This document shows positions 1 through 51,913 of a DNA stretch of 51,913 nt, one piece after another. The stretch comes from Bacteroidota bacterium. Lineage in GTDB: Bacteria > Bacteroidota > Bacteroidia > Cytophagales > Microscillaceae. The stretch spans positions 1 to 51,913 of the forward strand of contig RDXI01000018.1 of assembly GCA_004292795.1 (NCBI GenBank). The letters run 5' to 3'. Numbering within the stretch: position 1 is the first letter of the stretch; the number at the start of each line of letters is the position of its first letter. Below the pieces are notes generated by a model, which saw only the letters and a program-made list of their open reading frames with translations, was not told the origin of the DNA and did no database searches. Position numbers and translations under genes: made by a program.

Positions 1-9344: not shown

Positions 9345-9382
9345 TACCCTTACAAGGGTATTTTTATACCCTTGTAAGGGTA
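9345..9382. promoter_or_regulatory. Two adjacent perfect 16-bp palindromes (TACCCTTACAAGGGTA and TACCCTTGTAAGGGTA) spaced 22 bp apart. This is a candidate operator in a divergent intergenic region.
   Basis: Perfect dyad symmetry seen directly in the sequence. The site lies between the lipoprotein gene (minus strand) and the DJ-1 gene (plus strand). Confidence 0.45.
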
Positions 9383-9545
9383 TTTTTAAAATTCAAATTT
9401 GTTGTAAAAAATTGATTATGAGGCGTTTATGATTTTTTGTTAAAAATGGCTGTTTTGACTTTTCAAAGCCTTTTGCATACCTTTGTTGCAGAAATACATA
9501 TAAAAAAACTCTAAAAATATATTTTTTTATACAAAAAACCCTATT

Positions 9546-10292
9546 ATGACAGACGATAAGAAACTCATTGTAGCCTTCCCGCTCTATCCCGGTTGCACCC
9601 TTGTAGATTTCGCAGGGGCTACTCAAATTTTTGCCGCGCCCTCCAGTGGCTTCAAACCAGTTTGGTTAGCTAAAACCTGCGAGCCTGTAGAAACCTCTGA
9701 TGGGGTTTCTGTAATGCCTAATGCTACCTTTGATGATTACATGAAAAAAAAGGAAGAGAAGGAAAAAATAGCTGTAGTATTCGTACCCGGAGGAGAATAT
9801 GAAGGAGTGGCTAAGGCTATGGCAGACGAAGCACTCCTGCAATTTCTTCACAATACAGCCTCGCCTGATACCTGGACAGGCTCAGTGTGTACGGGAGCGT
9901 TTATTTTGGCAGCTGCAGGAATTTTGCATGACTGTGAAGCTACTACTCATTGGGCGGCAATTCCTGTACTCCAAATGTTGTCTGAAAAACTAAAACTAAC
10001 AATACCAGAGGGCTATCCGCGTGGCGTGGCAAAACACAGGCATAAACCTTTTACAGGTGGAGGCATTTCATCATCTTTAGACCTTGCTTTAGAGATTGTG
10101 ATTGCACTCAAAGACAGAGAACACGCAGAAAAATCGCAACTGTTAGCTCAATATCAACCTGATCCGCCTACTTGTGCTGGAGACCCCAATCACGCGCCTG
10201 CCGAGATGGTAGAAGCCATGCGCCAAGCTGGGAAAGCATCACAAGAAATTTTAGTAAAAGCCGTCAATAAATTACTTAATTCTCATTCATAA
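9546..10292 (+). CDS. DJ-1/PfpI family protein (class I glutamine amidotransferase-like fold)
   Basis: Nucleophile-elbow context SVCTGAFILAAAG with a following His (TTHW). Length 248 aa. Confidence 0.75.
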   Translation: MTDDKKLIVAFPLYPGCTLVDFAGATQIFAAPSSGFKPVWLAKTCEPVETSDGVSVMPNATFDDYMKKKEEKEKIAVVFVPGGEYEGVAKAMADEALLQFLHNTASPDTWTGSVCTGAFILAAAGILHDCEATTHWAAIPVLQMLSEKLKLTIPEGYPRGVAKHRHKPFTGGGISSSLDLALEIVIALKDREHAEKSQLLAQYQPDPPTCAGDPNHAPAEMVEAMRQAGKASQEILVKAVNKLLNSHS

Positions 10293-10296
10293 AAAT

Positions 10297-10722
10297 ATGC
10301 AAAATATAGTACAAAGCGTTGCTTCTGGTACTTGGACGTACCGAAGCCTGCTAAACAATCCTGATTTATCGGCTGATTTTGACTCGCTTAAGTTTGGAAA
10401 GGCTAACCTATTCATTGAAACATCTGCTGATGGCAAACTTTCAGGGAGAATTTATGATACAGGTTGGGAGCTTGAACTAACAGGTTCTATCCAATATGGC
10501 TCTCCTGCCACGCTTTGGTTTCAAGGCAAGGGTATGGTTGATGGTTCGCTATGGGTGTATGATTATTTGTGCTATGTGGTGCCACACATTCCAAATGGTG
10601 TGCAACAAATCCCTGCTTTAGTTGGTAGTATCACACGTGTCGTACCACATCCCAATGGCAATGGTGGGACAAGCCCTGCTGGTGTAGTGTGTTCTTTTTA
10701 TGCGGTATTGCAAAATAGTTAG
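10297..10722 (+). CDS. Hypothetical protein (141 aa)
   Basis: ORF lies 4 bp downstream of the DJ-1 gene, so it is likely co-transcribed. No recognisable motifs. Confidence 0.45.
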   Translation: MQNIVQSVASGTWTYRSLLNNPDLSADFDSLKFGKANLFIETSADGKLSGRIYDTGWELELTGSIQYGSPATLWFQGKGMVDGSLWVYDYLCYVVPHIPNGVQQIPALVGSITRVVPHPNGNGGTSPAGVVCSFYAVLQNS

Positions 10723-10777
10723 TTTGGAATCATTAGGAGAACAGCTTGCACAGAGCGAGTGTTTCTTTGGACTACAT

Positions 10778-10840
10778 TTTTGAAAATTAGCTTGCCTACC
10801 CAATGCTGTACGCGCTCAAGCCTACAGGGGTAGGCAAGTT
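10778..10840. repeat. Dispersed ~60-bp repeat, copy B
   Basis: See copy A. This copy contains an in-frame ATG at 10803 that the ORF track used as a start. Confidence 0.8.
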
Positions 10841-10871
10841 GCAAAATCAGCCAAAATTACTACTTTTGTGT

Positions 10872-11309
10872 ATGCAAAAACTACTTTTGTTCCTTCTGCT
10901 TGCTTGCCTCTCGCCTGCTTTGGTAGGCAAGCCACTAACCTTGCCTACAGATACTATAAACAACCATCAAATTTATTTGAATAAAAAGCCTCTTTTGTTT
11001 GCCAATGCAAACATGAAAAAAGAGGAGCTAACAATATCGTTGGCAAAGAAAAGCCTCAAAAATACGGATAAGCTTGAAGTGGTCTATGGTACTTGCACGC
11101 GAAGCTATGAAAAACATCAGCTATCTTTGAAAAACGCACAAGGTAAGACAGTTTGGAAAACTTCCACACACATACACCAAAATCCCTGTTTCCGTTTTGC
11201 TACAATCCAAAGAAAAGGAAGTGAGCTTATATTTCGGGAAAGTGTTTTTAGCCAAAATAACCCTGCGTTGAGCCTTTCTTGCCTGCGTTTTGGGGTAGGC
11301 AAGTTGTGA
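10872..11309 (+). CDS. Hypothetical small secreted protein
   Basis: Start set at the Met that precedes a hydrophobic signal-like segment (MQKLLLFLLLACLSPALVG). The upstream extension to 10803 lies inside the repeat. Confidence 0.4.
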   Translation: MQKLLLFLLLACLSPALVGKPLTLPTDTINNHQIYLNKKPLLFANANMKKEELTISLAKKSLKNTDKLEVVYGTCTRSYEKHQLSLKNAQGKTVWKTSTHIHQNPCFRFATIQRKGSELIFRESVFSQNNPALSLSCLRFGVGKL

Positions 11310-11338
11310 AATCTATAAAAAGTCACTAACTTTGGAGT

Positions 11339-11968
11339 ATGAAACCCTTTGAAAAGTGGAAAACTGAAGAAGTAGAAACCGTCTTTGGTATGTGGCTTGC
11401 CTACCAACAACCCTTAGATGCTGAAGAAACCAAAGTTTCGGAACGCTTGAGGACGCGTTTACAGAGCTTTGCAGATTTTTGGAACGAAGAGGACATCAAA
11501 GTTTTTTTCTTGATGCCTTTGATTGATGTTGTAAATTTTTACGACACAAGCTATCGCACTTTCATGGAAACGACCTTTCAGGCAACCCTTACAGATGCAC
11601 AAAATAATCCTTGCACCTTGCGCGGAAGGGTGGAAATGTTGGTGGCTATGGGCAAACAAGACCCCAAAACGCCTTTTTTCTTCCTGAATGAGTATAAACC
11701 ACAAATCAAAGCGCAATCAGACCCCAAAGGGCAACTTTTGAGTGCTATGGTGGCGGCACAAGCCCTGAACAACGGACATAATTTCCCTGTATATGGGCTT
11801 TATAACATTAGGCAAAACCTCTATTTTGTGATTTTGGTAGGCAAGGAATATACTGTTAGCCCACAATTCAATGCCATGAATAGGCAAGAGTTAGACCATA
11901 CTATCAATATGCTTCGGTTTGTGAAAAAAGAAATTGAGGGTTTTGTAAAAATTTTGTTGAAGAAGTAA
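11339..11968 (+). CDS. Hypothetical protein (209 aa)
   Basis: ORF only. A weak D...ExK pattern (FFFLNEYKP) hints at a nuclease-like fold, but this is not convincing. Confidence 0.4.
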   Translation: MKPFEKWKTEEVETVFGMWLAYQQPLDAEETKVSERLRTRLQSFADFWNEEDIKVFFLMPLIDVVNFYDTSYRTFMETTFQATLTDAQNNPCTLRGRVEMLVAMGKQDPKTPFFFLNEYKPQIKAQSDPKGQLLSAMVAAQALNNGHNFPVYGLYNIRQNLYFVILVGKEYTVSPQFNAMNRQELDHTINMLRFVKKEIEGFVKILLKK

Positions 11969-11992
11969 TTGATTTTCAAATAATTAAACTAT

Positions 11993-12544
11993 ATGCTTAC
12001 CACCCAAGAATTTTCTGATTTTGTATTTCAAATTGTCGACCTGCTGTATGGCGAACAAATAGAGCAAGCAAGAACATTGTTACAAGAAAAATGCTTGAAT
12101 GTAGGCTTGCCTACATCTGGAGAGGCTATTGAGAATGTTTTACTTACTGTTTCAAGTAATTTTAAAAACTTAGAAACACGTATGAGAAAAACTTATGAAA
12201 TGGAAAAATTAGAAATAGAACTTAACGAAATAGAGGCGAAAAAAGCTACAAGCATTCTCGCAAAATTGGGGGTACATGTATTGAGCAAAAGAGAAAAAAC
12301 TATTATAGCTATACTCGAGGAACATCGAGCCAATATTGCGGAACAACGTGATTTATTAGAACTGAACAAACATGAACACAAAACTACAGCGCAACTTTTT
12401 GAAGATTTGCTTAAGGTGTTTCTTATTGAAATTGACAGAAAAAATTTGGATCATTGGATTGCTGAACAATATGCACGCCAAACTTACAATCAAATCTTGC
12501 ATCTCGATAGTAAAATCCATGCAAGACCTCATAATATGTTATGA
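11993..12544 (+). CDS. Hypothetical coiled-coil protein (183 aa)
   Basis: ORF with compositional bias typical of coiled coils. Confidence 0.4.
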   Translation: MLTTQEFSDFVFQIVDLLYGEQIEQARTLLQEKCLNVGLPTSGEAIENVLLTVSSNFKNLETRMRKTYEMEKLEIELNEIEAKKATSILAKLGVHVLSKREKTIIAILEEHRANIAEQRDLLELNKHEHKTTAQLFEDLLKVFLIEIDRKNLDHWIAEQYARQTYNQILHLDSKIHARPHNML

Positions 12545-12655
12545 GGCTAATGTTCAGATAACCTTTTGTGAGTAAATAAAACTCAACTTTATTCACTACT
12601 TCTGTTCGTTATTTGAAGTAGTAAGACAACATATCCGTATCAATCAAAGCCTCTT

Positions 12656-12922
12656 TCATAGTTCAAAATCAACTTTTTTGTTGAACATCTCATGAGTGGC
12701 ACGTTTGCCTTCTTGCAAACGCAACGCAAGTTCTTCGTCCTCGATGTCGTTCCACATACCCGCAAAGGTCGAAGAAGCCTCCGCATTGGCTTTTTTCTCT
12801 TCGGGAGTCATATTTCGAAGCCTCAAAAGGCGTAGGTACTCATCTATGTCAGAGAGCTTGTCGGTAGGCAAGAGACTCAAATGATGCAAGATGGATTGAT
12901 AGATTTGTTCGGTCTGGCGCAT
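12656..12922 (-). CDS. Hypothetical small acidic protein (88 aa from the internal ATG)
   Basis: ORF only. Confidence 0.3.
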   Translation of the reverse strand: MRQTEQIYQSILHHLSLLPTDKLSDIDEYLRLLRLRNMTPEEKKANAEASSTFAGMWNDIEDEELALRLQEGKRATHEMFNKKVDFEL

Positions 12923-13156
12923 AGAACAGGGGGGAATGTAAAGACAAAGATACATTTTTTTTTTGATAACGCAAAAGCGAGCCTTTTTTGTCTATTTGTA
13001 TATTCTTTTGCCCAATATCCCACAAGATAGGTCGTCTAATAGCCCTCAATGCTTGCAAAAACAACCAAAAAACACTAATTTTGGGGCGAAATAAACAAAA
13101 AGCCTGCACAGTTTCTTGTTTAGAAGATTGTTTTTAAACTTCTTACCGTTCTATAA

Positions 13157-16064
13157 ATGCCTCTCAAGTTAGACTTCGCGGACAGGTTCGAGCAACGTCA
13201 TCATGGCACACGCGCCCAAGACATTGCTGAAATGCTCCAAACCATTGGCGTACAAAGCCTTGACGAACTGATTGAAAAGACCGTTCCTGCGTCTATTCGC
13301 CTTCCCAAACCTATCAAGGTTACAGCCCCCAAAACAGAACAAGAATTTTTGGCTGATTTCAAGAAATTGGCAGGCAAGAACCAAGTGTTCAAATCGTTTA
13401 TAGGTATGGGCTATTATGATACGCACACGCCTAACGTTATTTTGCGCAATATCCTTGAAAATCCGGGTTGGTACACCGCCTACACGCCTTACCAAGCCGA
13501 AATAGCACAAGGTCGCCTCGAAGCCCTTATCAATTTCCAAACGATGGTTATGGATTTGACAGGTATGGAAATTGCCAATGCTTCCCTGCTTGACGAAGGC
13601 ACTGCGGCGGCTGAAGCTATGACCATGCTTCACAGCTTGCGCAAAGGCACACGCAAAAGTGCAGAAACGTTTTTTGTGTCGGAACTTTGCCACCCGCAAA
13701 CCATCGATGTACTAAAAACCCGCGCTACACCGCTTGGCATCAACCTATTGATAGGCAATCACGAAACTGTCGACCTTACCTCGCCTGAAATCTACGGCTT
13801 GCTTCTGCAATATCCTGCTACCAATGGCGAAGTATTCGACTACACGAACCTTATCGCCACAGCAAAAGAACTCGGCATTTTTACCGCAGTAGCGACTGAC
13901 TTGTTGGCTCTCACTATCTTGAAAGCACCCGCTGAAATGGGCGCAGACGTGGCAGTGGGTTCTGCACAACGCTTGGGCGTGCCTATGGGCTATGGCGGAC
14001 CTCACGCGGCATTTTTTGCTACCAAAGACGAATACAAGCGACAAATTCCCGGGCGCATTATTGGGGTTTCCATAGATGCAGAAGGCAACAAAGCTTACAG
14101 GATGGCGTTGCAAACCCGCGAACAGCACATCAGACGCGAAAAAGCTACTTCGAATATCTGTACTGCCCAAGTATTGCTTTCTGTGATGGCGAGTATGTAC
14201 GGCGTATATCACGGACCTAAAGGCTTGCGTACTATTGCGGAACGTGTGTATGGCTTGACGCAACTTACCAAACAAGGGCTTGAGAAATTGGGCTTCGAAA
14301 TTGAGAACAAATATTATTTCGATACCATCACGGTTGTCTTGCCTGCTGACAAAATAGAGGCATTGCGCAAATCAGCTGAAAAAGTACAGATAAACTTCCG
14401 CTATTATGCAGAAGCAGGCAAGGTAGGAATCAGCTTTGACGAAGCCAAAACTACTGATGATGTAAACGCTATTTTCAAACTCTTCACCGCAGTAGGTAAG
14501 GAGCAAACCACGAAAGAAAAAACTGCCTTCACGACCTACACAAAAAGCCTTGCCAAAAACATCGAAATTCGCTTGCCTGATGACCTTATCCGCACAAGTG
14601 ACTACATGACGCACCCTGTTTTCAATACGCACCACACCGAACACGCGATGTTGCGCTATATGAAGCAGTTGGAAAACAAAGATTTGTCGTTGGTACATTC
14701 GATGATTGCGCTCGGTTCTTGCACGATGAAACTGAACGCAACGGCAGAAATGATACCCGTAACGTGGCGCGAATTTGGAGGCATACACCCCTTCGCTCCT
14801 CGCACACAGGCGCAAGGCTATACTGAATTGTTTACCAATTTGGAGAAATGGTTGTGCGAAATCACAGGCTTTGCGGGAACGAGCTTGCAACCCAATTCGG
14901 GAGCGCAAGGCGAATACGCGGGCTTGATGGCTATTCGTGCTTACCTACAACACAAAGGCGAGTCCGCTTATTCCTTCTTCGGCACATGGCACAAACCCTG
15001 CGAGTGCTGTCATGGCAGGTATGCAAGTAATTGTAACGAAATGTGACGAACATGGCAATATCGACTTGGCTGACCTTCGCGCCAATGCCGAAAAATACAA
15101 AGATAACCTTGCCTGCTTGATGGTTACGTATCCCTCGACTCACGGAGTTTTTGAGGAAGCTATCCAAGAAATATGCTCGATGATACACGAGTTTGGCGGA
15201 CAGGTATATATGGACGGTGCGAACATGAACGCGCAAGTGGGGCTTACCTCGCCTGCTATGATTGGCGCAGACGTTTGTCATTTGAATTTGCACAAAACAT
15301 TTTGTATTCCGCATGGAGGCGGTGGTCCTGGTATGGGTCCTATTTGCGTAGCTTCGCATCTTGTGCCTTTCCTACCTCACCACGCTGTAGTGTCTTTCTC
15401 CAATAGCAAAGAAACAGCCGTTTCTGCCGCGCCTTGGGGCAGTGCAAGCATCTTGACTATCTCGTATGCCTACATAGCCATGATGGGAGGCGAGGGCTTA
15501 ACCAACGCTACCAAAATGGCAATCCTCAATGCCAATTACATCAAAAAACGCCTCGAAGGGCATTACAACGCGCTGTATGCAGGCAAGAATGGTACTTGCG
15601 CCCACGAATTTATAGCCGATTGCCGAGATTTCAAGGCGCAAGGCGTAGAAGTGGCAGACATGGCAAAACGTTTGATGGATTACGGTTTCCACGCGCCTAC
15701 GGTTTCCTTCCCTGTGGCAGGCACACTCATGATAGAACCTACCGAGAGCGAAGACCGCGCAGAATTGGATAGATTTTGCGAGGCTTTGATTGCCATTCGT
15801 GAAGAAATACGCGAAATAGAGGCAGGCAAGGCTGAAAAAGGCAACAACGTTATCGTAAACGCGCCTCATACGGCTTTGATGGTTACCGCTTCGAATTGGG
15901 AAAAACCCTACTCACGCGAAAAGGCGGCTTATCCCCTTCCTTACCTGCGCGTAGGCAAGTATTTCCCTGCTGTTGCCAAAATAGACAACGCATACGGGGA
16001 CCGCAATCTCGTTTGTGCGTGTATTCCTGTAGAGGAGTACGCGAGTGAGGAGGCTGTGGCGTAA
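13157..16064 (+). pseudogene. gcvP: Glycine dehydrogenase (decarboxylating), the glycine cleavage system P protein. It is disrupted and split into two overlapping ORFs (13157-15046 and 14937-16064).
   Basis: Full-length colinearity with GcvP across both ORFs: GMGYYDTHTPNVILRNILENPGWYTAYTPYQ, the PLP site [18 protein letters not shown], and the C-terminal [10 protein letters not shown]. The frame changes at about 14960-14972. About nine conserved residues are missing there; E. coli has RNEGHRDIC between ES and LIPASAHG. Confidence 0.8.
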
Positions 16065-16075
16065 CGAACTTTTTT

Positions 16076-16121
16076 AGGTTGTTTGTAGTTATTGTAAAAA
16101 GGCTACAGACAACCTTTTTTA
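16076..16121 (+). terminator. Terminator downstream of gcvP
   Basis: Stem aggttgtttgtag/ctacagacaacct with one mismatch, followed by tttttt. Confidence 0.55.
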
Positions 16122-16151
16122 TCTCTTTCTAACCTAAAAACAATCAATCCT

Positions 16152-17345
16152 ATGAAAGAAACTAACCATTTATTTGAAGGCGAAGAATTTGCGCTTAATA
16201 CTCCAAAGGGGAGCAATATCATTCAAATCTCTGATGAAGATATTAATCAAAAATACAGACGAGGTGAAATACGCATTGTTACAGAACAAGCGCGTTATCC
16301 CCTTGATAGTATTGAAACTATGTTAGATACTGGTAAATACATATTAAATCCTGAATATCAACGTAGAAAACGTTGGGATAATGTGAGAAAATCTCGCTTA
16401 ATTGAGTCGTTTATTATGAATGTCCCTATTCCCCCTGTTTTTTTGTATGAGGTGGATTATTCAAAATATGAAGTAATGGATGGGCAACAACGCCTTACCA
16501 CAATTTATGATTTTTATCAAGGTAAATTTGAATTAGAAGGATTGGAACTCTGGAGCGAGCTAAATGGTAAAACTTATCAAAACCTTCCTGAACAAGTAAA
16601 AGGAGGTATAGATAGGCGTTATCTTTCTTCTATTGTGTTATTAAGAGAAACAGCCAAAAATGATATAGAAGCAGAAGAATTAAAAAAAATGGTCTTTGAA
16701 AGACTAAACAGTGGCGGGGAAAAATTAACCCCACAAGAAACAAGAAATGCTATATACAATGGGAAATTTAATCAATTGTGTTTGCGATTAGCAAAAAGTG
16801 ATGCTTTTAGAAAAATGTGGGGCTTGCCATTGGAAAGTGATAGTGAGATTAAAAAATTAAAAAGCGAACCATATAGAAAAATGGAAGATGCAGAATTAGT
16901 TTTAAGATTTTTTGCTTATCGTCATGTAAATGAATTAGTTTCTCCAATAGATAAGTTCCTTGATGCTTTTTTAGATAGAGCTAATAGCTTTTCTGATAAA
17001 CTTATGCAAGAACTTGAAGACATATTTATAAAGACTATAGATTTAATATATGCTATTTTTGGAAAAGATGCGTTTCTTTTGCCTATTAAAGTTCTAAAAT
17101 ACAAAACACCTTCAAAAACTGTATATGATCCTATGATGCAAGCATTCTCTACAAATTTACAGCATAAAGATATTTTGTTAGCTAAATGTGATGAGGTGAG
17201 GCGAAAAAGGTATGAAGACACAGATGTTCTTTTTATATCAGATAGTAAGTATTTATTTGATGGAAGGAAAAATAACAGAAATGATGTAATAGAGCGTATA
17301 GAATATTTTGATAAATTTATCAAATCATTTATCGAAACAACATGA
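16152..17345 (+). CDS. DUF262 (ParB-like nuclease/NTPase superfamily) domain protein
   Basis: PEYQRRKRW and DGQQRLTT are the signature motifs of DUF262 (PF03235). It has no DUF1524/HNH C-terminal domain. The gene is AT-rich. Confidence 0.75.
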   Translation: MKETNHLFEGEEFALNTPKGSNIIQISDEDINQKYRRGEIRIVTEQARYPLDSIETMLDTGKYILNPEYQRRKRWDNVRKSRLIESFIMNVPIPPVFLYEVDYSKYEVMDGQQRLTTIYDFYQGKFELEGLELWSELNGKTYQNLPEQVKGGIDRRYLSSIVLLRETAKNDIEAEELKKMVFERLNSGGEKLTPQETRNAIYNGKFNQLCLRLAKSDAFRKMWGLPLESDSEIKKLKSEPYRKMEDAELVLRFFAYRHVNELVSPIDKFLDAFLDRANSFSDKLMQELEDIFIKTIDLIYAIFGKDAFLLPIKVLKYKTPSKTVYDPMMQAFSTNLQHKDILLAKCDEVRRKRYEDTDVLFISDSKYLFDGRKNNRNDVIERIEYFDKFIKSFIETT

Positions 17346-18178
17346 ACCAGTTTTCCCTTGACAAATTCAAAAACGAACTTTCTCAACTGCGTGCATACCT
17401 ACAACACATTCAAAACGTGAATGAAGTGATAGGTTATGCACCTGTGGAAACAGATAGCGAAGTTATAACTATGCTGATAGAAAAGTTAAGAAAACAAGAG
17501 TTTGATAGTAATTTTAGAATAAATAGAAAAACTTTTGAGTACAAAGCAGTTATTATATCGCTGTATGGTACTCTCGAAAGAACTATAGAAAATTGGGTAA
17601 AGGAATATCTTGATGCTTTGTCGGGTATTGTTACAGATTATGCTAAACTTCCTGATAAAATAAAAGATAACCACTTTAAAAATTCTCTTGAATTGATTAC
17701 CGATAAATTAAGCAAAAAAGACATAGCTCCAAAATACCAACATTTGAGAAAAGAGGAGGTTTTGAAAATACTGAATCAATGTGTAGAACAAGGGACAGAG
17801 TATAAATTTAATGCAGATGCTTTTTTATTATCTTCTGGGAATTTAAAACATGATAAAATAGCACCAATATTAGCAAATTTGGATATAGATTTGAAACAAA
17901 CTACTTTTCTAAAAGATAAATCTGAAAATGAAAAAAAAGCTATCTATGCTCTCATAGATGAACTTGTAGAAAGGCGTAATGAAGTAGCACATGGTTCTGA
18001 TAGTGTTATTGACAACTTATTAGAAGTATCTTTAATTGAAGAACATATCATCAACTTAGAGATTTATGTCAGTGCTATATTTGACATTCTCAATCAAAGG
18101 CTTATCCGTTTTGAAGCTGAGGAGTCAGGGGCTTTTTTTTTTAGTAAACATAGCGAAGGATACGGTTTGGCAACATAA
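17342..18178 (+). CDS. HEPN-domain protein (predicted RNase)
   Basis: Its start overlaps the DUF262 stop by 4 bp (ATGA). An Rx4H motif (ERRNEVAHG) lies near the C-terminus within an all-alpha context. A T10 run at 18133-18142 joins this frame to the downstream ORF 18066-18422. Confidence 0.55.
   Translation: MNQFSLDKFKNELSQLRAYLQHIQNVNEVIGYAPVETDSEVITMLIEKLRKQEFDSNFRINRKTFEYKAVIISLYGTLERTIENWVKEYLDALSGIVTDYAKLPDKIKDNHFKNSLELITDKLSKKDIAPKYQHLRKEEVLKILNQCVEQGTEYKFNADAFLLSSGNLKHDKIAPILANLDIDLKQTTFLKDKSENEKKAIYALIDELVERRNEVAHGSDSVIDNLLEVSLIEEHIINLEIYVSAIFDILNQRLIRFEAEESGAFFFSKHSEGYGLAT
18133..18142 (+). repeat. T10 homopolymer at the junction of the HEPN ORF and an out-of-frame downstream ORF
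   Basis: gggg-ctttttttttt-agt. A one-nucleotide slip would fuse the HEPN protein to about 95 extra residues (LVNIAKDTVWQHK...KNNQK). The downstream ORF has no start codon of its own. Confidence 0.7.
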
Positions 18179-18431
18179 AATTGTAGGCATTTTTTTAGAG
18201 GATTATACAGTCAAAATAGATGATTTCGTACTTATTGAAACACCTGATAAAGAATTTTTAAAAGAAAGGATAGTAGGAATAGGAACGGGGAGCGGTAAGG
18301 ATTTAAAGAAACATACAAATCTTTCTGTTATAGATAAAACAGAAGTAGCTATTATCGTCAATGCTCATCTAAGTAACAATGCAAAGTCCCATAAATTCTA
18401 TTTGAAAAACAATCAAAAATAGAATAAAACT

Positions 18432-18818
18432 ATGCTATATTTTCAAAAATACTCCACCCAATTTTGCCAAACCTTCAGTCATTTGCAGGCAAAAAATCTG
18501 CATTTACAAGCGAGTTACGCGCTTGATACGGAATGGTTTGCTATGCAATTTCGCTTCGTAGAACAACCCACTTCAGGCGAGTTCGAAGCTATCGAGATAA
18601 ACTTTGAGGCGATGTTGGCAGAAGAAAATACTACAAAAGAGGCGTTTTTGCAAGAAATACAGTACAATAAAAAAATAATATTCTACGATATTGAAACCTT
18701 GTATATTTTTAACTCGCCTACTTTGGAGCGTTGGATACCCGAACACGCTATGCAAGATGCAAGAGATGTTTTAGGCATTATGTTTAATTCTTTAACCAAT
18801 TATCCACAAACTATATGA
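18432..18818 (+). CDS. Hypothetical protein (128 aa), the third gene of the DUF262-HEPN cassette
   Basis: ORF directly downstream on the same strand. No motifs recognised. Confidence 0.4.
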   Translation: MLYFQKYSTQFCQTFSHLQAKNLHLQASYALDTEWFAMQFRFVEQPTSGEFEAIEINFEAMLAEENTTKEAFLQEIQYNKKIIFYDIETLYIFNSPTLERWIPEHAMQDARDVLGIMFNSLTNYPQTI

Positions 18819-18862
18819 ACAATGCCACTACATCAAATCTTTTTATCCAAAAAATAAAAAAT

Positions 18863-19053
18863 CTTTTCGCCTTTTCTAGTGTTAGAAAAATGAATGACAA
18901 ATTTTAGTTTTTGATAACCTTATCAATCATTCATTTTTCGACACCTGAAAAGAATAATCTTAGATTTGCTTTTCAGGTGTCGAAACGCTGAATAAAAAAA
19001 GTATGTTTATATCCACATTTGATAGCGTTTCTAACACCTGAAAAGGCGAAAAG
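18863..19053. repeat. 191-bp nested-palindrome element, MITE-like or an sRNA/regulatory structure. It holds four alternating copies of ACACCTGAAAAG.
   Basis: Outer inverted repeats lie at 18863-18888 and 19028-19053 (24/26 match). The inner hairpin at 18936-18985 has a perfect 17-bp stem. The intergenic region is 440 bp long. Confidence 0.7.
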
Positions 19054-19223
19054 CCTCTGCCTCTGCGCCCAATAGTTCTACAATCTTTTGATAAGACATG
19101 ACAGATATAAGGGTTTTGATGTTGTAAGAATTTGCAAAGTTACAGCTTAGAAACATGGCACACAACCTCTGTGCTTTCCTGCTTGTTTTGGGCTTGCTAT
19201 ATACAACATGATAGGATATTTTG

Positions 19224-19231
19224 TAACTTTG
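19224..19231 (+). promoter_or_regulatory. Candidate Bacteroidetes -7 promoter element (TAACTTTG, fitting TAnnTTTG) for miaB
   Basis: Matches TAnnTTTG about 27 bp upstream of the ATG at 19258. Confidence 0.3.
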
Positions 19232-19257
19232 CACCCTAAAAAATTGTTGTTTTTACT

Positions 19258-20745
19258 ATGGAAAATCTTATCCAAGACATTGATATACTCACGCCAGAGG
19301 CGCAAGAAGGGTGCGAAACGGTGAAAGTATCTGTAGAAACCTCTACAGGCAAGGCGCGAAAATTATATATTGAAAGCTATGGTTGTCAAATGAACTTCTC
19401 AGATAGCGAAATCGTAGCGTCCATTATGCACGAAGGAGGCTTCGACACGACCTCAAGCGAAGAAAATGCCGACCTTATTTTCCTCAATACTTGTGCTATC
19501 CGCGACAATGCCGAACAGAAAATTCGCCACCGCCTCCAACACCTAAACGGGCTGAAAAAACGCAAGCCAAGCCTGATGATTGGCGTGTTGGGCTGTATGG
19601 CTGAACGCTTGAAAATCAAACTTATAGAGGAGGAAAAAGTGGTCGACCTCGTGGCAGGACCCGATGCCTACCGCGACTTGCCTAACCTCGTGAGCGAAGT
19701 AGATGGCGGACAAAAAGCTATGAACGTATTTTTGTCAAGAGATGAAACCTACGCAGACATCGCGCCTGTGCGCCTCAATTCCAATGGCGTAAGTGCTTTT
19801 GTGTCTATTATGCGTGGTTGTGATAATATGTGTTCGTTCTGTGTTGTGCCTTTCACACGCGGAAGGGAGCGCAGTCGAAACCCTCATTCTATAGTAGCCG
19901 AAGTACAAGATTTGTTCGACAAAGGCTACCGCGAAGTTACACTTTTGGGGCAAAATGTGGACTCGTATCTTTGGAGTTCGAACCCTGATGTTATTTCTAT
20001 CTTAGGTGAGAAAAAAGCTGTAAAACAAGGCGCAGACCTGACAGGCGTAGAAATCGTGAACTTTGCGAACTTGCTCGAAATGGTGGCGCAGGTAAGCCCG
20101 CTTGTGCGAGTGCGCTACTCGACCTCGCACCCCAAAGACATGACAGATGATGTTCTGCACATCATGGCGAAGTACGAAAACATCTGCAAGTACATTCACT
20201 TGCCTGCCCAAAGTGGCAACTCTCGTGTCTTGGAATTGATGAACAGAGGCTACACAAGGGAAGTATATTTGGACAGAATCCGCGCCATTCGTGCCATTTT
20301 AGGCGATGATTGCGGAATTTCTATGGACTTGATAGCGGGCTTTTGCACCGAAACAGACGAAGAACACCAAGACACGCTTTCGCTCATGCAAGAAGTGAAA
20401 TACGATTTTGGCTATATGTTCTACTATTCAGAACGCCCCAATACACCCGCCGAAAAACGCTTGAAAGACGACATTTCCCTCGAAGTAAAGAAAAAACGTT
20501 TGGCGGAAATAATCAATCTCCAAATGGAACACTCGCTTGAGCGCAATCGCCTTGACGTAGGCAAGACTTTCAAAGTGTTGATAGAAGGCACTTCGAAACG
20601 CTCTGAAGACCAACACATGGGACGCAACACTGCCAACAAAGTAGTCATTTTCCCCCGAAGCGATAAATACCAAAAGGGCGACTATGTAACAGTGAAAATA
20701 CACGACTGCTCTGCCGCGACTTTGTTTGGTGAGATAGTAGCATAA
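19258..20745 (+). CDS. miaB: tRNA-2-methylthio-N6-dimethylallyladenosine synthase (radical SAM methylthiotransferase)
   Basis: N-terminal MTTase domain ([10 protein letters not shown]). Radical SAM motif [12 protein letters not shown]-terminal TRAM domain. Length 495 aa. Confidence 0.9.
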
Positions 20746-20751
20746 ATTTGT

Positions 20752-20848
20752 AGGGGCAACCCTTGTGGTTGCCCTTTGTGTAAATACGCATTTTTATTTT
20801 AAACACGATTTGTGTCCGAAAAAGGGCAACCACAAGGGTTGCCCCTAC
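20752..20848. repeat. Pair of inverted REP-like hairpins (GGGGCAACCCTTGTGGTTGCCC and GGGCAACCACAAGGGTTGCCCC) separated by 40 bp
   Basis: Hairpins at 20755-20775 and 20825-20845 are reverse complements of each other. A third copy forms the terminator at 1946-1976. Confidence 0.75.
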
Positions 20849-20926
20849 ATTTTGAAATTTCTGTATATTTTTTGTGGCGTGTGTACTCACGCGCCATATT
20901 TTTCTAAAACAAAACAACCTTCGAAT

Positions 20927-22291
20927 ATGAAAATCAAACAACTGAACATAGAGAACTACAGGGGCTTCGAGCAGGCAAGCATTACCTTTCCCGACAACAA
21001 TTTGGCTGTTTTCATTGGCGCGAATGGAGCAGGCAAGACGAGTGTGTTGGATTTGGTGGCGAGTTTTTTGGAGGATTTTTTGTTGGGGATACATAACTAC
21101 TATCCTTTACAAAATAAAGAAATTAACCATAAAAAAGGTGTAACAAATGAATTTATCAATATTATAAATGAAGCAAATGCTAAATATTCTTTTGGTATCA
21201 CACATACAAACGAATTTGCCTTTGATGAAAAAGACTTAAAATATAGGGCAAAAGAATTACATAGTAAGATGTTTTTAGAAAATATAGAATTATCCAGAGA
21301 TATTACTGGAAATGGCTTATACTCAGAAAGACAAATTTTTACACCTGAAATTAAACTGAAAAGAACAAAGGAAATATTAGGAAACCCATTGTTTAGCACA
21401 CCAATTTTTGTTTATTTTCAGTTAAATGTTACTAAAGCTAAACGAGAAAGATATTACTCAATTCCGCAACTTGCTGTTTATGAGGAACTTACATCAAATA
21501 TAAATAATTTTGCTGTTTTCAAAGCTTGGTTCAAGCAAGAAGAAGATTTTGAAAATCAAGAAAAAGTAAACCAAGAAAATCTTGCCTACCGAAACCCCAA
21601 ATTAGAGATAGTTCGAAAGGTATTGGAAACTTTTTTCCAAAAAATAGAAAGTCCCGTTTTTGCCAAAATGCGCATACACAGGCAAGGAAGTAAAATATTT
21701 GATTTCAATAAAAAATTTTCAGCAGATAGTTTATTGATTGATAAAAATGGACAACCTTTCGAGATAGAACGACTTTCTTCAGGTGAAAAATCGTTGATGC
21801 TTTTGGTGGCTGACATAGCGAGGCGATTGTCTATAGCCAATCCTGCGTTCTCGCCTACTGAAGCCCTGCAAAAAGGCGAAGGCGTGGTGTTGATAGACGA
21901 AATAGAGCAACACTTGCACCCGCGTTGGCAACGTTTGGTCTTGCCTGCCCTACAAACCACATTTCCGAATGTACATTTTATTGTTACTACTCATTCGCCC
22001 CAAATAGTGAGCAGTGTTCCGCGTGAGAGCGTTTTTATTTTGGATAATTTCCAAATAAAAGACTACAAACCTTACACACAAGGACGCGACAGCAATTCTA
22101 TTTTACAAGATGTGTTCGGGGTGGAAACTTATCCACAAGCGTACAAAGAAAAATTGCACCAATTACATCAACTTATCCATGATGAAAAAGCAGACCAAGC
22201 CCAAAAGTTAATGCAAGAACTTATCAGTTATTGGGGCGAAAACGACAGGGAAATAAAACGCGCTCAATTATATTTAGAGGACATTGTATGA
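20927..22291 (+). CDS. ptuA: Septu defence system ATPase PtuA (AAA_15/AAA_21-type ABC-like ATPase)
   Basis: Walker A FIGANGAGKTS. Walker B and H-loop VVLIDEIEQHLHP ... TTHSP. The start is set at the ATG after the hairpins, and the ORF-track extension to 20765 is spurious. There is an AT-rich internal segment. Confidence 0.75.
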   Translation: MKIKQLNIENYRGFEQASITFPDNNLAVFIGANGAGKTSVLDLVASFLEDFLLGIHNYYPLQNKEINHKKGVTNEFINIINEANAKYSFGITHTNEFAFDEKDLKYRAKELHSKMFLENIELSRDITGNGLYSERQIFTPEIKLKRTKEILGNPLFSTPIFVYFQLNVTKAKRERYYSIPQLAVYEELTSNINNFAVFKAWFKQEEDFENQEKVNQENLAYRNPKLEIVRKVLETFFQKIESPVFAKMRIHRQGSKIFDFNKKFSADSLLIDKNGQPFEIERLSSGEKSLMLLVADIARRLSIANPAFSPTEALQKGEGVVLIDEIEQHLHPRWQRLVLPALQTTFPNVHFIVTTHSPQIVSSVPRESVFILDNFQIKDYKPYTQGRDSNSILQDVFGVETYPQAYKEKLHQLHQLIHDEKADQAQKLMQELISYWGENDREIKRAQLYLEDIV

Positions 22292-22968
22292 AACACATCA
22301 AAAAACAAGCTAAAGAACCTGCCACTATCACAGAAATAAAGTCTGTAAACGGTACTTTTGACGACCTCGACAAAGAACAAGTACAAAATGCTTTGCTCGA
22401 GGAGCAGGGCTATCTTTGTGCCTATTGTATGCGCAGAATTAGCCGAGAGTGGAATCCTGATGCCAACAAATGGAAAATTGAAATAGAGCATTACAAGCCA
22501 CAAGAAAAGTATCCTGAAAAAGCTTTAGACTACAGCAATATGCTGGGTGTTTGCAACGGCACAGCAGGCGAAAAACTGCATTGCGACAAAACCAAAGGAG
22601 GCAAAGCAGATGGAAAAGTAGAGCTAAAAAAACTCAATCCTTTGGACAGCAACTGCGAAACAATGCTTCAATACCTTCCTGATGGCACTATTCAAAGCGT
22701 GAATGGTGATGCAGAAGTTGAGTCCGACTTAGACAAAGTGCTAAATTTGAATGACACCAAACTAAAAGAATTTCGCGCAGATGCTATCGAGAAGGCATGG
22801 CGAGAGTTCCAAGAAAAACACAAGAAAAATAAAGGGAGTTGGACTAAAAAGATGTTTCAAGATGAGATAAATCGCCTAAAACAACCCAATAAAAAAGGCA
22901 GATACACCGAATATTGCCAATGTCTTATCTACTTCTTTGAGAAAAAGCTAAAAAGAGCGCAAGCATAA
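22288..22968 (+). CDS. ptuB: Septu defence system HNH endonuclease PtuB
   Basis: Overlaps the ptuA stop by 4 bp (ATGA). HNH motif CAYCMRRIS...IEHYKPQ...[21 protein letters not shown], as in the TIGR02646-type HNH. Length 226 aa. Confidence 0.75.
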
Positions 22969-23105
22969 GCAAAACATCACAAACGATTGCATACAAAGGC
23001 TATCAGAGAAAGGGAGGTATTTTCAACAAAAGTAAACGCTTCGTAAATTTTTCTATTATATTTGCCAAACGAATTACTTATTCACCCTATCATTCATTCA
23101 CTCTC

Positions 23106-25151
23106 ATGGTTTCCCCTCATAGCCTTCTTACCGATTTCGACATCAGCCTTTTTAATGGAGGTAAGCATTTTAGACTTTACGAAAAACTCGGCTCGCATAT
23201 CGTAGAGCATGAAGGCACAAAGGGCGTGCTGTTCGCCGTGTGGGCGCCTAATGCAAGTCAAGTAAGCGTAATTGGCAATTTCAATGGCTGGCAAGATGCC
23301 CAACATAAATTGTATCCGCGCCTCGATGGTTCGGGTATTTGGGAAGGATTCATTGCCAATATTGGGCAAGGCGAGATTTATAAGTACAAAATCCACTCAC
23401 ATAATTTCGGGCAAATTTTAGAGAAAACAGACCCGTTTGCTTTCTTTTGCGAAGTGCCACCCAACACCGCTTCGGTAGTGTGGGATTTGCAATATGCGTG
23501 GAAGGATAACCAATGGATGAAAGAACGCCCCAAAACCAACGCACTCAATCAGCCTTTTTCGGTGTATGAGTTGCACATTGGTTCGTGGAAACGCAATACA
23601 GAAGAGGGCTATCGCTCTTTGCACTATACGGAGCTTGCCGAAGAACTAACAGCGTATGTAAAAGAAATGGGCTTCACACACATAGAGTTTATGCCTGTGA
23701 TGGAACACCCTTTCTTTGGTTCGTGGGGCTATCAATCTACGGGCTATTTCGCGCCCAGTAGTCGCTACGGCACGCCTCAAGAATTTATGCAACTTGTGGA
23801 TAAGCTACACGAAAACGGCATAGGCGTTATTTTGGATTGGGTGCCTTCGCACTTTCCTACTGATGCCTTCAGCCTCTCCAACTTTGATGGCACTGCTTTG
23901 TATGAGCATGGCAATTTGGAGGAAGGTTTTCACCCCGATTGGAAAAGTTTTATTTTCAATTATGGGCGTTATGAAGTCCGCTCTTTCCTCATCAGTAGCG
24001 CGATGTTTTGGTGTGATGTTTACCATGCTGATGGCTTGCGTGTTGATGCGGTGGCTTCTATGCTGTACCGCGATTATTCGCGCAAGGAAGGCGAGTGGCG
24101 ACCTAATATCTACGGAGGACGTGAGAATTTGGAGGCAATTTCTTTCCTACGCGAGATGAACGAAGCCTTGTATGCCAACTTCGAGGGTATTCAAACCATA
24201 GCTGAAGAATCGACTGCTTTTTCGGGTGTTTCGCGCCCCGTTTACATTGGCGGTTTGGGCTTTGGTATGAAGTGGATGATGGGCTGGATGCACGACACGC
24301 TCAAATATTTCAAAGAAAATCCGCTTTTCCGCCGTTATCATCATGGCACTATTACCTTTAGTTTGGTGTATGCCTTTTCCGAAAACTTTATGTTGCCCCT
24401 TTCGCATGACGAAGTAGTGCATGGCAAGGGACCGCTTTTAGACCGTATGCCAGGAGATGAATGGCAACGCATGGCAAATTTGAGGGCAATGTATGGCTAT
24501 ATGTTCACCCACCCCGGCACGAAATTGTTGTTCATGGGAGGCGAGTTCGGACAGCCTACAGAATGGCAACACGACCATCAACTGCCTTGGCATTTGTTGC
24601 AACAAAATTCGCACAAAGGCGTAGCCGAGTATGTGAAGGCTCTGAACAAACTTTACAGAAGCGAACCCGCGCTGTATGAAAAAGCCTTTGATGCGAGTGG
24701 CTTCGAGTGGATAGAAGTAAACGATTATACGAACTCTGTCATCACATACATACGCAGAGGCAATAATCCTGAAGAAATTATCATAGTGGCGTGCAATCTT
24801 ACGCCTGTGCCTCGCGAAAATTATCGCTTCGGTGTGCCAGAAACAACGGAACTCGTGGAATTGCTGAACAGTGATGCAGGCGAGTTTTGGGGTAGCAATT
24901 ACAAAACCTTGCCTACCCTAAAGGCAGAACAAGTAGAGGCACATGGACGCGAATTTTCCGTAATGGCTACTATCCCCCCGCTTGCCACTGTAGTTTGGAA
25001 AGCCAAAGTAGTAGTAAAGACACTTCCGCAAGCAGAGGAAACAAAATCTCAAGAGGAAACGCCTAAAACATCAGGCAGAACCAAAAAAATAGAAAGAACA
25101 GCCGAGAAAAAAGACTCGCCTGCCAAAACAACCAAAAGCAAAAAGGCGTAA
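23106..25151 (+). CDS. glgB: 1,4-alpha-glucan branching enzyme (GH13) with a Lys/Thr-rich C-terminal tail
   Basis: CBM48-like N-terminus. GH13 catalytic regions [18 protein letters not shown] and [10 protein letters not shown]. Length 681 aa. Confidence 0.9.
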
Positions 25152-25166
25152 GTTGTGAAATAGAAA

Positions 25167-25200
25167 GAGGTTAGCCCAATGAGCTAACCTCTTATTTTTT
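25167..25200 (+). terminator. Terminator downstream of glgB. It overlaps the stop codon of the convergent anti-sigma gene.
   Basis: Stem gaggttagc/gctaacctc, loop ccaatga, then ttatttttt. Confidence 0.6.
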
Positions 25201-28012
25201 ATCGCATCACGCGGTCAAGGTCTTCTTTCGCAAAAACTTTGGCTTGCGGTTGCAAGTTGAGTTTGCAGACTTTCGCGGGTGGAGCGCAATCTTTCTTGAT
25301 AGTTTCGGGTTGATAGAGCGCGAGGCGGTCTTGCGGGAAAATCACGACCAACATCTCTTTTCTCGAAAGGCTTACTTCATTTTGTTTCTTCAGTTCTTGA
25401 AGCAGGTAAGCACTGCCTATTTGCCCCACACGATACACTTGCAACGATTTTTCTTGCGTACTTTTTTCGAGTTTGAGCGTATAGGTTTCGCTTGTGTTGT
25501 TTTGCACTGCTTTTGCGCAAGCATACACACCCAAGTTGCGCACTTTGAATTGTCGGAAGGCGAGTTGCCCTTGAGATTTTTGAGGCATTTGTTGCAAAGC
25601 ATTACATTCTGCCAATACCTTCTCGTAACGCTCCAAAACCGTATTTTCGGTAGTTTCCACGTCTTTTTGTGCCGTTACCACGAGTTGATTAGGCGAGTCT
25701 GAAACCGTTTGTTCGCCTTTGATGCGCACAGGCACATGAAATTCCTTGCCTTTTATTTCGTATCTACGTTGTTTTTCGTCTATCAATATTTTGTTGTTTT
25801 TTATCAACACCAATTCAAAAACATCTTTCGTTTCGCGCTCTTTCCATATTTTGGCGGTGTTGTCATCAGAGGCAGTAACCCACATAGAGCCATCTTGCGA
25901 GGCTTGTACGCTATTCACAGGGGCGGTATGTTCGCGCAAAGTGCGCACTAAATTGCCTGTGTTAGACCAAATACGCGCCACGTGGTCTGCGCCTGCGGTC
26001 ATTATCCACGTACCATTTTTAGCAAAAGCCGTTTGGCGAATTTTTTGTGTATGTCCTTCGCGCTTTTCGTTTGGATTATTGCGCATATTGCGTATCAAAA
26101 CAGTGCTGTTGGGCTTGTTTTTGTTCCAGTGCCACAGGCGAGGAGTAGCCTCTGCATACGAGAAGATATGCCCTTCGTCAGGCGTAAACATAGCTTGCCC
26201 ATCTGTAATATCAGTTAGTTCACGAAGTTTCTTGCCTGTCGTAGCCCACACAATCGCCTTGCTTGAGTTCGGATTGCGCGAAGTAGTGATAATGTAGTCG
26301 CCACTTATCGAAAAACGCGCTGTACCAAAAAAGCCCTCAATAGCACGCACTTTCGCGCCTGTTACCGCCCAAATTTCGGCAGAAGACTCGTCAGGGATTG
26401 TCAGAATGGTTTTGCTATCAGGCGAGAATTGCGCCTCGAAGTGAGGTACATAATGTTTCAAACTAAATAAAAACTCGCCTTTCGCACTCCAAAGTTTTAC
26501 CGTGTTGTCTTCGCTTGTAGTGAGTATATATTGCCCATTGGGGCTGTAAGACGCATTTTTGACAGAGGCAGTATGTCCACGTAAAGTGAACAAGCGGTCG
26601 CCTTGCCTACTCCAAACTATAGCAGTGCGGTCATTCGAAGCAGTCAAGATGTGTTGTCCATCAGGCGAATATACAGCCATATTCACACTTGCCGAGTGTC
26701 CTTGCAAGGTAGAAAGGAATTGCGCATCTTTTGTCCAAAGTCTTGCTGTATGGTCGTCAGAGGCAGTAAGAATGGTATTGCCATCAGGCGAGAAAACAGC
26801 AGAACGCACAGGTGCAGTATGTCCTATGAGGCTCAAAGAACGATAAGGCTCATTTTTTAGTTTCACTTCGTCCCATTTTTCTTGCAACACCCAATCTTGC
26901 TTGCCTGCGGGATTGTGTTCGGGGTTCTCGCCTACATATTCCCAAATGGTGTTATGATAGCGTGCCAAACCCGGGTGTTGTTCTTCGTTGAGTTTGAGCG
27001 AAAACAATTTATTGGTTTCTTGAGGCAACTCACGTGCTGAAATAGTAGCCACATTTTCGGGGCGTTCTTGCATTTGCTTCAGGTTTTGCTCCAAACTTTC
27101 CAACTCACGTTGTTTGCTTTCCAACAATGCCATAGGCGAAAGGTTGGTAGGCAAGCTTTCTGCCATGATGGGCGAAGCTCCCAAATACTGCCATTTAGCA
27201 TCTTGCGATTGCGCGTGGGCAGGAGTAGCAAGGGGCGTGTTATACATCATTTGGTTGCCCTCTTGCAAGAAATAATGCGAATAATCCTTCGAAATATCTG
27301 CCGTAAGCATATTCACTTCCAGCACTTTATTAGGCGCGAGGTGCAAAGGCTTGTCATCTTGCCAAGCACGTATTTCGAACATTCCCAACGTAGCAAGTGT
27401 ATGTTTGATGCCCAAAGAATCATATTGTGTAGGCACTCCTGAAGCCAATAAGTCGCTCAAACTACGCATTTCGCGGTATTGAACCGTGATATTGCCCCTT
27501 GCCTCCTCGCCTTGATTGTTCACAAAAACACCTGCGGGAATTTTTACATACGTTCCATTAGGCAAGTACAATGTCTTGGCTTCAGAACCTTGTATTTTCC
27601 AATCTTGATAGCCCACATCTATTTTTTTGTTCTCAAAAGGCGATTGCCATTTACGCACCAAGCTTGCTTGGGGCGTACTCAAAATCCAATACGCAGTAAG
27701 CAAAGAGAAACCCAACAACAGCACTACAGCCACCCGCATAGCACGGCGCGTCATGGTAACTATCAAAGATTTTCTTTCTGTATTTTGCAATTCGCTGATG
27801 GTAGGCACTTCGGCTAAAGGGCTGTCTGCCAATACATTAAACGCCTCCATAATGGCTTGTTGGCAATGCGGACAAGTAGCCAAATGTTCTTCTTGCTCAG
27901 TTGTTAGCAACGGTTCCATGCCTTTGGCACGAGCTTGGGCATAGCGCATCACCTCCAACTGGCTAAGATGGTTTTGGTCATCAGGTAGTATAGGATGGAT
28001 AGACGTTTGCAT
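25199..28012 (-). CDS. Anti-sigma factor (zf-HC2) with a single transmembrane helix and a large extracytoplasmic WD40 beta-propeller domain
   Basis: zf-HC2 motif HLATCPHCQQ. Transmembrane segment AMRVAVVLLLGFSLLTAYWIL. Repeated WD40 units read GHTAPVRSAVFSPDG..ILTASDDHTARLW and GHSASVNMAVYSPDG. Length 937 aa. Confidence 0.75.
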   Translation of the reverse strand: MQTSIHPILPDDQNHLSQLEVMRYAQARAKGMEPLLTTEQEEHLATCPHCQQAIMEAFNVLADSPLAEVPTISELQNTERKSLIVTMTRRAMRVAVVLLLGFSLLTAYWILSTPQASLVRKWQSPFENKKIDVGYQDWKIQGSEAKTLYLPNGTYVKIPAGVFVNNQGEEARGNITVQYREMRSLSDLLASGVPTQYDSLGIKHTLATLGMFEIRAWQDDKPLHLAPNKVLEVNMLTADISKDYSHYFLQEGNQMMYNTPLATPAHAQSQDAKWQYLGASPIMAESLPTNLSPMALLESKQRELESLEQNLKQMQERPENVATISARELPQETNKLFSLKLNEEQHPGLARYHNTIWEYVGENPEHNPAGKQDWVLQEKWDEVKLKNEPYRSLSLIGHTAPVRSAVFSPDGNTILTASDDHTARLWTKDAQFLSTLQGHSASVNMAVYSPDGQHILTASNDRTAIVWSRQGDRLFTLRGHTASVKNASYSPNGQYILTTSEDNTVKLWSAKGEFLFSLKHYVPHFEAQFSPDSKTILTIPDESSAEIWAVTGAKVRAIEGFFGTARFSISGDYIITTSRNPNSSKAIVWATTGKKLRELTDITDGQAMFTPDEGHIFSYAEATPRLWHWNKNKPNSTVLIRNMRNNPNEKREGHTQKIRQTAFAKNGTWIMTAGADHVARIWSNTGNLVRTLREHTAPVNSVQASQDGSMWVTASDDNTAKIWKERETKDVFELVLIKNNKILIDEKQRRYEIKGKEFHVPVRIKGEQTVSDSPNQLVVTAQKDVETTENTVLERYEKVLAECNALQQMPQKSQGQLAFRQFKVRNLGVYACAKAVQNNTSETYTLKLEKSTQEKSLQVYRVGQIGSAYLLQELKKQNEVSLSRKEMLVVIFPQDRLALYQPETIKKDCAPPAKVCKLNLQPQAKVFAKEDLDRVMR

Positions 28013-28021
28013 AACCGTATG

Positions 28022-29014
28022 TTATTGTACTCGCACTACTTCCAATTCAGGAGTAGCAGAAGGAGAGAATATTTTTTGCCAGAATGATTTTTTCTTTTCG
28101 AGGGTTTGTGCGTGTGCGAGTTCAGTATGCACTTTGAGTTCTTCTTGTTGATAATGGTAGTGCAAGAAATCTGTAAAAATGCGCTTGTCTTGAATTTCCC
28201 AAAAATGCACACCATCTTTGATTTGCATATAGTCCAAAATGCCTTTCCTGCCTCTGTCGCCTGATATTTGTTGATTGAGCCAACGCTGAATGGATTGCGC
28301 AGTGGCAGTTTCGCCTCTGTAACGCTCAAAATAAGGACGTACAAACTCAAACACACTCAAATCGTCAGCCTCTTGGTATTGGTCTTTGATAGAAAAATGA
28401 TATTGAATTTCTTGTATATCTACTATAGCTATATCTCCAAAACAATTTTTTAAATCTTCTGCCGTAACACGCGCTCTGGCTGTGAGTTTGAGCAGGAAGG
28501 CGAGCTTGGGAGCTATTTTGGGGAATAACATCTTGAATTGATTGAGAAACTGCCCAAAACGGAGCTGAAAGCAGGCAAGGAGTTGTCTTGCCTCCTGTGT
28601 GTGTGTTTGCGCCTTGTCTTCGAGCCACGAGGCGCGGTCTTGCGCGTCAGCATCATTTTCAAAAGGCGCAACCGCCCTTTCCCACTCCATACTACCGCGC
28701 TGTTGATTGCGTTCACGCTGAAGGAGCGTGTTCAGTTGGTTGAAAATAGTGCGCGTAAAGTAGTGTTTGAATCGATGTTCATCATCACACGCCTCTCGAA
28801 AGCTCTTGCTTGGGAAAGTCTTTGTGAGTAAGTGCAAATAAATCTCTTGGAAAAAATCTTGCTGATGTTGGTTGTAGGCAGGAAAGTTCTTCAGGTAAGC
28901 ACGAATCTTACCCTTCAAAAAATGCTCACAATGCTCCAGCACCCGCTCATACTGCTGTGCTTCTAACCAAACCGCGATTTGGTGTGCCGAGATAGACTTT
29001 AACAATTTATTCAT
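28022..29014 (-). CDS. Putative ECF-type sigma factor with a C-terminal extension, co-oriented 10 bp upstream of the anti-sigma gene
   Basis: N-terminal region weakly like sigma-70 region 2 (QDFFQEIYLHLLTK...). Its position immediately upstream of a zf-HC2 anti-sigma gene fits an ECF-type sigma factor. Confidence 0.4.
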   Translation of the reverse strand: MNKLLKSISAHQIAVWLEAQQYERVLEHCEHFLKGKIRAYLKNFPAYNQHQQDFFQEIYLHLLTKTFPSKSFREACDDEHRFKHYFTRTIFNQLNTLLQRERNQQRGSMEWERAVAPFENDADAQDRASWLEDKAQTHTQEARQLLACFQLRFGQFLNQFKMLFPKIAPKLAFLLKLTARARVTAEDLKNCFGDIAIVDIQEIQYHFSIKDQYQEADDLSVFEFVRPYFERYRGETATAQSIQRWLNQQISGDRGRKGILDYMQIKDGVHFWEIQDKRIFTDFLHYHYQQEELKVHTELAHAQTLEKKKSFWQKIFSPSATPELEVVRVQ

Positions 29015-29243
29015 AACATAACACCTTATACATGAAACACCTGTCTTTTATAATACCAAATGGACATCAAAAAGTGGGGTAAAATTAGGCTTTTTTTTTC
29101 AATTTTTCAAAGTTTTTTTTTTCAAAACCATTTTTTTAAAAAATAGATTGTAAGATTTGTTGTTAATACAATGTTATACTAATATTGCAAGTGTTAACGA
29201 TTGTGTTAGCAGAAATCCAATTTAACCAAAACATTCATTTCAA

Positions 29244-32200
29244 ATGAAACACAAGATACTTTACACGCTTTTAGCGTGGTGTGTGTCGCTTGGGCTTGCA
29301 TTTGCCCAAGGACGAGTTGTTTCAGGTACAGTGACAGACGCAAGCAACGGTGAGGGACTGCCGGGTGTTAGCGTTTACCTGAAAGGAACAACTACTGGGA
29401 TTGCCACTGACGCAGATGGTAAATTCCAACTAACAGTTCCTAATGCAAGTGGAGATATTCTTGTTATCTCTTTGCTTGGCTACAACGACCAAGAAATTAC
29501 GCTTGGCGCGGAAGCAGAAATAAAAGTAGCACTTGCTTCCAATGCAAGCCAATTAGGTGAGGTCGTAGTAACTGCACTTGGTATTGAGAAGGAGAAGAAA
29601 GGTTTGGGTATAGCTGTTACAGAGCTGAAAGCGGCTGATATCCAGAATACACGCTCTACTAACTTGGTTAATAGCCTTTCAGCGCGTGTGGCTGGTGTAC
29701 GTGTGCAAGGCTCTAATGGTATGGTGGGTTCATCTTCTGCTATATTCATTCGCGGTTTTACAACTTTTACGGGTAGCAACCAACCACTATTCGTAATAGA
29801 TGGTATTCCAATCGATAACTCTGGTGGCGGTAATGAACTTCAAACGGGTGTATCTAACTCAAATCGTGGGCTTGACATCAATCCTGATGACATCGAGAGT
29901 ATGTCTATCTTGAAAGGACCTGCCGCGGCTGTTTTGTATGGTTCAAGAGCTGCTGCTGGTGCTATCATGATAACCACCAAAAAAGGAAAAGCAGGTAAAA
30001 TGAAAGTTGATTTATCCACATCTTACCAAGTATCTAATGTGAATAGATTTCCTGATTACCAAAACAGTTATGGACAAGGATCTGGTGGACTTACTAATAC
30101 CTCGCCTACTGTTGCTGCTATCTCACCCTTTTCTTGGGGACCTGCTTTTGGTACAGTTTCCACATTCCCTAATTATTTGGCAGTGCGCCAAAACCCCAAC
30201 GACCCCACAAGTCCTTTGATACCCAATGAGACTTATCAGGCATATCCAAATAACGTGAGGGATTTGTTCAATCAGGGTAACAACTTACAAAACTCTCTTA
30301 CAATTTCGGGTGGAAATGAAAAGAACAGCTTCAATGCGTCCTATTCAAATACACGTGAGAATGGTATCATCAAAAATAACTTCTTGAATCGTAATACATT
30401 TCGCATCACAGGGACTTCACAACTTACCAATAAGTTCTCTGCAGGGTTGAGCTTGAATTACATCAATACATACTCAACTCGTACACAACAAGGCAATCAA
30501 CTTTCAAACCCATTTTTCCGTAGTTGGTTTTTACCACGCAGTGTGAATGCGGCTAATTATCCTTTGAATAACCCTAATGGTACGCCCAACTCTTGGTTTG
30601 ATGGTGCAGATAATCCTTTGTGGACTATTGAAAATAACAAATACCAAGATGAGGTAAACCGTGTATTGGGTAATATCAATTTAGCGTATGACTTCACTGA
30701 TTGGCTTACGCTTACCTACAAGTTAGGTACTGATTATACTAACTTCACAGCCAACACATATGATGCGCCAGGAGCACGCGGTGCGGCTAACCACAACGTC
30801 AATGGCGCAGGTGCTATTGGCAAGCGTGTTAATCAAACTATGTTGATAAGCTCATTCTTGAACCTCACAGCAAAGAAAAAAATTAATGATGATTTTAACC
30901 TTTATGTGTTGTTGGGACAAGAGTTGAATGAAATCCGCAATGTAAATCGCTTTGCTTTGGGTTCAGGTGTAGGTGTTACTGGTTTCGAGAATATTTCAAA
31001 TGCCACCACTTACAACGCTACCAATGCTGAAGCCTTGACACGTTTGATGGGTGTATATTTGAATGCACAGTTAACTTTCCGTAATTTCTTATTTTTAGAT
31101 GTTTCAGGTCGTAATGATAGGTCTTCTACCTTCACTAAAGGTAACAATTCTTATTTTTATCCTTCAGCTTCATTGAGTTTTGTGGTAACTGATGCGATTA
31201 GTGCTTTGAAAGACAATCCTATTCTTTCTTTTGCAAAAATTCGTACAAATCTTGCACGTGTTGGTCGTGTAGCACCTGCCTATAGCACAAATACTTATTT
31301 TTATAGCACAGGTACTACTGTTAGTGATGGTTTTGGTCCCACTATCCAATTCCCTTTCAATAATTTACCAGGCTTTACTTATGACAATACATTAGGTATT
31401 CCTGACTTACAGCCAGAGTTTACAGTTACACGCGAGATTGGTACAGAGCTTAAATTCTTGAAAAACCGAATCTCTGTTGATTTAGGGTATTTCAGCACCA
31501 AAAGTAGCAATATCATCTTGGCTGTTCCTATTGCTTCTGCATCAGGCTTTAACAGTGTAGTTAGAAATGCAGGTGTTTTGCAAACGAATGGTATAGAGCT
31601 ATTGTTATCAGGTACTCCTATCAAAAAGGAAAACTTCCAATGGGATGTTAGTTTGAACTGGACTCGTATCCGTAACAATGTAAAAGAATTAGCTCCAGGT
31701 GTTACAGTGATTGGATTGGGTGGTTTTACTACGCCTCAAACACGTTTGGAAGCTAATGCGCCTTATGGTGTGATTTATGGTTCGGCATTTGTTCGCCACA
31801 CTGATGGTCGTATGTTGATAGGCACCAATGGTTTACCAAGCCTTCAACCTACTATCCAAAAAATAGGAGACCCCAATCCTGACTGGACAGCTGGTTTGAC
31901 TAATACGCTTACCTACAAAGGGTTCTCATTTAGCTTCTTGCTTGATTTCCGCAAAGGCGGTGATATTTTCTCTCGCAATATTGGCGATTTACGCCGTACA
32001 GGTGCTGTGGTAGAAACTGGTGATAGAGAGCGTACTTATATCGTGCCTGGTGTAAAAACAAATGCGCTTGGACAAGTAGTTACTGATGCTAGTGGCAATG
32101 CTGCATCTAATGACATACAAATCACTGCAGAACAATATTGGGGTGGAATGTTTGGATTTGGTATAGGTGAGTCATATATATTTGATGGAAGTTGGGTACG

Positions 32201-32432
32201 TCTTCGTGAAGCTTCATTGACATACAGCTTACCCAAGTCACTCATCTCACGCGCTAAATTGAGCAATGTAGAAATAGGTGTTTCTGGTCGCAATTTGTTG
32301 CTTTGGGCTCCCAATGCACCACACATTGACCCTGAAGTGAATGCACAAGGTGCAAGTAATTCACAAGGCTTAGAGTTCAATGCTTTGCCTCAAACACGCA
32401 ATATGGGTTTTGTATTGCGTATTTCTTACTAA
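29244..32432 (+). CDS. SusC/RagA-family TonB-dependent outer-membrane receptor
   Basis: Signal peptide. Carboxypeptidase-regulatory-like domain (GRVVSGTVTDASNGEGLPGVSVYLKG). TonB box and plug. Ends in a C-terminal aromatic residue. Length 1062 aa. Confidence 0.9.
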   Translation: MKHKILYTLLAWCVSLGLAFAQGRVVSGTVTDASNGEGLPGVSVYLKGTTTGIATDADGKFQLTVPNASGDILVISLLGYNDQEITLGAEAEIKVALASNASQLGEVVVTALGIEKEKKGLGIAVTELKAADIQNTRSTNLVNSLSARVAGVRVQGSNGMVGSSSAIFIRGFTTFTGSNQPLFVIDGIPIDNSGGGNELQTGVSNSNRGLDINPDDIESMSILKGPAAAVLYGSRAAAGAIMITTKKGKAGKMKVDLSTSYQVSNVNRFPDYQNSYGQGSGGLTNTSPTVAAISPFSWGPAFGTVSTFPNYLAVRQNPNDPTSPLIPNETYQAYPNNVRDLFNQGNNLQNSLTISGGNEKNSFNASYSNTRENGIIKNNFLNRNTFRITGTSQLTNKFSAGLSLNYINTYSTRTQQGNQLSNPFFRSWFLPRSVNAANYPLNNPNGTPNSWFDGADNPLWTIENNKYQDEVNRVLGNINLAYDFTDWLTLTYKLGTDYTNFTANTYDAPGARGAANHNVNGAGAIGKRVNQTMLISSFLNLTAKKKINDDFNLYVLLGQELNEIRNVNRFALGSGVGVTGFENISNATTYNATNAEALTRLMGVYLNAQLTFRNFLFLDVSGRNDRSSTFTKGNNSYFYPSASLSFVVTDAISALKDNPILSFAKIRTNLARVGRVAPAYSTNTYFYSTGTTVSDGFGPTIQFPFNNLPGFTYDNTLGIPDLQPEFTVTREIGTELKFLKNRISVDLGYFSTKSSNIILAVPIASASGFNSVVRNAGVLQTNGIELLLSGTPIKKENFQWDVSLNWTRIRNNVKELAPGVTVIGLGGFTTPQTRLEANAPYGVIYGSAFVRHTDGRMLIGTNGLPSLQPTIQKIGDPNPDWTAGLTNTLTYKGFSFSFLLDFRKGGDIFSRNIGDLRRTGAVVETGDRERTYIVPGVKTNALGQVVTDASGNAASNDIQITAEQYWGGMFGFGIGESYIFDGSWVRLREASLTYSLPKSLISRAKLSNVEIGVSGRNLLLWAPNAPHIDPEVNAQGASNSQGLEFNALPQTRNMGFVLRISY

Positions 32433-32460
32433 TCCATTCCCCAAAAAATTGACAAGTAAT

Positions 32461-33918
32461 ATGAAAATTCGTAATATTGTATCGTATATATTTCTGACAA
32501 GCCTTTTATTTGTAAGCACAAGTTGCAACAAATGGCTCGACATTAATGACGACCCAACAGGCACGCTAAACCCTACCTTGCCTACACTTATGACAAGTGC
32601 AGGTGTGCGTTTAGGCTTTACAATGGGTAGTGATATTAGCCGTTATTCGCTTATCCTTTCGCAACAATTTGCTGGACAAGGGGCGGCAGGTACACAAAAT
32701 AAAGATTACATGGGGTATCTTATACAACCCACAGATGTAAACAACGTGTTTAGGACTGCCTTTTTTGCAGGTATATTGAATGATTTGGAAGCTATCATTG
32801 CATTGGCAAAGACTTCTAACCCCCGTTATGCTGGTATAGCCAAAGTAATGAAAGCACATACTTTCCAAGTGATGGTAGATGCTTGGGGTGATTTGCCTTA
32901 CAGCGAAGCATTCAAGGGTATTGAAAATACACAACCTAAATATGATGATGATGCGGCTATATATACAGCTATCAATACATTGCTCGATGAAGCTATTGCT
33001 GACTTGCGAGTTTCTACTACTGTAAGTGGACCGGGTGCAGATGATGTGGTATATACAGGCAACATTGATAGGTGGATACGTTTGGCGCATACTTTGCAGT
33101 TGCGCATTGCATTGCGTTATGCAGACAAGGTGGCAAAAATTGATGCTCTTTTGGCAAAAACTAATGCTGTTTTTATGCGTGATAATAATGATGCGTACCA
33201 AGTTCGCTTTGGAGCTACAGCAGGCAATGAGAATCCTATTCATCAATTTGAAATACGTCGCCTTGACCAATATTTCCCCAGCACAACGTTGGTAAATATA
33301 ATGAACACTAAAAACGACCCTCGTCGTCGTTGGTTCTTCACACCTAATGCAACAGGTGCATTTGTGGGCGCACCCAATGATAGAAACTCTGCTCAATCAA
33401 CTGCTTTTTCAAGATTGCACGTGTATTTGCGCGGTGATAGCACAGGCACTACTACTACTGCGGCGCGTGGTAGAGTAGATAGTTATACAGGTGCGGGGGC
33501 TATTCGTATGATGACTTATCCTGAGTATTGCTTCATCAGAGCGGAATATGAGTTTGCAAAAGGTTCTACTCCCAATGCGCAAACATGGTATCAAACAGGT
33601 ATTATCGCTTCTTTGCGCTCTGTAGGTGCTTCCGAAACAAGTATCATTACCTATCTTGGGGCGAATGGTACACTCAATAGCGGAACAGAATTACGTCAAA
33701 TCATAGAGGAAAAATATGTAGCAGCTTATGGTGTTGCTATGGAGCCTTGGACAGATTGGAGACGCACAGGGTTTCCTGTACTTACCCCTGCCGCCAACAA
33801 TGTTACCAATAACATTATCCCTCGTGTATTGCCCTATTCACAACAAGAAACAGATTCTAATCCTAACACACCAGCACGTCCTAACATTACTACCAAAACA
33901 GTTTTTTGGGATTTGTAG
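32461..33918 (+). CDS. SusD/RagB-family outer-membrane lipoprotein
   Basis: Start at MKIRNIV with lipobox STSC. Lies immediately downstream of the SusC gene. TPR-like helical content. The ORF-track extension to 32380 overlaps SusC. Confidence 0.85.
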   Translation: MKIRNIVSYIFLTSLLFVSTSCNKWLDINDDPTGTLNPTLPTLMTSAGVRLGFTMGSDISRYSLILSQQFAGQGAAGTQNKDYMGYLIQPTDVNNVFRTAFFAGILNDLEAIIALAKTSNPRYAGIAKVMKAHTFQVMVDAWGDLPYSEAFKGIENTQPKYDDDAAIYTAINTLLDEAIADLRVSTTVSGPGADDVVYTGNIDRWIRLAHTLQLRIALRYADKVAKIDALLAKTNAVFMRDNNDAYQVRFGATAGNENPIHQFEIRRLDQYFPSTTLVNIMNTKNDPRRRWFFTPNATGAFVGAPNDRNSAQSTAFSRLHVYLRGDSTGTTTTAARGRVDSYTGAGAIRMMTYPEYCFIRAEYEFAKGSTPNAQTWYQTGIIASLRSVGASETSIITYLGANGTLNSGTELRQIIEEKYVAAYGVAMEPWTDWRRTGFPVLTPAANNVTNNIIPRVLPYSQQETDSNPNTPARPNITTKTVFWDL

Positions 33919-33956
33919 TAGTTCTATGGTTTCATCAAAAATATTAGAAATTCAAC

Positions 33957-35240
33957 ATGAAAAAAATCAATATGTATAAAACTTCTCTTGGTGGATTGTG
34001 CATAGGGCTGATGCTGAGTATGAGTGCTTGCTCAGTGTTCGAAAATCCTAATCCATTTGATGAGAATGAAGTGCCAAATGCTTCGATGTCCTTTAATGGA
34101 ACGAATTACAATGTTACGAGCATGAGTGCGGCTGAAACAGATGAAGTTACTATCACTGTAAACCTCTCAAGCCCTGACGTTTCACAAGTGCGTGTGGATA
34201 GTCGTTTTCGTGATGGGGTAGGCGGCGTAATACGTTCAAAAACACTCGCTACGCTTACACCTGTAGGACAAGTAGCTACTTTTAAAATGAAAGTACGCGA
34301 AATGGGTACTGATGCAACGCCAATACCCGCTGGAGTGGCAGGTACAAATTCTATACCTTTAGAATTCGTGGCTATTGGAGGCGGTACATCTTCAACACGT
34401 AGATTTACAGTAACTGTAACACGCCCATTCGCGCTTCTTGCCACACGTGTTGCACCAAGTGCTTTGACACCTGCCCCAAACCAAGCGCGCAATCCAGCCT
34501 CTGCAAGCCCTAACCAACTTATTTATTTAGGATACTCTTCTTCTGGAGCTTTATCGAGGCTTACTAAAGTAGATATATTCAGAAGAGTTGGATTTACAGG
34601 TGTAGAAGAGGTTGCTCCAATCGCTTCAAAGACTTATCCAGGCACGAGTGCCGCTGTAAATGACTCATTGGTTTATACCATTCCCAGTACAGATGCTATT
34701 GGTAGCACTATTTTCTTACGTTATGTAGCTACGTTTGCAAATAATGAAACGATAGTGCTTAATGCCGCTTCTGCAACAGGTACGCCACGTATTGCGGTGG
34801 TGGGAAATGCGCTACAAGACTCAAGAACAGGTTTACAAATGCTTTCAAGCGTGAGCACTGGTATATCTGGAAACAATACCTCTTACAATTTTGCTACTGT
34901 TTCATTCAATGGCTCAGGGACAGACGAAACTGTAAAAGATATGGTTTTTATAGGTAATGGGTTTAGAAGTGGTACAGGCAACGGCACAACTTTCGTACCT
35001 GTTGCTTCTAATTTTAACATTGCAGGTGCAACTTTCCAAACGGTTGAAACTGCTTACAATGCAGGAACACCTCTTACTTCTGTTACTTCTGAATTAGCAA
35101 CAAATAATGTGTTTGTTTGTAGAATTAGAAATAGAACAGGTTTAGACCAATATGGTGTAATTCGTATTGTAAGTTTTGCTCCTAACACGAACCCGGCTTT
35201 AGCAATACTTACCTTCGACTTCCGCAGTCTAAGACCATAA
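33957..35240 (+). CDS. Hypothetical surface lipoprotein in the SusC/D locus, in a SusE/F-like position
   Basis: Signal peptide and lipobox (LSMSACS). Thr/Ser/Gly/Asn-rich composition predicted to be beta-rich. Confidence 0.5.
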   Translation: MKKINMYKTSLGGLCIGLMLSMSACSVFENPNPFDENEVPNASMSFNGTNYNVTSMSAAETDEVTITVNLSSPDVSQVRVDSRFRDGVGGVIRSKTLATLTPVGQVATFKMKVREMGTDATPIPAGVAGTNSIPLEFVAIGGGTSSTRRFTVTVTRPFALLATRVAPSALTPAPNQARNPASASPNQLIYLGYSSSGALSRLTKVDIFRRVGFTGVEEVAPIASKTYPGTSAAVNDSLVYTIPSTDAIGSTIFLRYVATFANNETIVLNAASATGTPRIAVVGNALQDSRTGLQMLSSVSTGISGNNTSYNFATVSFNGSGTDETVKDMVFIGNGFRSGTGNGTTFVPVASNFNIAGATFQTVETAYNAGTPLTSVTSELATNNVFVCRIRNRTGLDQYGVIRIVSFAPNTNPALAILTFDFRSLRP

Positions 35241-35266
35241 GAATTGTTGATTGTCTGTGAAATGAT

Positions 35267-35301
35267 AAAACACCTATCTACCACAAGTGGATAGGTGTTT
35301 T
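35267..35301 (+). terminator. Terminator after the SusC/D/lipoprotein operon
   Basis: aaaacacctatc-taccacaagtgg-ataggtgtttt. Confidence 0.65.
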
Positions 35302-35354
35302 GCTGTTATAACAGATAATCCACTATCTTTGCTTACAAAACTTACCTACTTTGT

Positions 35355-38057
35355 ATGGCTACTTATTATCAAAACTCGCCTAAAGAACTTTTGCAAAGCC
35401 TCGCCTCCCATGCCGAAAAGGGCATCACACAACAAGAGGCAGGCAAGCGTTTACAAGAAAATGGACACAATCGCATCAAAACAACCAACAAACGAAGCGC
35501 GTTCAGTATGTTTTTGGAGCAATTCAAAAATATGTTGGTCTTGCTTTTGATGGGCGCGGCGGGCTTGGCTGTCGTGTTAGGTTCGTATCAAGATGCCGTT
35601 ATCTTGATGTTGGTCGTGTTGTTCAATGCCACTGTAGGCTTTTATCAAGATTGGAAAAGCGAAAATATTTTAGCTTCTTTGAAGGATTTGATAATCCAAA
35701 ATTGCCTCGTCATACGCGAAGGCGAGCGCAGAGAAGTCCCATCTGATGAGTTGGTAGTGGGCGATATCGTGTATCTGAACGAAGGTGATGGCGTGCCTGC
35801 CGACATTCGCCTGCTTGCCTCCACTGCCTTCCAAACCAATGATTTTATCCTCACAGGCGAGTCGCAACCTGCCGAAAAAAGCCATACGGACATAGTAGGC
35901 AAGGAAACCGCGCCCCTAAGCGACCAAACAAATTGCGCCTTCATGGGTACAAGCGTTGCCAAAGGCGAGGCGGTGGGCGTGGTATTCGCTACAGGTATGC
36001 AAACACAAATAGGCAAGATTGCGCAAAGTTCTGACGAAATAGATGCTTCGAAAACACCGCTACAGCGTGAGATTGACAAAGTAGCCGAGAAAATCACATA
36101 CGTCACGATTGTATTGGCTCTTTTGCTCTTCGCGGGGCGTTGGATAAGTGGCGAGTCCTTGCGTGGGGCGTTGTTGTTTGCTATTGGTGTCGCGGCGGCT
36201 ATGGTGCCAGAAGGCTTGCCTGCCCAAATTTCGGTTTCGCTTGCGTTGGGTGTAGGGCGGTTGGCTCGCAAAAAAGCTGTAGTTAAAAAAATGTCTGCCG
36301 TAGAAGCTCTTGGCTCGGCTACCGTCATAGCTTCCGATAAAACAGGCACGCTTACCAAAAACGAAATGAGCATCATTCACACACATTTCAACGGAAAAGA
36401 TTTTACCATCACAGGCACAGGCTACGAACCCAAAGGCGAAATATTAAACATTGATGGCGAAAGAGTAACAAAAGATAACTTAGACCACGAAAAAGTATTT
36501 TTTCTGGCAGGTTTCCTCGCCTCCACAGGCAAGGTCAATGCTCCTGACCAATATCACCCGCATTGGTACGCAGTGGGCGACCCGACAGAGTGCGCCTTTG
36601 GCACACTTGCGTTGAAAGCAGGCTATGACTTACAAGAAACCGAACTTGCCTACCCGCGCCTACAGTTATTCCCGTTTGACTCCTTCCGAAAGCGTGTTAC
36701 CATTATCCGCGAACACAAGGGCAAAACGATTGCCTTTATAAAAGGCTCTATAGAATCTTTGTTAGAAATCTCGAACAAGGTTATCGCACATGGGCAGGCA
36801 AGGGACTTTTACCCCGAAGAAAAAGAGCAATTATTGAACGAAGCAAAAGCATTTGCCTCGCAAGCCAAACGCATTATTGCCATTGGCTACAAGGATTTGG
36901 CAAAAGAGGACGCAGTAGGCAAGCAAGAAGACGTAGAGCAAAACATTACTTTTGCAGGCTTTGCCACGATGATAGACCCGCCCCACGAAGAAGTGCATGA
37001 GGCTATTCAATCGGCTTACAAGGCAGGGCTGAAAGTGATTATGATAACAGGCGACAACGAAATCACAGCACGCGCAGTAGGCGAGTTGGTGGGTATGCAG
37101 GTAGGCGAGGTTATCAACGAAACAAAGCTCAAGGCTATGACTGATGCCGAACTGAAAACGCATTTCAATCAAGCCTCTGTTATCTTTTCCCGCGTTTCAC
37201 CTACTGAAAAACTAAGGATAGTATCACTTTTGAAAGAAACAGGTGAGATAGTAGCCGTAACGGGTGATGGCGTAAATGATGTATTGAGTTTGAAAAAGGC
37301 AGATATAGGCGTGTCGATGGGGCGTGTAGGGAGCAAGGTGGCGCAAGAAGCCTCTAATATGGTCTTACTGAACGATAATTTTGCCGTAATCGTGGAGGCT
37401 ATCCGCGAAGGGCGCACCATTTACAACAACTTGAAAAAAATGGTATTGGCAAACTTATCAGGCAATTTAGCGGAATTGTTGTGTGTGTTGATAGGCTTTT
37501 TCGGAGCATTTTATGGCTATCCATTGGTTATCATTCCCATTCACATTTTATTGATTGACTTGATAGCCAATATGTTACCGCTTTTGATGCTTTCTTTTGA
37601 TAAACCTGAAAACAACATCATGCAACAACCGCCCCGCAAACAAGGCGAAATGCTTGATGCGCAAAGTTTGTCTTATGTGCTGTATTCGGGCTTTTTTCGT
37701 GGGGCAATGGCATTTTTGGCGTGCTATCTTGCCTACCATGCGCACACAGGCGAGGCGCGACAAGGCGCAATCTCGGCTACTGCTACAATGGCTTCTATAG
37801 TCATTTGTCAATTTGTGGGCATACTTTCCAGCAGAACCACGCGAAGCATTTTTACGGCTTATTTCTTCAGCAATACCAATTTGTTCATAGGTTTTGGGTT
37901 GTCGTTGGCGTTTTTGTTGTTCATTATTTACTTGCCTGCTATGAATGGCTACCTGACCACAAGCCCGCTCAATGCGCAAGATTGGGGTTTTGTGTTGGGT
38001 GGGGCGGTGTTGTATTTGGTATTTTTGGAAGTAATGAAAAAGGTAACACGCAAGTAG
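35355..38057 (+). CDS. P-type ATPase, cation-transporting (P2-type, Ca2+/Mg2+-like)
   Basis: Phosphorylation site DKTGTLT. Hinge TGDGVNDVLSLKKADIGVSMG. Ten predicted transmembrane segments. Length 900 aa. Confidence 0.9.
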   Translation: MATYYQNSPKELLQSLASHAEKGITQQEAGKRLQENGHNRIKTTNKRSAFSMFLEQFKNMLVLLLMGAAGLAVVLGSYQDAVILMLVVLFNATVGFYQDWKSENILASLKDLIIQNCLVIREGERREVPSDELVVGDIVYLNEGDGVPADIRLLASTAFQTNDFILTGESQPAEKSHTDIVGKETAPLSDQTNCAFMGTSVAKGEAVGVVFATGMQTQIGKIAQSSDEIDASKTPLQREIDKVAEKITYVTIVLALLLFAGRWISGESLRGALLFAIGVAAAMVPEGLPAQISVSLALGVGRLARKKAVVKKMSAVEALGSATVIASDKTGTLTKNEMSIIHTHFNGKDFTITGTGYEPKGEILNIDGERVTKDNLDHEKVFFLAGFLASTGKVNAPDQYHPHWYAVGDPTECAFGTLALKAGYDLQETELAYPRLQLFPFDSFRKRVTIIREHKGKTIAFIKGSIESLLEISNKVIAHGQARDFYPEEKEQLLNEAKAFASQAKRIIAIGYKDLAKEDAVGKQEDVEQNITFAGFATMIDPPHEEVHEAIQSAYKAGLKVIMITGDNEITARAVGELVGMQVGEVINETKLKAMTDAELKTHFNQASVIFSRVSPTEKLRIVSLLKETGEIVAVTGDGVNDVLSLKKADIGVSMGRVGSKVAQEASNMVLLNDNFAVIVEAIREGRTIYNNLKKMVLANLSGNLAELLCVLIGFFGAFYGYPLVIIPIHILLIDLIANMLPLLMLSFDKPENNIMQQPPRKQGEMLDAQSLSYVLYSGFFRGAMAFLACYLAYHAHTGEARQGAISATATMASIVICQFVGILSSRTTRSIFTAYFFSNTNLFIGFGLSLAFLLFIIYLPAMNGYLTTSPLNAQDWGFVLGGAVLYLVFLEVMKKVTRK

Positions 38058-38071
38058 TTATCGAACATAAA

Positions 38072-38107
38072 AGCAGGCAAGATGCGAGTCTTGCCTGCTT
38101 TGTTTTT
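38072..38107 (+). terminator. Terminator of the GCAGGCAAGA...TCTTGCCTGC stem family
   Basis: agcaggcaaga-tgcgag-tcttgcctgct followed by ttgttttt. Confidence 0.7.
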
Positions 38108-38144
38108 GGGTTGGTAGGCACAAGCGAGAAGGCTTGCGAACAAA

Positions 38145-38699
38145 TTACTTTATGTGAGCAAAATGTTCTCTTGCGTACACAAACCGTTTATCTGGTGGAA
38201 ATAATGAAGTTTCCACAACAGGTCCCGTAACGTGATTGCATACCAACCTTGCATCTGCAGGTTGGGCTTCCCAACACAATGGATTAACATTTTCTCCGAA
38301 AACTGTACGCAATACCTCCAATGTGTAATCATATAGAGTAGCCATAATCCTTACATCTTCAGGTTTGTCATGATCTAATGGTTCATGGTGCATATAATAG
38401 CCCATGACCTCAGAACAAAATTTCTTATAACGTGGTGTATCGAGAATGTGAGCGTGCCAATAAGGATCAACAACATCTGATATTGCATGCATATTTGCAG
38501 AATTTATAGCACCTATAGCATAATACTGTTTCAAAGCGTAAACAGCATCTTCAGCAGGTATAGGTATTAGTCCTTTAGACCTCAGTTCTTTTTCTGCAAA
38601 TTTTACCACAAATGAATAATCTTCTGCATCTATCCCTTTAAGTATAGCCCATTGTTTGTCGCTCAAATCAACTTCTACGGTGTTTGATACCTTCTTCAT
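38145..38699 (-). CDS. Hypothetical protein (184 aa), AT-rich
   Basis: ORF with compositional shift. No motifs recognised. Confidence 0.4.
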   Translation of the reverse strand: MKKVSNTVEVDLSDKQWAILKGIDAEDYSFVVKFAEKELRSKGLIPIPAEDAVYALKQYYAIGAINSANMHAISDVVDPYWHAHILDTPRYKKFCSEVMGYYMHHEPLDHDKPEDVRIMATLYDYTLEVLRTVFGENVNPLCWEAQPADARLVCNHVTGPVVETSLFPPDKRFVYAREHFAHIK

Positions 38700-38875
38700 T
38701 GCATAATTGAAATGTGAATTTTACCTACTCTCTTGCACGCTTTTCGGTTTCCGCGTTCATTTGATACAAAAATATAAGGCTTTTTTGATAAAAACAAAAA
38801 ATAATACATAAAATATTTGTGTTTTATAACACAATTTCAATACATTTGCATCTTAAAACAATACATTTTACTCTT

Positions 38876-39271
38876 ATGAATGAGAAAACATTACAGGTAG
38901 GTGCTAAAATCAAAAAAATGCGTGATTTGCGCGGTCTTACCCAAACAGAAATGGCTGAAAAGTTAAACCTATCTCTCAATGCTTATGGCAAGGTTGAACG
39001 CGAAGAAACGGAACTTTCGCTAAGTCGGTTGCAAGAAATTGCTAATATATTGCAAATCACTATGCATGACTTGTTGGATTTTGATGACAAAAAGCTAAAT
39101 TTTACTCAAAACCACAATTACCATGACACCTCAAGTTCTACAAATATCGCCTATCAAGAAACAAAAAGCGATTTTGAAAACGAGCGCAAGCAATATGAAG
39201 CCCGCATTACAGACCTCAAACAAGAAAATGAACGCCTACACGCGCTCCTCGAAAAAAGCCTAACTAAATAA
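38876..39271 (+). CDS. XRE-family helix-turn-helix transcriptional regulator with a coiled-coil C-terminus
   Basis: HTH_3-like LRGLTQTEMAEKLNLSLNAYGKVEREE. Start set at MNEKT. Confidence 0.7.
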   Translation: MNEKTLQVGAKIKKMRDLRGLTQTEMAEKLNLSLNAYGKVEREETELSLSRLQEIANILQITMHDLLDFDDKKLNFTQNHNYHDTSSSTNIAYQETKSDFENERKQYEARITDLKQENERLHALLEKSLTK

Positions 39272-39284
39272 ACCTCTAAAAACT

Positions 39285-40304
39285 ATGCTACTTGACCAAG
39301 ACTATTTCGCCTTTTTAGGAGAAGTAAAGGATTTGATACGCAAAGCGCAAATACGCGCAAGCCGCGTGGTAAATAAAGAAATGATAACGCTTTATTGGGA
39401 TATTGGGCGTGTGATAGTGGAAAAACAAGAACTGTTGGGCTATGGTAAGTCTGTAGTGGAGCAACTTTCCAAAGATTTACGCGATGAGTTTCCAAATGTA
39501 GATGGCTTTTCTGCTCGCAATATGTGGGATATGCGTCACTTGTACCTTGCCTACAAAGACGAGCCAATTCTGCGACAGCTTGTCGCAGAAGTTCCTTGGA
39601 AACATAATACCATGATAATGAGTCTAAAAGACAAAGAGGCGCAAGCATTTTACCTGCTGAAAGTGAAAGAATTGCATTGGTCGCGTGAGGTGCTAACCTT
39701 TCAAATCAAAAACAAGGCTTACCAAAACTTACTTACCCAATCTAAAACACATAATTTTGGAAATACCCTGCCCGAAGCCCAAGCAGAGGAAGCTAACAGC
39801 ATTTTGAAAAGTGAATATACGTTTGATTTTTTGGGCTTACAGGAAACAGTTTTAGAAAAGGTTTTGGAAAATAGGCTCATGGAGCATTTGAAACAGTTTT
39901 TGCTTGAATTGGGCTATGGCTTTACGTTTGTGGGGCAACAATACAGAATCGTTTTGGGGCAGAAAGATTATTTTATCGATTTATTGTTTTTCCATAGAAA
40001 ACTCAAATGTTTGGTAGCCATTGATTTAAAAATTGGCGAATTTGAACCCGAATATGCAGGCAAGATGAATTTTTACTTGGAAGTGCTTGATGATACGGTA
40101 CGTATGCCTGACGAAAACCCCTCAATAGGCATTATTCTATGCACCAAAAAAGACGACTTAGAAGTTGAATATTCTTTGAGAAGCCAAAATAAACCTATAG
40201 GCGTAGCAGAATACAAACTATACGAACAACTGCCCGAAGAACTAAGCAAACAACTTCCCTCTGCTAAAGACATCAAAAAATACCTAAACTCCAAAAAGAA
40301 ATAA
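39285..40304 (+). CDS. YhcG/DUF1016-family PD-(D/E)xK nuclease-like protein, paralog 1
   Basis: Typical DUF1016 N-terminus (DYFAFLGEVKDLIRKAQIRASRVVNKEMITLYWDIGR). C-terminal PD-(D/E)xK core YFIDLLFF...LVAIDLKIGEF. Confidence 0.7.
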   Translation: MLLDQDYFAFLGEVKDLIRKAQIRASRVVNKEMITLYWDIGRVIVEKQELLGYGKSVVEQLSKDLRDEFPNVDGFSARNMWDMRHLYLAYKDEPILRQLVAEVPWKHNTMIMSLKDKEAQAFYLLKVKELHWSREVLTFQIKNKAYQNLLTQSKTHNFGNTLPEAQAEEANSILKSEYTFDFLGLQETVLEKVLENRLMEHLKQFLLELGYGFTFVGQQYRIVLGQKDYFIDLLFFHRKLKCLVAIDLKIGEFEPEYAGKMNFYLEVLDDTVRMPDENPSIGIILCTKKDDLEVEYSLRSQNKPIGVAEYKLYEQLPEELSKQLPSAKDIKKYLNSKKK

Positions 40305-40306
40305 AA

Positions 40307-40330
40307 CAGGCAAGACTCGCGTCTTGCCTG
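40307..40330 (+). terminator. Perfect palindrome CAGGCAAGAC-TCGC-GTCTTGCCTG directly after the YhcG-1 stop. No T-tract on the plus strand.
   Basis: 10-bp perfect stem. It is the same stem family as 38072 and 41448. Confidence 0.45.
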
Positions 40331-40433
40331 CTTGGTATGCTCAAAAAAAAATTTTTATTTTTGTTTAATTGAGTATTTGTTATGTATATTTGCATACTTT
40401 ACTTCTTTAAAAATCTCTAACCAAGTAAAAACT

Positions 40434-41447
40434 ATGCGCTCTGAAGATACCCTCTACCAAAATGTTCGCGAAATCATCTTGAACGCGAAGGCAAAAATCA
40501 ACCACACTGTCAATTTTACAGTGGTCGAAACCTATTGGCTTATAGGCAAGTACATCATCGAAGAAGAACAGCAAGGCAAACACCGCGCTGAGTATGGAAA
40601 ACAACAGATGAAACTTTTGGCTGAAAAGCTAACAGATGAGTTTGGTAAAAATTATGATAGAAGCAATCTTTTGCGCATGAAGAATTTTTACCTGCTTTTC
40701 CCAATTCGTGACGCACTGCGTCACGAATTGAGTTGGTCGCATTATCGCTCTCTTTTGCGCGTGGAAAGTGAGCAGGCAAGGCATTTTTATATCGCGGAGG
40801 CTATCTCGAATAATTGGGGAACGCGGGCTTTGGATAGACAAATCAATACGTTGTATTATGAACGCTTGCTTGCCTCCCAAGACAAAACACCCGTGAAACA
40901 AGAGATGTACGACAAAACAAAGGATTTAGCACCCGAAGACATCTTGAAAGACCCCTATATTTTGGATTTTCTGCAAATAGAAACACGCAAAACTTACCTC
41001 GAATCCGAACTCGAACAGGCTTTGATGGACAAGCTAAACGATTTTTTGTTGGAGTTAGGCAAGGGCTTTGCTTTTGTGGGAAGGCAAAAAAGAATAAGCA
41101 CCGAAACGAAAGATTTTTATATTGATTTGGTGTTTTACAACTATATTTTGAAATGCTTTGTGTTGATTGATTTGAAAATTGATGAACTTACACATCAAGA
41201 TATTGGGCAAATGGATATGTATGTGCGGCTTTTTGAGGATAAATACAAAGGTTCAGACGACAATCCGACTATTGGCTTGATACTCTGCACGCACAAAGAC
41301 CAAACTATAGTAAAATATTCAGTTTTGCATGAAAGTAAACAACTTTTTGCCTCCAAATATATGCTTTACTTGCCTACCGAAGAAGAACTAAGAAAGGAAA
41401 TAGAGCGCGAAAAGTATTTGATAGAACGCGAAAGGGCAGATAAATAA
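40434..41447 (+). CDS. YhcG/DUF1016-family PD-(D/E)xK nuclease-like protein, paralog 2
   Basis: Co-linear with paralog 1 (ETYWLIGKYI..., FYIDLVFYNYILKCFVLIDLKIDEL). Start set at MRSED. Confidence 0.7.
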   Translation: MRSEDTLYQNVREIILNAKAKINHTVNFTVVETYWLIGKYIIEEEQQGKHRAEYGKQQMKLLAEKLTDEFGKNYDRSNLLRMKNFYLLFPIRDALRHELSWSHYRSLLRVESEQARHFYIAEAISNNWGTRALDRQINTLYYERLLASQDKTPVKQEMYDKTKDLAPEDILKDPYILDFLQIETRKTYLESELEQALMDKLNDFLLELGKGFAFVGRQKRISTETKDFYIDLVFYNYILKCFVLIDLKIDELTHQDIGQMDMYVRLFEDKYKGSDDNPTIGLILCTHKDQTIVKYSVLHESKQLFASKYMLYLPTEEELRKEIEREKYLIERERADK

Positions 41448-41482
41448 CAGGCAAGACTCGCGCCTTGCCTGCTGTTTTTATT
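41448..41482. terminator. Bidirectional terminator (CAGGCAAGACTCGCGCCTTGCCTG plus T-run) shared by YhcG-2 and the convergent lysS
   Basis: Hairpin followed by ctgtttttatt on the plus strand. lysS stops at 41478. Confidence 0.65.
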
Positions 41483-43202
41483 GCAACCACGCCTCAATTT
41501 CTTCTTTCGTAGCGGGTTTCACACTGTCAAGTTTCATTTTTTTGCGCATACCGCCTATATCGTTTAGGAGCTTGCCTGCGCTTGCCTGCTTCAAGGCTTC
41601 TATAGTCAGGAAGCCCATTTTTTGTAGGATAGGCACAAGCTCTTCGCGCACACCGATAGCAACATAATCAGCAGTTTCTGCCATTTCTGTACGCTTTTCG
41701 GGGCGCATTTGAGGGAAGAAAAGCACATCTTGAATAGATGCTTCGTTGGTCATCAACATCGTAAGCCTGTCCATGCCTATGCCCATGCCTGAAGTGGGAG
41801 GCATACCATACTCAAGGGCGCGAATAAAATCAAGGTCTATGAACATAGCTTCGTCATCACCTTTTGCCGAGAGTTTGAGCTGTTCTTGAAAACGCTCATA
41901 TTGGTCTATCGGGTCGTTCAATTCCGAATACGCATTGCACAATTCCTTGCCATTCACGATAAGCTCGAAGCGTTCTGTGAGTTCAGGATTTTCGCGGTGG
42001 CGTTTGCACAAAGGCGACATTTCAATAGGATAATCCGTGATAAAAGTAGGCTGAATGAGGTTTGCTTCGCAGAGTTCGCCAAAAAGTTCATCAATCAACT
42101 TGCCTTTGCCCATCGAGGGCGCAGTTTCAATGCCTTTTTGTTGGCAGAAGGCGCGGAGTTCGTTTTCAGTCTTGCCTGCTATGTCTATCTCGTTGTTCGA
42201 ATACTTCAAAATGGCATCTCGCATACTTAGGCGAGCAAAAGGGCGTTGAAAATTGATTTCGTTCTTGCCTACCGTTACAGTCGTTTTGCCATGCAACGCA
42301 AGGGCTACCTTTTCAATCATTTCTTCGGTGAAATCCATCATCCAAAGATAATCCTTGTAGGCAACATAAATCTCCATAATCGTAAATTCGGGATTATGGG
42401 TTCTGTCCATACCTTCATTACGAAAATCTTTTGCAAATTCATACACGCCCTCGAAACCACCCACAATGAGGCGTTTCAAGTACAATTCATTCGCAATACG
42501 CAAATACAAAGGCATATCCAGCGCGTTGTGATGCGTGATGAAAGGTCTTGCACTCGCTCCACCAGGAATAGATTGCAAGATAGGCGTTTCTACTTCGAGG
42601 TAGCCTTTGCTATTGAAAAAGTCGCGGAGCGTGCTATAGATTTTAGTACGTTTCACAAACGTTTCGCGTACTTGTGGGTTTACCACAAGGTCAGCATAGC
42701 GTTGGCGATAGCGAAATTCGGCATCAGTAACGGCATCATGCACATTGCCCTCGCTATCTGTTTTCACGATAGGCAAGGGGCGCAAGGCTTTCGCCAAGAT
42801 AACCAAACGCTCTACGTGAATGCTAATCTCGCCTACTTGTGTACGAAAAACATAGCCTTCTACGCCTATGAAGTCGCCTAAATCGAGTAGTTTTTTGAAA
42901 ACTGTATTATAGAGTGTCTTGTCTTCGTCTGGGCAAATATCATCACGGCGAACATAAATTTGTATTCTGCCTGTAGTATCTTGGATTTCAGCAAAGGAAG
43001 CACTGCCTTGCACGCGCATACTCATAAGCCTGCCCGCAAGACGCACCTGTTTATAATTATCGGGTTGTTTATCAAAGTTTTCGAGAATATCCGTAGCGTA
43101 ATGCGTAAGGTGATATTGCGCGGCGGGGTATGGCTCTATGCCTATAGAGCGCATTTGTTGCAACTTGTCGCGCCTTAGTTGCTCTTGTTCGCTGAGAATC
43201 AT
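41478..43202 (-). CDS. lysS: Lysine--tRNA ligase (class II) with a C-terminal extension
   Basis: OB-fold anticodon-binding N-terminus. Class II motifs (FRNEG..., GMGIGMDRLTML). Length 574 aa. Confidence 0.9.
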   Translation of the reverse strand: MILSEQEQLRRDKLQQMRSIGIEPYPAAQYHLTHYATDILENFDKQPDNYKQVRLAGRLMSMRVQGSASFAEIQDTTGRIQIYVRRDDICPDEDKTLYNTVFKKLLDLGDFIGVEGYVFRTQVGEISIHVERLVILAKALRPLPIVKTDSEGNVHDAVTDAEFRYRQRYADLVVNPQVRETFVKRTKIYSTLRDFFNSKGYLEVETPILQSIPGGASARPFITHHNALDMPLYLRIANELYLKRLIVGGFEGVYEFAKDFRNEGMDRTHNPEFTIMEIYVAYKDYLWMMDFTEEMIEKVALALHGKTTVTVGKNEINFQRPFARLSMRDAILKYSNNEIDIAGKTENELRAFCQQKGIETAPSMGKGKLIDELFGELCEANLIQPTFITDYPIEMSPLCKRHRENPELTERFELIVNGKELCNAYSELNDPIDQYERFQEQLKLSAKGDDEAMFIDLDFIRALEYGMPPTSGMGIGMDRLTMLMTNEASIQDVLFFPQMRPEKRTEMAETADYVAIGVREELVPILQKMGFLTIEALKQASAGKLLNDIGGMRKKMKLDSVKPATKEEIEAWLQ

Positions 43203-43226
43203 AAGCGTTTTGAAATTTTTGCAAAA

Positions 43227-43491
43227 ATAGCTTTTTCTTGTGAAAAAGCTATAGCAATTTGATGAACTATAGCTTTTTCTCGTGAAAAAAGCTATAGCAA
43301 TTTGATGAACTATAGCTTTTTCTTGTGAAAAAGCTATAGCAATTTGATGAACTATAGCTTTTTCTTGTGAAAAAGCTATAGCATCTTGTGAAAAAGCTAT
43401 AGCAATTTGATGAACTATAGCTTTTTCTTGTGAAAAAGCTATAGCAATTTGATGAACTATAGCTTTTTTTCTGAAAAACGCAAAAAGCTAT
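43227..43491. repeat. Tandem array of six or seven 42-bp units. Each unit is a 26-bp palindrome (ATAGCTTTTTCTTGTGAAAAAGCTAT) plus a constant 16-bp linker (AGCAATTTGATGAACT). It lies in the lysS upstream region.
   Basis: Direct reading. Units start at 43227, 43269, 43312, 43354 and 43417. A degenerate unit starts at 43459, and a partial internal duplication lies at 43380-43400. Confidence 0.85.
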
Positions 43492-44177
43492 TTATCCTTC
43501 GCACACCTGAAGCCCACGTCATAGCTAAATTCGTCTGAAGGGAGCGAAAGGCGCAGGGAAGGGCGCGAATCTTGTCCCAACTTGCCTGCACGCAGGGCTT
43601 TAGGGCGGTTGAGCTTGCCTTGATAATAGTTAGACTCGCTGTATTCGAAATAAAAATTTTCGCACCATTGCCAAAGGTTTTCGGTAGCGTAGGCAAGTTT
43701 CAACGTTTCCGCATTTTGCAATGCCTTCTCCCATTCGAACTCGGAGGGCAAACGCTTTCCTATCCAATTCGCGTAGGCTTGTGCATCATGCCAACTTACC
43801 TGCCTGACGGGTTCATGCGGTTCGGCTTTTGCCTTGCCTGTGGGGTTTTGCCAAGTTGCGCCTTGCACCTTTTTCCACGTTTGCGCGGTGCTGTCGTAGC
43901 ACACCCCAAAACCGTGCTTTTCGGCAGTGGTGCGGTATTGCGTGAAGCGTATAAATTTTTTAAACTCGCCTACCGTAACGGGCTGTTGGTCGAGCCAAAA
44001 ACCCGCAAGGCGTGTTTCGAAAGCAGGTTTTTCGCTGTCTGTGCCTTTGTCATTGCCTATTTTGGTAGTGCCACCTTGCACCCATACCATACCTTGCGGG
44101 GCTGTCTGCGCCCAAGCAGGCGAGATGCTTAGACAAAGTAGGCAAGAAAAAAAGATAGATTTTGCTGTAGTATTCAT
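43488..44177 (-). CDS. Formylglycine-generating-enzyme (FGE)/sulfatase-modifying-factor domain protein, secreted
   Basis: Signal peptide. FGE-sulfatase motifs LAGFWLDQQPVTVGEF, RLPSEFEWEKA and GFRCAKD. Length 229 aa. Confidence 0.7.
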   Translation of the reverse strand: MNTTAKSIFFSCLLCLSISPAWAQTAPQGMVWVQGGTTKIGNDKGTDSEKPAFETRLAGFWLDQQPVTVGEFKKFIRFTQYRTTAEKHGFGVCYDSTAQTWKKVQGATWQNPTGKAKAEPHEPVRQVSWHDAQAYANWIGKRLPSEFEWEKALQNAETLKLAYATENLWQWCENFYFEYSESNYYQGKLNRPKALRAGKLGQDSRPSLRLSLPSDEFSYDVGFRCAKDK

Positions 44178-44219
44178 GTCGCTTGGTTGAAAAAGTTGGG
44201 CAAAGGTAAGAAAATCTTG

Positions 44220-44945
44220 TCAAAACTTCATCAACGCCCCGATAACCATGCCTAAGGCTATGATGCCTAACAAGCTGTTATTGAGCGTGTTATAGGTTTT
44301 TTCGCTTATTTTTTCTATCAAATAACGCCCTATCAACGAACCTATGACCGCCGCCAAACCCAGCAAGACCAACAAAAGGCTGTATTGCGCAAACGAAAAA
44401 CGGACTACAGTAACGAAAACTAACAATTTCACGATTTGCGTAATGCCCTGACAAACGGACTTGGTAGCGACCATGCGCTCCTTCGTGATGTTGTTCAGCA
44501 CAAAGAAAGACGCAATAAAGGGACCGCTTACGGCTACCAACATTCCTAAAAAACTACCCAAAAAACCTAACAACGTAAATACTTCGTAGCGAAGCCCGTT
44601 TTTAAACTTCGGTTTGGGTATGGCAAGCGTAATGAGAATAAACACACCCACCGCCAATTCGAGCCATTTTTCCGCAAAAAAATCTACACACAAACCGCCC
44701 AAATACGCCCATGGAAGCGTTAGCATGATGAAATAGCGCACTATTTTCCATTCTATCATCTTGTAATACACGCCTATACGCGCCACATTGCCCACAAACT
44801 GCACTACACTATGCAGAGGAACTGCGTTTTTGATGCCCACACTCCACGTAAGCACTGCCAAAATCATAGTGCCACCCGCCAATCCGAAAAGCGCGGAAAG
44901 GACAGATGCCAACACAACCGCCACAAAAAGCAACGCATAAAGCAT
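44220..44945 (-). CDS. TauE/SafE (DUF81) family membrane transporter
   Basis: Seven or eight transmembrane helices with a Gly-rich first helix (LFGLAGGTMIL). Length 241 aa. Confidence 0.65.
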   Translation of the reverse strand: MLYALLFVAVVLASVLSALFGLAGGTMILAVLTWSVGIKNAVPLHSVVQFVGNVARIGVYYKMIEWKIVRYFIMLTLPWAYLGGLCVDFFAEKWLELAVGVFILITLAIPKPKFKNGLRYEVFTLLGFLGSFLGMLVAVSGPFIASFFVLNNITKERMVATKSVCQGITQIVKLLVFVTVVRFSFAQYSLLLVLLGLAAVIGSLIGRYLIEKISEKTYNTLNNSLLGIIALGMVIGALMKF

Positions 44946-44984
44946 ACTTGTTGATAGTTTTAAGATTGTAAAAAATGTTTATTT

Positions 44985-45380
44985 TTGTATATGCTTATTC
45001 AACTCCACCCTACCGATACGCCACCGCAACGCTATATTTTTGATGGCTTCGAGCCTCAAGATTGGAACGAAGAAATGGCGTTGTTGCCGTTGTTTCCTTT
45101 CCTGCGTTTTACTTGGGCAGAGTTGGCAGGACAGCCTTTGAGAGCTTTGCAAAGTTTGGTCAGTGCGTCCTCTTTCAAACAAATCGTTGAAAATCAACAT
45201 ATTGCAGTGCCTCGAAACGAATGGCAAACCTATCGAGGAATGGACGGCTTGCCTACTTATTACCTACAAAAATATGACGAAAAACGCAACGTTTCACTTT
45301 TGGTCTTGATAAGTTTTGGCGAATACCAACCTTCGCGCTACATAGCACATTTGGAAGGCGTGTATGAAACGATAGGATAG
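44985..45380 (+). CDS. Hypothetical protein (131 aa)
   Basis: ORF only. Confidence 0.35.
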   Translation: MYMLIQLHPTDTPPQRYIFDGFEPQDWNEEMALLPLFPFLRFTWAELAGQPLRALQSLVSASSFKQIVENQHIAVPRNEWQTYRGMDGLPTYYLQKYDEKRNVSLLVLISFGEYQPSRYIAHLEGVYETIG

Positions 45381-45394
45381 CTTCGCACAAGGAC

Positions 45395-46210
45395 TTACTT
45401 TCCAAGCTCTTTCCAGTCTTTTTCTGTACTTTGAGGGGAAGTGTAGTAAAATTTATCGTTTTCTTTTTTGATAGCAATGTCGGGCATATCAGGGAAGGCA
45501 AGTTTGGTTCGTTTGCGCAATTCCTTGCTATAGTCAAAACTCATTTCCAACAACAATGCGCCATTTTTCATATTTTGCATAATTTTCTCTGCCAACTGCG
45601 CCATGAGGCGGTTGTCTTTGATAGGCGCGAAGAGATAAATCACGTCTTTGTCTTTGTAGATGTCAGGCGAGGTCTTGACCGCATCTGCATGCACAATATC
45701 GATTTTCTTTTGCTGTATGAACTCTTGCAGGGCGTGTTTGCTAATTTGCACCAATTTTTGCGAATATTCCAAGCCATAGCTTTTCTCAAAACCCCAACAA
45801 AGCGCGGCATAGACCTTTTCGCCATTGCCCGAACCCACATCAAGAAAAGTCTTGTGTTCGGGAGTTTTGAAACTACGCATCACATCACTAAACTTGTTCA
45901 AATCATACAAAACTGCCTTGCTATATTCGGGATTATCTTCTTGCAAATAGTTTTCTACCTTGCCATAAATACAAGTAATAAACTTGCTCTTATAGGCAAA
46001 ATCTTTGCTTTTGAGGCAATAATTGTAAATATCCAACAGGCTCACCTTCAAACTATCCATCTGTTTTTGTATCACAGCATTAGGCGTTTGTAGGTCAGTT
46101 TTGGCTAAGAACTTGGCTTTTATATCGGCGGGTGTTTCAATCCGTTCACAACTAAGGCAAAGGCAGGCAAGCAGGCAAGACAGCAGTATCTTTCGAGTCA
46201 TTTCAGGCAT
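45395..46210 (-). CDS. Class I SAM-dependent methyltransferase-fold protein with an N-terminal lipoprotein signal
   Basis: Lipobox LCLSC. Motif I LDVGSGNG. Post-I acidic IVHADA. Confidence 0.55.
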   Translation of the reverse strand: MPEMTRKILLSCLLACLCLSCERIETPADIKAKFLAKTDLQTPNAVIQKQMDSLKVSLLDIYNYCLKSKDFAYKSKFITCIYGKVENYLQEDNPEYSKAVLYDLNKFSDVMRSFKTPEHKTFLDVGSGNGEKVYAALCWGFEKSYGLEYSQKLVQISKHALQEFIQQKKIDIVHADAVKTSPDIYKDKDVIYLFAPIKDNRLMAQLAEKIMQNMKNGALLLEMSFDYSKELRKRTKLAFPDMPDIAIKKENDKFYYTSPQSTEKDWKELGK

Positions 46211-46327
46211 CAGAGAATTGTGTTTGCAAAGCTATACAAAAAAAGTGGTTTTGTTATAAAAGCATATACACCGAAAAAAACGTTTTCACAACGCCATAAA
46301 ACGCGCCTTATTCCGTATTATAACAGT

Positions 46328-49300
46328 ATGCGCAAATTTTTGGTACTTATTTGTTGTTTTGCTTCGTCCTTGCCTACTTGGGCGCAAACAAGCCTCCGCG
46401 AAGAACGCTTGCCTGTGCGTATGCAGGGCAAATGGGGCTGTATCGACTTGGCAGGCAAGGTCATTATCTCGCCTGTCTTTGACTACATCAGCACCTTCAA
46501 AAATGGCACAGCCATTGCCCAAAAAAACGGCAAATTGGGCGTGATAGACAAACATGGCAATACGCTTTTGCCTTTCGAACACCTGAATTTGGACACCCTT
46601 AGCACCGAATGTTTTGCCACACGCAACGAAGCGGGCAAATGGGGCGTGATAAAAATAAATGGCGAAATTGTAGTGCCTATCACATATACACAAATCGTAG
46701 CCCAAAAATATGCTACCAATACCATTTTCCAAGTGCGCCAAGAGGGACTTTGGGACGCTTACAACGAAGCAGGCAAGCGCATTTCGACTGAACACGAAAC
46801 GTATGATTTCTACAAACCCACGCTGATTGTTTGCAAACGAAACGACAAACTCGGCTTAGTAAACATCAACGGCACGCCAATCTTGCCTACCGAATACGAA
46901 AGTTTCGCGCCTTATCCTTACAGAACGGATTATTTTTATGCGCAGAAAGATAAAAAATTTGGACTCGTAACAGACTCAGGCAAGGTTATCGTGCCTTGCG
47001 AATACGACTACATCAAAACTGTAGGGCAGGGTGGCAACCGCGTTACGCTACAACGCGCCGAAAACACTTTGATAGAAGTAGGCAAGCAAGGCAAAAAAGG
47101 CATTTTTAGTATTCTTTTCGAGGAAATCTTGCCTGCAGAATATGACGACTTCGAGCCACACCCACAATATGCAAACCTTATCACCATCACCAAAGGAGGA
47201 GCGCAAGGGCTATTTGACGGCAATACGCGAAAAGTTGTATTGCCTTGCAAATTTTCAAATATTGTATTGGTTACGAATGATTTGGCGATTATATCCCAAG
47301 AAAAAGACAACATTACCTTATCAGGAGCGCACAACATAGCCACGAACAAGGAACTTATCTCTGTGCAGTACAATAGCTTGCAGACTGTAGGCAGTGGGCG
47401 CAATATGTATTTTATAGCGAGCTACACCAATCAATACACCATTTACAACCAACAAGGAAGGAAAATCACCCAAAATTTACCGCTTGATGATGTGCGTTTT
47501 GATGTGGCGGGCATTTTTTTGTTGCGGGTAGGCAAGGTATGGGGACTGTTGAACGAAGCGTGTTTTGTGCAACCGCAATTTGATGGCATTAGCCCCTTCA
47601 AACGCAATTTGGCAATGACGCGCATGGGCAATCTGTATGGCTTGATAAACAATCGAGGGCAGGTCATCGCCCCAATTCAATACCTGCAAATCAAGATGAT
47701 AGGGCAAACAGCGCGTGCCTTTCGAGCTGATGGCTCTACGGATATTATCACCTTCGACGAGCAAGGCAATTTTGTAGAACGCACTACCTACAGCACGAAA
47801 CTGAAAACCATAGGCATCAAAAAAGACCAAACCAAAGTCGAGGAGAAAAAAGCTGAAGAATGGCAATTTGACTTAGAACAAGCGCAACGTTCCTTGCCTG
47901 CGCGTGCAAACTTGCCTACCCAAACCACACGAAGAGTATCGGGGATTCCAACGCGCTCCCTCAACGACTTTACGTTTGGGGCGCATAGTTTTGTTTATAA
48001 TGGTGCAGTGCAAAAATGGTGTGTGCTTCGTCAAAGTGGCGATACTTTGATTCCTGCCATATTTGAGTATGTGAATGAAATTCCTTCGCTTGGCTTCGTG
48101 CAGACTGCCCACGTGATAGAAGACACTGAAGGCGACACCAAAGGCAAGAAATTTGTGCATTGGGGTTTGCTTGATGCTGAAACGGGCAAGTGGATTTATC
48201 CCGAAACAAAAGACGCTTTGCGCCAAGTGGAAGCCTTGCTCAAAGACTTTCAACGTGGCGAAATAGGCAGAACATCTGCCTTCTTTTTGCGCAAAGATGG
48301 CGTGGCTATCAACAGCGTGAAAGTTACGGAAAAACAGAAAGTTGAAAGAAGATACTTGGCATATTGCGAACCCTTTGACACCCTGACGAATTTGGCAGAA
48401 TTTAATGCAGGCGGAAGTATAGACAAAAAATTGGCTCGCATCAAGCCCAATGTAACCAATGGAGCTTGGGGCTTGATGAACCGAAGCGGGGTGGTGGTAT
48501 CCTCGCCTACCTACCACGAAATACGCCCCAAACGCCAAATGTATTTTGTGCGCAGGGACAATGCTTGGGGAGCTTTGGACAGCACAGGCAGGGAAGTTGT
48601 GCCTTGCCTATATGCCAAAACGGACTACGTGCCAAACAACGAAGGCACGCCCATGCGCGACTTTATTTTGCTTTCCAAAACCGTAGAAAGGTATGGCTTT
48701 TTGGATAGCTCGCGTACTATAGTCATTGATGCCACTTTCAAAAATGCACAACATTTTCGAGAGGGCTTCGCGCCTGTGATGTGCGACAGCACTGTAGGCA
48801 AGGAACGCAAAACGCTTTGGACTTTTATCGACAAGCAAGGAAACTTGCTACACCCTTACGCCTTCAGGGAGGCAAGGCACTTTCACGAAGGGCTGGCTGG
48901 CGTGAAAATAGGGCAAAAATGGGGCTATCTCAACACGCAAGGGCAAATCGCCATAGAACCTGCCTACAGCCAAGCGCAAGACTTTCACGAAGGCAAGGCT
49001 GTAGTCCGCGATTTCAACACAGGCAAGCTACACTACATCAACCAAGATGGCTCGCGCCTCAATGAACTTGCCTATGAAAAAGCCTCCGACTTCGAACAAG
49101 GAATAGCCATTGCACAAGACAGCGAAAAAAAACTGTATGGTTTGTTGCAGGCAAGCGGAACGTGGCTCTTGTTTCCTAAATATGTGCATATTGCCCCTTT
49201 CAACGAACAAGGATACGCCCACTACAAAGACGAATTAGGCGCGAAATTGGGCTTATTGGATAGGCAAGGACGCGAGATAACCAAAGCCAAATACACCAAA

Positions 49301-51913: not shown

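Follow-up and report, generated by a model that had tools for sequence, protein, structure and literature searches.

The window analysed here is an entire 51,913-bp contig of a metagenome-assembled genome (MAG), and its gene for the P protein of the glycine cleavage system (aminomethyl-transferring glycine dehydrogenase), gcvP, is spread over two overlapping open reading frames (ORFs) in different frames. The two ORFs and the parts of the gene are listed below with the evidence that places them; L001, L084 and L085 are contigs from relatives, introduced further down.

13157-15046 (+), ORF1, 629 amino acids (ORF list)
14937-16064 (+), ORF2, 375 amino acids (ORF list)
13157-14965 (+), gcvP codons 1-603 in the original frame (ORF, PF02347, TIGR00461 positions 1-576, codon comparison with L001)
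14964/14965 (+), deletion junction (DNA alignments with L001, L084 and L085)
14966-15046 (+), out-of-frame tail of ORF1, 26 nonsense codons and a stop codon (ORF translation)
14967-16064 (+), gcvP codons 609-973 and stop codon, shifted by +1 against the 5' part (PF21478, TIGR00461 positions 581-939)

ORF1 and ORF2 are one gcvP gene. The first-pass annotation, made from the sequence alone, had proposed that the two together cover a full GcvP, and this is borne out by the gcvP equivalog profile, by the Pfam domains and by end-to-end protein alignment. On TIGR00461 (939 positions), ORF1 covers positions 1-576 and ORF2 positions 581-939. The GDC-P domain (PF02347) is complete in ORF1 (residues 13-443 against profile positions 1-429 of 429, E = 2.6e-188), and ORF2 consists of the remainder of the B-like half and a complete GcvP2_C domain (PF21478; residues 191-311 against profile positions 1-122 of 122). 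The HLNLHKTF motif, which we take to hold the PLP-binding lysine, is present in the ORF2 translation. When the two are joined (...KGES / LIPSS...), the protein lines up over its whole length with the solved P-protein structures from Synechocystis (4LGL) and human (GLDC, 6I33/6I34), and a small gap marks the joint; the five missing residues correspond to Q-R-N-I-C at about 612-616 of 4LGL, as counted from the alignment.

As in these single-chain (alpha2) enzymes, typified by TIGR00461 and by PF02347 plus PF21478, the whole profile is covered, but here the frame is broken at codon 603 and each ORF alone stays below the curated TIGR00461 cut-off of 859.2 bits (835.9 bits for ORF1 and 607.1 bits for ORF2; the intact relative P0001 reaches 1473 bits). 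The window has no continuous ORF of about 950-990 codons above this cut-off, only the two ORFs in different frames. The closest database protein is P0001 (973 amino acids), which is 99% identical to the joined window protein, and when the 14 bp described below are restored the two proteins are identical. Among named organisms, the closest are Cytophagales (a MAG from Microscillaceae with 74% identity, Spirosomaceae with about 70%), and a scan of contigs from representative genomes gave 69% identity as the best among the matches listed.

The cause of the break can be read from an alignment with L001, a Logan contig of run SRR12360574 that stems from a 99%-identical strain. Over window positions 11587-16064 the nucleotide identity is 99.1% and there is a single gap within gcvP: L001 has 14 bp, GCACCGCAATATTG, that the window lacks at 14964/14965. 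Contigs L084 and L085, which come from JGI metagenomes and are 92-95% identical, also hold a homologous counterpart of these bases. The deletion starts with the last base of codon 603, takes the whole of codons 604-607 (CAC CGC AAT ATT, encoding H R N I) and ends with the first base of the Ala codon 608; it removes the five residues His-Arg-Asn-Ile-Ala and moves the frame by +1. Codon 603 of the window (TCC, Ser) combines bases from both sides of the deletion, with the junction sequence GAGTC/CGCTT. The two sides meet bluntly, showing neither terminal microhomology nor any base in common, which rules out microhomology or slippage as the cause of the deletion. The intact sequence has a perfect 12-bp palindrome, CGCAATATTGCG, most of which is taken by the deletion; folding of the DNA at the gcvP site showed nothing beyond shuffled sequence (z = -0.2).

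The frame switch had been placed at about 14960-14972 in the first-pass annotation and attributed to the loss of several bases, not to a single-base indel, and both statements agree with the alignment. Its estimate of about nine residues (25-28 bp) was too large: the L001 alignment, the codon comparison and the spacing of conserved motifs all give five residues and 14 bp. The size was misjudged because the window's ...HKGES is homologous to ...SRNEG of E. coli, but had been matched to ...YHES.

The deletion lies just upstream of a conserved segment and affects residues that hardly vary within the family. All 120 full-length homologues space QGEYAG and SAHGTN by 29 residues, against 25 in the joined window protein, even with the hybrid junction codon included. 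Within the lost segment, the same homologues have the Arg without exception (120/120) and the His in 113 of the 120, and of the conserved H-R-N-[IV]-[AS] segment the window protein lacks HRNIA altogether. All 120 full-length homologues are intact at the deletion site. The comparison with close relatives that had been suggested in the first-pass annotation gave the same picture: five of five (P0001, P0002, P0121, P0124 and P0125) are intact, and alignment with each of three relatives (L001, L084 and L085) shows a clean 14-bp gap.

From the normal start, 603 native residues would be followed by 26 nonsense residues, which are the +1-frame reading of the conserved segment, and by the stop codon at 15044-15046. 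Such a truncated product would end before the HLNLHKTF motif and would be without the C-terminal domain. For the 365 codons further downstream there is no separate start at a natural subunit boundary. Judged from its sequence, the contig as written would carry a gcvP null allele, and the cell would make no active P protein; cleavage of glycine to CO2, NH3 and methylene-tetrahydrofolate would then fail, and serine would be expected to supply the C1 units via serine hydroxymethyltransferase. A domain search of this contig found neither gcvT nor gcvH on its 51,913 nt. Upstream of gcvP, no glycine riboswitch or other RNA element was found, and a promoter and terminator scan remained at background level.

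That the split gene still works is scarcely credible. It would have to be read by a programmed +1 frameshift or bypass, yielding a P protein that is five residues shorter, or else be a two-piece enzyme of the GcvPA/GcvPB kind. Natural two-subunit P proteins do exist, and like the GcvPA/GcvPB of Thermus thermophilus (1WYT; NF001696 / NF003346), the P protein of the window is contained in two consecutive ORFs. However, the natural boundary separates an A-like half (query residues 21-406 for 1WYT) from a B-like half (query residues 494-886), and the break in the window is at residue 603. ORF1 covers GcvPA 8-438 of 447 and, in addition, GcvPB 13-164, while ORF2 covers GcvPB 166-458 of 487; the break thus maps to position ~165 of the 487 in the GcvPB model, midway through the B-like half, whereas PA and PB naturally meet near residue 440-450. 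A gene boundary between the A-like and B-like halves (about residue 440-490 of the fused form) was looked for and the break was found inside the B half. Unlike GcvPA and GcvPB, the two window ORFs overlap in different frames and lack conserved residues.

A programmed frameshift, as in prfB, would fit in so far as read-through needs a +1 shift: the +1 frame is open from about 14928, and a +1 shift before 15044 would rejoin the two parts. However, the frameshift occurs in none of five close relatives (L001, L084, L085, P0002 and P0124 are all in frame at the site), so there is no conserved recoding site, and inspection of the sequence GAG TCC GCT TAT revealed no slippery or stop-codon-stimulated motif. 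The product would also be a P protein without invariant residues, with a spacing that is fixed in all homologues.

Searches with the frameshifted tail returned about 15 GcvP fragments from unrelated assemblies with a +1 shift within the same few codons, and at least seven of these (P0126, P0223, P0241, P0154, P0182, P0151 and P0333) turn into the +1 frame in or beside the GE-x-HRN codons. A frameshift hot spot was considered and set aside: the query itself selects for this position, the fragments that were inspected look like single-base indels, and in a larger set the truncation points are scattered. The recurrent +1 fragments are probably the product of query selection and of 1-nt indel errors. 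No fragment of the window's own strain was among the matches to the frameshifted-tail protein queries (116 and 450 amino acids).

The gene resembles the 'frameshifted' pseudogenes of the NCBI annotation pipeline PGAP in draft genomes and MAGs: it is a conserved housekeeping gene that is split between two frames, lies on a contig of a MAG and has no protein record. Exact look-ups of ORF1 (629 amino acids) and ORF2 (375 amino acids) found no protein record, and gcvP is the only large ORF of the window for which this is the case; every ORF neighbouring gcvP that was looked up has one. Ten window proteins are GenBank entries within the range TAE18818-TAE18847 (locus tags EAZ95_03xxx), and the accessions examined are consistent with unbroken numbering of the large ORFs that leaves no number for gcvP. 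It seems that the depositor's annotation already treats gcvP as a pseudogene. The usual PGAP frameshifted pseudogene has a 1-bp homopolymer indel, however, and not a blunt 14-bp deletion; a 1-nt deletion of the usual kind is found in L087, from another species, about 80 bp upstream of the position of the window's break.

Apart from the deletion, gcvP shows no decay. In comparison with L001 there are 18 codon differences, five of them downstream of the break, and all 18 are synonymous; neither stop codons, frameshifts, non-synonymous changes nor a second lesion were found in this comparison. By its codons, gcvP is under purifying selection across the whole divergence of the two strains, and since it carries no other damage, the deletion is either very recent or an artefact. 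Twelve of the 18 synonymous substitutions are clumped at 14773-14920, immediately upstream of the junction. A connection between this clump and the deletion was rejected, as clumps of the same density (12-13 substitutions per 150 bp, against a background of 0.5-1%) separate the window from the SRR12360574 strain at 24809-24947 and 26201-26340. This suggests that the clumps are short recombination tracts within an ordinary recombination mosaic.

Independently assembled sequence of the same strain was found in run SRR7244347, from which three Logan contigs match the window:

window 2307-5372, contig L086, 100% identity
window 11344-13050, contig L083, 100% identity apart from a 33-bp deletion in the window
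window 15420-18611, contig L082, 100% identity

Together they amount to 7,965 bp without a single substitution, and homopolymer lengths in the window match those of the contigs. None of the three covers 13051-15419, and this is where the gcvP junction falls. The contigs of the strain in SRR7244347 are 1.7-3.2 kb long, and of ten window proteins tested only two were found complete in it; coverage of the strain in this run seems to be low.

The 33-bp difference is a second blunt deletion, at 11391/11392: the sequence TCAATATAGCCAAACCTTGCCTGCCATGCAAGC is present in L083 and missing from the window. It is in frame and costs 11 codons (IQYSQTLPAMQ), together with a change from I to M at the junction, and the affected ORF (11339-11968, +) encodes 209 amino acids in the window and 220 in relatives; relative L084 has the same 11 codons. 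L083 passes straight through the site with no branch. DNA folding at this second site exceeded that of shuffled sequence only modestly (z = -1.9). The two blunt deletions are at most 3.6 kb apart, with no substitutions relative to the SRR7244347 contigs.

The rest of the contig is in good order. Of the other large ORFs, 36 out of 36 have full-length Pfam domain matches. Against contigs L001, L089 and L090 of the SRR12360574 strain (about 27 kb compared, 98.5-99.1% identity) the differences are intergenic single-base homopolymer differences, one 3-bp in-frame indel, a change in repeat copy number and a divergent nuclease gene; no other frame-breaking difference was found in these 27 kb.

Our preferred reading is that the deletion is a real, very recent loss-of-function allele in the sequenced DNA, to which we assign a probability of about 0.5. 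The deletion would have arisen after the split from the 99%-identical strain, too recently for further damage to have accumulated; the allele may be fixed, or only a fraction of the sampled population may have it. Several observations favour it: three relatives show a clean 14-bp gap, all five close relatives and all 120 full-length homologues are intact, the remainder of the contig looks sound, the second deletion keeps the frame, as natural indels within genes tend to do, and gcvP is dispensable in E. coli. Moreover, an overlap mis-join or a k-mer collapse is excluded, because the two sides of the junction have no bases in common, and reads that carry the junction would be the simplest source of the deletion. 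On the other side, the exclusively synonymous codon differences give no hint of relaxed selection, and deletions without accompanying SNPs look more like a technical than an evolutionary pattern.

The first-pass annotation had named a true pseudogene and an assembly error as the possible causes; these are the right alternatives. The lesion is an ordinary event of a known kind, about as likely technical as biological. A technical origin, somewhat short of even odds, would mean that assembly, scaffolding, polishing or consensus calling of a low-coverage MAG dropped 14 and 33 bases, or that a rare chimeric read was incorporated where coverage was thin; with the same likelihood, the organism would have an intact gcvP of 973 codons, encoding a protein identical to P0001. 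It is consistent with this that the window is a complete MAG contig, that an independent Logan assembly, otherwise 100% identical over 7,965 bp, holds the 33 bp, which are conserved in L084, that two blunt deletions occur within 3.6 kb alongside zero substitutions and that gcvP is otherwise without decay; the Logan contigs, which are short and broken at 13050 and 15420 in the gcvP region, suggest thin coverage. However, De Bruijn graph assemblers emit only k-mers found in reads, the junction has no microhomology that could have caused a false join, no other indel errors are present in about 21 kb compared (2307-5372, 11344-18611 and 21926-32678) and one of the two deletions is in frame. A zero-coverage gap was also considered: with coverage of about 7x, Lander-Waterman gaps would measure about 20 bp, in keeping with the sizes of the deletions, but the model conflicts with the Logan contig that covers the 33 bp.

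The real-allele reading has one sub-case that is kept apart here, as it changes the metabolic conclusion: the deletion may be real while most cells have an intact gcvP, the MAG consensus having taken the deletion path. We consider this unlikely. The SRR7244347 assembly, 100% identical elsewhere, has the undeleted 33-bp allele with no branch, and it follows that the 33-bp deletion allele, if real, is not the sole allele of the strain; a mixture of alleles would also agree with the way in which the Logan contigs break up across gcvP. However, assemblers normally keep the better-covered path.

It is improbable, although a more far-reaching version of the real-allele reading, that both blunt deletions are genuine and recent and arose by end-joining-type repair of double-strand breaks in a near-clonal natural population. 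A free-living Cytophagales-like lineage would then have just lost glycine cleavage. Purely as speculation, the nucleases of the defence island adjoining gcvP could be a source of such breaks.

The search for further copies of the allele covered several sources. The restored intact protein, identical to P0001, is on record only from run SRR12360574 (Logan contig L001). A degenerate DNA pattern that fits both the deleted and the intact allele had no matches among JGI metagenome contigs, no Logan, JGI or other contig of the strain spanning 14964/14965 was found, and a literature search on the run accessions found nothing. For practical purposes, glycine cleavage in this MAG should be scored neither as present nor as absent on the evidence of gcvP alone. 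More generally, a pseudogene call in a low-coverage MAG needs confirmation at the read level when the gene is undecayed and the contig has another blunt deletion. The gcvP break implies no new biology and its practical consequence is small.

The surroundings of gcvP differ between strains. Directly after the gcvP stop codon is a low-GC island (16065-18861, about 32% GC) with a gene for an NsnA-like DUF262/GmrSD_N protein (16152-17345) and a HEPN (RiboL-PSP/MAE_28990) partner gene (17342-18178). L001 has four unrelated genes (4491-8353) in place of the island adjacent to gcvP, and in L084 a GmrSD_N and HEPN pair is located upstream of gcvP instead (8029-9883). A Septu-type defence pair identified by PADLOC, PtuA (AAA_15/AAA_21, 508 amino acids) and PtuB (245 amino acids), lies between miaB and glgB (20765-22968, +), and L084 has a pair of AAA ATPase and HNH genes near gcvP. 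Two tandem YhcG/DUF1016 PDDEXK nucleases (39285-41447, +) are a PADLOC candidate (PDC-S02), and the second of these has strongly diverged from its L090 counterpart. An Eco57I-like type II methyltransferase is encoded at the contig end (50166-51803, -).

On the other side of gcvP, an ORF of 844 amino acids (4274-6808, -) has matches to two domains of the Major Vault Protein, the shoulder and the Vault_3 repeat, but none in NCBIfam; by these domain matches it is a bacterial MVP-like protein. Beside it are genes for an adenylate/guanylate cyclase and for a protein with a weak GldM-like match (6842-8116 and 8132-9295, both -). A tandem repeat with a 42-bp unit and about six copies is found between lysS and an FGE-sulfatase gene (43227-43478); each unit holds a hairpin-like inverted repeat, GCTATAGC...GCTATAGC, and the copy number differs from that of strain L090. 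The only Rfam match of the window is a DUF805b RNA motif (38722-38757, -; 44.8 bits against a gathering threshold of 35.6), which is located just upstream of an ORF of 184 amino acids (38145-38699, -).

What the first reader, a model, noticed from the sequence alone, without database searches (positions are those of the whole stretch)
16152..18818. DUF262 (ParB-like) + HEPN + small ORF cassette in an AT-rich patch: candidate uncharacterised defence/abortive-infection module
Sequence shows a 397-aa protein with the DUF262 signatures PEYQRRKRW and DGQQRLTT. It lacks the DUF1524/HNH nuclease half found in GmrSD/SspE-type enzymes. Its stop overlaps the start (ATGA) of a 278-aa protein with a C-terminal Rx4H HEPN-type motif (RRNEVAH). 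A 128-aa ORF follows. The block is visibly AT-rich against GC-richer housekeeping neighbours (gcvP and miaB). A Septu system lies 2.7 kb downstream, so this is a defence-island context. From established knowledge, DUF262 is a ParB/sulfiredoxin-fold NTPase/nuclease module that recurs in restriction and phosphorothioate-sensing systems, and HEPN domains are RNases of Abi, TA and CRISPR-accessory systems. Inference: a DUF262 sensor/NTPase paired with a HEPN RNase effector is not, to my knowledge, an experimentally named system. It is a strong candidate for a new two- or three-gene anti-phage system.
Basis: partly seen in the sequence, partly recalled or inferred. Interest (0 to 1): 0.8.

Follow-up and report, generated by a model that had tools for sequence, protein, structure and literature searches.

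The report
Frameshifted PD-T4-2-like DUF262–HEPN defence pair
This is a two-gene anti-phage module (a ParB-like DUF262 protein plus a HEPN RNase) whose architecture was predicted in 2013 and validated in 2022 as PD-T4-2, here in a longer, untested variant whose RNase gene is broken by one extra T.

Summary
There is a 397-aa DUF262 protein with no DUF1524 domain. An ATGA overlap joins it to a HEPN gene that carries RRNEVAH. The patch is low in GC, and a Septu system lies beyond miaB.

Three things need correcting:
- **The "278-aa HEPN protein" is a frameshift product.** The gene spans 17342-18422 (359 codons) and is interrupted by a T10 run at 18133-18142. The two closest relatives have T9 there and an intact frame. 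The lost C-terminus is an EF-Tu domain-II-like beta-barrel.
- **The 128-aa ORF is not a component.** It occurs only in the two nearest relatives.
- **The architecture is not unnamed.** DUF262 + RiboL-PSP/MAE_28990 HEPN operons were described in 2013. PD-T4-2 ("DUF262, HEPN") was shown to defend E. coli against T4 in 2022.

The pair is strictly conserved. A DUF262 homologue lies directly upstream of the HEPN gene in all 51 loci with upstream DNA. These come from Cyanobacteria, Bacteroidota, Beggiatoa-type Gammaproteobacteria, Campylobacterota and Desulfobacterales. No third gene is conserved.

The HEPN partner evolves faster than the DUF262 gene, is mosaic between close strains, and is disrupted in about 6 of 44 genomes.

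Verdict: a long-form variant of a known system kind, with the mechanism still unknown. Moderate interest.

The parts
16076..16121 (+). Hairpin plus T-run directly after the gcvP stop. It is the likely gcvP terminator and marks the upstream junction of the low-GC cassette.
   Evidence: The sequence AGGTTGTTTGTAG...CTACAGACAACCTTTTTT is read directly. The same junction is present in relatives L001 and L002, and the flank is 91-97% identical at nucleotide level.
16152..17345 (+). Gene A: a 397-aa ParB/DUF262 NTPase-like protein with a helical C-terminal domain. It has NsnA / PD-T4-2_A type architecture and is the presumed DNA sensor.
17342..18422 (+). Gene B: a HEPN RNase gene of the RiboL-PSP/MAE_28990 family, 359 codons after correction. 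It is interrupted by a +1 frameshift. As annotated, it gives a 278-aa product ending at 18178.
17975..17992 (+). Codons for the HEPN catalytic motif R212-N-E-V-A-H217 (Rx4H).
   Evidence: R212, N213, A216 and H217 are invariant in alignment A1 of 35 sequences. The sequence is read.
18133..18142 (+). T10 homopolymer: the site of the +1 frameshift, at the junction between the HEPN domain and the beta-barrel.
   Evidence: L001 and L002 have T9 in the same context, GGGGC-T9-AG, with an intact frame. An independent Logan assembly of run SRR7244347 also has T10. It is the only run of 9 or more bases lying inside a gene, judged by comparing the positions with the ORF list.
18143..18422 (+). Out-of-frame remainder of gene B. 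It encodes a roughly 90-aa beta-barrel domain of the translation-GTPase domain II type.
18432..18818 (+). Adjacent 128-aa orphan ORF. It is judged NOT to be a component of the module.
   Evidence: It has no Pfam, PADLOC or NCBIfam hit. Only 6 weak hits appear among 1.84 billion representatives. The 176-209 aa relatives lie in unrelated contexts. It is absent next to the pair in all loci except L001 and L002, and it is frameshifted in L001.

Best explanation
The locus is a self-contained two-gene anti-phage module with the same architecture as PD-T4-2: a DUF262 protein without DUF1524, translationally coupled to a RiboL-PSP/MAE_28990-type HEPN protein.

**Proposed mechanism (inferred, not shown)**
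1. Gene A is a ParB/sulfiredoxin-fold NTPase with a helical C-terminal domain of the type proposed to bind DNA. It senses invading phage DNA, possibly modified DNA.
2. Through NTP-dependent conformational change, it releases or activates gene B.
3. The Rx4H active site of gene B, presumably formed by a homodimer, cleaves cellular RNA, stops translation and aborts infection.
4. The C-terminal beta-barrel of gene B is specific to this long-form subfamily and resembles domain II of EF-Tu, IF2 and eRF3. It plausibly docks the RNase on aminoacyl-tRNA or the ribosome.

**State of the module in this genome**
The effector gene carries a +1 frameshift in a T10 run. The frameshift removes the whole beta-barrel but leaves the HEPN domain intact. 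As assembled, the module is most likely inactivated or attenuated.

**Shown versus inferred**
Shown: the domain identities, the motifs, the strict pairing, the frameshift, the fold of the extra domain, the recurrent decay of the effector gene and the mosaicism. Inferred: the sensing step, the activation step, the RNA target and the abortive-infection outcome.
For: **Domains**
- All three DUF262 motifs are present, as defined in the Menshen paper.
- The Rx4H motif is invariant.
- HEPN and beta-barrel folds come from a confident model.

**Pairing**
- A gene A homologue lies directly upstream of gene B in every locus with upstream DNA. That is 51 loci, counting near-duplicate contigs, from at least five phyla, and their flanks are unrelated.
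- Flank clustering finds no conserved third gene.

**Known counterpart**
- PD-T4-2 is 'DUF262, HEPN' with PF03235 and PF18735/PF18737, and it protects against T4.
- Enterobacterial plasmid pairs L057 and L058 have the same two Pfam families.
- P1 is 30% identical over 283 aa to the E. coli plasmid DUF262 protein, E 2e-34.

**Effector-like behaviour of gene B**
- It is about 40% identical across phyla, against about 61% for gene A, in the same loci.
- It shows domain-sized recombination between strains whose flanks are 91-97% identical.
- It is disrupted in 6 of about 44 representative genomes, whereas gene A is disrupted in only 1.

**Frameshift**
- It is reproduced in an independent assembly.
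Against: - There is no functional data for this subfamily.
- PADLOC's PD-T4-2_B model does not hit gene B or its cyanobacterial homologues, even at E<=10.
- Profile comparison of the long-form family with the short plasmid HEPNs is not significant. Homology of the B components therefore rests only on shared Pfam family membership.
- Gene A scores higher on the NsnA (Menshen) model than on PD-T4-2_A.
- The beta-barrel fold is generic, so the tRNA/ribosome inference is weak.
- No family member was found on viral contigs.
- No promoter was identified between the gcvP terminator and gene A.
- The effector gene is broken here, so this copy may do nothing.
Confidence: 0.65

Rival explanations
1. The pair is primarily a toxin-antitoxin-like addiction module. 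The HEPN protein is a constitutively toxic RNase and the DUF262 protein is its neutralising partner. Any phage defence is secondary.
For: - The 4-nt ATGA overlap suggests stoichiometric co-expression.
- The decay is asymmetric. HEPN is lost while gene A stays intact in L045, L047 and L054, and gene A is never lost alone.
- The top structural neighbours of the HEPN domain are HEPN toxins of HEPN-MNT TA systems.
- A 3.9-kb E. coli plasmid carries little besides a short-form pair.
Against: - DUF262 proteins are NTPase/DNA sensors in every characterised system: GmrSD, BrxU and SspE.
- No MNT-type nucleotidyltransferase or small antitoxin is present.
- PD-T4-2 was selected and validated as phage defence, including by deletion from its native strain.
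- The asymmetric decay is equally expected for a costly immune effector.
Confidence: 0.2
2. In this genome the locus is a decaying, non-functional remnant. The frameshift is a fixed inactivating mutation and the cassette confers nothing.
For: - The T10 frameshift removes the whole C-terminal domain.
- It is present in two independent assemblies.
- Effector decay is common in this family.
- The neighbouring ORF P3 is itself disrupted in relative L001.
Against: - There is only one lesion. Gene A and the HEPN domain are otherwise intact.
- Runs of 9 or more T are known hot-spots of reversible replication and transcription slippage (established knowledge). Some full-length product, or reversion, is therefore plausible.
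- Both assemblies may derive from the same reads, so a sequencing error is not fully excluded.
Confidence: 0.4
3. It is a reduced Menshen system: NsnA is kept, NsnB and NsnC are lost, and a HEPN protein substitutes as the effector.
For: - Gene A matches the PADLOC NsnA model end to end at 1e-71, better than it matches PD-T4-2_A.
- Menshen effectors are known to be highly polymorphic RNases.
Against: - No NsnB-type ABC ATPase/DUF3696 gene or inPIN-containing NsnC follows gene A, either here or in any of the related loci.
- The control shows that the NsnA model is generic. Enterobacterial DUF262+HEPN plasmid pairs also score NsnA above PD-T4-2_A.
- The nearby ABC ATPase is a canonical Septu PtuA with its own PtuB, separated from the cassette by miaB.
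Confidence: 0.05
4. It is a type IV restriction-like system. The ParB-like DUF262 protein itself nicks or cleaves (modified) phage DNA, and the HEPN protein is an accessory or back-up.
For: - The ParB fold includes nucleases.
- JGI annotates homologues as 'ParB-like and HNH nuclease domain' proteins.
- Anantharaman et al. list the ParB-like fold among the endoDNase domain families of R-M systems.
- PD-T4-2 acts on T-even phages, which carry glucosyl-hmC DNA.
Against: - In GmrSD, BrxU and SspE the cleavage is done by the DUF1524 HNH domain, which is absent here. DUF262 supplies the NTPase and sensing functions.
- The invariant Rx4H motif and the strict pairing argue that HEPN is the catalytic effector.
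Confidence: 0.1

Closest known systems
PD-T4-2 (Vassallo et al. 2022, E. coli ECOR65)
   Same: - Two co-directional, tightly linked genes.
- Gene A is DUF262 (PF03235) without DUF1524. P1 hits PADLOC PD-T4-2_A at 1.6e-36.
- Gene B is a HEPN whose best Pfam families are PF18735 and PF18737, the same two as here.
   Different: - PD-T4-2B is about 165 aa, and the whole system is about 1.54 kb. Gene B here is 359 aa, with a larger helical domain and an extra C-terminal beta-barrel.
- There is no hit to the PADLOC PD-T4-2_B model.
- The hosts are Bacteroidota and Cyanobacteria rather than Enterobacteria.
- This subfamily is untested.
RiboL-PSP-HEPN / MAE_28990-HEPN operons with ParB (Anantharaman et al. 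2013)
   Same: This is the same computationally defined association of these HEPN families with a ParB-like gene. NCBI names the homologues 'MAE_28990/MAE_18760 family HEPN-like nuclease'.
   Different: That work is a catalogue without experiments. It lists a methylase partner for MAE_28990 operons, and no methylase is conserved here. The C-terminal domain was not assigned to a fold.
Menshen NsnA (Millman 2022; Li et al. 2025)
   Same: Gene A has the NsnA-type layout, meaning DUF262 plus a helical C-terminal domain. It matches the NsnA HMM at full length. The proposed logic is also the same: a sensor paired with a polymorphic RNase effector.
   Different: There is no NsnB ABC ATPase and no inPIN-nuclease NsnC. 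The effector is HEPN.
GmrSD / BrxU / SspE
   Different: Those are single polypeptides with a DUF1524 HNH DNase. Here the effector is a separate RNase-type protein.
DARNA (PD-T7-3) and other single-gene HEPN defences; HEPN-MNT toxins
   Same: All have an Rx4H HEPN fold, and the HEPN toxins are the best structural neighbours. DARNA shows that a HEPN defence protein can be switched on by a DNA-derived signal and then cleave tRNA.
   Different: The regulatory partners and domains differ. DARNA is a single protein with a Pds5-like C-domain, and HEPN-MNT uses AMPylation. No sequence-level relationship was shown.

Membership tests
PD-T4-2 | Two adjacent, co-directional genes acting as a unit | tested here: met
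   There is a 4-nt overlap here. Adjacency holds in all related loci with upstream DNA.
PD-T4-2 | Gene A: a DUF262 (PF03235) protein lacking DUF1524 and matching the PD-T4-2_A model | tested here: met
   PF03235 at 2e-30 is the only Pfam hit. PD-T4-2_A scores 1.6e-36, 124 bits, covering 45-313 of 363 profile positions. NsnA scores higher, but it also does so for enterobacterial DUF262+HEPN pairs.
PD-T4-2 | Gene B: a HEPN of the RiboL-PSP/MAE_28990 type with Rx4H | tested here: met
   PF18735 5e-18 and PF18737 2e-11. The motif is invariant. PD-T4-2B has the same two families by HHpred.
PD-T4-2 | Gene B matches the PADLOC PD-T4-2_B HMM | tested here: not met
   There is no hit at E<=10 for the corrected P2, P0034 or P0039. 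In the control, the model is narrow: E. coli plasmid HEPN L057 scores only 8.5e-4 and Salmonella L058 gets no hit.
PD-T4-2 | Confers phage resistance (T-even phages) | not testable with these tools
   This needs cloning and plaque assays. It is shown only for the E. coli system.
Menshen (NsnABC) | NsnA: DUF262 plus a C-terminal ParBDB domain | tested here: met
   PADLOC NsnA 1e-71, matching 31-384 of 385 positions. The helical C-domain is confidently modelled.
Menshen (NsnABC) | NsnB ABC ATPase + DUF3696 immediately downstream | tested here: not met
   The downstream gene is HEPN. No ATPase is conserved next to the pair.
Menshen (NsnABC) | NsnC: an inactive-PIN N-domain plus a nuclease C-domain | tested here: not met
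   Gene B is an all-helical HEPN plus a beta-barrel. It has no PADLOC NsnC hit.
GmrSD/BrxU/SspE type IV-like enzymes | DUF262 fused to a DUF1524 HNH nuclease | tested here: not met
   P1 is 397 aa with PF03235 only. SspE and HEC-06 model hits are limited to the DUF262 motif region.
HEPN superfamily RNases | A four-helix HEPN core with Rx4-6H | tested here: met
HEPN-MNT toxin-antitoxin | A cognate MNT nucleotidyltransferase antitoxin | tested here: not met
   The partner is DUF262. No nucleotidyltransferase is present in the locus.

The most novel reading that the evidence does not exclude
The long-form HEPN effector is aimed at the translation machinery by its EF-Tu/IF2 domain-II-like beta-barrel, through docking on the aminoacyl-tRNA acceptor end or on the ribosome. 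Detection of phage DNA by a ParB-like NTPase would then be wired directly to cleavage of tRNA or rRNA.

In addition, the T9/T10 tract sits exactly at the HEPN/beta-barrel junction and may act as a contingency switch. Replication or transcription slippage at the tract would toggle or throttle production of the full-length toxic effector.
Probability: 0.15. Interest if true: 0.6.

Novelty: new variant of a known kind. Interest (0 to 1): 0.35.

Why it matters
The mechanism of PD-T4-2 and of the wider DUF262+HEPN class is still unknown. No paper in the searchable library characterises it.

This long-form subfamily has about 200 clusters at 90% identity and is abundant in bloom-forming Nostocales. 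It adds three handles for study:
- **A folded extra domain.** It points to the translation apparatus as the target.
- **Natural domain-swapped alleles at one chromosomal site.** These show which parts are under diversifying selection.
- **Repeated natural knock-outs of the effector but not of the sensor.** These point to a fitness cost.

For annotation, two practical points follow. PADLOC-type models miss the B component and label the A component as Menshen NsnA, so such loci go uncalled. The deposited 278-aa "hypothetical protein" is a frameshift fragment.

Tried and rejected
- **PADLOC on P2 (native and corrected) and two cyanobacterial homologues.** No hit. I first read this as evidence against PD-T4-2 membership. 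I down-weighted it after the control on enterobacterial pairs.
- **hhalign of family alignment A1 against the short plasmid HEPNs.** Not significant.
- **P3 as a third component.** Rejected. It has no profile hits and only 6 weak relatives, which lie in unrelated contexts. It is absent from all distant loci.
- **A conserved third gene (methylase or ATPase) in the flanks.** None was found. The apparent cross-phylum families are repeat or ABC artefacts.
- **An RNA antitoxin or ncRNA in the cassette (Rfam, E<=1).** Only spurious miRNA-type hairpin hits.
- **Promoter and terminator scans.** Not above the shuffled expectation.
- **Phage carriage.** No relative was found in IMG/VR with the family patterns.
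- **PDB sequence searches for both proteins.** Nothing was found.
- **A 21-nt direct repeat bracketing genes A and B (16127-16147 and 18396-18416, 81%).** Judged a chance match in AT-rich DNA.
- **Exact-protein look-up of MiaB, to find cassette-free relatives.** Not on record.
- **Systematic homopolymer errors as the cause of the frameshift.** Judged unlikely. The other runs of 9 or more bases do not lie inside genes (positions against the ORF list). The gcvP break is not at a homopolymer. An independent assembly reproduces T10.
Full report
**1. What is in the sequence**

- The region holds three co-directional ORFs on the + strand: 16152-17345 (397 aa, P1), 17342-18178 (278 aa, P2 as annotated) and 18432-18818 (128 aa, P3).
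- P1 and P2 overlap by ATGA.
- GC is 0.31 for P1 and P2 and 0.37 for P3. It is 0.48-0.50 for gcvP upstream and 0.47 for miaB downstream.
- The window is a Bacteroidota MAG. The proteins are TAE18828.1, TAE18829.1 and TAE18830.1.

**2. Domain assignments**

- P1 matches Pfam GmrSD_N/DUF262 (2e-30, residues 54-202) and nothing else, so it has no DUF1524.
- P1 carries the three DUF262 motifs, QRRKRW70, DGQQR110 and FERLN182. These are the motifs defined in Li et al. 2025.
- In PADLOC, P1 matches NsnA end to end (1e-71) and PD-T4-2_A (1.6e-36).
- P2 matches HEPN_RiboL-PSP (5e-18) and HEPN_MAE_28990 (2e-11). It matches no PADLOC model.
- P3 matches nothing.

**3. The HEPN gene is frameshifted**

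- Of 198 homologues of P2, nearly all are 350-370 aa, and they align to only the first 93-96% of the 278-aa product.
- The C-terminus of the close homologue P0003 (...SGAFFLVNIAKDTVWQHKIVGIF...KFYLKNNQK) is encoded in the window in another frame, in ORF 18066-18422.
- The switch lies in a T10 run at 18133-18142. Removing one T gives a 359-aa protein ending at 18422.
- The two closest relatives, Logan contigs L001 and L002, sit at the same position after the gcvP terminator hairpin. They have T9 in the identical context and intact 356- and 370-aa genes.
- An independent Logan assembly of run SRR7244347 is an exact substring of the window (15420-18611) and also has T10. The frameshift is therefore in the read consensus. 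A shared sequencing error cannot be fully excluded.
- The other long homopolymers in the window do not lie inside genes (positions against the ORF list). The split in gcvP is not at a homopolymer.
- The truncated product keeps residues 1-266, which is the whole HEPN domain, and adds 12 aberrant residues.

**4. Structure**

- The corrected P2 was modelled with 34 homologues and gives a confident model (pLDDT 87.6, pTM 0.85). It has a helical domain at 3-261 and a beta domain at 265-355.
- Foldseek agrees weakly.
- The Rx4H motif (R212, H217) and a GNLKH motif (166-170) are invariant.

**5. Conservation of the neighbourhood**

- Context look-ups found the 396-397 aa DUF262 gene directly upstream of the ~355 aa HEPN gene in Aphanizomenon and in a metagenomic contig whose HEPN protein NCBI attributes to Thiotrichaceae. 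Their flanks are unrelated.
- A pattern scan of one genome per species returned 47 loci. Most are Nostocales and Oscillatoriales. The rest are Thioploca, Marithrix, Flavobacterium, Cytophagales, Chitinophagales, Campylobacterota and Desulfobacterales.
- tblastn shows a P1 homologue (54-79% identity over complete genes) immediately upstream of the HEPN gene in every locus that has upstream DNA. P3 appears only in L001 and L002.
- Clustering of 474 flanking ORFs from 53 loci finds no family in more than 12 loci. The top family is lineage-specific synteny (an ~824-aa gene matching the Clp ATPase called in L003), and the cross-phylum clusters are repeat or ABC artefacts.
- The module is therefore a two-gene unit.
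- P3 has only six weak relatives among 1.84 billion representatives. They are 176-209 aa proteins of unknown function in unrelated contexts, and P3 is frameshifted in L001.

**6. Evolutionary behaviour**

- In the same loci from other phyla, gene A is about 57-64% identical to P1, but gene B is only about 34-42% identical to P2.
- Among the three close Bacteroidota strains, the flanks are 91-97% identical, yet the cassette is mosaic. The crossover lies next to the T-run.

| Segment of the window's HEPN gene | Identity to L002 | Identity to L001 |
|---|---|---|
| 5' end (17327-17526) | 91-92% | 71-74% |
| Catalytic middle (17627-17987) | 45-65% | 71-96% |
| Beta-barrel (18088-18381) | 92-96% | 48-72% |

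- The HEPN gene is disrupted in 6 of about 44 evaluable representative genomes:
  - L040: C-terminus replaced
  - L045: frameshift, on a 2.7-Mb MAG contig; a sequencing error is not excluded
  - L047: stop codon plus internal deletion
  - L048: insertion of about 1.4 kb
  - L052: truncation
  - L054: stop at codon 76
- Gene A is disrupted only in L052.
- The window's frameshift fits this pattern of effector loss.

**7. Comparison with what is known**

- Anantharaman et al. [quoted passage not shown]
- Vassallo et al. 2022 isolated PD-T4-2 from E. coli ECOR65 and recorded it as 'DUF262, HEPN'.
  - A is PF03235 (99.7%).
  - B is PF18735 (97.8%) and PF18737 (96.9%), and is about 165 aa.
  - It protects K-12 from T4, and its deletion sensitises ECOR65.
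  - Reviews list PD-T4-2 under both DUF262 and PF18735.
- Menshen differs. It requires NsnB (ABC ATPase + DUF3696) and NsnC (inPIN + nuclease), and both are absent here.
- A control was used to interpret the PADLOC scores. Enterobacterial plasmid pairs were found by tblastn: L057, E. coli, 373 + 191 aa, and L058, Salmonella IncX1, 365 + 177 aa.
  - These pairs also score NsnA above PD-T4-2_A.
  - Their HEPNs hit PD-T4-2_B at only 8.5e-4 or not at all, yet both are clear PF18735 members.
  - The NsnA model is therefore generic and the B model narrow.
- P1 is 30% identical over 283 aa to the L057 DUF262 protein (E 2e-34).
- The long and short HEPNs are not alignable by hhalign.
- No paper in the library characterises the mechanism of PD-T4-2.

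**8. Mechanism**

- I commit to a sensor-effector model.
  1. The DUF262/ParB-fold NTPase, with its C-terminal domain (of the type proposed to bind DNA), recognises phage DNA.
  2. It then licenses the HEPN RNase, which shuts down translation.
- The basis for the sensing step is analogy with GmrSD, BrxU and SspE, where DUF262 senses DNA and its NTPase activates the nuclease.
- The basis for the effector step is HEPN defence RNases such as DARNA, which cleave tRNA after a DNA-derived signal.
- The beta-barrel suggests docking on aminoacyl-tRNA or the ribosome. This is inference from fold only.
- A TA-like reading, in which A restrains a toxic B, is compatible with the asymmetric decay and is not exclusive of the main model.
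- In this genome the effector lacks its C-terminal domain unless slippage on the T-run restores the frame. That possibility rests on established knowledge of homopolymer slippage and was not tested here.

**9. Verdict**

- The defence interpretation is reasonable. The claim of an unnamed system is wrong, and the three-gene idea is not supported.
- What is new is a long-form variant with an extra beta-barrel domain, the evidence for domain shuffling, and the recurrent loss of the effector.
- Interest is moderate (0.35).

Noticed in passing
window 13157-16064 (break near 14940-15046): gcvP (glycine dehydrogenase) is split into two overlapping ORFs, 13157-15046 and 14937-16064. The frame changes between '...AYLQHKGES' and '[14 protein letters not shown]...'. 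The break is not at a homopolymer, and a few codons seem to be missing. It could be a pseudogene or a local assembly error in a housekeeping gene.
   Followed up: partly
window 20927-22968: This is a canonical Septu pair: PtuA at PADLOC 9e-102 and PtuB at 3e-57. GC is lower here (0.36-0.40). It is inserted between miaB and glgB, so two separate small defence cassettes flank miaB rather than forming one contiguous island.
   Followed up: partly
window 39285-40304 and 40332-41447: Two tandem YhcG/DUF1016 PD-(D/E)XK nuclease genes are present. They match the PADLOC candidate family PDC-S02 at 1e-136 and 1e-142.
   Followed up: no
window 50166-51803 (- strand): An Eco57I-like type II DNA methyltransferase (PADLOC MTase_II 1e-281) lies in a low-GC patch at the window edge. 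Its partner restriction gene, if there is one, would lie outside the window.
   Followed up: no
window 18863-19053: The intergenic region upstream of miaB holds nested inverted repeats. They are 26-nt arms at 18863-18888 and 19028-19053 (92% complementary), which enclose a perfect 17-nt hairpin at 18936-18985. The element looks MITE-like or like a structured RNA. Rfam gave only spurious miRNA hits.
   Followed up: partly
window 16031-18720 vs L001, L002: Closely related strains have flanks that are 91-97% identical but carry strongly diverged, recombinant alleles of the cassette at the same chromosomal site. The HEPN N-terminus, catalytic middle and beta-barrel have different nearest relatives.
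   Followed up: yes
L040, L045, L047, L048, L052, L054 (HEPN gene region): The HEPN partner is truncated, frameshifted, internally deleted or interrupted by an insertion of about 1.4 kb in several cyanobacterial genomes. The DUF262 gene usually stays intact.
   Followed up: partly
L003 4616-4834: Aphanizomenon flos-aquae carries a fragment of a second DUF262 gene (P1 residues 209-281, 59% identity) about 2 kb upstream of the intact pair. The surrounding region is rich in small TA-like genes, which suggests past cassette turnover.
   Followed up: no
L057 (E. coli plasmid NZ_AP027804.1, 3959 bp): A 3.9-kb non-mobilisable E. coli plasmid carries little besides a short-form DUF262+HEPN pair, a VbhA-family antitoxin gene and a rep fragment. 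tblastn with P1 hit 787 plasmid records, 521 of them Escherichia. Most of these hits cover only the DUF262 core.
   Followed up: partly
window 16127-16147 and 18396-18416: A 21-nt imperfect direct repeat (81% identical, with the shared core AAAAACAATCAA) brackets genes A and B exactly. It is probably a chance match in AT-rich DNA, but it sits at the cassette boundaries.
   Followed up: no

What the first reader, a model, noticed from the sequence alone, without database searches (positions are those of the whole stretch)
18066..18422. T10 homopolymer at 18133-18142 couples the HEPN ORF to a start-less out-of-frame ORF
Direct reading shows the HEPN frame ...EESGAFFFSKHSEGYGLAT* running through a run of ten T. 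The other frame (SQGLFFLVNIAKDTVWQHK...KNNQK, about 95 more residues) has no ATG/GTG/TTG start of its own after the HEPN stop. A one-base slip in the T-run would fuse the two, giving a product of about 370 aa. Homopolymer slippage is a classic ON/OFF or long/short phase-variation mechanism for restriction and defence genes. A sequencing error is the alternative.
Basis: seen in the sequence. Interest (0 to 1): 0.6.

Follow-up and report, generated by a model that had tools for sequence, protein, structure and literature searches.

The report
One-base frameshift splits a defence nuclease gene
A run of ten T's carries one T more than in related bacteria, so a phage-defence RNase gene that is normally one reading frame is cut into a truncated enzyme and a stranded tail domain; this is an ordinary, possibly reversible, frameshift allele, not a demonstrated genetic switch.

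Summary
T10 lies at 18133-18142. The HEPN ORF (17342-18178, 278 aa) runs through it and stops 12 codons later. The +1 frame stays open to 18422 with no start codon between 18112 and 18401.

The fusion idea is right. Removing one T gives a 359-aa protein, and about 200 homologues (350-360 aa) match it end to end. Two orthologous loci in the same gcvP-flanked position carry GGGGC-T9-AGT at this site and read as one ORF.

The gene is the HEPN partner of a two-gene DUF262-HEPN defence module. That pairing is seen in 55 of 61 fetched loci, and the architecture resembles PD-T4-2.

An independent Logan assembly of run SRR7244347 also gives T10, so an assembly error is less likely, though no reads could be counted.

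Phase variation is not shown. The tract fits the locus's AT-rich codon usage (31% GC), there is no family-wide conserved tract, and the exact T9 product is absent from the protein collection.

Most likely this is a recent +1 T slippage mutation that truncates the effector and could revert. It is an ordinary finding of modest interest.

The parts
16152..17345 (+). Gene A of the module: a DUF262 / GmrSD_N (ParB-like NTPase) protein of 397 aa with the DGQQR motif. Its stop overlaps the HEPN start (ATGA at 17342-17345).
   Evidence: Pfam GmrSD_N 2e-30. PADLOC NsnA 1e-71 and PD-T4-2_A 1.6e-36. A homologue lies directly upstream of the HEPN gene in 55 of 61 loci.
17342..18178 (+). Gene B as it stands: the HEPN ORF of 278 aa. 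It holds the complete HEPN domain plus a 12-aa out-of-frame tail (FSKHSEGYGLAT).
   Evidence: Pfam HEPN_RiboL-PSP 5.2e-18 (residues 46-251) and HEPN_MAE_28990 1.7e-11. Identical to the NCBI protein TAE18829.1.
17972..17992 (+). HEPN catalytic motif RRNEVAH (R-x4-H), residues 211-217.
   Evidence: R211, R212, N213, A216, H217, G218 and S219 are invariant in the 19-sequence alignment A1.
18133..18142 (+). T10 homopolymer, the frameshift site. It lies in the linker between the last HEPN helix and the first beta-strand.
   Evidence: The orthologous loci L001 and L002 have T9 here. In the AlphaFold model the helix ends at 272 and the barrel starts at 276 in P0002 numbering.
18141..18422 (+). Stranded C-terminal coding segment in the +1 frame: 93 codons plus a stop, with no start codon of its own. 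It encodes a beta-barrel like domain II of translation GTPases.
18066..18422 (+). Its first 25 codons overlap the HEPN ORF out of frame and are not homologous to anything.
   Evidence: This exact product is not in the protein collection.

Best explanation
The window carries a frameshifted allele of a gene that is normally one ORF.

The locus is a two-gene defence module. Gene A is a DUF262/ParB-like NTPase. Gene B is a HEPN RNase (RiboL-PSP / MAE_28990 type, with an R-x4-H motif) that ends in a beta-barrel resembling domain II of translation GTPases.

In this small Bacteroidota clade the linker between the HEPN domain and the barrel is encoded as GCT TTT TTT TTA, a T9 run. In the sampled population one extra T was added (T9 to T10), most likely by slipped-strand mispairing during replication.

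Standard decoding now gives a 278-aa protein with an intact HEPN domain, a 12-residue junk tail and no barrel. The barrel-coding segment is still intact but untranslated.

Because the barrel is kept in every full-length relative across phyla, the truncated protein is most probably inactive or uncoupled from its normal control. That amounts to a knock-out of a costly or toxic effector.

The change is intrinsically reversible by T10 to T9 slippage. A small fraction of full-length product could arise from RNA-polymerase or ribosome slippage on U10. Nothing shows that this is used or selected.

Shown here: the tract, the frame relations, the single-ORF state and T9 in orthologues, the domain fold, and the operon conservation. 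Inferred: that T10 is real in the DNA, that the truncated product has lost function, and the defence and RNase activity itself.
For: - Frame relations and tract.
- About 200 homologues of 350-360 aa cover 99-100% of the T9-restored protein. The only 100% hit is the 278-aa protein of this contig.
- L001 and L002 are orthologous. Their gcvP-side flank is 88-94% identical and the downstream flank about 90%. Both have T9 in one ORF.
- The Logan assembly of SRR7244347 (L003, 3192 nt) is identical to window 15420-18611, T10 included.
- The other coding A/T runs of 8 (9744, 16682, 17931, 49125) are in frame, so there is no general homopolymer error pattern.
- The C-terminal segment is conserved and folds as a domain.
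- Its divergence from L001 is mostly synonymous, with no secondary damage, so the shift is recent.
- Other family members are disrupted in other ways: L037, L043, L045, L046 and L050, which is 5 of 58.
- A/T runs of nine or more are slippage-prone and hypermutable (Baranov et al. 2005, PMC1088944).
Against: - No reads were available, so T10 rests on two assemblies that presumably used the same reads.
- The neighbouring gcvP gene also looks broken, by a deletion of about 13-14 nt. This could mean local assembly defects in this MAG.
- Loss of function of the barrel-less protein is inferred only. The E. coli PD-T4-2 system works with a much shorter second gene; both of its ORFs span 1540 nt. A HEPN-only partner is therefore not impossible.
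- One T9/T10 polymorphism among three orthologues is also what a selected switch would show.
Confidence: 0.6

Rival explanations
1. Sequencing or assembly artefact: the real genome has T9 and an intact 359-aa gene, and the tenth T is a homopolymer miscall carried into the consensus.
For: - The window is a metagenome-assembled contig.
- By inference from the neighbouring locus-tag prefix EAZ87, which belongs to a PH2015 Eel River MAG, the data are Illumina HiSeq 4000 reads assembled with IDBA_UD.
- The adjacent gcvP gene carries an unexpected frameshift.
- The barrel ORF shows no decay.
Against: - A different assembler (Logan contigs of SRR7244347) reproduces T10 and is 100% identical over 3192 nt.
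- Illumina consensus errors at a 10-mer are uncommon.
- All other coding A/T runs of 8 in the window are in frame.
- The gcvP defect is not at a homopolymer, so it does not point to a homopolymer error mode.
Confidence: 0.17
2. True phase-variable (contingency) locus: the T9/T10 tract is kept because frequent reversible slippage switches the effector between a full-length form and a barrel-less form (or ON and OFF). This would trade phage protection against cost or autoimmunity.
For: - The tract length differs among three orthologous loci (T10, T9, T9).
- The tract sits exactly at a domain boundary, so the short product keeps a whole HEPN domain.
- T8 and T11 both terminate at once (direct reading).
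- Defence genes are classic targets of repeat-mediated phase variation (general knowledge; reviews listed).
- The barrel ORF is undamaged.
Against: - The tract is expected from composition: the locus is 31% GC and P(T9 | AFFL) is about 0.22.
- The three loci share local ancestry (81-88% identity around the tract), so its conservation carries little weight.
- There is no conserved tract elsewhere in the family. Runs of 9 or more occur in only 4 of 40 genes, at different positions.
- The exact T9 product of this strain is absent from 15 billion proteins.
- Only one sample holds this strain.
- No within-population data exist.
Confidence: 0.13
3. Programmed recoding: the T10 arrangement is decoded by transcriptional slippage or +1 ribosomal frameshifting on U10 to give both a short and a long protein, as the A9 run does for Thermus dnaX tau/gamma or as in IS elements.
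For: - Runs of 9 or more A/T give heterogeneous mRNAs in many bacteria, and dnaX uses this at a similar distal position (PMC1088944).
- On U10 a P-site tRNA-Phe can re-pair perfectly after a +1 slip (direct reading of codons 18134-18143).
Against: - The orthologues are in frame with T9, so the out-of-frame arrangement is not conserved.
- Restoring the frame from T10 needs -1 or +2, whereas +1 insertions dominate slippage at A/T runs (PMC5574713).
- There is no stimulatory hairpin or terminator-like structure at the tract: folding z-score +1.35 and no terminator hit.
Confidence: 0.05
4. Two genuine separate genes: the barrel is made on its own from ATG 18066 (or GTG 18072, TTG 18081 or TTG 18111) as a 118-aa protein that acts in trans.
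For: A mechanical ORF with an ATG exists at 18066-18422.
Against: - Its first 25 or so codons are an out-of-frame read of the HEPN gene and match no homologue.
- Every relative has the barrel fused.
- This exact product is not on record.
Confidence: 0.03

Closest known systems
PD-T4-2 anti-phage system of E. coli ECOR65 (Vassallo et al. 2022, PMC9519451)
   Same: Both are two-gene operons of a DUF262 protein followed by a HEPN protein. Supplementary Table S1 lists the system as 'DUF262, HEPN', and a review assigns PF18735 to it (PMC10952713). Gene A here hits the PADLOC PD-T4-2_A model at 1.6e-36. Gene B hits Pfam PF18735.
   Different: Gene B here hits no PADLOC model, PD-T4-2_B included, even at E = 10. 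The E. coli ORFs span only 1540 nt, against 2271 nt here, so the E. coli HEPN partner is much shorter and probably lacks the beta-barrel. Gene A matches NsnA better (1e-71). No activity was tested here.
RiboL-PSP-HEPN / MAE_28990 HEPN families in operons with ParB (DUF262), predicted by Anantharaman et al. 2013 (PMC3710099)
   Same: Both show the same Pfam families, the same R-x4-H motif and the same pairing with a ParB/DUF262 gene.
   Different: Table 1 of that paper lists a fusion to endoRNase L-PSP and operons with ParB and methylase. The passages read do not mention a C-terminal barrel like translation-factor domain II, and no methylase lies next to this locus.
Simple-sequence-repeat contingency loci (homopolymer phase variation of R-M and surface genes in Haemophilus, Neisseria, Campylobacter, Helicobacter)
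   Same: A homopolymer inside a defence gene whose length decides the reading frame, and the length differs between close relatives.
   Different: Those tracts are usually poly-G/C or long repeats near the 5' end, are conserved as tracts, and vary within populations. Here the tract is a T9/T10 at 74% of the gene, is explained by AT-rich codon usage, and comes with no population data.
Thermus thermophilus dnaX tau/gamma transcriptional slippage on A9 (described in Baranov et al. 2005, PMC1088944)
   Same: An A/T run of nine in the distal part of a gene, where non-3n slippage products terminate just after the run and yield a shorter protein lacking the C-terminal domain. The T9 orthologues would behave this way.
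   Different: There is no evidence that the short product is used. In the window the DNA itself is out of frame.
Menshen (NsnABC) system
   Same: Gene A is the best PADLOC match to NsnA (1e-71, nearly full length).
   Different: Menshen needs an NsnB ATPase and an NsnC effector directly downstream (PMC12065111). Here the next gene is the HEPN protein.

Membership tests
RiboL-PSP / MAE_28990 HEPN nuclease family | Pfam PF18735 or PF18737 match above the gathering score | tested here: met
   66.1 bits against a cut-off of 28.4, and 45.2 bits against 26.8.
RiboL-PSP / MAE_28990 HEPN nuclease family | R-x4-6-H catalytic motif | tested here: met
   RRNEVAH at residues 211-217, invariant in alignments A1 and A2.
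RiboL-PSP / MAE_28990 HEPN nuclease family | Full-length architecture of the subfamily (HEPN plus C-terminal beta-barrel, about 355 aa) in one ORF | tested here: not met
   The window ORF stops at 278 aa, and the barrel is in the +1 frame. Relatives are 350-360 aa.
PD-T4-2 defence system | Adjacent DUF262 gene and HEPN gene in one operon | tested here: met
   ATGA overlap at 17342-17345. Pfam hits. The pairing is seen in 55 of 61 loci.
PD-T4-2 defence system | Match to the PADLOC PD-T4-2_A model | tested here: met
   1.6e-36, although NsnA scores higher at 1e-71.
PD-T4-2 defence system | Match of the second protein to a PADLOC PD-T4-2_B model | tested here: not met
   No PADLOC hit at E up to 10 for the restored protein or for P0007; P0002's only hit is Csm2 at 0.049, not PD-T4-2_B.
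PD-T4-2 defence system | Protection against phage | not testable with these tools
   Needs cloning and a plaque assay.
Menshen (NsnABC) | NsnA followed by an NsnB ATPase and an NsnC effector | tested here: not met
   The gene after the NsnA-like gene is HEPN. The nearest ATPase is PtuA of a separate Septu pair at 20765-22968.
Repeat-mediated phase-variable (contingency) locus | Repeat tract whose length change shifts the reading frame | tested here: met
   T10 splits the gene and T9 fuses it.
Repeat-mediated phase-variable (contingency) locus | Tract length polymorphic among close relatives | tested here: inconclusive
   T10, T9, T9 in three orthologous loci. The sample is too small, and an error cannot be excluded.
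Repeat-mediated phase-variable (contingency) locus | Tract maintained beyond what composition predicts | tested here: not met
   P(T9 | AFFL) is about 0.22 with the locus's codon usage. There is no conserved tract across 40 family genes.
Repeat-mediated phase-variable (contingency) locus | Reversible switching within a population | not testable with these tools
   No reads. The exact T9 product is not in the collection, and only one sample holds the strain.
Programmed transcriptional slippage / ribosomal frameshift gene | Out-of-frame arrangement conserved among homologues | tested here: not met
   The orthologues and all distant relatives are in frame.
Translation-GTPase domain II beta-barrel (EF-Tu D2-like fold) | Structural similarity of the C-terminal segment | tested here: met
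   [not shown]
Translation-GTPase domain II beta-barrel (EF-Tu D2-like fold) | Sequence-family membership (Pfam GTP_EFTU_D2 or a related model) | tested here: not met
   No Pfam hit even at E = 10.

The most novel reading that the evidence does not exclude
The T9/T10 run at the linker between the HEPN domain and the beta-barrel is a selected slippery switch in an environmental Bacteroidota defence module. Replication slippage, and on T9 alleles RNA-polymerase slippage, would toggle or mix a full-length barrel-coupled RNase and a barrel-less RNase. The same conserved junction would also serve as the recombination point where alternative barrel alleles are swapped. That would be homopolymer-based phase variation or isoform control of a DUF262-HEPN system outside the host-adapted pathogens where such switches are known.
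Probability: 0.1. Interest if true: 0.6.

Novelty: new member of a known kind. Interest (0 to 1): 0.3.

Why it matters
In practical terms, the annotated 278-aa 'hypothetical protein' (TAE18829.1) and the unannotated stretch after it are one disrupted gene and should be read as such.

Biologically, this adds one more case of a defence effector disabled by the cheapest possible mutation. Disruptions of this kind recur in the family (5 of 58 loci).

The by-products are more interesting than the frameshift:
- A DUF262-HEPN two-gene module is spread across many phyla.
- Its HEPN partner always carries a beta-barrel like domain II of translation GTPases, which the Pfam and PADLOC searches did not annotate.
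- That barrel is swapped as a cassette between close relatives, exactly at the tract.

If the tract turned out to switch in populations, it would extend repeat-mediated phase variation of immunity to free-living Bacteroidota.

Tried and rejected
- Close relatives in other collections. Scans of GTDB genomes and JGI metagenomes with the restored protein found none. An exact DNA pattern around the tract found nothing in metagenome contigs. Tract-length statistics therefore rest on three loci.
- Other samples of the same strain. Exact look-ups of the DUF262 protein returned only the one Logan contig. Look-ups of the 128-aa neighbour and the gcvP N-terminal ORF returned nothing.
- The exact T9 product and the 118-aa ORF product are not in the protein collection.
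- Intrinsic terminator or stimulatory hairpin at the tract: none found.
- A selected tract: rejected as unsupported after the codon-usage calculation and the survey of homopolymers in 40 family genes.
- Menshen membership: rejected, because there is no NsnB or NsnC.
- A natural GcvPA/GcvPB split as the explanation for the gcvP break: rejected, because the break lies inside the GcvPB-like region and 4-5 conserved residues are missing.
- Wagner et al. 1990 (PMC331007) could not be read. Slippage statements rest on PMC1088944 and PMC5574713.

Full report
**Observation**

The sequence at 18128-18145 is GGGGC TTTTTTTTTT AGT, with the ten T's at 18133-18142. The ORF 17342-18178 (278 aa) reads ...EESGAFFF SKHSEGYGLAT* through the run. 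The frame one base ahead is open from 18060 to the stop at 18420-18422.

In that frame the only start codons are ATG 18066, GTG 18072, TTG 18081 and TTG 18111, plus TTG 18402 near the end. The first four lie inside the HEPN ORF and upstream of the run. A 118-codon open frame in this 31% GC sequence has a chance probability of about 5e-5. The description is therefore correct.

Some details need adjusting. Removing one T gives 359 aa, not about 370. T8 and T11 both run directly into TAG, so only -1 or +2 restores the frame.

**What the two pieces are**

The 278-aa ORF has a complete HEPN domain: Pfam HEPN_RiboL-PSP 5e-18 over residues 46-251, and HEPN_MAE_28990 2e-11. Its catalytic RRNEVAH motif is invariant in relatives.

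A search with the T9-restored protein found about 200 homologues. Nearly all are 350-360 aa long and cover 99-100% of the query. The only 100% match is the 278-aa protein annotated on this very contig, 'MAG: hypothetical protein EAZ95_03185 [Bacteroidetes bacterium]'.

The segment after the run is conserved in cyanobacterial, Bacteroidota, Firmicutes, Actinobacteria and other relatives. An AlphaFold model of the closest full-length relative (pLDDT 87.8) shows a helical HEPN body up to residue 272 and a beta-barrel from residue 276. The run therefore encodes the interdomain linker.

**Orthologues**

Two Logan contigs, L001 and L002, carry the same locus. They show the DUF262 gene, then the HEPN gene, with the same gcvP-side flank (88-94% identity) and downstream flank (about 90%). 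Both have GGGGC-T9-AGT at the same site and encode single ORFs of 370 and 356 aa. The ancestral state is therefore T9, and the window has one extra T.

Downstream of the run the window differs from L001 by 13 of 279 nt. Nine of these are synonymous, four are conservative replacements, and there is no indel or stop. The stranded segment has therefore not decayed, and the shift is recent or not real.

**Is T10 real?**

The Logan assembly of run SRR7244347 contains a 3192-nt contig identical to window 15420-18611, T10 included. This is an independent assembler, although presumably working from the same reads.

The neighbouring locus-tag prefix EAZ87 belongs to a PH2015 Eel River mat MAG. That project used HiSeq 4000 reads and IDBA_UD (PMC6776057). 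The link to this window is an inference. Other coding A/T runs of 8 in the window are in frame, so there is no general homopolymer error pattern.

Against this, the adjacent gcvP gene is also broken at about 14964. The break is a loss of 4-5 conserved residues plus a frameshift, and it is not at a homopolymer. It may be a local assembly defect or a second genuine lesion. I put an artefact at roughly 0.17.

**Context**

Gene A (16152-17345) is a DUF262/GmrSD_N protein with the DGQQR motif. Its stop overlaps the HEPN start in ATGA. It matches PADLOC NsnA (1e-71) and PD-T4-2_A (1.6e-36).

A DUF262 homologue lies directly upstream of the HEPN homologue in 55 of 61 fetched loci from many phyla. This is a conserved two-gene module of the kind predicted by Anantharaman et al. 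2013: RiboL-PSP-HEPN 'operon with ParB'. It shares its architecture with PD-T4-2, listed as 'DUF262, HEPN' and protective against T4.

It is not a clean PD-T4-2 member. The HEPN protein hits no PADLOC model, and the E. coli system is only 1540 nt long. It is not Menshen either, because NsnB and NsnC are absent.

The module is a 31% GC island between gcvP (49% GC) and miaB (47% GC). A Septu PtuA/PtuB pair lies just beyond miaB.

**Switch or accident?**

With the locus's codon usage (TTT 87% of Phe codons, TTA 40% of Leu, GCT 50% of Ala), an Ala-Phe-Phe-Leu linker gives a T9 run with probability about 0.22. The three loci are 81-88% identical around the run, so its conservation carries little weight.

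Cyanobacterial and other Bacteroidota relatives lack the two-residue insertion and have no tract there. Among 40 full-length family genes, runs of 9 or more occur in four, at different positions and in frame.

There is no hairpin or terminator at the run. The exact T9 protein of this strain is absent from the 15-billion-protein collection, and the strain is seen in one sample only.

Five of 58 distant loci are disrupted in other ways: a frameshift, an insertion, an internal deletion and truncations. That suggests this effector is often lost.

Runs of nine or more A/T are known to be hypermutable and to cause transcriptional slippage (PMC1088944). Insertions dominate that slippage (PMC5574713). 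T10 would thus need the rarer -1 or +2 events to yield a full-length product.

**Verdict**

The most likely reading (0.6) is a real, recent +1 T slippage mutation that truncates the HEPN effector of a DUF262-HEPN defence module. It is reversible in principle but not shown to be a regulated switch.

The rivals are an assembly artefact (0.17), a true contingency locus (0.13), programmed recoding (0.05) and two separate genes (0.03).

The phase-variation reading remains untested. Counting anchored reads over the tract, with the two intergenic T10 tracts as controls, would settle the matter.

Noticed in passing
window 13157-16064 (junction at about 14960-14970): The glycine dehydrogenase gene gcvP is split into two overlapping ORFs (13157-15046 and 14937-16064). 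TIGR00461 profile positions 577-580 are missing. Alignment to solved GcvP structures shows a 4-residue gap (E. coli HRDIC region) plus a frameshift, which fits a deletion of about 13-14 nt. The break is not at a homopolymer. It could be a pseudogene or a local assembly error.
   Followed up: partly
window 20765-22968: A Septu-type defence pair lies here: PtuA ATPase (PADLOC 9e-102, match from residue 55, so the true start is probably near 20927) and PtuB HNH nuclease (3e-57). It sits just beyond miaB, so miaB is flanked by two defence modules.
   Followed up: partly
window 16152-18422 versus L001 and L002: Orthologous loci are mosaics. Window against L002 is 98% identical at 17647-17736 but about 50% after the T tract. 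Window against L001 is 39-64% identical at 17647-17967 but 94-97% after the tract. Recombination breakpoints fall at the tract, which is the domain boundary, so the beta-barrel looks like an exchangeable cassette with two alleles of about 45% amino-acid identity.
   Followed up: partly
[not shown]
   Followed up: partly
loci L037, L043, L045, L046, L050: Homologues of the HEPN gene are disrupted in other genomes in different ways. In L037 the barrel is replaced after about residue 279. L043 has a frameshift near residue 207-215. L045 has an internal deletion from 144 to 314. L046 has an insertion of about 1.4 kb. L050 is truncated at about residue 130.
   Followed up: partly
window 12955-12964 and 29091-29137: Other long T runs lie in intergenic regions: T10 upstream of gcvP, and a cluster of T9, T10 and T7 between divergent genes 28022-29014 (-) and 29244-32432 (+). 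They would serve as in-sample controls for homopolymer read error.
   Followed up: no
window 40343-40351: An A9 run lies at codons 4-7 of the ORF 40332-41447. The true start may be downstream, or this is another slippage-prone site.
   Followed up: no
window 18432-18818: This 128-aa ORF after the module has no Pfam, NCBIfam or PADLOC hit. It is conserved at about 90% in L001, and its start in L002, but is absent next to distant homologues. It therefore belongs to the flank, not to the module.
   Followed up: partly

Follow-up and report, generated by a model that had tools for sequence, protein, structure and literature searches.

A nested palindromic element upstream of miaB and its homologous copies in a second Cytophagales genome

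The 191-bp element upstream of miaB in a Cytophagales contig belongs, with slightly better than even confidence on our part, to a small family of palindromic repeats that are mosaic in build, non-coding and located in the intergenic regions of Cytophagales. The element was studied in contig RDXI01000018.1 (the window, which is the whole stretch of 51,913 nucleotides that was analyzed). The family occurs in at least two genomes, in unrelated gene contexts; its copies end sharply at the outer repeats, and some of its members are truncated. It was previously undescribed, and its kind, a MITE- or REP-dimer-like palindromic intergenic repeat, is conventional. The element is an ordinary repeat rather than an operator of miaB or a proven island boundary, and the structure upstream of miaB is explained without regulation of miaB.

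Architecture of the Element

The element occupies positions 18863-19053, and the minus strand of the contig corresponds to the "forward" strand of the family. It starts 45 nt past the stop codon of a 128-aa ORF, in a gap of 439 bp between this ORF and miaB (18819-19257), which the initial annotation had given as 440 bp. The two outer inverted-repeat arms, CTTTTCGCCTTTTCTAGTGTTAGAAA (18863-18888) and TTTCTAACACCTGAAAAGGCGAAAAG (19028-19053), are 26 nt each and complementary at 24 of 26 positions (92%). They enclose a perfect inner hairpin, TTTCGACACCTGAAAAG / CTTTTCAGGTGTCGAAA (18936-18985), whose 17-nt arms (18936-18952 and 18969-18985) are 100% complementary and flank a 16-nt loop centered on CTNAG. 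The nested palindrome that the initial annotation had described, with outer 26-bp repeats around a perfect 17-bp hairpin, was thus confirmed in its coordinates and sequences.

Further, two side hairpins lie between the outer and inner stems. The first, of the "AATGAATGA" type (18885-18939), has a perfect 13-bp stem GAAAAATGAATGA/TCATTCATTTTTC (18885-18897 / 18927-18939), and the second, of the "CGCT" type, is formed by GAAACGCT / AGCGTTTC (about 18982-19030) around a variable loop. The element is therefore a four-way cloverleaf and not merely two nested stems. The GC content of the element is 31%.

A 12-mer, ACACCTGAAAAG, had been reported to occur in the element four times in alternating orientation. 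Three copies were exact (18941+, 18969- and 19034+), whereas the fourth, CTTTTCTAGTGT at 18872-18883 in the outer arm CTTTTCGCCTTTTCTAGTGTTAGAAA, was degenerate with 2 mismatches. The three matches of the 12-mer compare with 0.43 expected, and none of 100 shuffles reached three; for the 26-mer arm, two matches with at most 3 mismatches were found and 0.00 were expected. Chance was therefore excluded as the source of these repeats. The folding energy was -74.8 kcal/mol for the plus strand and -77.3 kcal/mol for the minus strand, compared with about -31 and -35 kcal/mol for dinucleotide shuffles (z = -11.3 for both strands). In every full copy of the family, including those described below, the cloverleaf was 16-22 kcal/mol more stable than two separate, side-by-side hairpins.

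The building block of the element is a 17-18-nt motif, CTTTTCAGGTGT(N1-3)GAAA(A), which occurs four times in alternating orientation and which is itself only weakly palindromic (4-5 A-T-rich pairs). Three conserved spacer modules separate the motif copies, namely the "CGCT" hairpin, the 16-nt center with CTNAG and the "AATGAATGA" hairpin. In a single strand, the outer motifs are predicted to pair together and the inner motifs to pair together, giving the cloverleaf.

Homologous Copies in a Second Cytophagales Genome

An exact-pattern scan for the inner hairpin across one genome per species (185,579 species) returned 14 loci, including one from a Cytophagales MAG (L003; JAYTNK010000536.1). There the inner hairpin recurred with an unchanged loop length of 16 nt, and all of the 190-bp architecture was present around it, on the opposite strand. 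Homologous elements thus exist in one other Cytophagales genome. The other 13 loci were rejected as unrelated short-loop hairpins, mostly from Clostridia, which scored near noise against a family profile (nhmmer, built from an alignment of the copies).

Two full copies in L003, a (L003:671-867) and b (L003:2046-2241), scored 203 and 198 bits against this profile. A half copy spanning the second inner arm through the outer arm (L003:5166-5254) scored 50 bits, and an internally deleted copy lay within L003:3490-3657; all four copies and fragments were found within 4.6 kb. For the 18863-19053 element, the minus strand scored 184 bits and the plus strand 60 bits. The forward-strand score was thus about three times the reverse, indicating that the family has polarity.

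The neighbors of the L003 copies are thioredoxin-like, beta-propeller, CarboxypepD_reg-like and epimerase genes in mixed orientation. This context, which includes convergent gene ends, is unrelated to that of miaB and the defense cassette in the contig. Further, the flanks of the 18863-19053 element resembled those in L003 no better than shuffled sequence did, so that the similarity is limited to the 191 bp from one outer repeat end to the other. A larger repeat unit including a promoter and a leader was rejected for the 18863-19053 element, whose flanks are unlike those of L003, but copies b and c within L003 do conform to such a unit. There, copies b and c had a common left flank of 109 nt (about 88-89% identity), and copies a and b a common right flank of 31 nt. 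These segments indicate that part of the cluster arose by local duplication or recombination, processes that agree with the clustering and the common flanks as well as transposition does. Further assemblies of the L003 organism were identical, and no further copy was present in the remainder of its 17-19-kb contig.

No transposase, RAYT, integrase or reverse transcriptase was encoded in the 52-kb contig or beside the L003 copies (including L031). There was no tRNA gene in the contig, and no direct repeat of 2-10 bp, as a target-site duplication would leave, flanked the 18863-19053 element or L003 copies a and b. The suggestion of a MITE or dispersed repeat was supported by homologues in unrelated contexts and by a similarity that ends at the outer repeats. 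A MITE in the strict sense is less secure, given that neither a target-site duplication nor a cognate transposase was found and that the observed copy number is low.

Copies were few in the other sequences searched. The contig contained one. The collection scans, which required exact matches and would have missed L003 copy b itself, returned no family member from viral contigs and eight inner-hairpin matches from metagenomes, all of them unrelated generic terminator hairpins. A blastn search against plasmids and phages yielded no family member, and no copy was found in loci totaling about 100 kb, which came from Cytophagales whose MiaB is 72-97% identical and from genomes with homologues of the cassette. 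The locus with a homologue of the L003 thioredoxin-like gene (61% identity, L034) had a different context and no element. In the literature, the 12-mer ACACCTGAAAAG matched only unrelated eukaryotic primers or sequences.

Two other nested palindromic elements, unrelated to the 191-bp family, were observed at L003:4919-5088 and L003:5285-5564. A 56-nt piece of the latter (...CGCTTCGCTCAAAATGAC...) recurs with 82% identity at L023:4057-4112 and L024:2441-2496, in close relatives of the organism of the contig. The element holding this piece is probably another dispersed Cytophagales repeat family.

Conservation of the Cloverleaf among the Full Copies

We compared the three full copies, namely the 18863-19053 element and L003 copies a and b. 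RNAalifold recovered the cloverleaf for all three with 59 pairs, and standard pairs filled 95.4% of the pair cells, compared with 43-53% when the partners were slid by 1-3 columns. Among the 59 pairs, 43 never varied and two changed on both sides (covaried). The identity between copies was 85-89% in paired columns and 52-60% in unpaired columns. The inner 17-bp stem was invariant in the three copies, and the loop edges TTGAnA-N14-TAAAAT of the "AATGAATGA" hairpin were kept in each of them. Further, the outer pair carries the motif variant ...GTGT-TAG/TCTA-AAA and the inner pair the variant ...GTGTCGAAA; each was retained in both genomes, which supports outer-outer and inner-inner pairing.

Thus, the sequence and not merely the pairing was conserved, which fits a protein recognition site better than freely covarying RNA helices. 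The pattern, drawn from three sequences, points to a putative sequence-specific recognition of the 17-nt motif in alternating orientation. We infer that the motif may be the recognition site of a putative trans-acting transposase or recombinase that spreads or maintains the element. If a dedicated enzyme does act at the 17-nt motif, a new mobilization system in Bacteroidota would be indicated.

L003 copies a and b were no closer to each other than to the 18863-19053 element. A divergence within L003 equal to that between the genomes would not be expected of a MITE that was active recently, and it hints that the element itself is under selection. This equality, the near-invariant stems beside loops of 52-60% identity and the TTGAnA-N14-TAAAAT hexamers leave room for another reading, to which we assign a small chance. 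Rather than decaying selfish DNA, the element would be an old four-way-junction module that is kept by selection and has RNA or single-stranded DNA as its active form, and its invariant 17-bp hairpin would be read by a putative Cytophagales protein. This reader could be a REP/RAYT-like or recombinase system new to Bacteroidota, or the partner of a cloverleaf non-coding RNA.

Transcription Signals around the Element and a Possible Structured RNA

A T-rich tract, ATTTTTTATTTTTT (18849-18862, minus strand), lies immediately past the outer stem and is terminator-like for leftward transcription. The promoter consensus of Bacteroidetes is TAnnTTTG, and on this basis we take two TAACTTTG boxes to be -7 boxes. 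One, at 19135-19142 on the minus strand, points at the element and is about 80 nt off its edge; the other, at 19224-19231 on the plus strand, precedes miaB. The two boxes are divergent and are located within a 12-nt inverted repeat (19133-19144 / 19222-19233), one in each arm.

The initial annotation had also considered a structured small RNA, and these signals bear on the possibility that the element encodes a functional one. Transcription of the minus strand would then yield a cloverleaf of about 190 nt, with its promoter about 80 nt upstream and the U-rich tract as its end. The positions of the minus-strand TAACTTTG box and of ATTTTTTATTTTTT are consistent with such a transcript, as is a TAATTTTG box about 75 nt upstream of L003 copy b, in a flank that is duplicated at copy c. 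However, neither the U-tract nor the upstream flank of the contig element was conserved at the L003 copies, and in place of a promoter segment, copy a has a gene that begins 25 nt off its 5' edge. A very stable fold conserved in the three copies, the strand polarity of the element, and stems conserved far beyond the loops in copies that are old also agree with a structured RNA. On the other hand, both strands fold equally well, covariation is rare and most pairs are invariant, so that the sequence and not the pairing alone is conserved. Transition-type mismatches on the forward strand comprised seven G-U and three A-C, a bias that was not significant. Further, a search of Rfam 15 gave nothing at the gathering thresholds, and under relaxed settings returned only generic miRNA-precursor hairpins far below the cut-offs. 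We consider a functional structured RNA unlikely.

Under the preferred reading, that of a palindromic repeat, we regard the element as a likely passenger at the miaB locus. Its predicted fold may form a strong barrier to transcription from both sides, between the convergent end of the cassette and the leftward promoter in the miaB upstream region; at this locus it is probably a passive two-way transcription barrier.

A short minus-strand ORF, MSYQKIVELLGAEAEAFRLFRC* (19031-19099), begins 45 nt outside the element and stops within its outer arm. Its first 16 residues, MSYQKIVELLGAEAEA..., are reminiscent of how class I fructose-bisphosphate aldolase (FbaB type) begins at its N-terminus, and searches of NCBIfam and the PDB gave no support for an aldolase identity. 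If aldolase-like, the ORF would be a truncated gene remnant with its own promoter. A conserved ORF running into the element was rejected, as its frame relative to the motif differs between the contig and L003.

The miaB Locus and the Adjacent Defense Genes

The DUF262/HEPN cassette that the initial annotation had placed upstream of the element was found there. The block upstream has a low GC content (32%, compared with 42% for the contig) and contains a DUF262/GmrSD_N protein (16152-17345) that matches PADLOC NsnA at 1e-71, a RiboL-PSP HEPN protein, and the 128-aa ORF, which had no matches in the family search. Directly downstream of miaB, a region of lower GC content (20765-22968) encodes a Septu-type pair consisting of the PtuA ATPase (PADLOC, 9e-102) and the PtuB HNH nuclease (3e-57). 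Thus, defense systems flank miaB on both sides, the NsnA-like DUF262 and HEPN genes on one and PtuA/PtuB on the other. The MiaB of the contig has no exact counterpart on record; its nearest matches are Cytophagales proteins of Microscillaceae, Raineya and Thermonemataceae.

The initial annotation had also raised a multi-site operator. Four transcription-factor sites would then control miaB or the cassette. Four conserved motif copies in a promoter-proximal intergenic region, and a motif sequence that is invariant as protein binding predicts, are in keeping with this proposal. However, some 170 nt separate the nearest edge of the element from the miaB -7 box downstream. The element is missing from relatives that have a 90-97% identical MiaB and the same promoter, and their similarity to the contig begins only at 19219. 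In L003, moreover, the same element stands between unrelated genes, including at convergent gene ends. An operator is therefore very improbable, and as an operator of miaB the proposal failed.

We compared the genes around miaB (19219-20860) among Cytophagales lineages (L023-L029, L035-L038 and L041-L042). The genes on either side of miaB differed in nearly every sampled lineage, even at 96-97% MiaB identity, and none of the loci reached through MiaB proteins of 78-97% identity contained the element. The similarity of the closest relative, L023/L024 (92.7% identical), to the contig spanned 19219-20860 only, so that the PtuA/PtuB flank is variable as well. miaB appears to sit at a hotspot of rearrangement or integration, and the spot beside the two defense cassettes is thereby flagged as a site of genome rearrangement. 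In L035, a phage-type integrase gene was observed next after miaB.

This variability of both miaB flanks between close relatives is one of the points in favor of a further explanation, akin to the island remnant or boundary of the initial annotation, namely that the element is a recombination or attachment site marking the right boundary of the DUF262/HEPN cassette, either as the crossover scar of an integration or as a hotspot of cassette exchange next to miaB. The 31%-GC element abuts the 32%-GC cassette within the 42%-GC contig, and defense systems are present on both sides of miaB. Further, the L003 copies separate single genes and have partly common flanks, which is cassette-like. Recombinase sites typically contain protein-binding motifs in alternating pairs, and by analogy those of the element may be of this nature.

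Several points speak against this explanation. The left edge of the cassette (16064-16152) contained no full or partial copy of the element but only the gcvP terminator hairpin and 30 nt. In the relative L039, with 78% nucleotide identity, the cassette is also located downstream of gcvP; this conserved gcvP-cassette junction indicates that the cassette is not a recent insertion. (The L039 contig, from Logan run SRR30952584, ends at the equivalent of 18562, about 300 nt short of the position of the element.) The cyanobacterial cassette homologues (L040) were without such an element, no integrase or recombinase was encoded in the contig, and the genes beside the L003 copies are ordinary ones in mixed orientation, not defense cassettes. 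We consider a recombination site at the cassette boundary quite unlikely.

The best homologue of the DUF262/NsnA-like protein was 79% identical (L039, syntenic), followed by homologues at about 61-67%. The named homologues at 61-67% were almost all cyanobacterial (Nostoc, Microcoleus and Calothrix), and in those genomes the DUF262/HEPN cassette is a two-gene unit. These mostly cyanobacterial closest homologues suggest a horizontal acquisition of the low-GC cassette.

Other Observations on the Contig

Two genes of the contig are split. The HEPN (RiboL-PSP) gene (17342-18422) consists of overlapping ORFs of 278 aa and 118 aa, whereas each homologue is one protein of 355-356 aa. The change of frame lies at a run of ten T (18133-18142), where L039 (78% identical) has nine T; a frameshift, phase variation and an assembly error are all possible causes. 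The glycine dehydrogenase gene gcvP (13157-16064) is divided into overlapping ORFs at 13157-15046 and 14937-16064, and near the junction, at 14950-14960, a few codons are apparently missing ahead of a conserved 13-residue stretch, which suggests a pseudogene or an assembly error.

Elsewhere in the contig, an 844-aa protein (4274-6808, minus strand) contains the shoulder and repeat domains of Major Vault Protein (PF11978, 5.5e-30; PF17795) and is bacterial MVP-like; its gene adjoins an adenylate/guanylate cyclase gene. Two tandem paralogous genes for YhcG/DUF1016 PDDEXK nucleases are present at 39285-41447. A DUF805b RNA motif (Rfam RF02914; 38722-38757, minus strand) scored 44.8 bits, above the gathering score, and lies upstream of a 184-aa ORF (38145-38699).

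Comparison with Known Systems

The attC sites of integrons, imperfect palindromes found between single-gene cassettes, function in the form of a folded single strand and conserve structure over loop sequence. The element likewise is an imperfect palindrome in which structure is conserved more than loop sequence, and its copies lie between single genes. Unlike attC, it ends in GTTAGAA or GTTCTAA and not in GTTRRRY, is accompanied by no intI, forms a four-way junction instead of a single bulged hairpin, and in L003 has housekeeping-like neighbors in mixed orientation. A retron msr/msd, which the PtuA/PtuB pair had brought to mind, was rejected, as the contig has no reverse transcriptase and the L003 copies have no such neighbors.

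Like MITEs of the Correia/NEMIS, ERIC and RUP types, the element is non-coding, belongs to the size range of 100-200 bp, folds over its whole length into a long hairpin and is located near gene ends. Such MITEs near gene ends can terminate or process transcripts. As in Correia, the terminal inverted repeats are 26 nt, and the element is a short non-coding sequence bounded by terminal inverted repeats (191 bp, 24/26 arms), as a MITE is by definition. A literature search found a single documented MITE in Cytophagales, that of the endosymbiont Cardinium (PMC9769881). Unlike MITEs, the family has no parental IS with matching ends in the contig or L031, and its most conserved part is an internal, "inside-out" inverted pair and not the termini; its copies are old and have diverged in their loops.

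With the BIME and REPIN concepts as general background, the element resembles REP/REPIN/BIME in that four motif copies alternate and three spacer modules are conserved across three copies. As in REP and BIME, it is intergenic, often between convergent genes, and has truncated and clustered derivatives. REP dimers consist of alternating units, include heterodimers and structured spacers, and fold separately or as one large stem-loop (PMC3733652). The units of the element are similarly heterodimeric and could fold either separately or into a single large stem-loop. In REPs, the palindromic unit has a conserved tetranucleotide tag, GTAG or CGTC, at one of its ends (PMC3733652), whereas the motif CTTTTCAGGTGTCGAAA has neither of them. 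Further, no RAYT is present in the available sequence, and the copies are very few, compared with tens to hundreds for REP. The host also differs from those of surveyed REPs, being a member of the Bacteroidota (order Cytophagales), a phylum that the REP survey names once only, as Bacteroidetes (PMC3733652).

Membership of the family in either MITE or REP is thus not established, and the element is a low-copy member of the general kind "palindromic intergenic repeat." Repeats of this kind are well catalogued in Proteobacteria and Cyanobacteria, and to them the family adds a clearly bounded mosaic palindromic repeat with an unusual "inside-out" conserved core.

What the first reader, a model, noticed from the sequence alone, without database searches (positions are those of the whole stretch)
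38145..41482. AT-rich insertion carrying an XRE regulator and two tandem YhcG/DUF1016-like PD-(D/E)xK nuclease paralogs with duplicated terminator hairpins
Between the P-type ATPase terminator and lysS lies a compositionally distinct block. It holds a 184-aa hypothetical on the minus strand, then an XRE HTH protein, then two co-linear DUF1016/YhcG-like proteins of about 339 aa. The two are diverged paralogs and share the PD-(D/E)xK core …FYIDL…IDLKI…. Each paralog is followed by the same CAGGCAAGACTCGCG(T/C)CTTGCCTG hairpin, so the unit (gene plus terminator) was duplicated in tandem. YhcG-family proteins are widespread but functionally uncharacterised restriction-endonuclease-fold proteins. 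A regulated tandem pair next to an XRE repressor suggests a stress, defence or toxin-like role.
Basis: partly seen in the sequence, partly recalled or inferred. Interest (0 to 1): 0.55.

Follow-up and report, generated by a model that had tools for sequence, protein, structure and literature searches.

The report
Stacked mobile YhcG nuclease gene cassettes
Two only distantly related copies of a widespread, uncharacterised nuclease gene (YhcG/DUF1016) sit at the shared terminator of two housekeeping genes, each with its own regulator; this gene family also carries a conserved perfect hairpin inside its coding sequence (even in E. coli K-12) and is often flanked by duplicated target DNA, as a mobile gene would be.

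Summary
The genes are as described: a 184-aa ORF (-), an XRE regulator and two DUF1016_N+YhcG_C nucleases (Pfam E 1e-41 to 1e-64; PADLOC candidate PDC-S02).

The tandem-duplication reading fails on three counts:
- The hairpin occurs three times, not twice; the third copy follows the ATPase.
- The two nucleases are 35% identical, yet each has 75-80% relatives elsewhere.
- A sister strain (96% nt identity) has only the second nuclease.

This is a strain-variable stack of two XRE+YhcG modules. The second XRE is reduced to 25 nt. The modules are bounded by copies of the ATPase/lysS terminator. GC is only mildly low (0.377 vs 0.417). XRE pairing is lineage-specific. Elsewhere YhcG sits in type I R-M, type III CRISPR-Cas and housekeeping operons.

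Two family-wide features emerged:
- A perfect 10-15-bp hairpin is centred on one conserved Leu codon. It shows strong covariation and suppressed synonymous change, from Bacteroidota to E. coli K-12 yhcG.
- Direct repeats of 28-224 nt of local DNA flank the gene in 15/56 loci (0/74 controls).

Function is untested. The one published PDC-S02 phage test found was negative.

The parts
38070..38101 (.). H1: palindromic terminator after the P-type ATPase (core 38074-38097, CAGGCAAGATGCGAGTCTTGCCTG). Its loop is flipped relative to H2 and H3. It forms the left boundary of module 1.
   Evidence: -23 kcal/mol, z -7.2; terminator-like on +
38145..38699 (-). hyp184: small protein remotely related to the GRDP-like/DUF1399 family. 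It is absent from sister strain L081. No link to YhcG was found elsewhere.
   Evidence: no direct Pfam hit; 2130 relatives at E<=1e-3; larger relatives hit PF07173; no homologue near other YhcG genes
38722..38757 (-). DUF805b RNA motif (Rfam RF02914) in the leader of hyp184
   Evidence: 44.8 bits against a gathering score of 35.6; E 1e-9
38817..38848 (+). Candidate XRE operator, an inverted repeat TTGTGTT-tTAT-AACACAA (38817-38834), followed by a Bacteroidota-type -7 box TAcaTTTG (38841-38848). Read from the sequence; inferred, not tested.
   Evidence: sequence; homologous promoter-like stretch upstream of YhcG2
38876..39271 (+). XRE1: HTH_3 regulator with a C-terminal coiled-coil-like tail ending ...ERLHALLEKSLTK*
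   Evidence: the L176 orthologous pair has the same tail
39285..40304 (+). YhcG1: DUF1016_N + YhcG_C PD-(D/E)xK nuclease, 339 aa
   Evidence: closest foreign relative 75%
39568..39590 (+). Intragenic perfect palindrome of YhcG1, TTCTGCGACAgctTGTCGCAGAA, centred on the first base of the Leu99 codon
   Evidence: identical in 63-75% homologues; -17 kcal/mol, z -4.2
40307..40330 (.). H2: second copy of the palindrome, 2 nt after the YhcG1 stop. It marks the boundary between the modules. There is no T-tract on the + strand.
   Evidence: also present in strain L160
40331..40408 (+). Leader of module 2. It comprises a flank resembling the one after H1 (TTGGTAnGCnCAA) and a promoter-like stretch with the -7 box TATATTTG (40385-40392).
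   Evidence: 78% identical leader in front of a YhcG1-type gene in L174
40409..40433 (+). Remnant of a second XRE gene (the last 25 nt, ...KSLTK*). Strain L081 keeps 105 nt of it.
   Evidence: tblastn: XRE residues 104-131 in L081, 86% identity
40434..41447 (+). YhcG2: DUF1016_N + YhcG_C PD-(D/E)xK nuclease, 337 aa. It is present in all three strains seen.
40702..40730 (+). Intragenic perfect palindrome of YhcG2, CAATTCGTGACGCactGCGTCACGAATTG, at the position homologous to the YhcG1 palindrome
   Evidence: (-20.6 kcal/mol, z -5.95)
41448..41471 (.). H3: third copy of the palindrome, directly after the YhcG2 stop and 6 nt from the lysS stop. It is terminator-like on both strands.

Best explanation
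The block is a strain-variable accessory insertion at what was probably the single bidirectional terminator of the convergent ATPase and lysS genes.

Contents:
- Two separate modules of the same design: promoter, XRE regulator, YhcG/DUF1016 nuclease. Their nuclease genes belong to different sub-families.
- An unrelated GRDP-like gene with a DUF805b leader.
- In module 2 the XRE gene has been deleted down to its last 25 nt.

The three copies of the 24-nt palindrome, each with about 10-25 nt of flank, are copies of the original terminator. They now bound the modules as junction or target duplications. They are not the trace of a gene-plus-terminator duplication that diverged in place. This step is inferred.

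The same signature is common in the family. YhcG genes elsewhere are flanked by direct repeats of local DNA. They are often slotted exactly into operon gene junctions, so that both neighbours stay intact. This suggests that YhcG genes move as small cassettes. The movement mechanism is not shown.

Family-wide, the coding sequence holds a perfect hairpin at one fixed codon. It is maintained at the nucleic-acid level. Most likely it is a cis-acting element of the mRNA, for example a target for autoregulation or processing. It could instead be a DNA hairpin or cruciform site; the two are not distinguished.

The protein is inferred to be a Mg-dependent PD-(D/E)xK endonuclease acting on foreign or structured DNA, kept low by the XRE repressor in this lineage. 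Neither the activity nor a defence phenotype has been shown.
For: Gene identities.

Hairpin H:
- Three copies, none elsewhere in the 52-kb window.
- None in 87 unrelated or more distant loci.
- None in the JGI metagenome or IMG/VR scans.

Strain polymorphism:
- L081 is 96.2% identical over 2933 nt. It reads H - shared 27-nt flank - 105-nt XRE remnant - YhcG2 - H - lysS.
- L160 has the two-copy form.

Non-orthology of the two nucleases:
- They are 35% identical to each other.
- They are 80% and 75% identical to genes in other organisms.
- Their best PADLOC sub-models differ.

Cassette frame:
- In L174/L175 a 67%-identical YhcG1-type gene is followed, 2 nt after its stop, by the same hairpin.
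- That gene is preceded by a degenerate hairpin and a leader 78% identical to the window's YhcG2 leader.

XRE-YhcG pair: conserved in L176.

Flanking direct repeats:
- 15/56 YhcG loci have repeats of 28-224 nt at 77-96% identity.
- Controls: 0/41 lysS loci and 0/33 shifted blocks.
- Exact junction insertions occur. In L107 the YhcG ORF starts with the duplicated start of the downstream gene and ends with the duplicated end of the upstream gene. L112 lies between the rmlA- and rmlC-like genes. L102 lies in the 5' end of queG.

Intragenic hairpin:
- It sits at one homologous codon in almost all homologues.
- The Watson-Crick fraction is 0.79, against 0.16-0.36 at shifted centres.
- 86.3% of cells are paired, against 57.4% in shuffles (0/500) and 28-39% when slid.
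- The covariation score is 0.657 against 0.173, and 13/13 pairs show double changes.
- Synonymous-codon shuffles give a mean maximum stem of 3.1 against 8.4 observed. 31/56 genes beat all 200 shuffles.
- Where the amino acid is conserved, the same codon is kept in 79.8% of cases inside the hairpin and 37.8% outside it.
- It is present in E. coli K-12 yhcG with a 15-bp stem, and in Pseudomonas, Rhodococcus, Leptolyngbya, Legionella and Phocaeicola plasmids.
- The encoded residues form a loop between two helices in the AF2 model.
Against: - No complete genome of this organism is available, so the hairpin could be commoner elsewhere in it.
- No relative with an 'empty' ATPase-H-lysS site was found. 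In relatives with 86-91% lysS identity, lysS has other neighbours.
- The module left parts (flank, promoter, XRE 3' end) are mutually homologous. An old duplication of a whole module followed by replacement of one nuclease gene therefore fits as well as two insertions.
- No recombinase or transposase was seen in the block.
- Flanking repeats are absent from about 70% of YhcG loci, and their mode of origin is unknown.
- For the hairpin, G.T versus A.C mismatches are 24:8 by cells. By my own grouping of the rows into apparently independent events, the counts are about equal. RNA and DNA levels are therefore not separated.
- The hairpin is missing in Rickettsia, Wolbachia-phage and some other members.
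- Defence is unproven. One PDC-S02 gene tested against T4/T5/T7 was not among the protective candidates (bioRxiv 10.1101/2024.09.26.614923).
Confidence: 0.6

Rival explanations
1. One reading: one YhcG gene with its terminator was duplicated in tandem, and the two copies then diverged in place.
For: The genes are co-linear and the hairpin is repeated. The left parts of the two modules (flank, promoter-like stretch, XRE 3' end) are homologous.
Against: - The proteins are 35% identical while the hairpins are 23/24 identical.
- Each gene has 75-80% relatives in other organisms and a different best sub-family model.
- A third hairpin copy follows the ATPase.
- The same hairpin follows a 67% YhcG1-type gene elsewhere.
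Confidence: 0.04
2. A whole module (flank - promoter - XRE - YhcG - hairpin) was duplicated in tandem. Afterwards the nuclease gene of one copy was replaced by a different YhcG allele. The replacement occurred by homologous recombination, with the XRE 3' end and the hairpin as arms.
For: - The XRE1 3' end and the second XRE remnant are 81% (nt) and 86% (aa) identical. The promoters and flanks are homologous.
- In L174 the YhcG2-type leader precedes a YhcG1-type gene. The same frame therefore holds different nucleases.
Against: - It needs two steps.
- It does not explain by itself the direct repeats around YhcG in unrelated operons.
- hyp184 is present in module 1 only.
Confidence: 0.25
3. The 24-nt palindrome is a lineage-specific repeated terminator (REP-like element). 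It happens to lie at these three gene ends and says nothing about how the genes arrived.
For: - H1 and H3 look like functional intrinsic terminators.
- The hairpin occurs in another contig (L174) with different neighbours.
- Other hairpins in the window share an AGGCAAG/CTTGCCT core.
Against: - All three window copies are within 3.4 kb of 52 kb.
- The 11-kb L160 has it only at the YhcG genes.
- Every copy seen outside the window also touches a YhcG gene.
- None was found in 87 other Bacteroidota loci or in the collection scans.
- H2 lacks a T-tract in the sense orientation.
Confidence: 0.12
4. XRE+YhcG is a type II toxin-antitoxin (or abortive-infection) pair. The nuclease is the toxin and the XRE is its antitoxin and repressor.
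For: - The genes are adjacent and probably co-transcribed (13-nt gap; 3 nt in L176).
- The XRE gives weak hits to antitoxin-type HTH families and to R-M control proteins.
Against: - YhcG2 is intact in three strains in which its XRE is deleted to 25 or 105 nt.
- No HTH family appeared among the 25 commonest (of 44) Pfam families for the 48 upstream neighbours of YhcG homologues. phmmer with XRE1 found no adjacent XRE.
- YhcG is usually solitary inside other operons.
Confidence: 0.12
5. The intragenic palindrome has no function. It is a self-perpetuating quasi-palindrome in a mutation-tolerant loop. Template-switch repair keeps it perfect, mimicking covariation.
For: - Pairing is almost purely Watson-Crick, with many perfect 13-15-bp stems.
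- The encoded residues change radically and lie in a loop.
- There is no clear G.U excess by my own event grouping of the rows.
Against: - The palindrome is kept at the same codon across at least four phyla and down to about 30% protein identity.
- The exact 29-nt sequence is unchanged between genes of 60-80% identity. The same codon is kept in 79.8% of cases inside against 37.8% outside.
- Long perfect palindromes are normally unstable in bacteria (established knowledge), so persistence implies selection.
Confidence: 0.15

Closest known systems
YhcG / DUF1016 family (Pfam PF17761 + PF06250; COG4804), listed by PADLOC as phage-defence candidate PDC-S02
   Same: Both window proteins have the full two-domain architecture, the conserved E...D...DxK core and top-scoring PDC-S02 matches. 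As in the literature, homologues lie in type I R-M loci and on plasmids and ICEs (PMC9881135, PMC4316617).
   Different: Here two sub-families are stacked, each with an XRE regulator. That pairing is not general. No paper found mentions the intragenic hairpin or the flanking target repeats.
Integron gene cassettes with attC sites
   Same: An array of single genes, each followed directly by an imperfectly conserved palindrome. The frame is conserved while the gene content is variable.
   Different: The hairpin is 24 nt with no GTTRRRY core. No integrase was seen. The modules carry their own promoter and regulator. In other YhcG loci the flanking repeats are local target DNA and not a cassette-borne site.
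Free-standing homing endonuclease genes of T-even phages (intronless homing)
   Same: A solitary nuclease gene is slotted between conserved genes of an operon without disrupting them. Its distribution between close relatives is patchy.
   Different: Homing leaves no target duplication, whereas 28-224-nt direct repeats flank YhcG here. YhcG is rare in phages (14 of 50,697 records). No cleavage specificity is known.
Integrative elements that duplicate the end of the target gene (att repeats), integrated by Campbell-type recombination
   Same: Imperfect direct repeats (77-96%) of target sequence flank the insert and restore the interrupted gene ends.
   Different: The insert is about 1-1.5 kb and usually encodes only YhcG. 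An integrase is adjacent in only one case seen, a P. aeruginosa plasmid.
Nuclease or replication genes that contain their own structured target (e.g. the pT181 repC origin hairpin inside the rep coding sequence), and palindromic elements inside ORFs (Rickettsia RPEs). From my own knowledge; not tested here.
   Same: A conserved hairpin-forming sequence lies inside a protein-coding gene for a DNA-cleaving enzyme.
   Different: There is no evidence that YhcG acts on its own hairpin. Unlike RPEs, the palindrome is family-specific, fixed at one codon and not a dispersed repeat.
C-protein (controller)-regulated restriction systems and XRE-type repressors of defence genes
   Same: A small HTH_3 protein lies upstream of, and probably in an operon with, a nuclease gene. 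PADLOC 'Control_protein' and capH-like hits reach E 1e-9 to 1e-10.
   Different: There is no methyltransferase partner. The operator is only inferred from an inverted repeat.

Membership tests
YhcG/DUF1016 (PF17761+PF06250) | N-terminal DUF1016_N domain above the Pfam gathering score | tested here: met
   147.6 and 140.8 bits against a cut-off of 32.8
YhcG/DUF1016 (PF17761+PF06250) | C-terminal YhcG_C PD-(D/E)xK domain above the gathering score | tested here: met
   214.4 and 197.1 bits against a cut-off of 32.5
YhcG/DUF1016 (PF17761+PF06250) | Catalytic E...D...(D/E)xK residues conserved | tested here: met
   E207, D231, D246, L247 and K248 (YhcG2 numbering) are invariant in the 66-sequence alignment A6. 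Both window proteins have ...FYIDL...IDLKI.... Nuclease activity itself is not testable with these tools.
PADLOC PDC-S02 (candidate anti-phage system) | Match to PDC-S02 profile HMMs | tested here: met
   E 1.3e-136 (YhcG1, PDLC04795) and 2e-142 (YhcG2, PDLC04807)
PADLOC PDC-S02 (candidate anti-phage system) | Demonstrated protection against phage | not testable with these tools
   In the only test found, one PDC-S02 gene in E. coli B challenged with T4/T5/T7 was not among the four protective candidates (bioRxiv 10.1101/2024.09.26.614923).
Type II toxin-antitoxin with XRE antitoxin | Antitoxin and toxin genes adjacent and co-oriented | tested here: met
   The gap between XRE1 and YhcG1 is 13 nt. 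The same pair occurs in L176.
Type II toxin-antitoxin with XRE antitoxin | The pairing is conserved across the toxin family, and the toxin is not maintained without its antitoxin | tested here: not met
   No HTH family appears among the 25 commonest (of 44) Pfam families for the 48 upstream neighbours. phmmer found no adjacent XRE. YhcG2 is intact although its XRE is deleted in the window, L160 and L081.
Integron cassette array | attC site with conserved R''/R' core (GTTRRRY) and extrahelical bases | tested here: not met
   The hairpin is CAGGCAAGACTCGCGTCTTGCCTG, a perfect 10-bp stem with no GTTRRRY core.
Integron cassette array | IntI integrase and attI next to the array | tested here: inconclusive
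   The ORFs of the block and its two flanks are not recombinases. The 10 kb beyond lysS holds none, judged by the Pfam families listed for the syntenic L160. The rest of the window was not scanned by profile.
Intrinsic (rho-independent) terminator | G+C-rich stem followed by a T-tract on the transcribed strand | tested here: met
   Met for H1 on + (ATPase) and for H3 on both strands (YhcG2 and lysS). NOT met for H2 on + (YhcG1), which has a T-tract only on the - strand.
REP-like dispersed palindromic repeat | Many copies dispersed at unrelated intergenic sites of the genome | tested here: inconclusive
   There are only 3 copies in 52 kb, all in the block. All copies in L081, L160 and L174 touch YhcG genes. 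The rest of the genome is not available.
Rfam RF02914 DUF805b RNA | Covariance-model score above the gathering threshold | tested here: met
   44.8 bits against 35.6, full-length match at 38722-38757(-)
Structured cis-element (new): YhcG intragenic hairpin | Base pairing kept by compensatory changes beyond what the protein sequence imposes | tested here: met
   (figures are given under Best explanation)
Structured cis-element (new): YhcG intragenic hairpin | Acts as RNA (sense strand) and not as DNA | tested here: inconclusive
   G.T:A.C is 24:8 by cells. By my own grouping of the rows into independent events, the counts are roughly equal.

The most novel reading that the evidence does not exclude
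YhcG/DUF1016 genes are autonomous or semi-autonomous single-gene mobile elements. The PD-(D/E)xK nuclease, whose closest fold relatives in the literature are Holliday-junction resolvases (PMC1189080), would promote insertion of its own gene at operon junctions and terminators. Insertion would come with long (28-224 nt) target duplications. The universally conserved perfect hairpin inside the gene would be the cis-acting site of that process, or of the nuclease's self-control. This would be a previously unrecognised class of selfish or defence cassette, present even in E. coli K-12.
Probability: 0.25. Interest if true: 0.9.

Novelty: new variant of a known kind. Interest (0 to 1): 0.66.

Why it matters
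- YhcG/DUF1016 is one of the commonest uncharacterised nuclease families. I found it in 519 plasmid records. It is 17-fold enriched next to phase-variable defence genes (PMC9881135) and is listed as defence candidate PDC-S02. It has no known activity, partner or phenotype.
- This locus shows the gene behaving as an exchangeable cassette between close strains.
- The follow-up gives two concrete handles that can be tested directly in E. coli K-12. One is a conserved coding-sequence hairpin with textbook covariation. The other is target duplications that point to a mobility mechanism.
- Either handle could explain why a lone nuclease gene is tolerated and how it spreads into R-M, CRISPR-Cas and housekeeping operons.
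- The hairpin is also a caution for annotation. A strongly selected nucleic-acid element can hide inside an ordinary ORF and is absent from Rfam.

Tried and rejected
1. Synteny by species representatives. A lysS scan of genome contigs gave only relatives at <=69% identity over the full gene. None had the ATPase or YhcG next to lysS, so no empty site was found.
2. Exact-pattern scans for the hairpin in JGI metagenomes and IMG/VR gave 0 hits. The hairpin does exist in a JGI contig reached another way (L174), so that collection is incomplete for this purpose.
3. Exact look-up of YhcG1 gave nothing on record.
4. XRE as a general partner: phmmer and Pfam on the neighbours of 48-56 homologues were negative.
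5. hyp184 as part of a YhcG system: no homologue lies near other YhcG genes. It is a GRDP-like protein.
6. Solved structures: none by sequence. The AF2 model (pLDDT 71.8) gave only weak PD-(D/E)xK matches (Cas4, RecE, cap-snatching endonucleases; E >= 2e-3) and nothing for the N-domain.
7. Viral relatives: only 1 locus in IMG/VR and 14 phage records.
8. The idea that truncated or frameshifted YhcG copies break at the palindrome was rejected. Breaks cluster near residues 65-75, a gapped region about 20 codons upstream. Only the L174 relic starts at the palindrome.
9. RNA versus DNA level from wobble pairs: inconclusive.
10. Rfam: no family covers the intragenic hairpin or H1-H3.
11. A general strong hairpin after the YhcG stop codon: only 3/68 loci have one. 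H2 and H3 are therefore a feature of this lineage.

Full report
WHAT IS THERE

The window is a contig of an uncultured Bacteroidota MAG. Between the stop of a P-type ATPase (35355-38057, +) and the stop of lysS (41478-43202, -) lie these features, in order:
- a 184-aa ORF on the minus strand (38145-38699);
- an HTH_3/XRE gene (38876-39271);
- two co-linear genes with the full DUF1016_N + YhcG_C architecture, at 39285-40304 (339 aa) and 40434-41447 (337 aa).

Both nucleases are top hits to the PADLOC candidate defence family PDC-S02. Their best sub-models differ. The catalytic E...D...DxK residues are invariant in a 66-sequence alignment.

The composition claim is weak. The block GC is 0.377, against 0.417 for the window and about 0.46 for the two flanking genes. 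Six percent of same-size windows are as low, and another region (15.6-19.5 kb) is lower.

THE HAIRPIN

The 24-nt palindrome CAGGCAAGACTCGCGTCTTGCCTG is real and non-random, with no match in 100 shuffles. It occurs three times, not twice:
- H1 at 38074-38097, just after the ATPase, with its loop flipped;
- H2 at 40307-40330, 2 nt after the YhcG1 stop;
- H3 at 41448-41471, abutting the YhcG2 stop and 6 nt from the lysS stop.

About 36-40 nt align around each copy. H1 (+) and H3 (both strands) look like intrinsic terminators. H2 has no T-tract in the sense direction. No other copy exists in the 52-kb window. None was found in 87 other Bacteroidota loci or in exact-pattern scans of two collections.

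NOT A TANDEM DUPLICATION THAT DIVERGED

- YhcG1 and YhcG2 are 35% identical.
- YhcG2 has relatives at 80% identity in other organisms, and YhcG1 at 75%.
- A contig from a sister strain (L081; 96.2% identity over 2.9 kb) reads: H - the same 27-nt flank as after H1 - 11 nt - the last 105 nt of an XRE-like gene - YhcG2 - H - lysS. It has no hyp184, XRE1, YhcG1 or H2.
- A third strain (L160) has the two-copy arrangement.
- In the window, the 25 nt before the YhcG2 start are identical to the end of the L081 XRE remnant.
- Upstream of that lies a promoter-like stretch homologous to the one before XRE1, with a Bacteroidota -7 box TAnnTTTG in both.

The unit is therefore 'flank - promoter - XRE - YhcG - hairpin'. 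Two such modules with non-orthologous nucleases are stacked, and the second XRE has been deleted to different extents in different strains.

In another metagenome (L174/L175) a 67%-identical YhcG1-type gene is followed, 2 nt after its stop, by the same hairpin. That gene is preceded by a decayed hairpin and a leader 78% identical to the window's YhcG2 leader. The same frame thus holds different nuclease types. The XRE-YhcG1 pair recurs in L176 with the same XRE C-terminal tail.

CONTEXT IN THE FAMILY

I examined 70 metagenomic homologues.
- No HTH family was among the 25 commonest Pfam families for the 48 upstream neighbours. phmmer with XRE1 found no adjacent XRE.
- hsdM lies upstream in 5/48 loci and hsdS downstream in 6/48.
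- Other copies lie in type III CRISPR-Cas operons (L089/L090, L161), between gyrB and gyrA, and in polysaccharide operons.
- Homologues occur in 519 plasmid records but only 14 phage records.

The literature agrees that the family is uncharacterised, MGE-associated and enriched next to phase-variable R-M genes (PMC1189080, PMC4316617, PMC9881135). In the one phage test of a PDC-S02 gene that I found, it was not among the protective candidates.

UNEXPECTED FEATURE 1: A CONSERVED HAIRPIN INSIDE THE CODING SEQUENCE

A scan for perfect hairpins found a 10-bp stem in YhcG1 (39568-39590) and a 13-bp stem in YhcG2 (40702-40730). They lie at the homologous codon but have different sequences.

In the metagenomic homologues, almost every gene has a perfect 7-15-bp stem with a 3-nt loop. 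The stem is centred on the first base of the same conserved Leu/Val codon. I anchored the comparison by the protein alignment, not by the structure. The results were:
- 79% of the 13 pair positions are Watson-Crick, against 16-36% at shifted centres.
- On a 65-sequence alignment, 86.3% of cells pair, against 57.4% in shuffles (0/500) and 28-39% when slid.
- All 13 pairs show double-sided changes, and the covariation score is 0.657 against 0.173.
- Shuffling synonymous codons gives a mean maximum stem of 3.1 against 8.4 observed.
- Where the amino acid is conserved, the same codon is kept in 79.8% of cases inside the palindrome and 37.8% outside it.
- The encoded residues change radically and in coupled fashion (IRD..RHE, IRG..RPE, ILD..RRE, NLD..RLN).
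- Those residues form a loop between two helices in an AF2 model.

The element is present in E. coli K-12 yhcG (15-bp stem, nt 378-410). It is also in plasmid copies from Pseudomonas, Rhodococcus, Leptolyngbya, Legionella and Phocaeicola. It is absent in Rickettsia, Wolbachia phage WO and a few others. Predicted RNA stabilities are -17 to -25 kcal/mol, with z from -4 to -7.

Rfam 15 has no matching family. Full-text searches found no description of it. Whether it acts as RNA or DNA is unresolved.

UNEXPECTED FEATURE 2: FLANKING DIRECT REPEATS

Prompted by H1/H2/H3, I compared the 600 nt upstream and downstream of each homologue.
- 15 of 56 loci have significant direct repeats of 28-224 nt at 77-96% identity.
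- Controls were negative: 0/41 lysS loci and 0/33 shifted 1-kb blocks in the same contigs.
- The repeats are local target DNA and differ between loci.
- The downstream copy starts within 30 nt of the YhcG stop in about half the cases, as H2 and H3 do here.

Several insertions are exact:
- In L107 the YhcG ORF begins with the duplicated start of the downstream gene (VKMSS...) and ends with the duplicated end of the upstream gene (...GEDVL*).
- In L112/L117 the gene sits between the rmlA- and rmlC-like genes and is fused to the first codons of the latter.
- In L102 a 200-nt duplication restores queG.

This is the signature of a gene that inserts as a cassette without damaging the host operon. 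It makes the three copies of the ATPase/lysS terminator in the window most simply junction duplications.

WHAT I CONCLUDE, AND HOW SURE I AM

Shown:
- the gene identities;
- three hairpin copies;
- strain polymorphism;
- non-orthology of the two nucleases;
- a former second XRE;
- the intragenic hairpin with covariation;
- the enrichment of flanking repeats.

Inferred:
- The hairpins mark insertion or recombination junctions. A rival reading, module duplication followed by allele replacement, remains viable.
- YhcG genes are mobile cassettes.
- The XRE represses its module. A 7-bp inverted repeat at 38817-38834 is a candidate operator.
- The hairpin is a cis-acting regulatory or processing element.

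Not shown: any nuclease activity, defence or toxicity.

The TA reading is weakened by intact YhcG2 genes that have lost their XRE. The 184-aa ORF is an unrelated GRDP-like protein with a DUF805b RNA leader.

VERDICT

As filed, the finding is an ordinary member of a known, uncharacterised family in an accessory hot spot, with a wrong evolutionary reading. Its follow-up exposes two family-wide features that I could not find described and that are directly testable in E. coli K-12.

Noticed in passing
window 39568-39590 and 40702-40730; L159 (E. coli K-12 NC_000913.3) 6205-6237; L089-L158: A perfect 10-15-bp palindrome sits at one fixed codon of the YhcG/DUF1016 coding sequence. It is conserved with covariation across phyla, including E. 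coli K-12 yhcG. It is not in Rfam, and no description of it was found in the literature searched.
   Followed up: yes
L102 658-857/1942-2141; L124 213-430/1819-2042; L113, L127, L140, L112/L117, L114, L107, L130, L146-148, L176: Direct repeats of 28-224 nt of local target DNA flank YhcG genes in 15/56 loci (0/74 controls). Several insertions sit exactly in operon gene junctions, and both neighbours are restored.
   Followed up: partly
window 38722-38757 (-): A full-length DUF805b RNA motif (Rfam RF02914, 44.8 bits) lies 22 nt upstream of a GRDP-like 184-aa gene. That gene is not a DUF805 protein.
   Followed up: partly
window 43227-43478: A tandem array of about 5 palindromic units (CTATAGCTTTTTCttgtGAAAAAGCTATAG, period 42 nt, 96% matches) lies between the lysS start and the FGE-sulfatase-like gene. 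The sister strain L081 aligns to it at several offsets, so copy number may differ between strains.
   Followed up: partly
L161 5467-6474; L089/L090; L133 and L153: A YhcG gene 80% identical to YhcG2 lies inside a type III (Cmr/Csm) CRISPR-Cas operon. Others lie between RAMP and Card1 genes, and between gyrB and gyrA.
   Followed up: partly
L174 6029-6100: Downstream of the hairpin that follows a YhcG1-type gene lies a short relic of a YhcG2-like gene. The relic begins at its internal palindrome (gtgcgacactgtcgcac caattgagttgg).
   Followed up: partly
L105, L156, L111, L116, L103 (N-terminal extensions or insertions of YhcG homologues): Some longer homologues carry two or three in-frame palindromic units of the same form (I-x-x-x-L/V-x-x-E). 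The extra units lie upstream of the canonical one.
   Followed up: no
L166 1248-3508 (P. aeruginosa plasmid pZYPA187): A site-specific integrase gene overlaps the start of the YhcG gene by 4 nt. This was the only integrase-YhcG pair seen.
   Followed up: no
window 20754-20774 and 20824-20844: The hairpin GGGCAACCcttgtGGTTGCCC and its exact reverse complement lie 70 nt apart. This is the same 'flipped loop' relation as H1 versus H2/H3.
   Followed up: no
window 9345-9382: A perfect 17-bp-stem palindrome, TACCCTTACAAGGGTAtttttaTACCCTTGTAAGGGTA, lies in an intergenic region.
   Followed up: no
window 7022-7045, 9008-9026, 10923-10948: Three further hairpins share the AGGCAAG/CTTGCCT stem core of H1-H3 but have different loops and flanks. 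They lie inside long ORFs.
   Followed up: no
window 15600-19500: This is the lowest-GC stretch of the window (0.33), lower than the block under study. It may be another accessory segment.
   Followed up: no
window 50166-51803 (-): By synteny with L160, whose gene carries Pfam Eco57I and M_Eco57I_C, this ORF is a type IIG restriction-modification enzyme. It would be a second defence-type gene, about 9 kb from the block.
   Followed up: no

Follow-up and report, generated by a model that had tools for sequence, protein, structure and literature searches.

On balance, we favor the explanation that a palindromic tandem array directly upstream of lysS, at positions 43227-43491, is a slippage-driven promoter tandem repeat (VNTR or minisatellite) that was probably built from the palindromic core of the putative lysS promoter. 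The window that we analyzed is the whole 51,913-nt contig of a Bacteroidetes/Bacteroidota MAG deposited at NCBI. The gene order on its minus strand is TauE, an FGE-sulfatase-domain gene and lysS, and the minus strand is the sense strand for both genes that flank the array. The lysS gene (41478-43202, minus strand) encodes a class II lysyl-tRNA synthetase of 574 aa (Pfam tRNA-synt_2, 9e-92, and tRNA_anti-codon) that is identical to NCBI TAE18845.1, a Bacteroidota MAG protein. The FGE gene (43488-44177, minus strand) encodes a 229-aa protein (TAE18846.1; Pfam PF03781, 6.5e-37), is the upstream neighbor of lysS in the source species only, and is separated from it by 285 nt.

The array comprises five hairpins with short loops, a half unit and a distal hairpin with a long loop, arranged with a period of 42 nt and joined by five identical linkers (43253-43268, 43296-43311, 43338-43353, 43401-43416 and 43443-43458). 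Read along the minus strand, the FGE stop codon TAG is followed by the distal hairpin, a linker, H5, the half unit, H4, H3, H2, H1, TTTTGCAAAAATTTCAAAACGCTT and the lysS ATG. H1 (43227-43252), the hairpin proximal to lysS, has an 11-bp stem and a 4-nt loop and fills approximately positions -10 to -35 of the predicted lysS promoter. The internal units form a block (43253-43458) in which H3 (43310-43339), H4 (43352-43381) and H5 (43415-43444) are short hairpins, H2 (43267-43297) is a variant with one extra base, a C/T change and an altered loop, and the half unit (43382-43402) has a 21-nt deletion and retains a left arm and loop only. The distal hairpin (43459-43491) has the arms ATAGCTTTTT and AAAAAGCTAT around a 13-nt loop, and its left arm in the minus-strand reading takes in the FGE stop codon (43488-43490).

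TRF assigned a period of 42 nt to 43227-43383 (3.7 copies, 96% matches) and to 43384-43478 (2.3 copies), and a super-period of 105 nt across 43278-43478. The original prediction had described a minisatellite-like 42-bp tandem repeat of six or seven units between the FGE-domain gene and lysS; the TRF result bears out the period and the minisatellite character, and the unit count holds as well, a degenerate unit and a partial one included. It had divided the unit into a 26-bp palindrome and a 16-bp linker, and both do repeat exactly: the palindrome (ATAGCTTTTTCTTGTGAAAAAGCTAT) four times and the linker (AGCAATTTGATGAACT) five times, with every copy in the 51.9 kb lying in the array (0.00 and 0.12 copies expected from shuffles, respectively). 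No further palindrome copy with up to three mismatches was found outside the array in the 51.9-kb window. The stems, however, reach 13 bp, and the unit is better parsed as a 30-nt hairpin (CTATAGCTTTTTC-TTGT-GAAAAAGCTATAG, 13-bp stem) followed by a 12-nt linker (CAATTTGATGAA). The contig stems from a short-read MAG assembly, the longest perfectly periodic stretch is 126 nt, and all copy numbers given here are short-read assembly figures, those for the window and for L072 (below) not being read-verified. We rejected the possibility that the array is coding: although two sense frames are open in each unit, the frame changes at the 43-nt unit, and no array-spanning ORF reaches 40 aa. As to an origin of replication or dif site, no DnaA boxes were seen and cumulative GC skew gave no clear sign. 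Elsewhere in the window, a two-copy analogue of the lysS hairpin repeat is present at 9345-9382, in the divergent spacer between genes at 8132-9295 (minus strand) and 9546-10292 (plus strand), where a 16-nt perfect palindrome with a T-run (TACCCTTACAAGGGTA-TTTTTA) occurs in two tandem copies.

The array lies directly before lysS, as had been predicted, and overlaps a putative promoter element. A -7 box (TATTTTTG, 43222-43229, minus strand) that matches the TAnnTTTG consensus of the Bacteroidota sigma-A lies 19 nt before the lysS ATG, and its initial three bases double as the final three of H1. In Flavobacterium transcription start site maps the -7 box (TAnnTTTG) spans positions -12 to -5 (PMC9723704), and the position of the box places the predicted lysS start site at an A (43217, minus strand) with a 15-nt leader. 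A motif scan located TAnnTTTGC at a distance of 24-68 nt before ten or more further genes in the window, commonly with a TTTG 19-21 nt ahead of TAnnTTTG. The same -7 box as that of lysS (TATTTTTG) is found at 38774, just upstream of a DUF805b RNA motif (Rfam RF02914, 44.8 bits, above gathering; 38722-38757, minus strand) that precedes a 184-aa ORF (38145-38699) with no Pfam match. The -7 box before lysS is kept as TACCTTTG, TATCTTTG or TATATTTG in L066, L072, L073 and L077, the contigs with which we compared it.

The -33 element is where the array alleles depart from this promoter type. They carry ATAG at the -33 position in place of TTTG, and the layout ATAG-N19-TAnnTTTG is found in all four cases compared; the promoter model is therefore incomplete for these alleles. 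An allele that has no array (L066) does have a TTTG at the expected distance, and the corresponding TTTG in the window (43481-43484, minus strand) is separated from the -7 box by 252 nt as a result of the array. The repeat unit corresponds to the -36 to -10 core of the putative lysS promoter. The internal units continue on the lysS-sense strand into AGTTCATC and contain no TAnnTTTG box, and from these motif matches we infer where transcription starts, that the proximal copy is active and that the upstream copies are silent; only the proximal unit would be a promoter. Local alignment against shuffles (P of ~0.21 for the window and 0.07 for L072) did not support the linker as a decayed copy of the -7/+1 region left by duplication of the whole promoter.

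Other assemblies of the locus were recovered through exact-protein look-ups. The predicted variability of copy number between strains was confirmed: contigs with flanks 95-99% identical carry 0, 3, 3 and ~6.5 hairpins (short-read assemblies). L064 (Logan SRR12360574), which is 98.1% identical to the window in FGE and 99.2% in lysS, has a 137-nt spacer that contains the distal hairpin and two short ones, and a C>T change in one linker is private to it. L067 (ENA ERZ28594680), ~95% identical in both FGE and lysS, also has a 137-nt spacer, in which a U.G wobble is present in one arm and a T>C change in one linker; its three hairpins all differ from each other, which makes the assembly unambiguous. 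One of its loops is inverted: comparison of L067 858-887 with window 43267-43297 gave TCGT against ACGA on the same strand, with the arms unchanged, as would be expected if recombination or a switch of template took place across a perfect palindrome. Two k=31 Logan contigs, L065 (SRR7244347) and L071 (SRR7244356), both end 6 nt into the first internal hairpin, which is where we infer that a k=31 graph would gain a second predecessor if several identical units follow. Downstream of lysS, the window contains two tandem YhcG/DUF1016 PDDEXK nuclease paralogues (39285-41447, plus strand); a single DUF1016/YhcG gene was called in L064 and in L067, and the L067 contig then runs into window sequence upstream of the second paralogue.

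The array-free allele in L066 (Logan SRR30952592) has a spacer of only 54 nt, TAG-CTTTTTGCGTTTTTCAGAAAAAAAAGATACCTTTGCAAAAATTTCAAAACGCTT-ATG, with the promoter TTTG-N20-TACCTTTG. It is 97.7% identical to the window in FGE and 99.2% identical in the first 507 nt of lysS, and the 27 nt that adjoin the FGE stop codon are the same in both. The junction sequence of L066 is absent from every array allele, so that it is not a collapsed assembly. Compared to both array junctions it has 3-4 differences within ~12 nt (GATACC vs GCTATT), and the array-free allele is therefore not a simple deletion product. Since a strain ~99% identical in lysS has no array, the array is dispensable.

A second species (L072, JGI 3300037311), in which LysS is 91% identical as protein and 81% as DNA, has its own array directly upstream of lysS, with 7.3 units of 44 nt (98% matches; a short-read figure). 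Its unit is GATAGCTTTTTT-CAAG-AAAAAAGCTGT followed by the linker AGCTATTTTAAAAATGTG, and all linkers are identical; a head-to-tail arrangement with a constant period is found in the window (42) and in L072 (44). The last hairpin leads into a -7 box (TATCTTTGCAAAAAAC), and the array ends with ...AAAAAAGCTATCTTTGCAAAAAAC before the ATG. The arms (ATAGCTTTTT and AAAAAGCT(A/G)T) are the same as those in the window, whereas the linkers cannot be aligned to those of the window, and the loop-closing pair is C-G in the window and U-A in L072. The upstream neighbor of lysS in L072 is not FGE but a divergently transcribed HAD hydrolase gene, and three contigs in which FGE has other downstream neighbors have no array; the repeat therefore belongs to the lysS promoter. 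The earlier placement of the array at the FGE-lysS junction was right as to position, but the repeat goes with lysS and not with the junction.

We examined the three FGE contigs (L068, L069 and L070; FGE genes 88-98% identical) at the point where they leave the window sequence. Similarity stops exactly after the stop codon, at 43489, and the 3'-end of the FGE gene (43488-43491) is a sharp synteny breakpoint that coincides with the edge of the distal hairpin arm; past the stop codon these contigs carry other genes (HicAB in L069). Among further relatives, L073 has no such hairpin before lysS and retains the -7 box TACCTTTG, L077 likewise has none and its -7 box TATATTTG follows a different small palindrome, and in L074-L076 lysS follows a peptidase gene after a 3-nt gap. 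We also observed that the heptamer AGGCAAG/CTTGCCT (extended form YAGGCAAG, variant AGGCGAG) is ~30-fold over-represented in the window, with 68 and 66 occurrences in 51.9 kb and the strands equal. The heptamer occurs within genes and as inverted pairs that form terminator-like hairpins (for example at 10923-10948, 38070-38101, 40307-40330 and 46163-46179), and it looks like a DNA-uptake-sequence-like or HIP1-like iterated oligomer specific to the lineage. Its density is 1.6-4.8 per kb in the relatives examined (L037 and L064-L077) compared to 0-0.12 per kb in other Bacteroidota loci, and this shared enrichment independently supports a lineage relationship among the contigs compared.

The promoter tandem repeat that we favor could have arisen and been maintained as follows. 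The unit would be the 30-nt perfect hairpin, with the arms ATAG...CTAT at the -33 position and at the start of the -7 box, plus the 12-nt linker. A promoter-proximal palindrome would seed the repeat, and slipped-strand mispairing or unequal recombination between 42-nt units, probably aided by the hairpins, would expand and contract it; the expansion would be tolerated, since a working proximal copy is all that is required. The units are homogenized within an array and diverge between species, which would reflect concerted evolution. The copy nearest to the gene, joined to TATTTTTG, would serve as the lysS promoter, and the upstream copies, which end in AGTTCATC, would replace the ancestral -33 TTTG by ATAG and displace the upstream DNA in steps of 42 bp, or ~4 helical turns each. 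A stack of stem-loops on the sense strand between the upstream gene and lysS, the last with a U-run, may limit read-through, and the upstream DNA is predicted to be strongly curved in this strain. Displacement, hairpin stack and curvature together might then tune lysS transcription with copy number, an effect on expression that we presume from the layout of the locus.

The invariance of the arms suggested explanations of a different kind. The 10-nt arms do not differ between the window, L064, L067, L072 and L037, in contrast to the free variation of loops and linkers, and lysS DNA is only 78-81% identical among the three lineages that share them. Such a pattern would point to a specific protein-binding palindrome, or to recent spread, over neutral slippage. 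We considered an operator array, in which ATAGC-N16-GCTAT, with half-sites 21 bp (two helical turns) apart, binds a dimeric regulator between the -33 and -7 elements of a few promoters, and extra copies bind cooperatively or act as decoys that set lysS expression. The single copy in L037, a contig of the Cytophagales MAG GFS_3895 (the same assembly as L077), is consistent with this. The palindrome there (ATAGCTTTTTC-AGAT-GAAAAAGCTAT-TTTTGCA) lies 40 nt before the ATG of a gene for a low-molecular-weight phosphotyrosine phosphatase unrelated to lysS, between a homogentisate-dioxygenase-like gene and the phosphatase gene; it is at the same distance from the -7 box, and a degenerate version of the hairpin is found at the promoter of the next gene upstream. 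The 42-bp spacing is also close to 4 x 10.5 bp. However, the period in L072 is 44 nt, no candidate regulator lies beside lysS in any locus, and the lysS promoters of L066, L073 and L077 do not have the palindrome, which is therefore not needed for lysS. Besides the lysS arrays and the two L037 sites, no further copy with up to one mismatch per arm was found in the 52-kb window and ~67 kb of fetched loci (~60 kb of them from relatives). We consider an operator array unlikely.

We gave the same low standing to a BIME/REP-like RNA element, in which hairpins on the sense strand act as terminator, insulator or 3'-end protection for the TauE-FGE transcript and isolate lysS. The stems are stable: predicted RNA folding energies are -15.3 to -15.9 kcal/mol for the 30-nt short hairpins, -11.9 kcal/mol for H1 and -8.7 kcal/mol for the distal hairpin. 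Hairpin energies of -9.7 to -15.9 kcal/mol, and a value of -110 kcal/mol for the entire spacer (z = -11 vs shuffles), also count in favor of the promoter repeat. The array-free spacer has no stable FGE-lysS structure (-7.4 kcal/mol, z = -0.4). H1 on the lysS-sense strand runs into UUUUUG and resembles a terminator, but it is the sole hairpin with a U-run, the A/U-rich stems contain 2-3 G-C pairs, and a simple consensus terminator scan called none of the hairpins. The suggested stack of terminators can hold in part at best, since a U-run follows only the proximal hairpin. Three of the four single-side stem changes give G.U pairs in the lysS-sense strand and one pair is exchanged from C-G to U-A; with 8 of the 13 pairs never varying and this one compensatory exchange, there is not enough covariation to establish an RNA structure or to discriminate an RNA hairpin from a DNA palindrome. 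The array in L072 argues against the RNA element, as the upstream gene is divergent and leaves nothing to terminate, yet the array is equally large. Nor is the element dispersed: there is one locus in 52 kb, and no hairpin array was found among 185,579 species-representative genomes, a collection that does not include the source genome.

There is also a small chance that the palindrome ATAGCTTTTT-N4-8-AAAAAGCTAT is a lineage-specific regulatory module, either an operator or an unusual element bridging -33 and -7, that moves between promoters and forms an expandable array at lysS in at least two species. The array is present at the same promoter in two species though it can be lost, and the same module occurs at another promoter. 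The shared module, ATAG-N19-TAnnTTTG with an identical hairpin, measures 33 nt. A scan of the 185,579 representative genomes for the hairpin core (TAGCTTTTTC-N3-6-GAAAAAGCTA) gave 63 loci, all single hairpins; most of them are the same orthologous Flavobacterium terminator, whose loop is 6 nt, and L037 was the sole informative match. Metagenome scans with the unit junction and with a two-hairpin pattern with free linker gave 0 matches in a collection that evidently has none of the relevant samples (the L072 contig was unmatched too), and viral sequence scans gave one unrelated single hairpin and nothing else.

A curved-DNA upstream activator, in which T5/A5 tracts phased at 42 bp would curve the upstream DNA and help RNA polymerase to bind, appeared very unlikely. 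The predicted ratio of end-to-end distance to contour for the 285-nt spacer was 0.32 in a wedge model, similar to phased A-tract controls (0.33-0.39); the mean of genomic windows was 0.87, and 0.25% of these and 3.7% of shuffled-unit arrays were as curved as the spacer. However, any 42-bp tandem repeat accumulates the bend of its unit, and the L072 array (period 44) is predicted to be nearly straight (0.78-0.82 in the same model), so that curvature is not conserved.

It is likewise very unlikely that the hairpin and -7 box came to lysS by insertion, as a mobile promoter of small size or a MITE-like element, and were then amplified in place. The identical module before an unrelated gene in L037 and the FGE synteny breakpoint at the edge of the distal arm would agree with insertion, and the reuse of promoters at non-homologous genes has been described before (PMC3488235). 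Against this, very few copies were seen in the window and fetched loci, no transposase (including RAYT, the Y1 transposase) was found by Pfam among the window ORFs, no target-site duplication is recognizable, and at 33 nt the module falls short of the 50-100 nt by which putative mobile promoters are defined.

That the regularly spaced palindromic repeat on a short-read MAG contig is a CRISPR array or an assembly artefact we regard as practically negligible, because the five linkers that would be spacers are identical, which already refutes a CRISPR as the original prediction had recognized, no cas genes were found by Pfam among 35 large ORFs of the window, no Rfam family including CRISPR-DR matched at gathering (at E<=1 there were only generic hairpins, miRNA precursors, far below threshold), and independent assemblies of other samples, four more of the species as well as the related species, contain the repeat with sequence variants of their own.

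The window contained several other features. An 844-aa protein (4274-6808, minus strand) contains Major Vault Protein shoulder and repeat domains (PF11978, 5.5e-30, and PF17795), which is unusual for a bacterium. The glycine dehydrogenase gene (GcvP; 13157-16064, plus strand) is split into overlapping ORFs (13157-15046 and 14937-16064), suggesting a frameshift from an assembly error or a pseudogene. A low-GC stretch (0.32 vs ~0.43) at 16001-18200 and 20765-22291 encodes a GmrSD-type restriction endonuclease and a HEPN (RiboL-PSP) protein; this stretch, an AAA_15/AbiEii-like ATPase near it and an Eco57I-type methylase domain at 50166-51803 are probably defence islets.

If copy number does tune lysS, the locus would be a clear case outside pathogens of an essential housekeeping gene under minisatellite control, and the alleles with 0, 3 and ~6.5 units would form a natural allelic series in which to study the influence of upstream DNA on transcription from the unusual Bacteroidota -33/-7 promoter. 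Were the palindrome a regulatory module, free-living Bacteroidota would be able to adjust the expression of an essential aminoacyl-tRNA synthetase through repeat copy number, in the manner of a contingency trait. An array that leaves lysS unaffected would be an ordinary intergenic VNTR. Such arrays are mis-called as CRISPRs and break short-read assemblies, as in the two contigs that end inside the array, and they are good strain markers for this uncultured lineage.

The REP/BIME elements of enterobacteria are intergenic clusters of palindromic units with short constant linkers, and their RNA stem-loops can influence the stability of an mRNA or its termination. BIMEs occur as hundreds of dispersed copies in alternating orientation, and RAYT transposases are linked to them. 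The lysS array is similar in its palindromic units, short constant linkers, intergenic location and capacity to form stem-loops. In contrast to REP/BIME elements, it occurs at one locus per ~52 kb with no dispersed copies across the window and fetched loci, has no counterpart in the 185,579 representative genomes and no transposase in the window, and lies upstream of a promoter, whereas BIMEs lie at 3'-ends. The 'false CRISPR' tandem repeats (PMC5294841) share the repeat-spacer appearance that would trigger CRISPR finders, with neither spacer diversity nor cas genes; that class is defined by exclusion and is silent on function, whereas the lysS array is specifically promoter-linked. Putative mobile promoters (Matus-Garcia et al. 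2012, PMC3488235) resemble it in that the same promoter-proximal sequence precedes non-homologous genes, here lysS and the L037 phosphotyrosine phosphatase gene, but only a 33-nt module is shared, in different genomes, and the copies are too few for a family.

The closest likeness is to bacterial intergenic VNTR/MIRU-type minisatellites in general and to promoter tandem repeats, such as the 57-bp copy-number-variable tandem repeats in the M. tuberculosis dop promoter, which are proposed to modulate expression (PMC12817950). In both cases head-to-tail units of tens of bp lie directly upstream of a gene and contain promoter sequence, putative in the case of lysS, and copy number differs between close strains, presumably through slippage or recombination. 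Compared to the dop-type repeats, the lysS unit is a perfect 30-nt palindrome that would reach from the -33 to the -7 element in a sigma-A promoter of the Bacteroidota type, and the upstream copies have no -7 box, so that promoters would not be multiplied. The gene is an essential aminoacyl-tRNA synthetase, and an equivalent array with another linker is present at the same gene in a second species. We conclude that the lysS array probably belongs to the known class of promoter-associated VNTRs, here made of hairpins.
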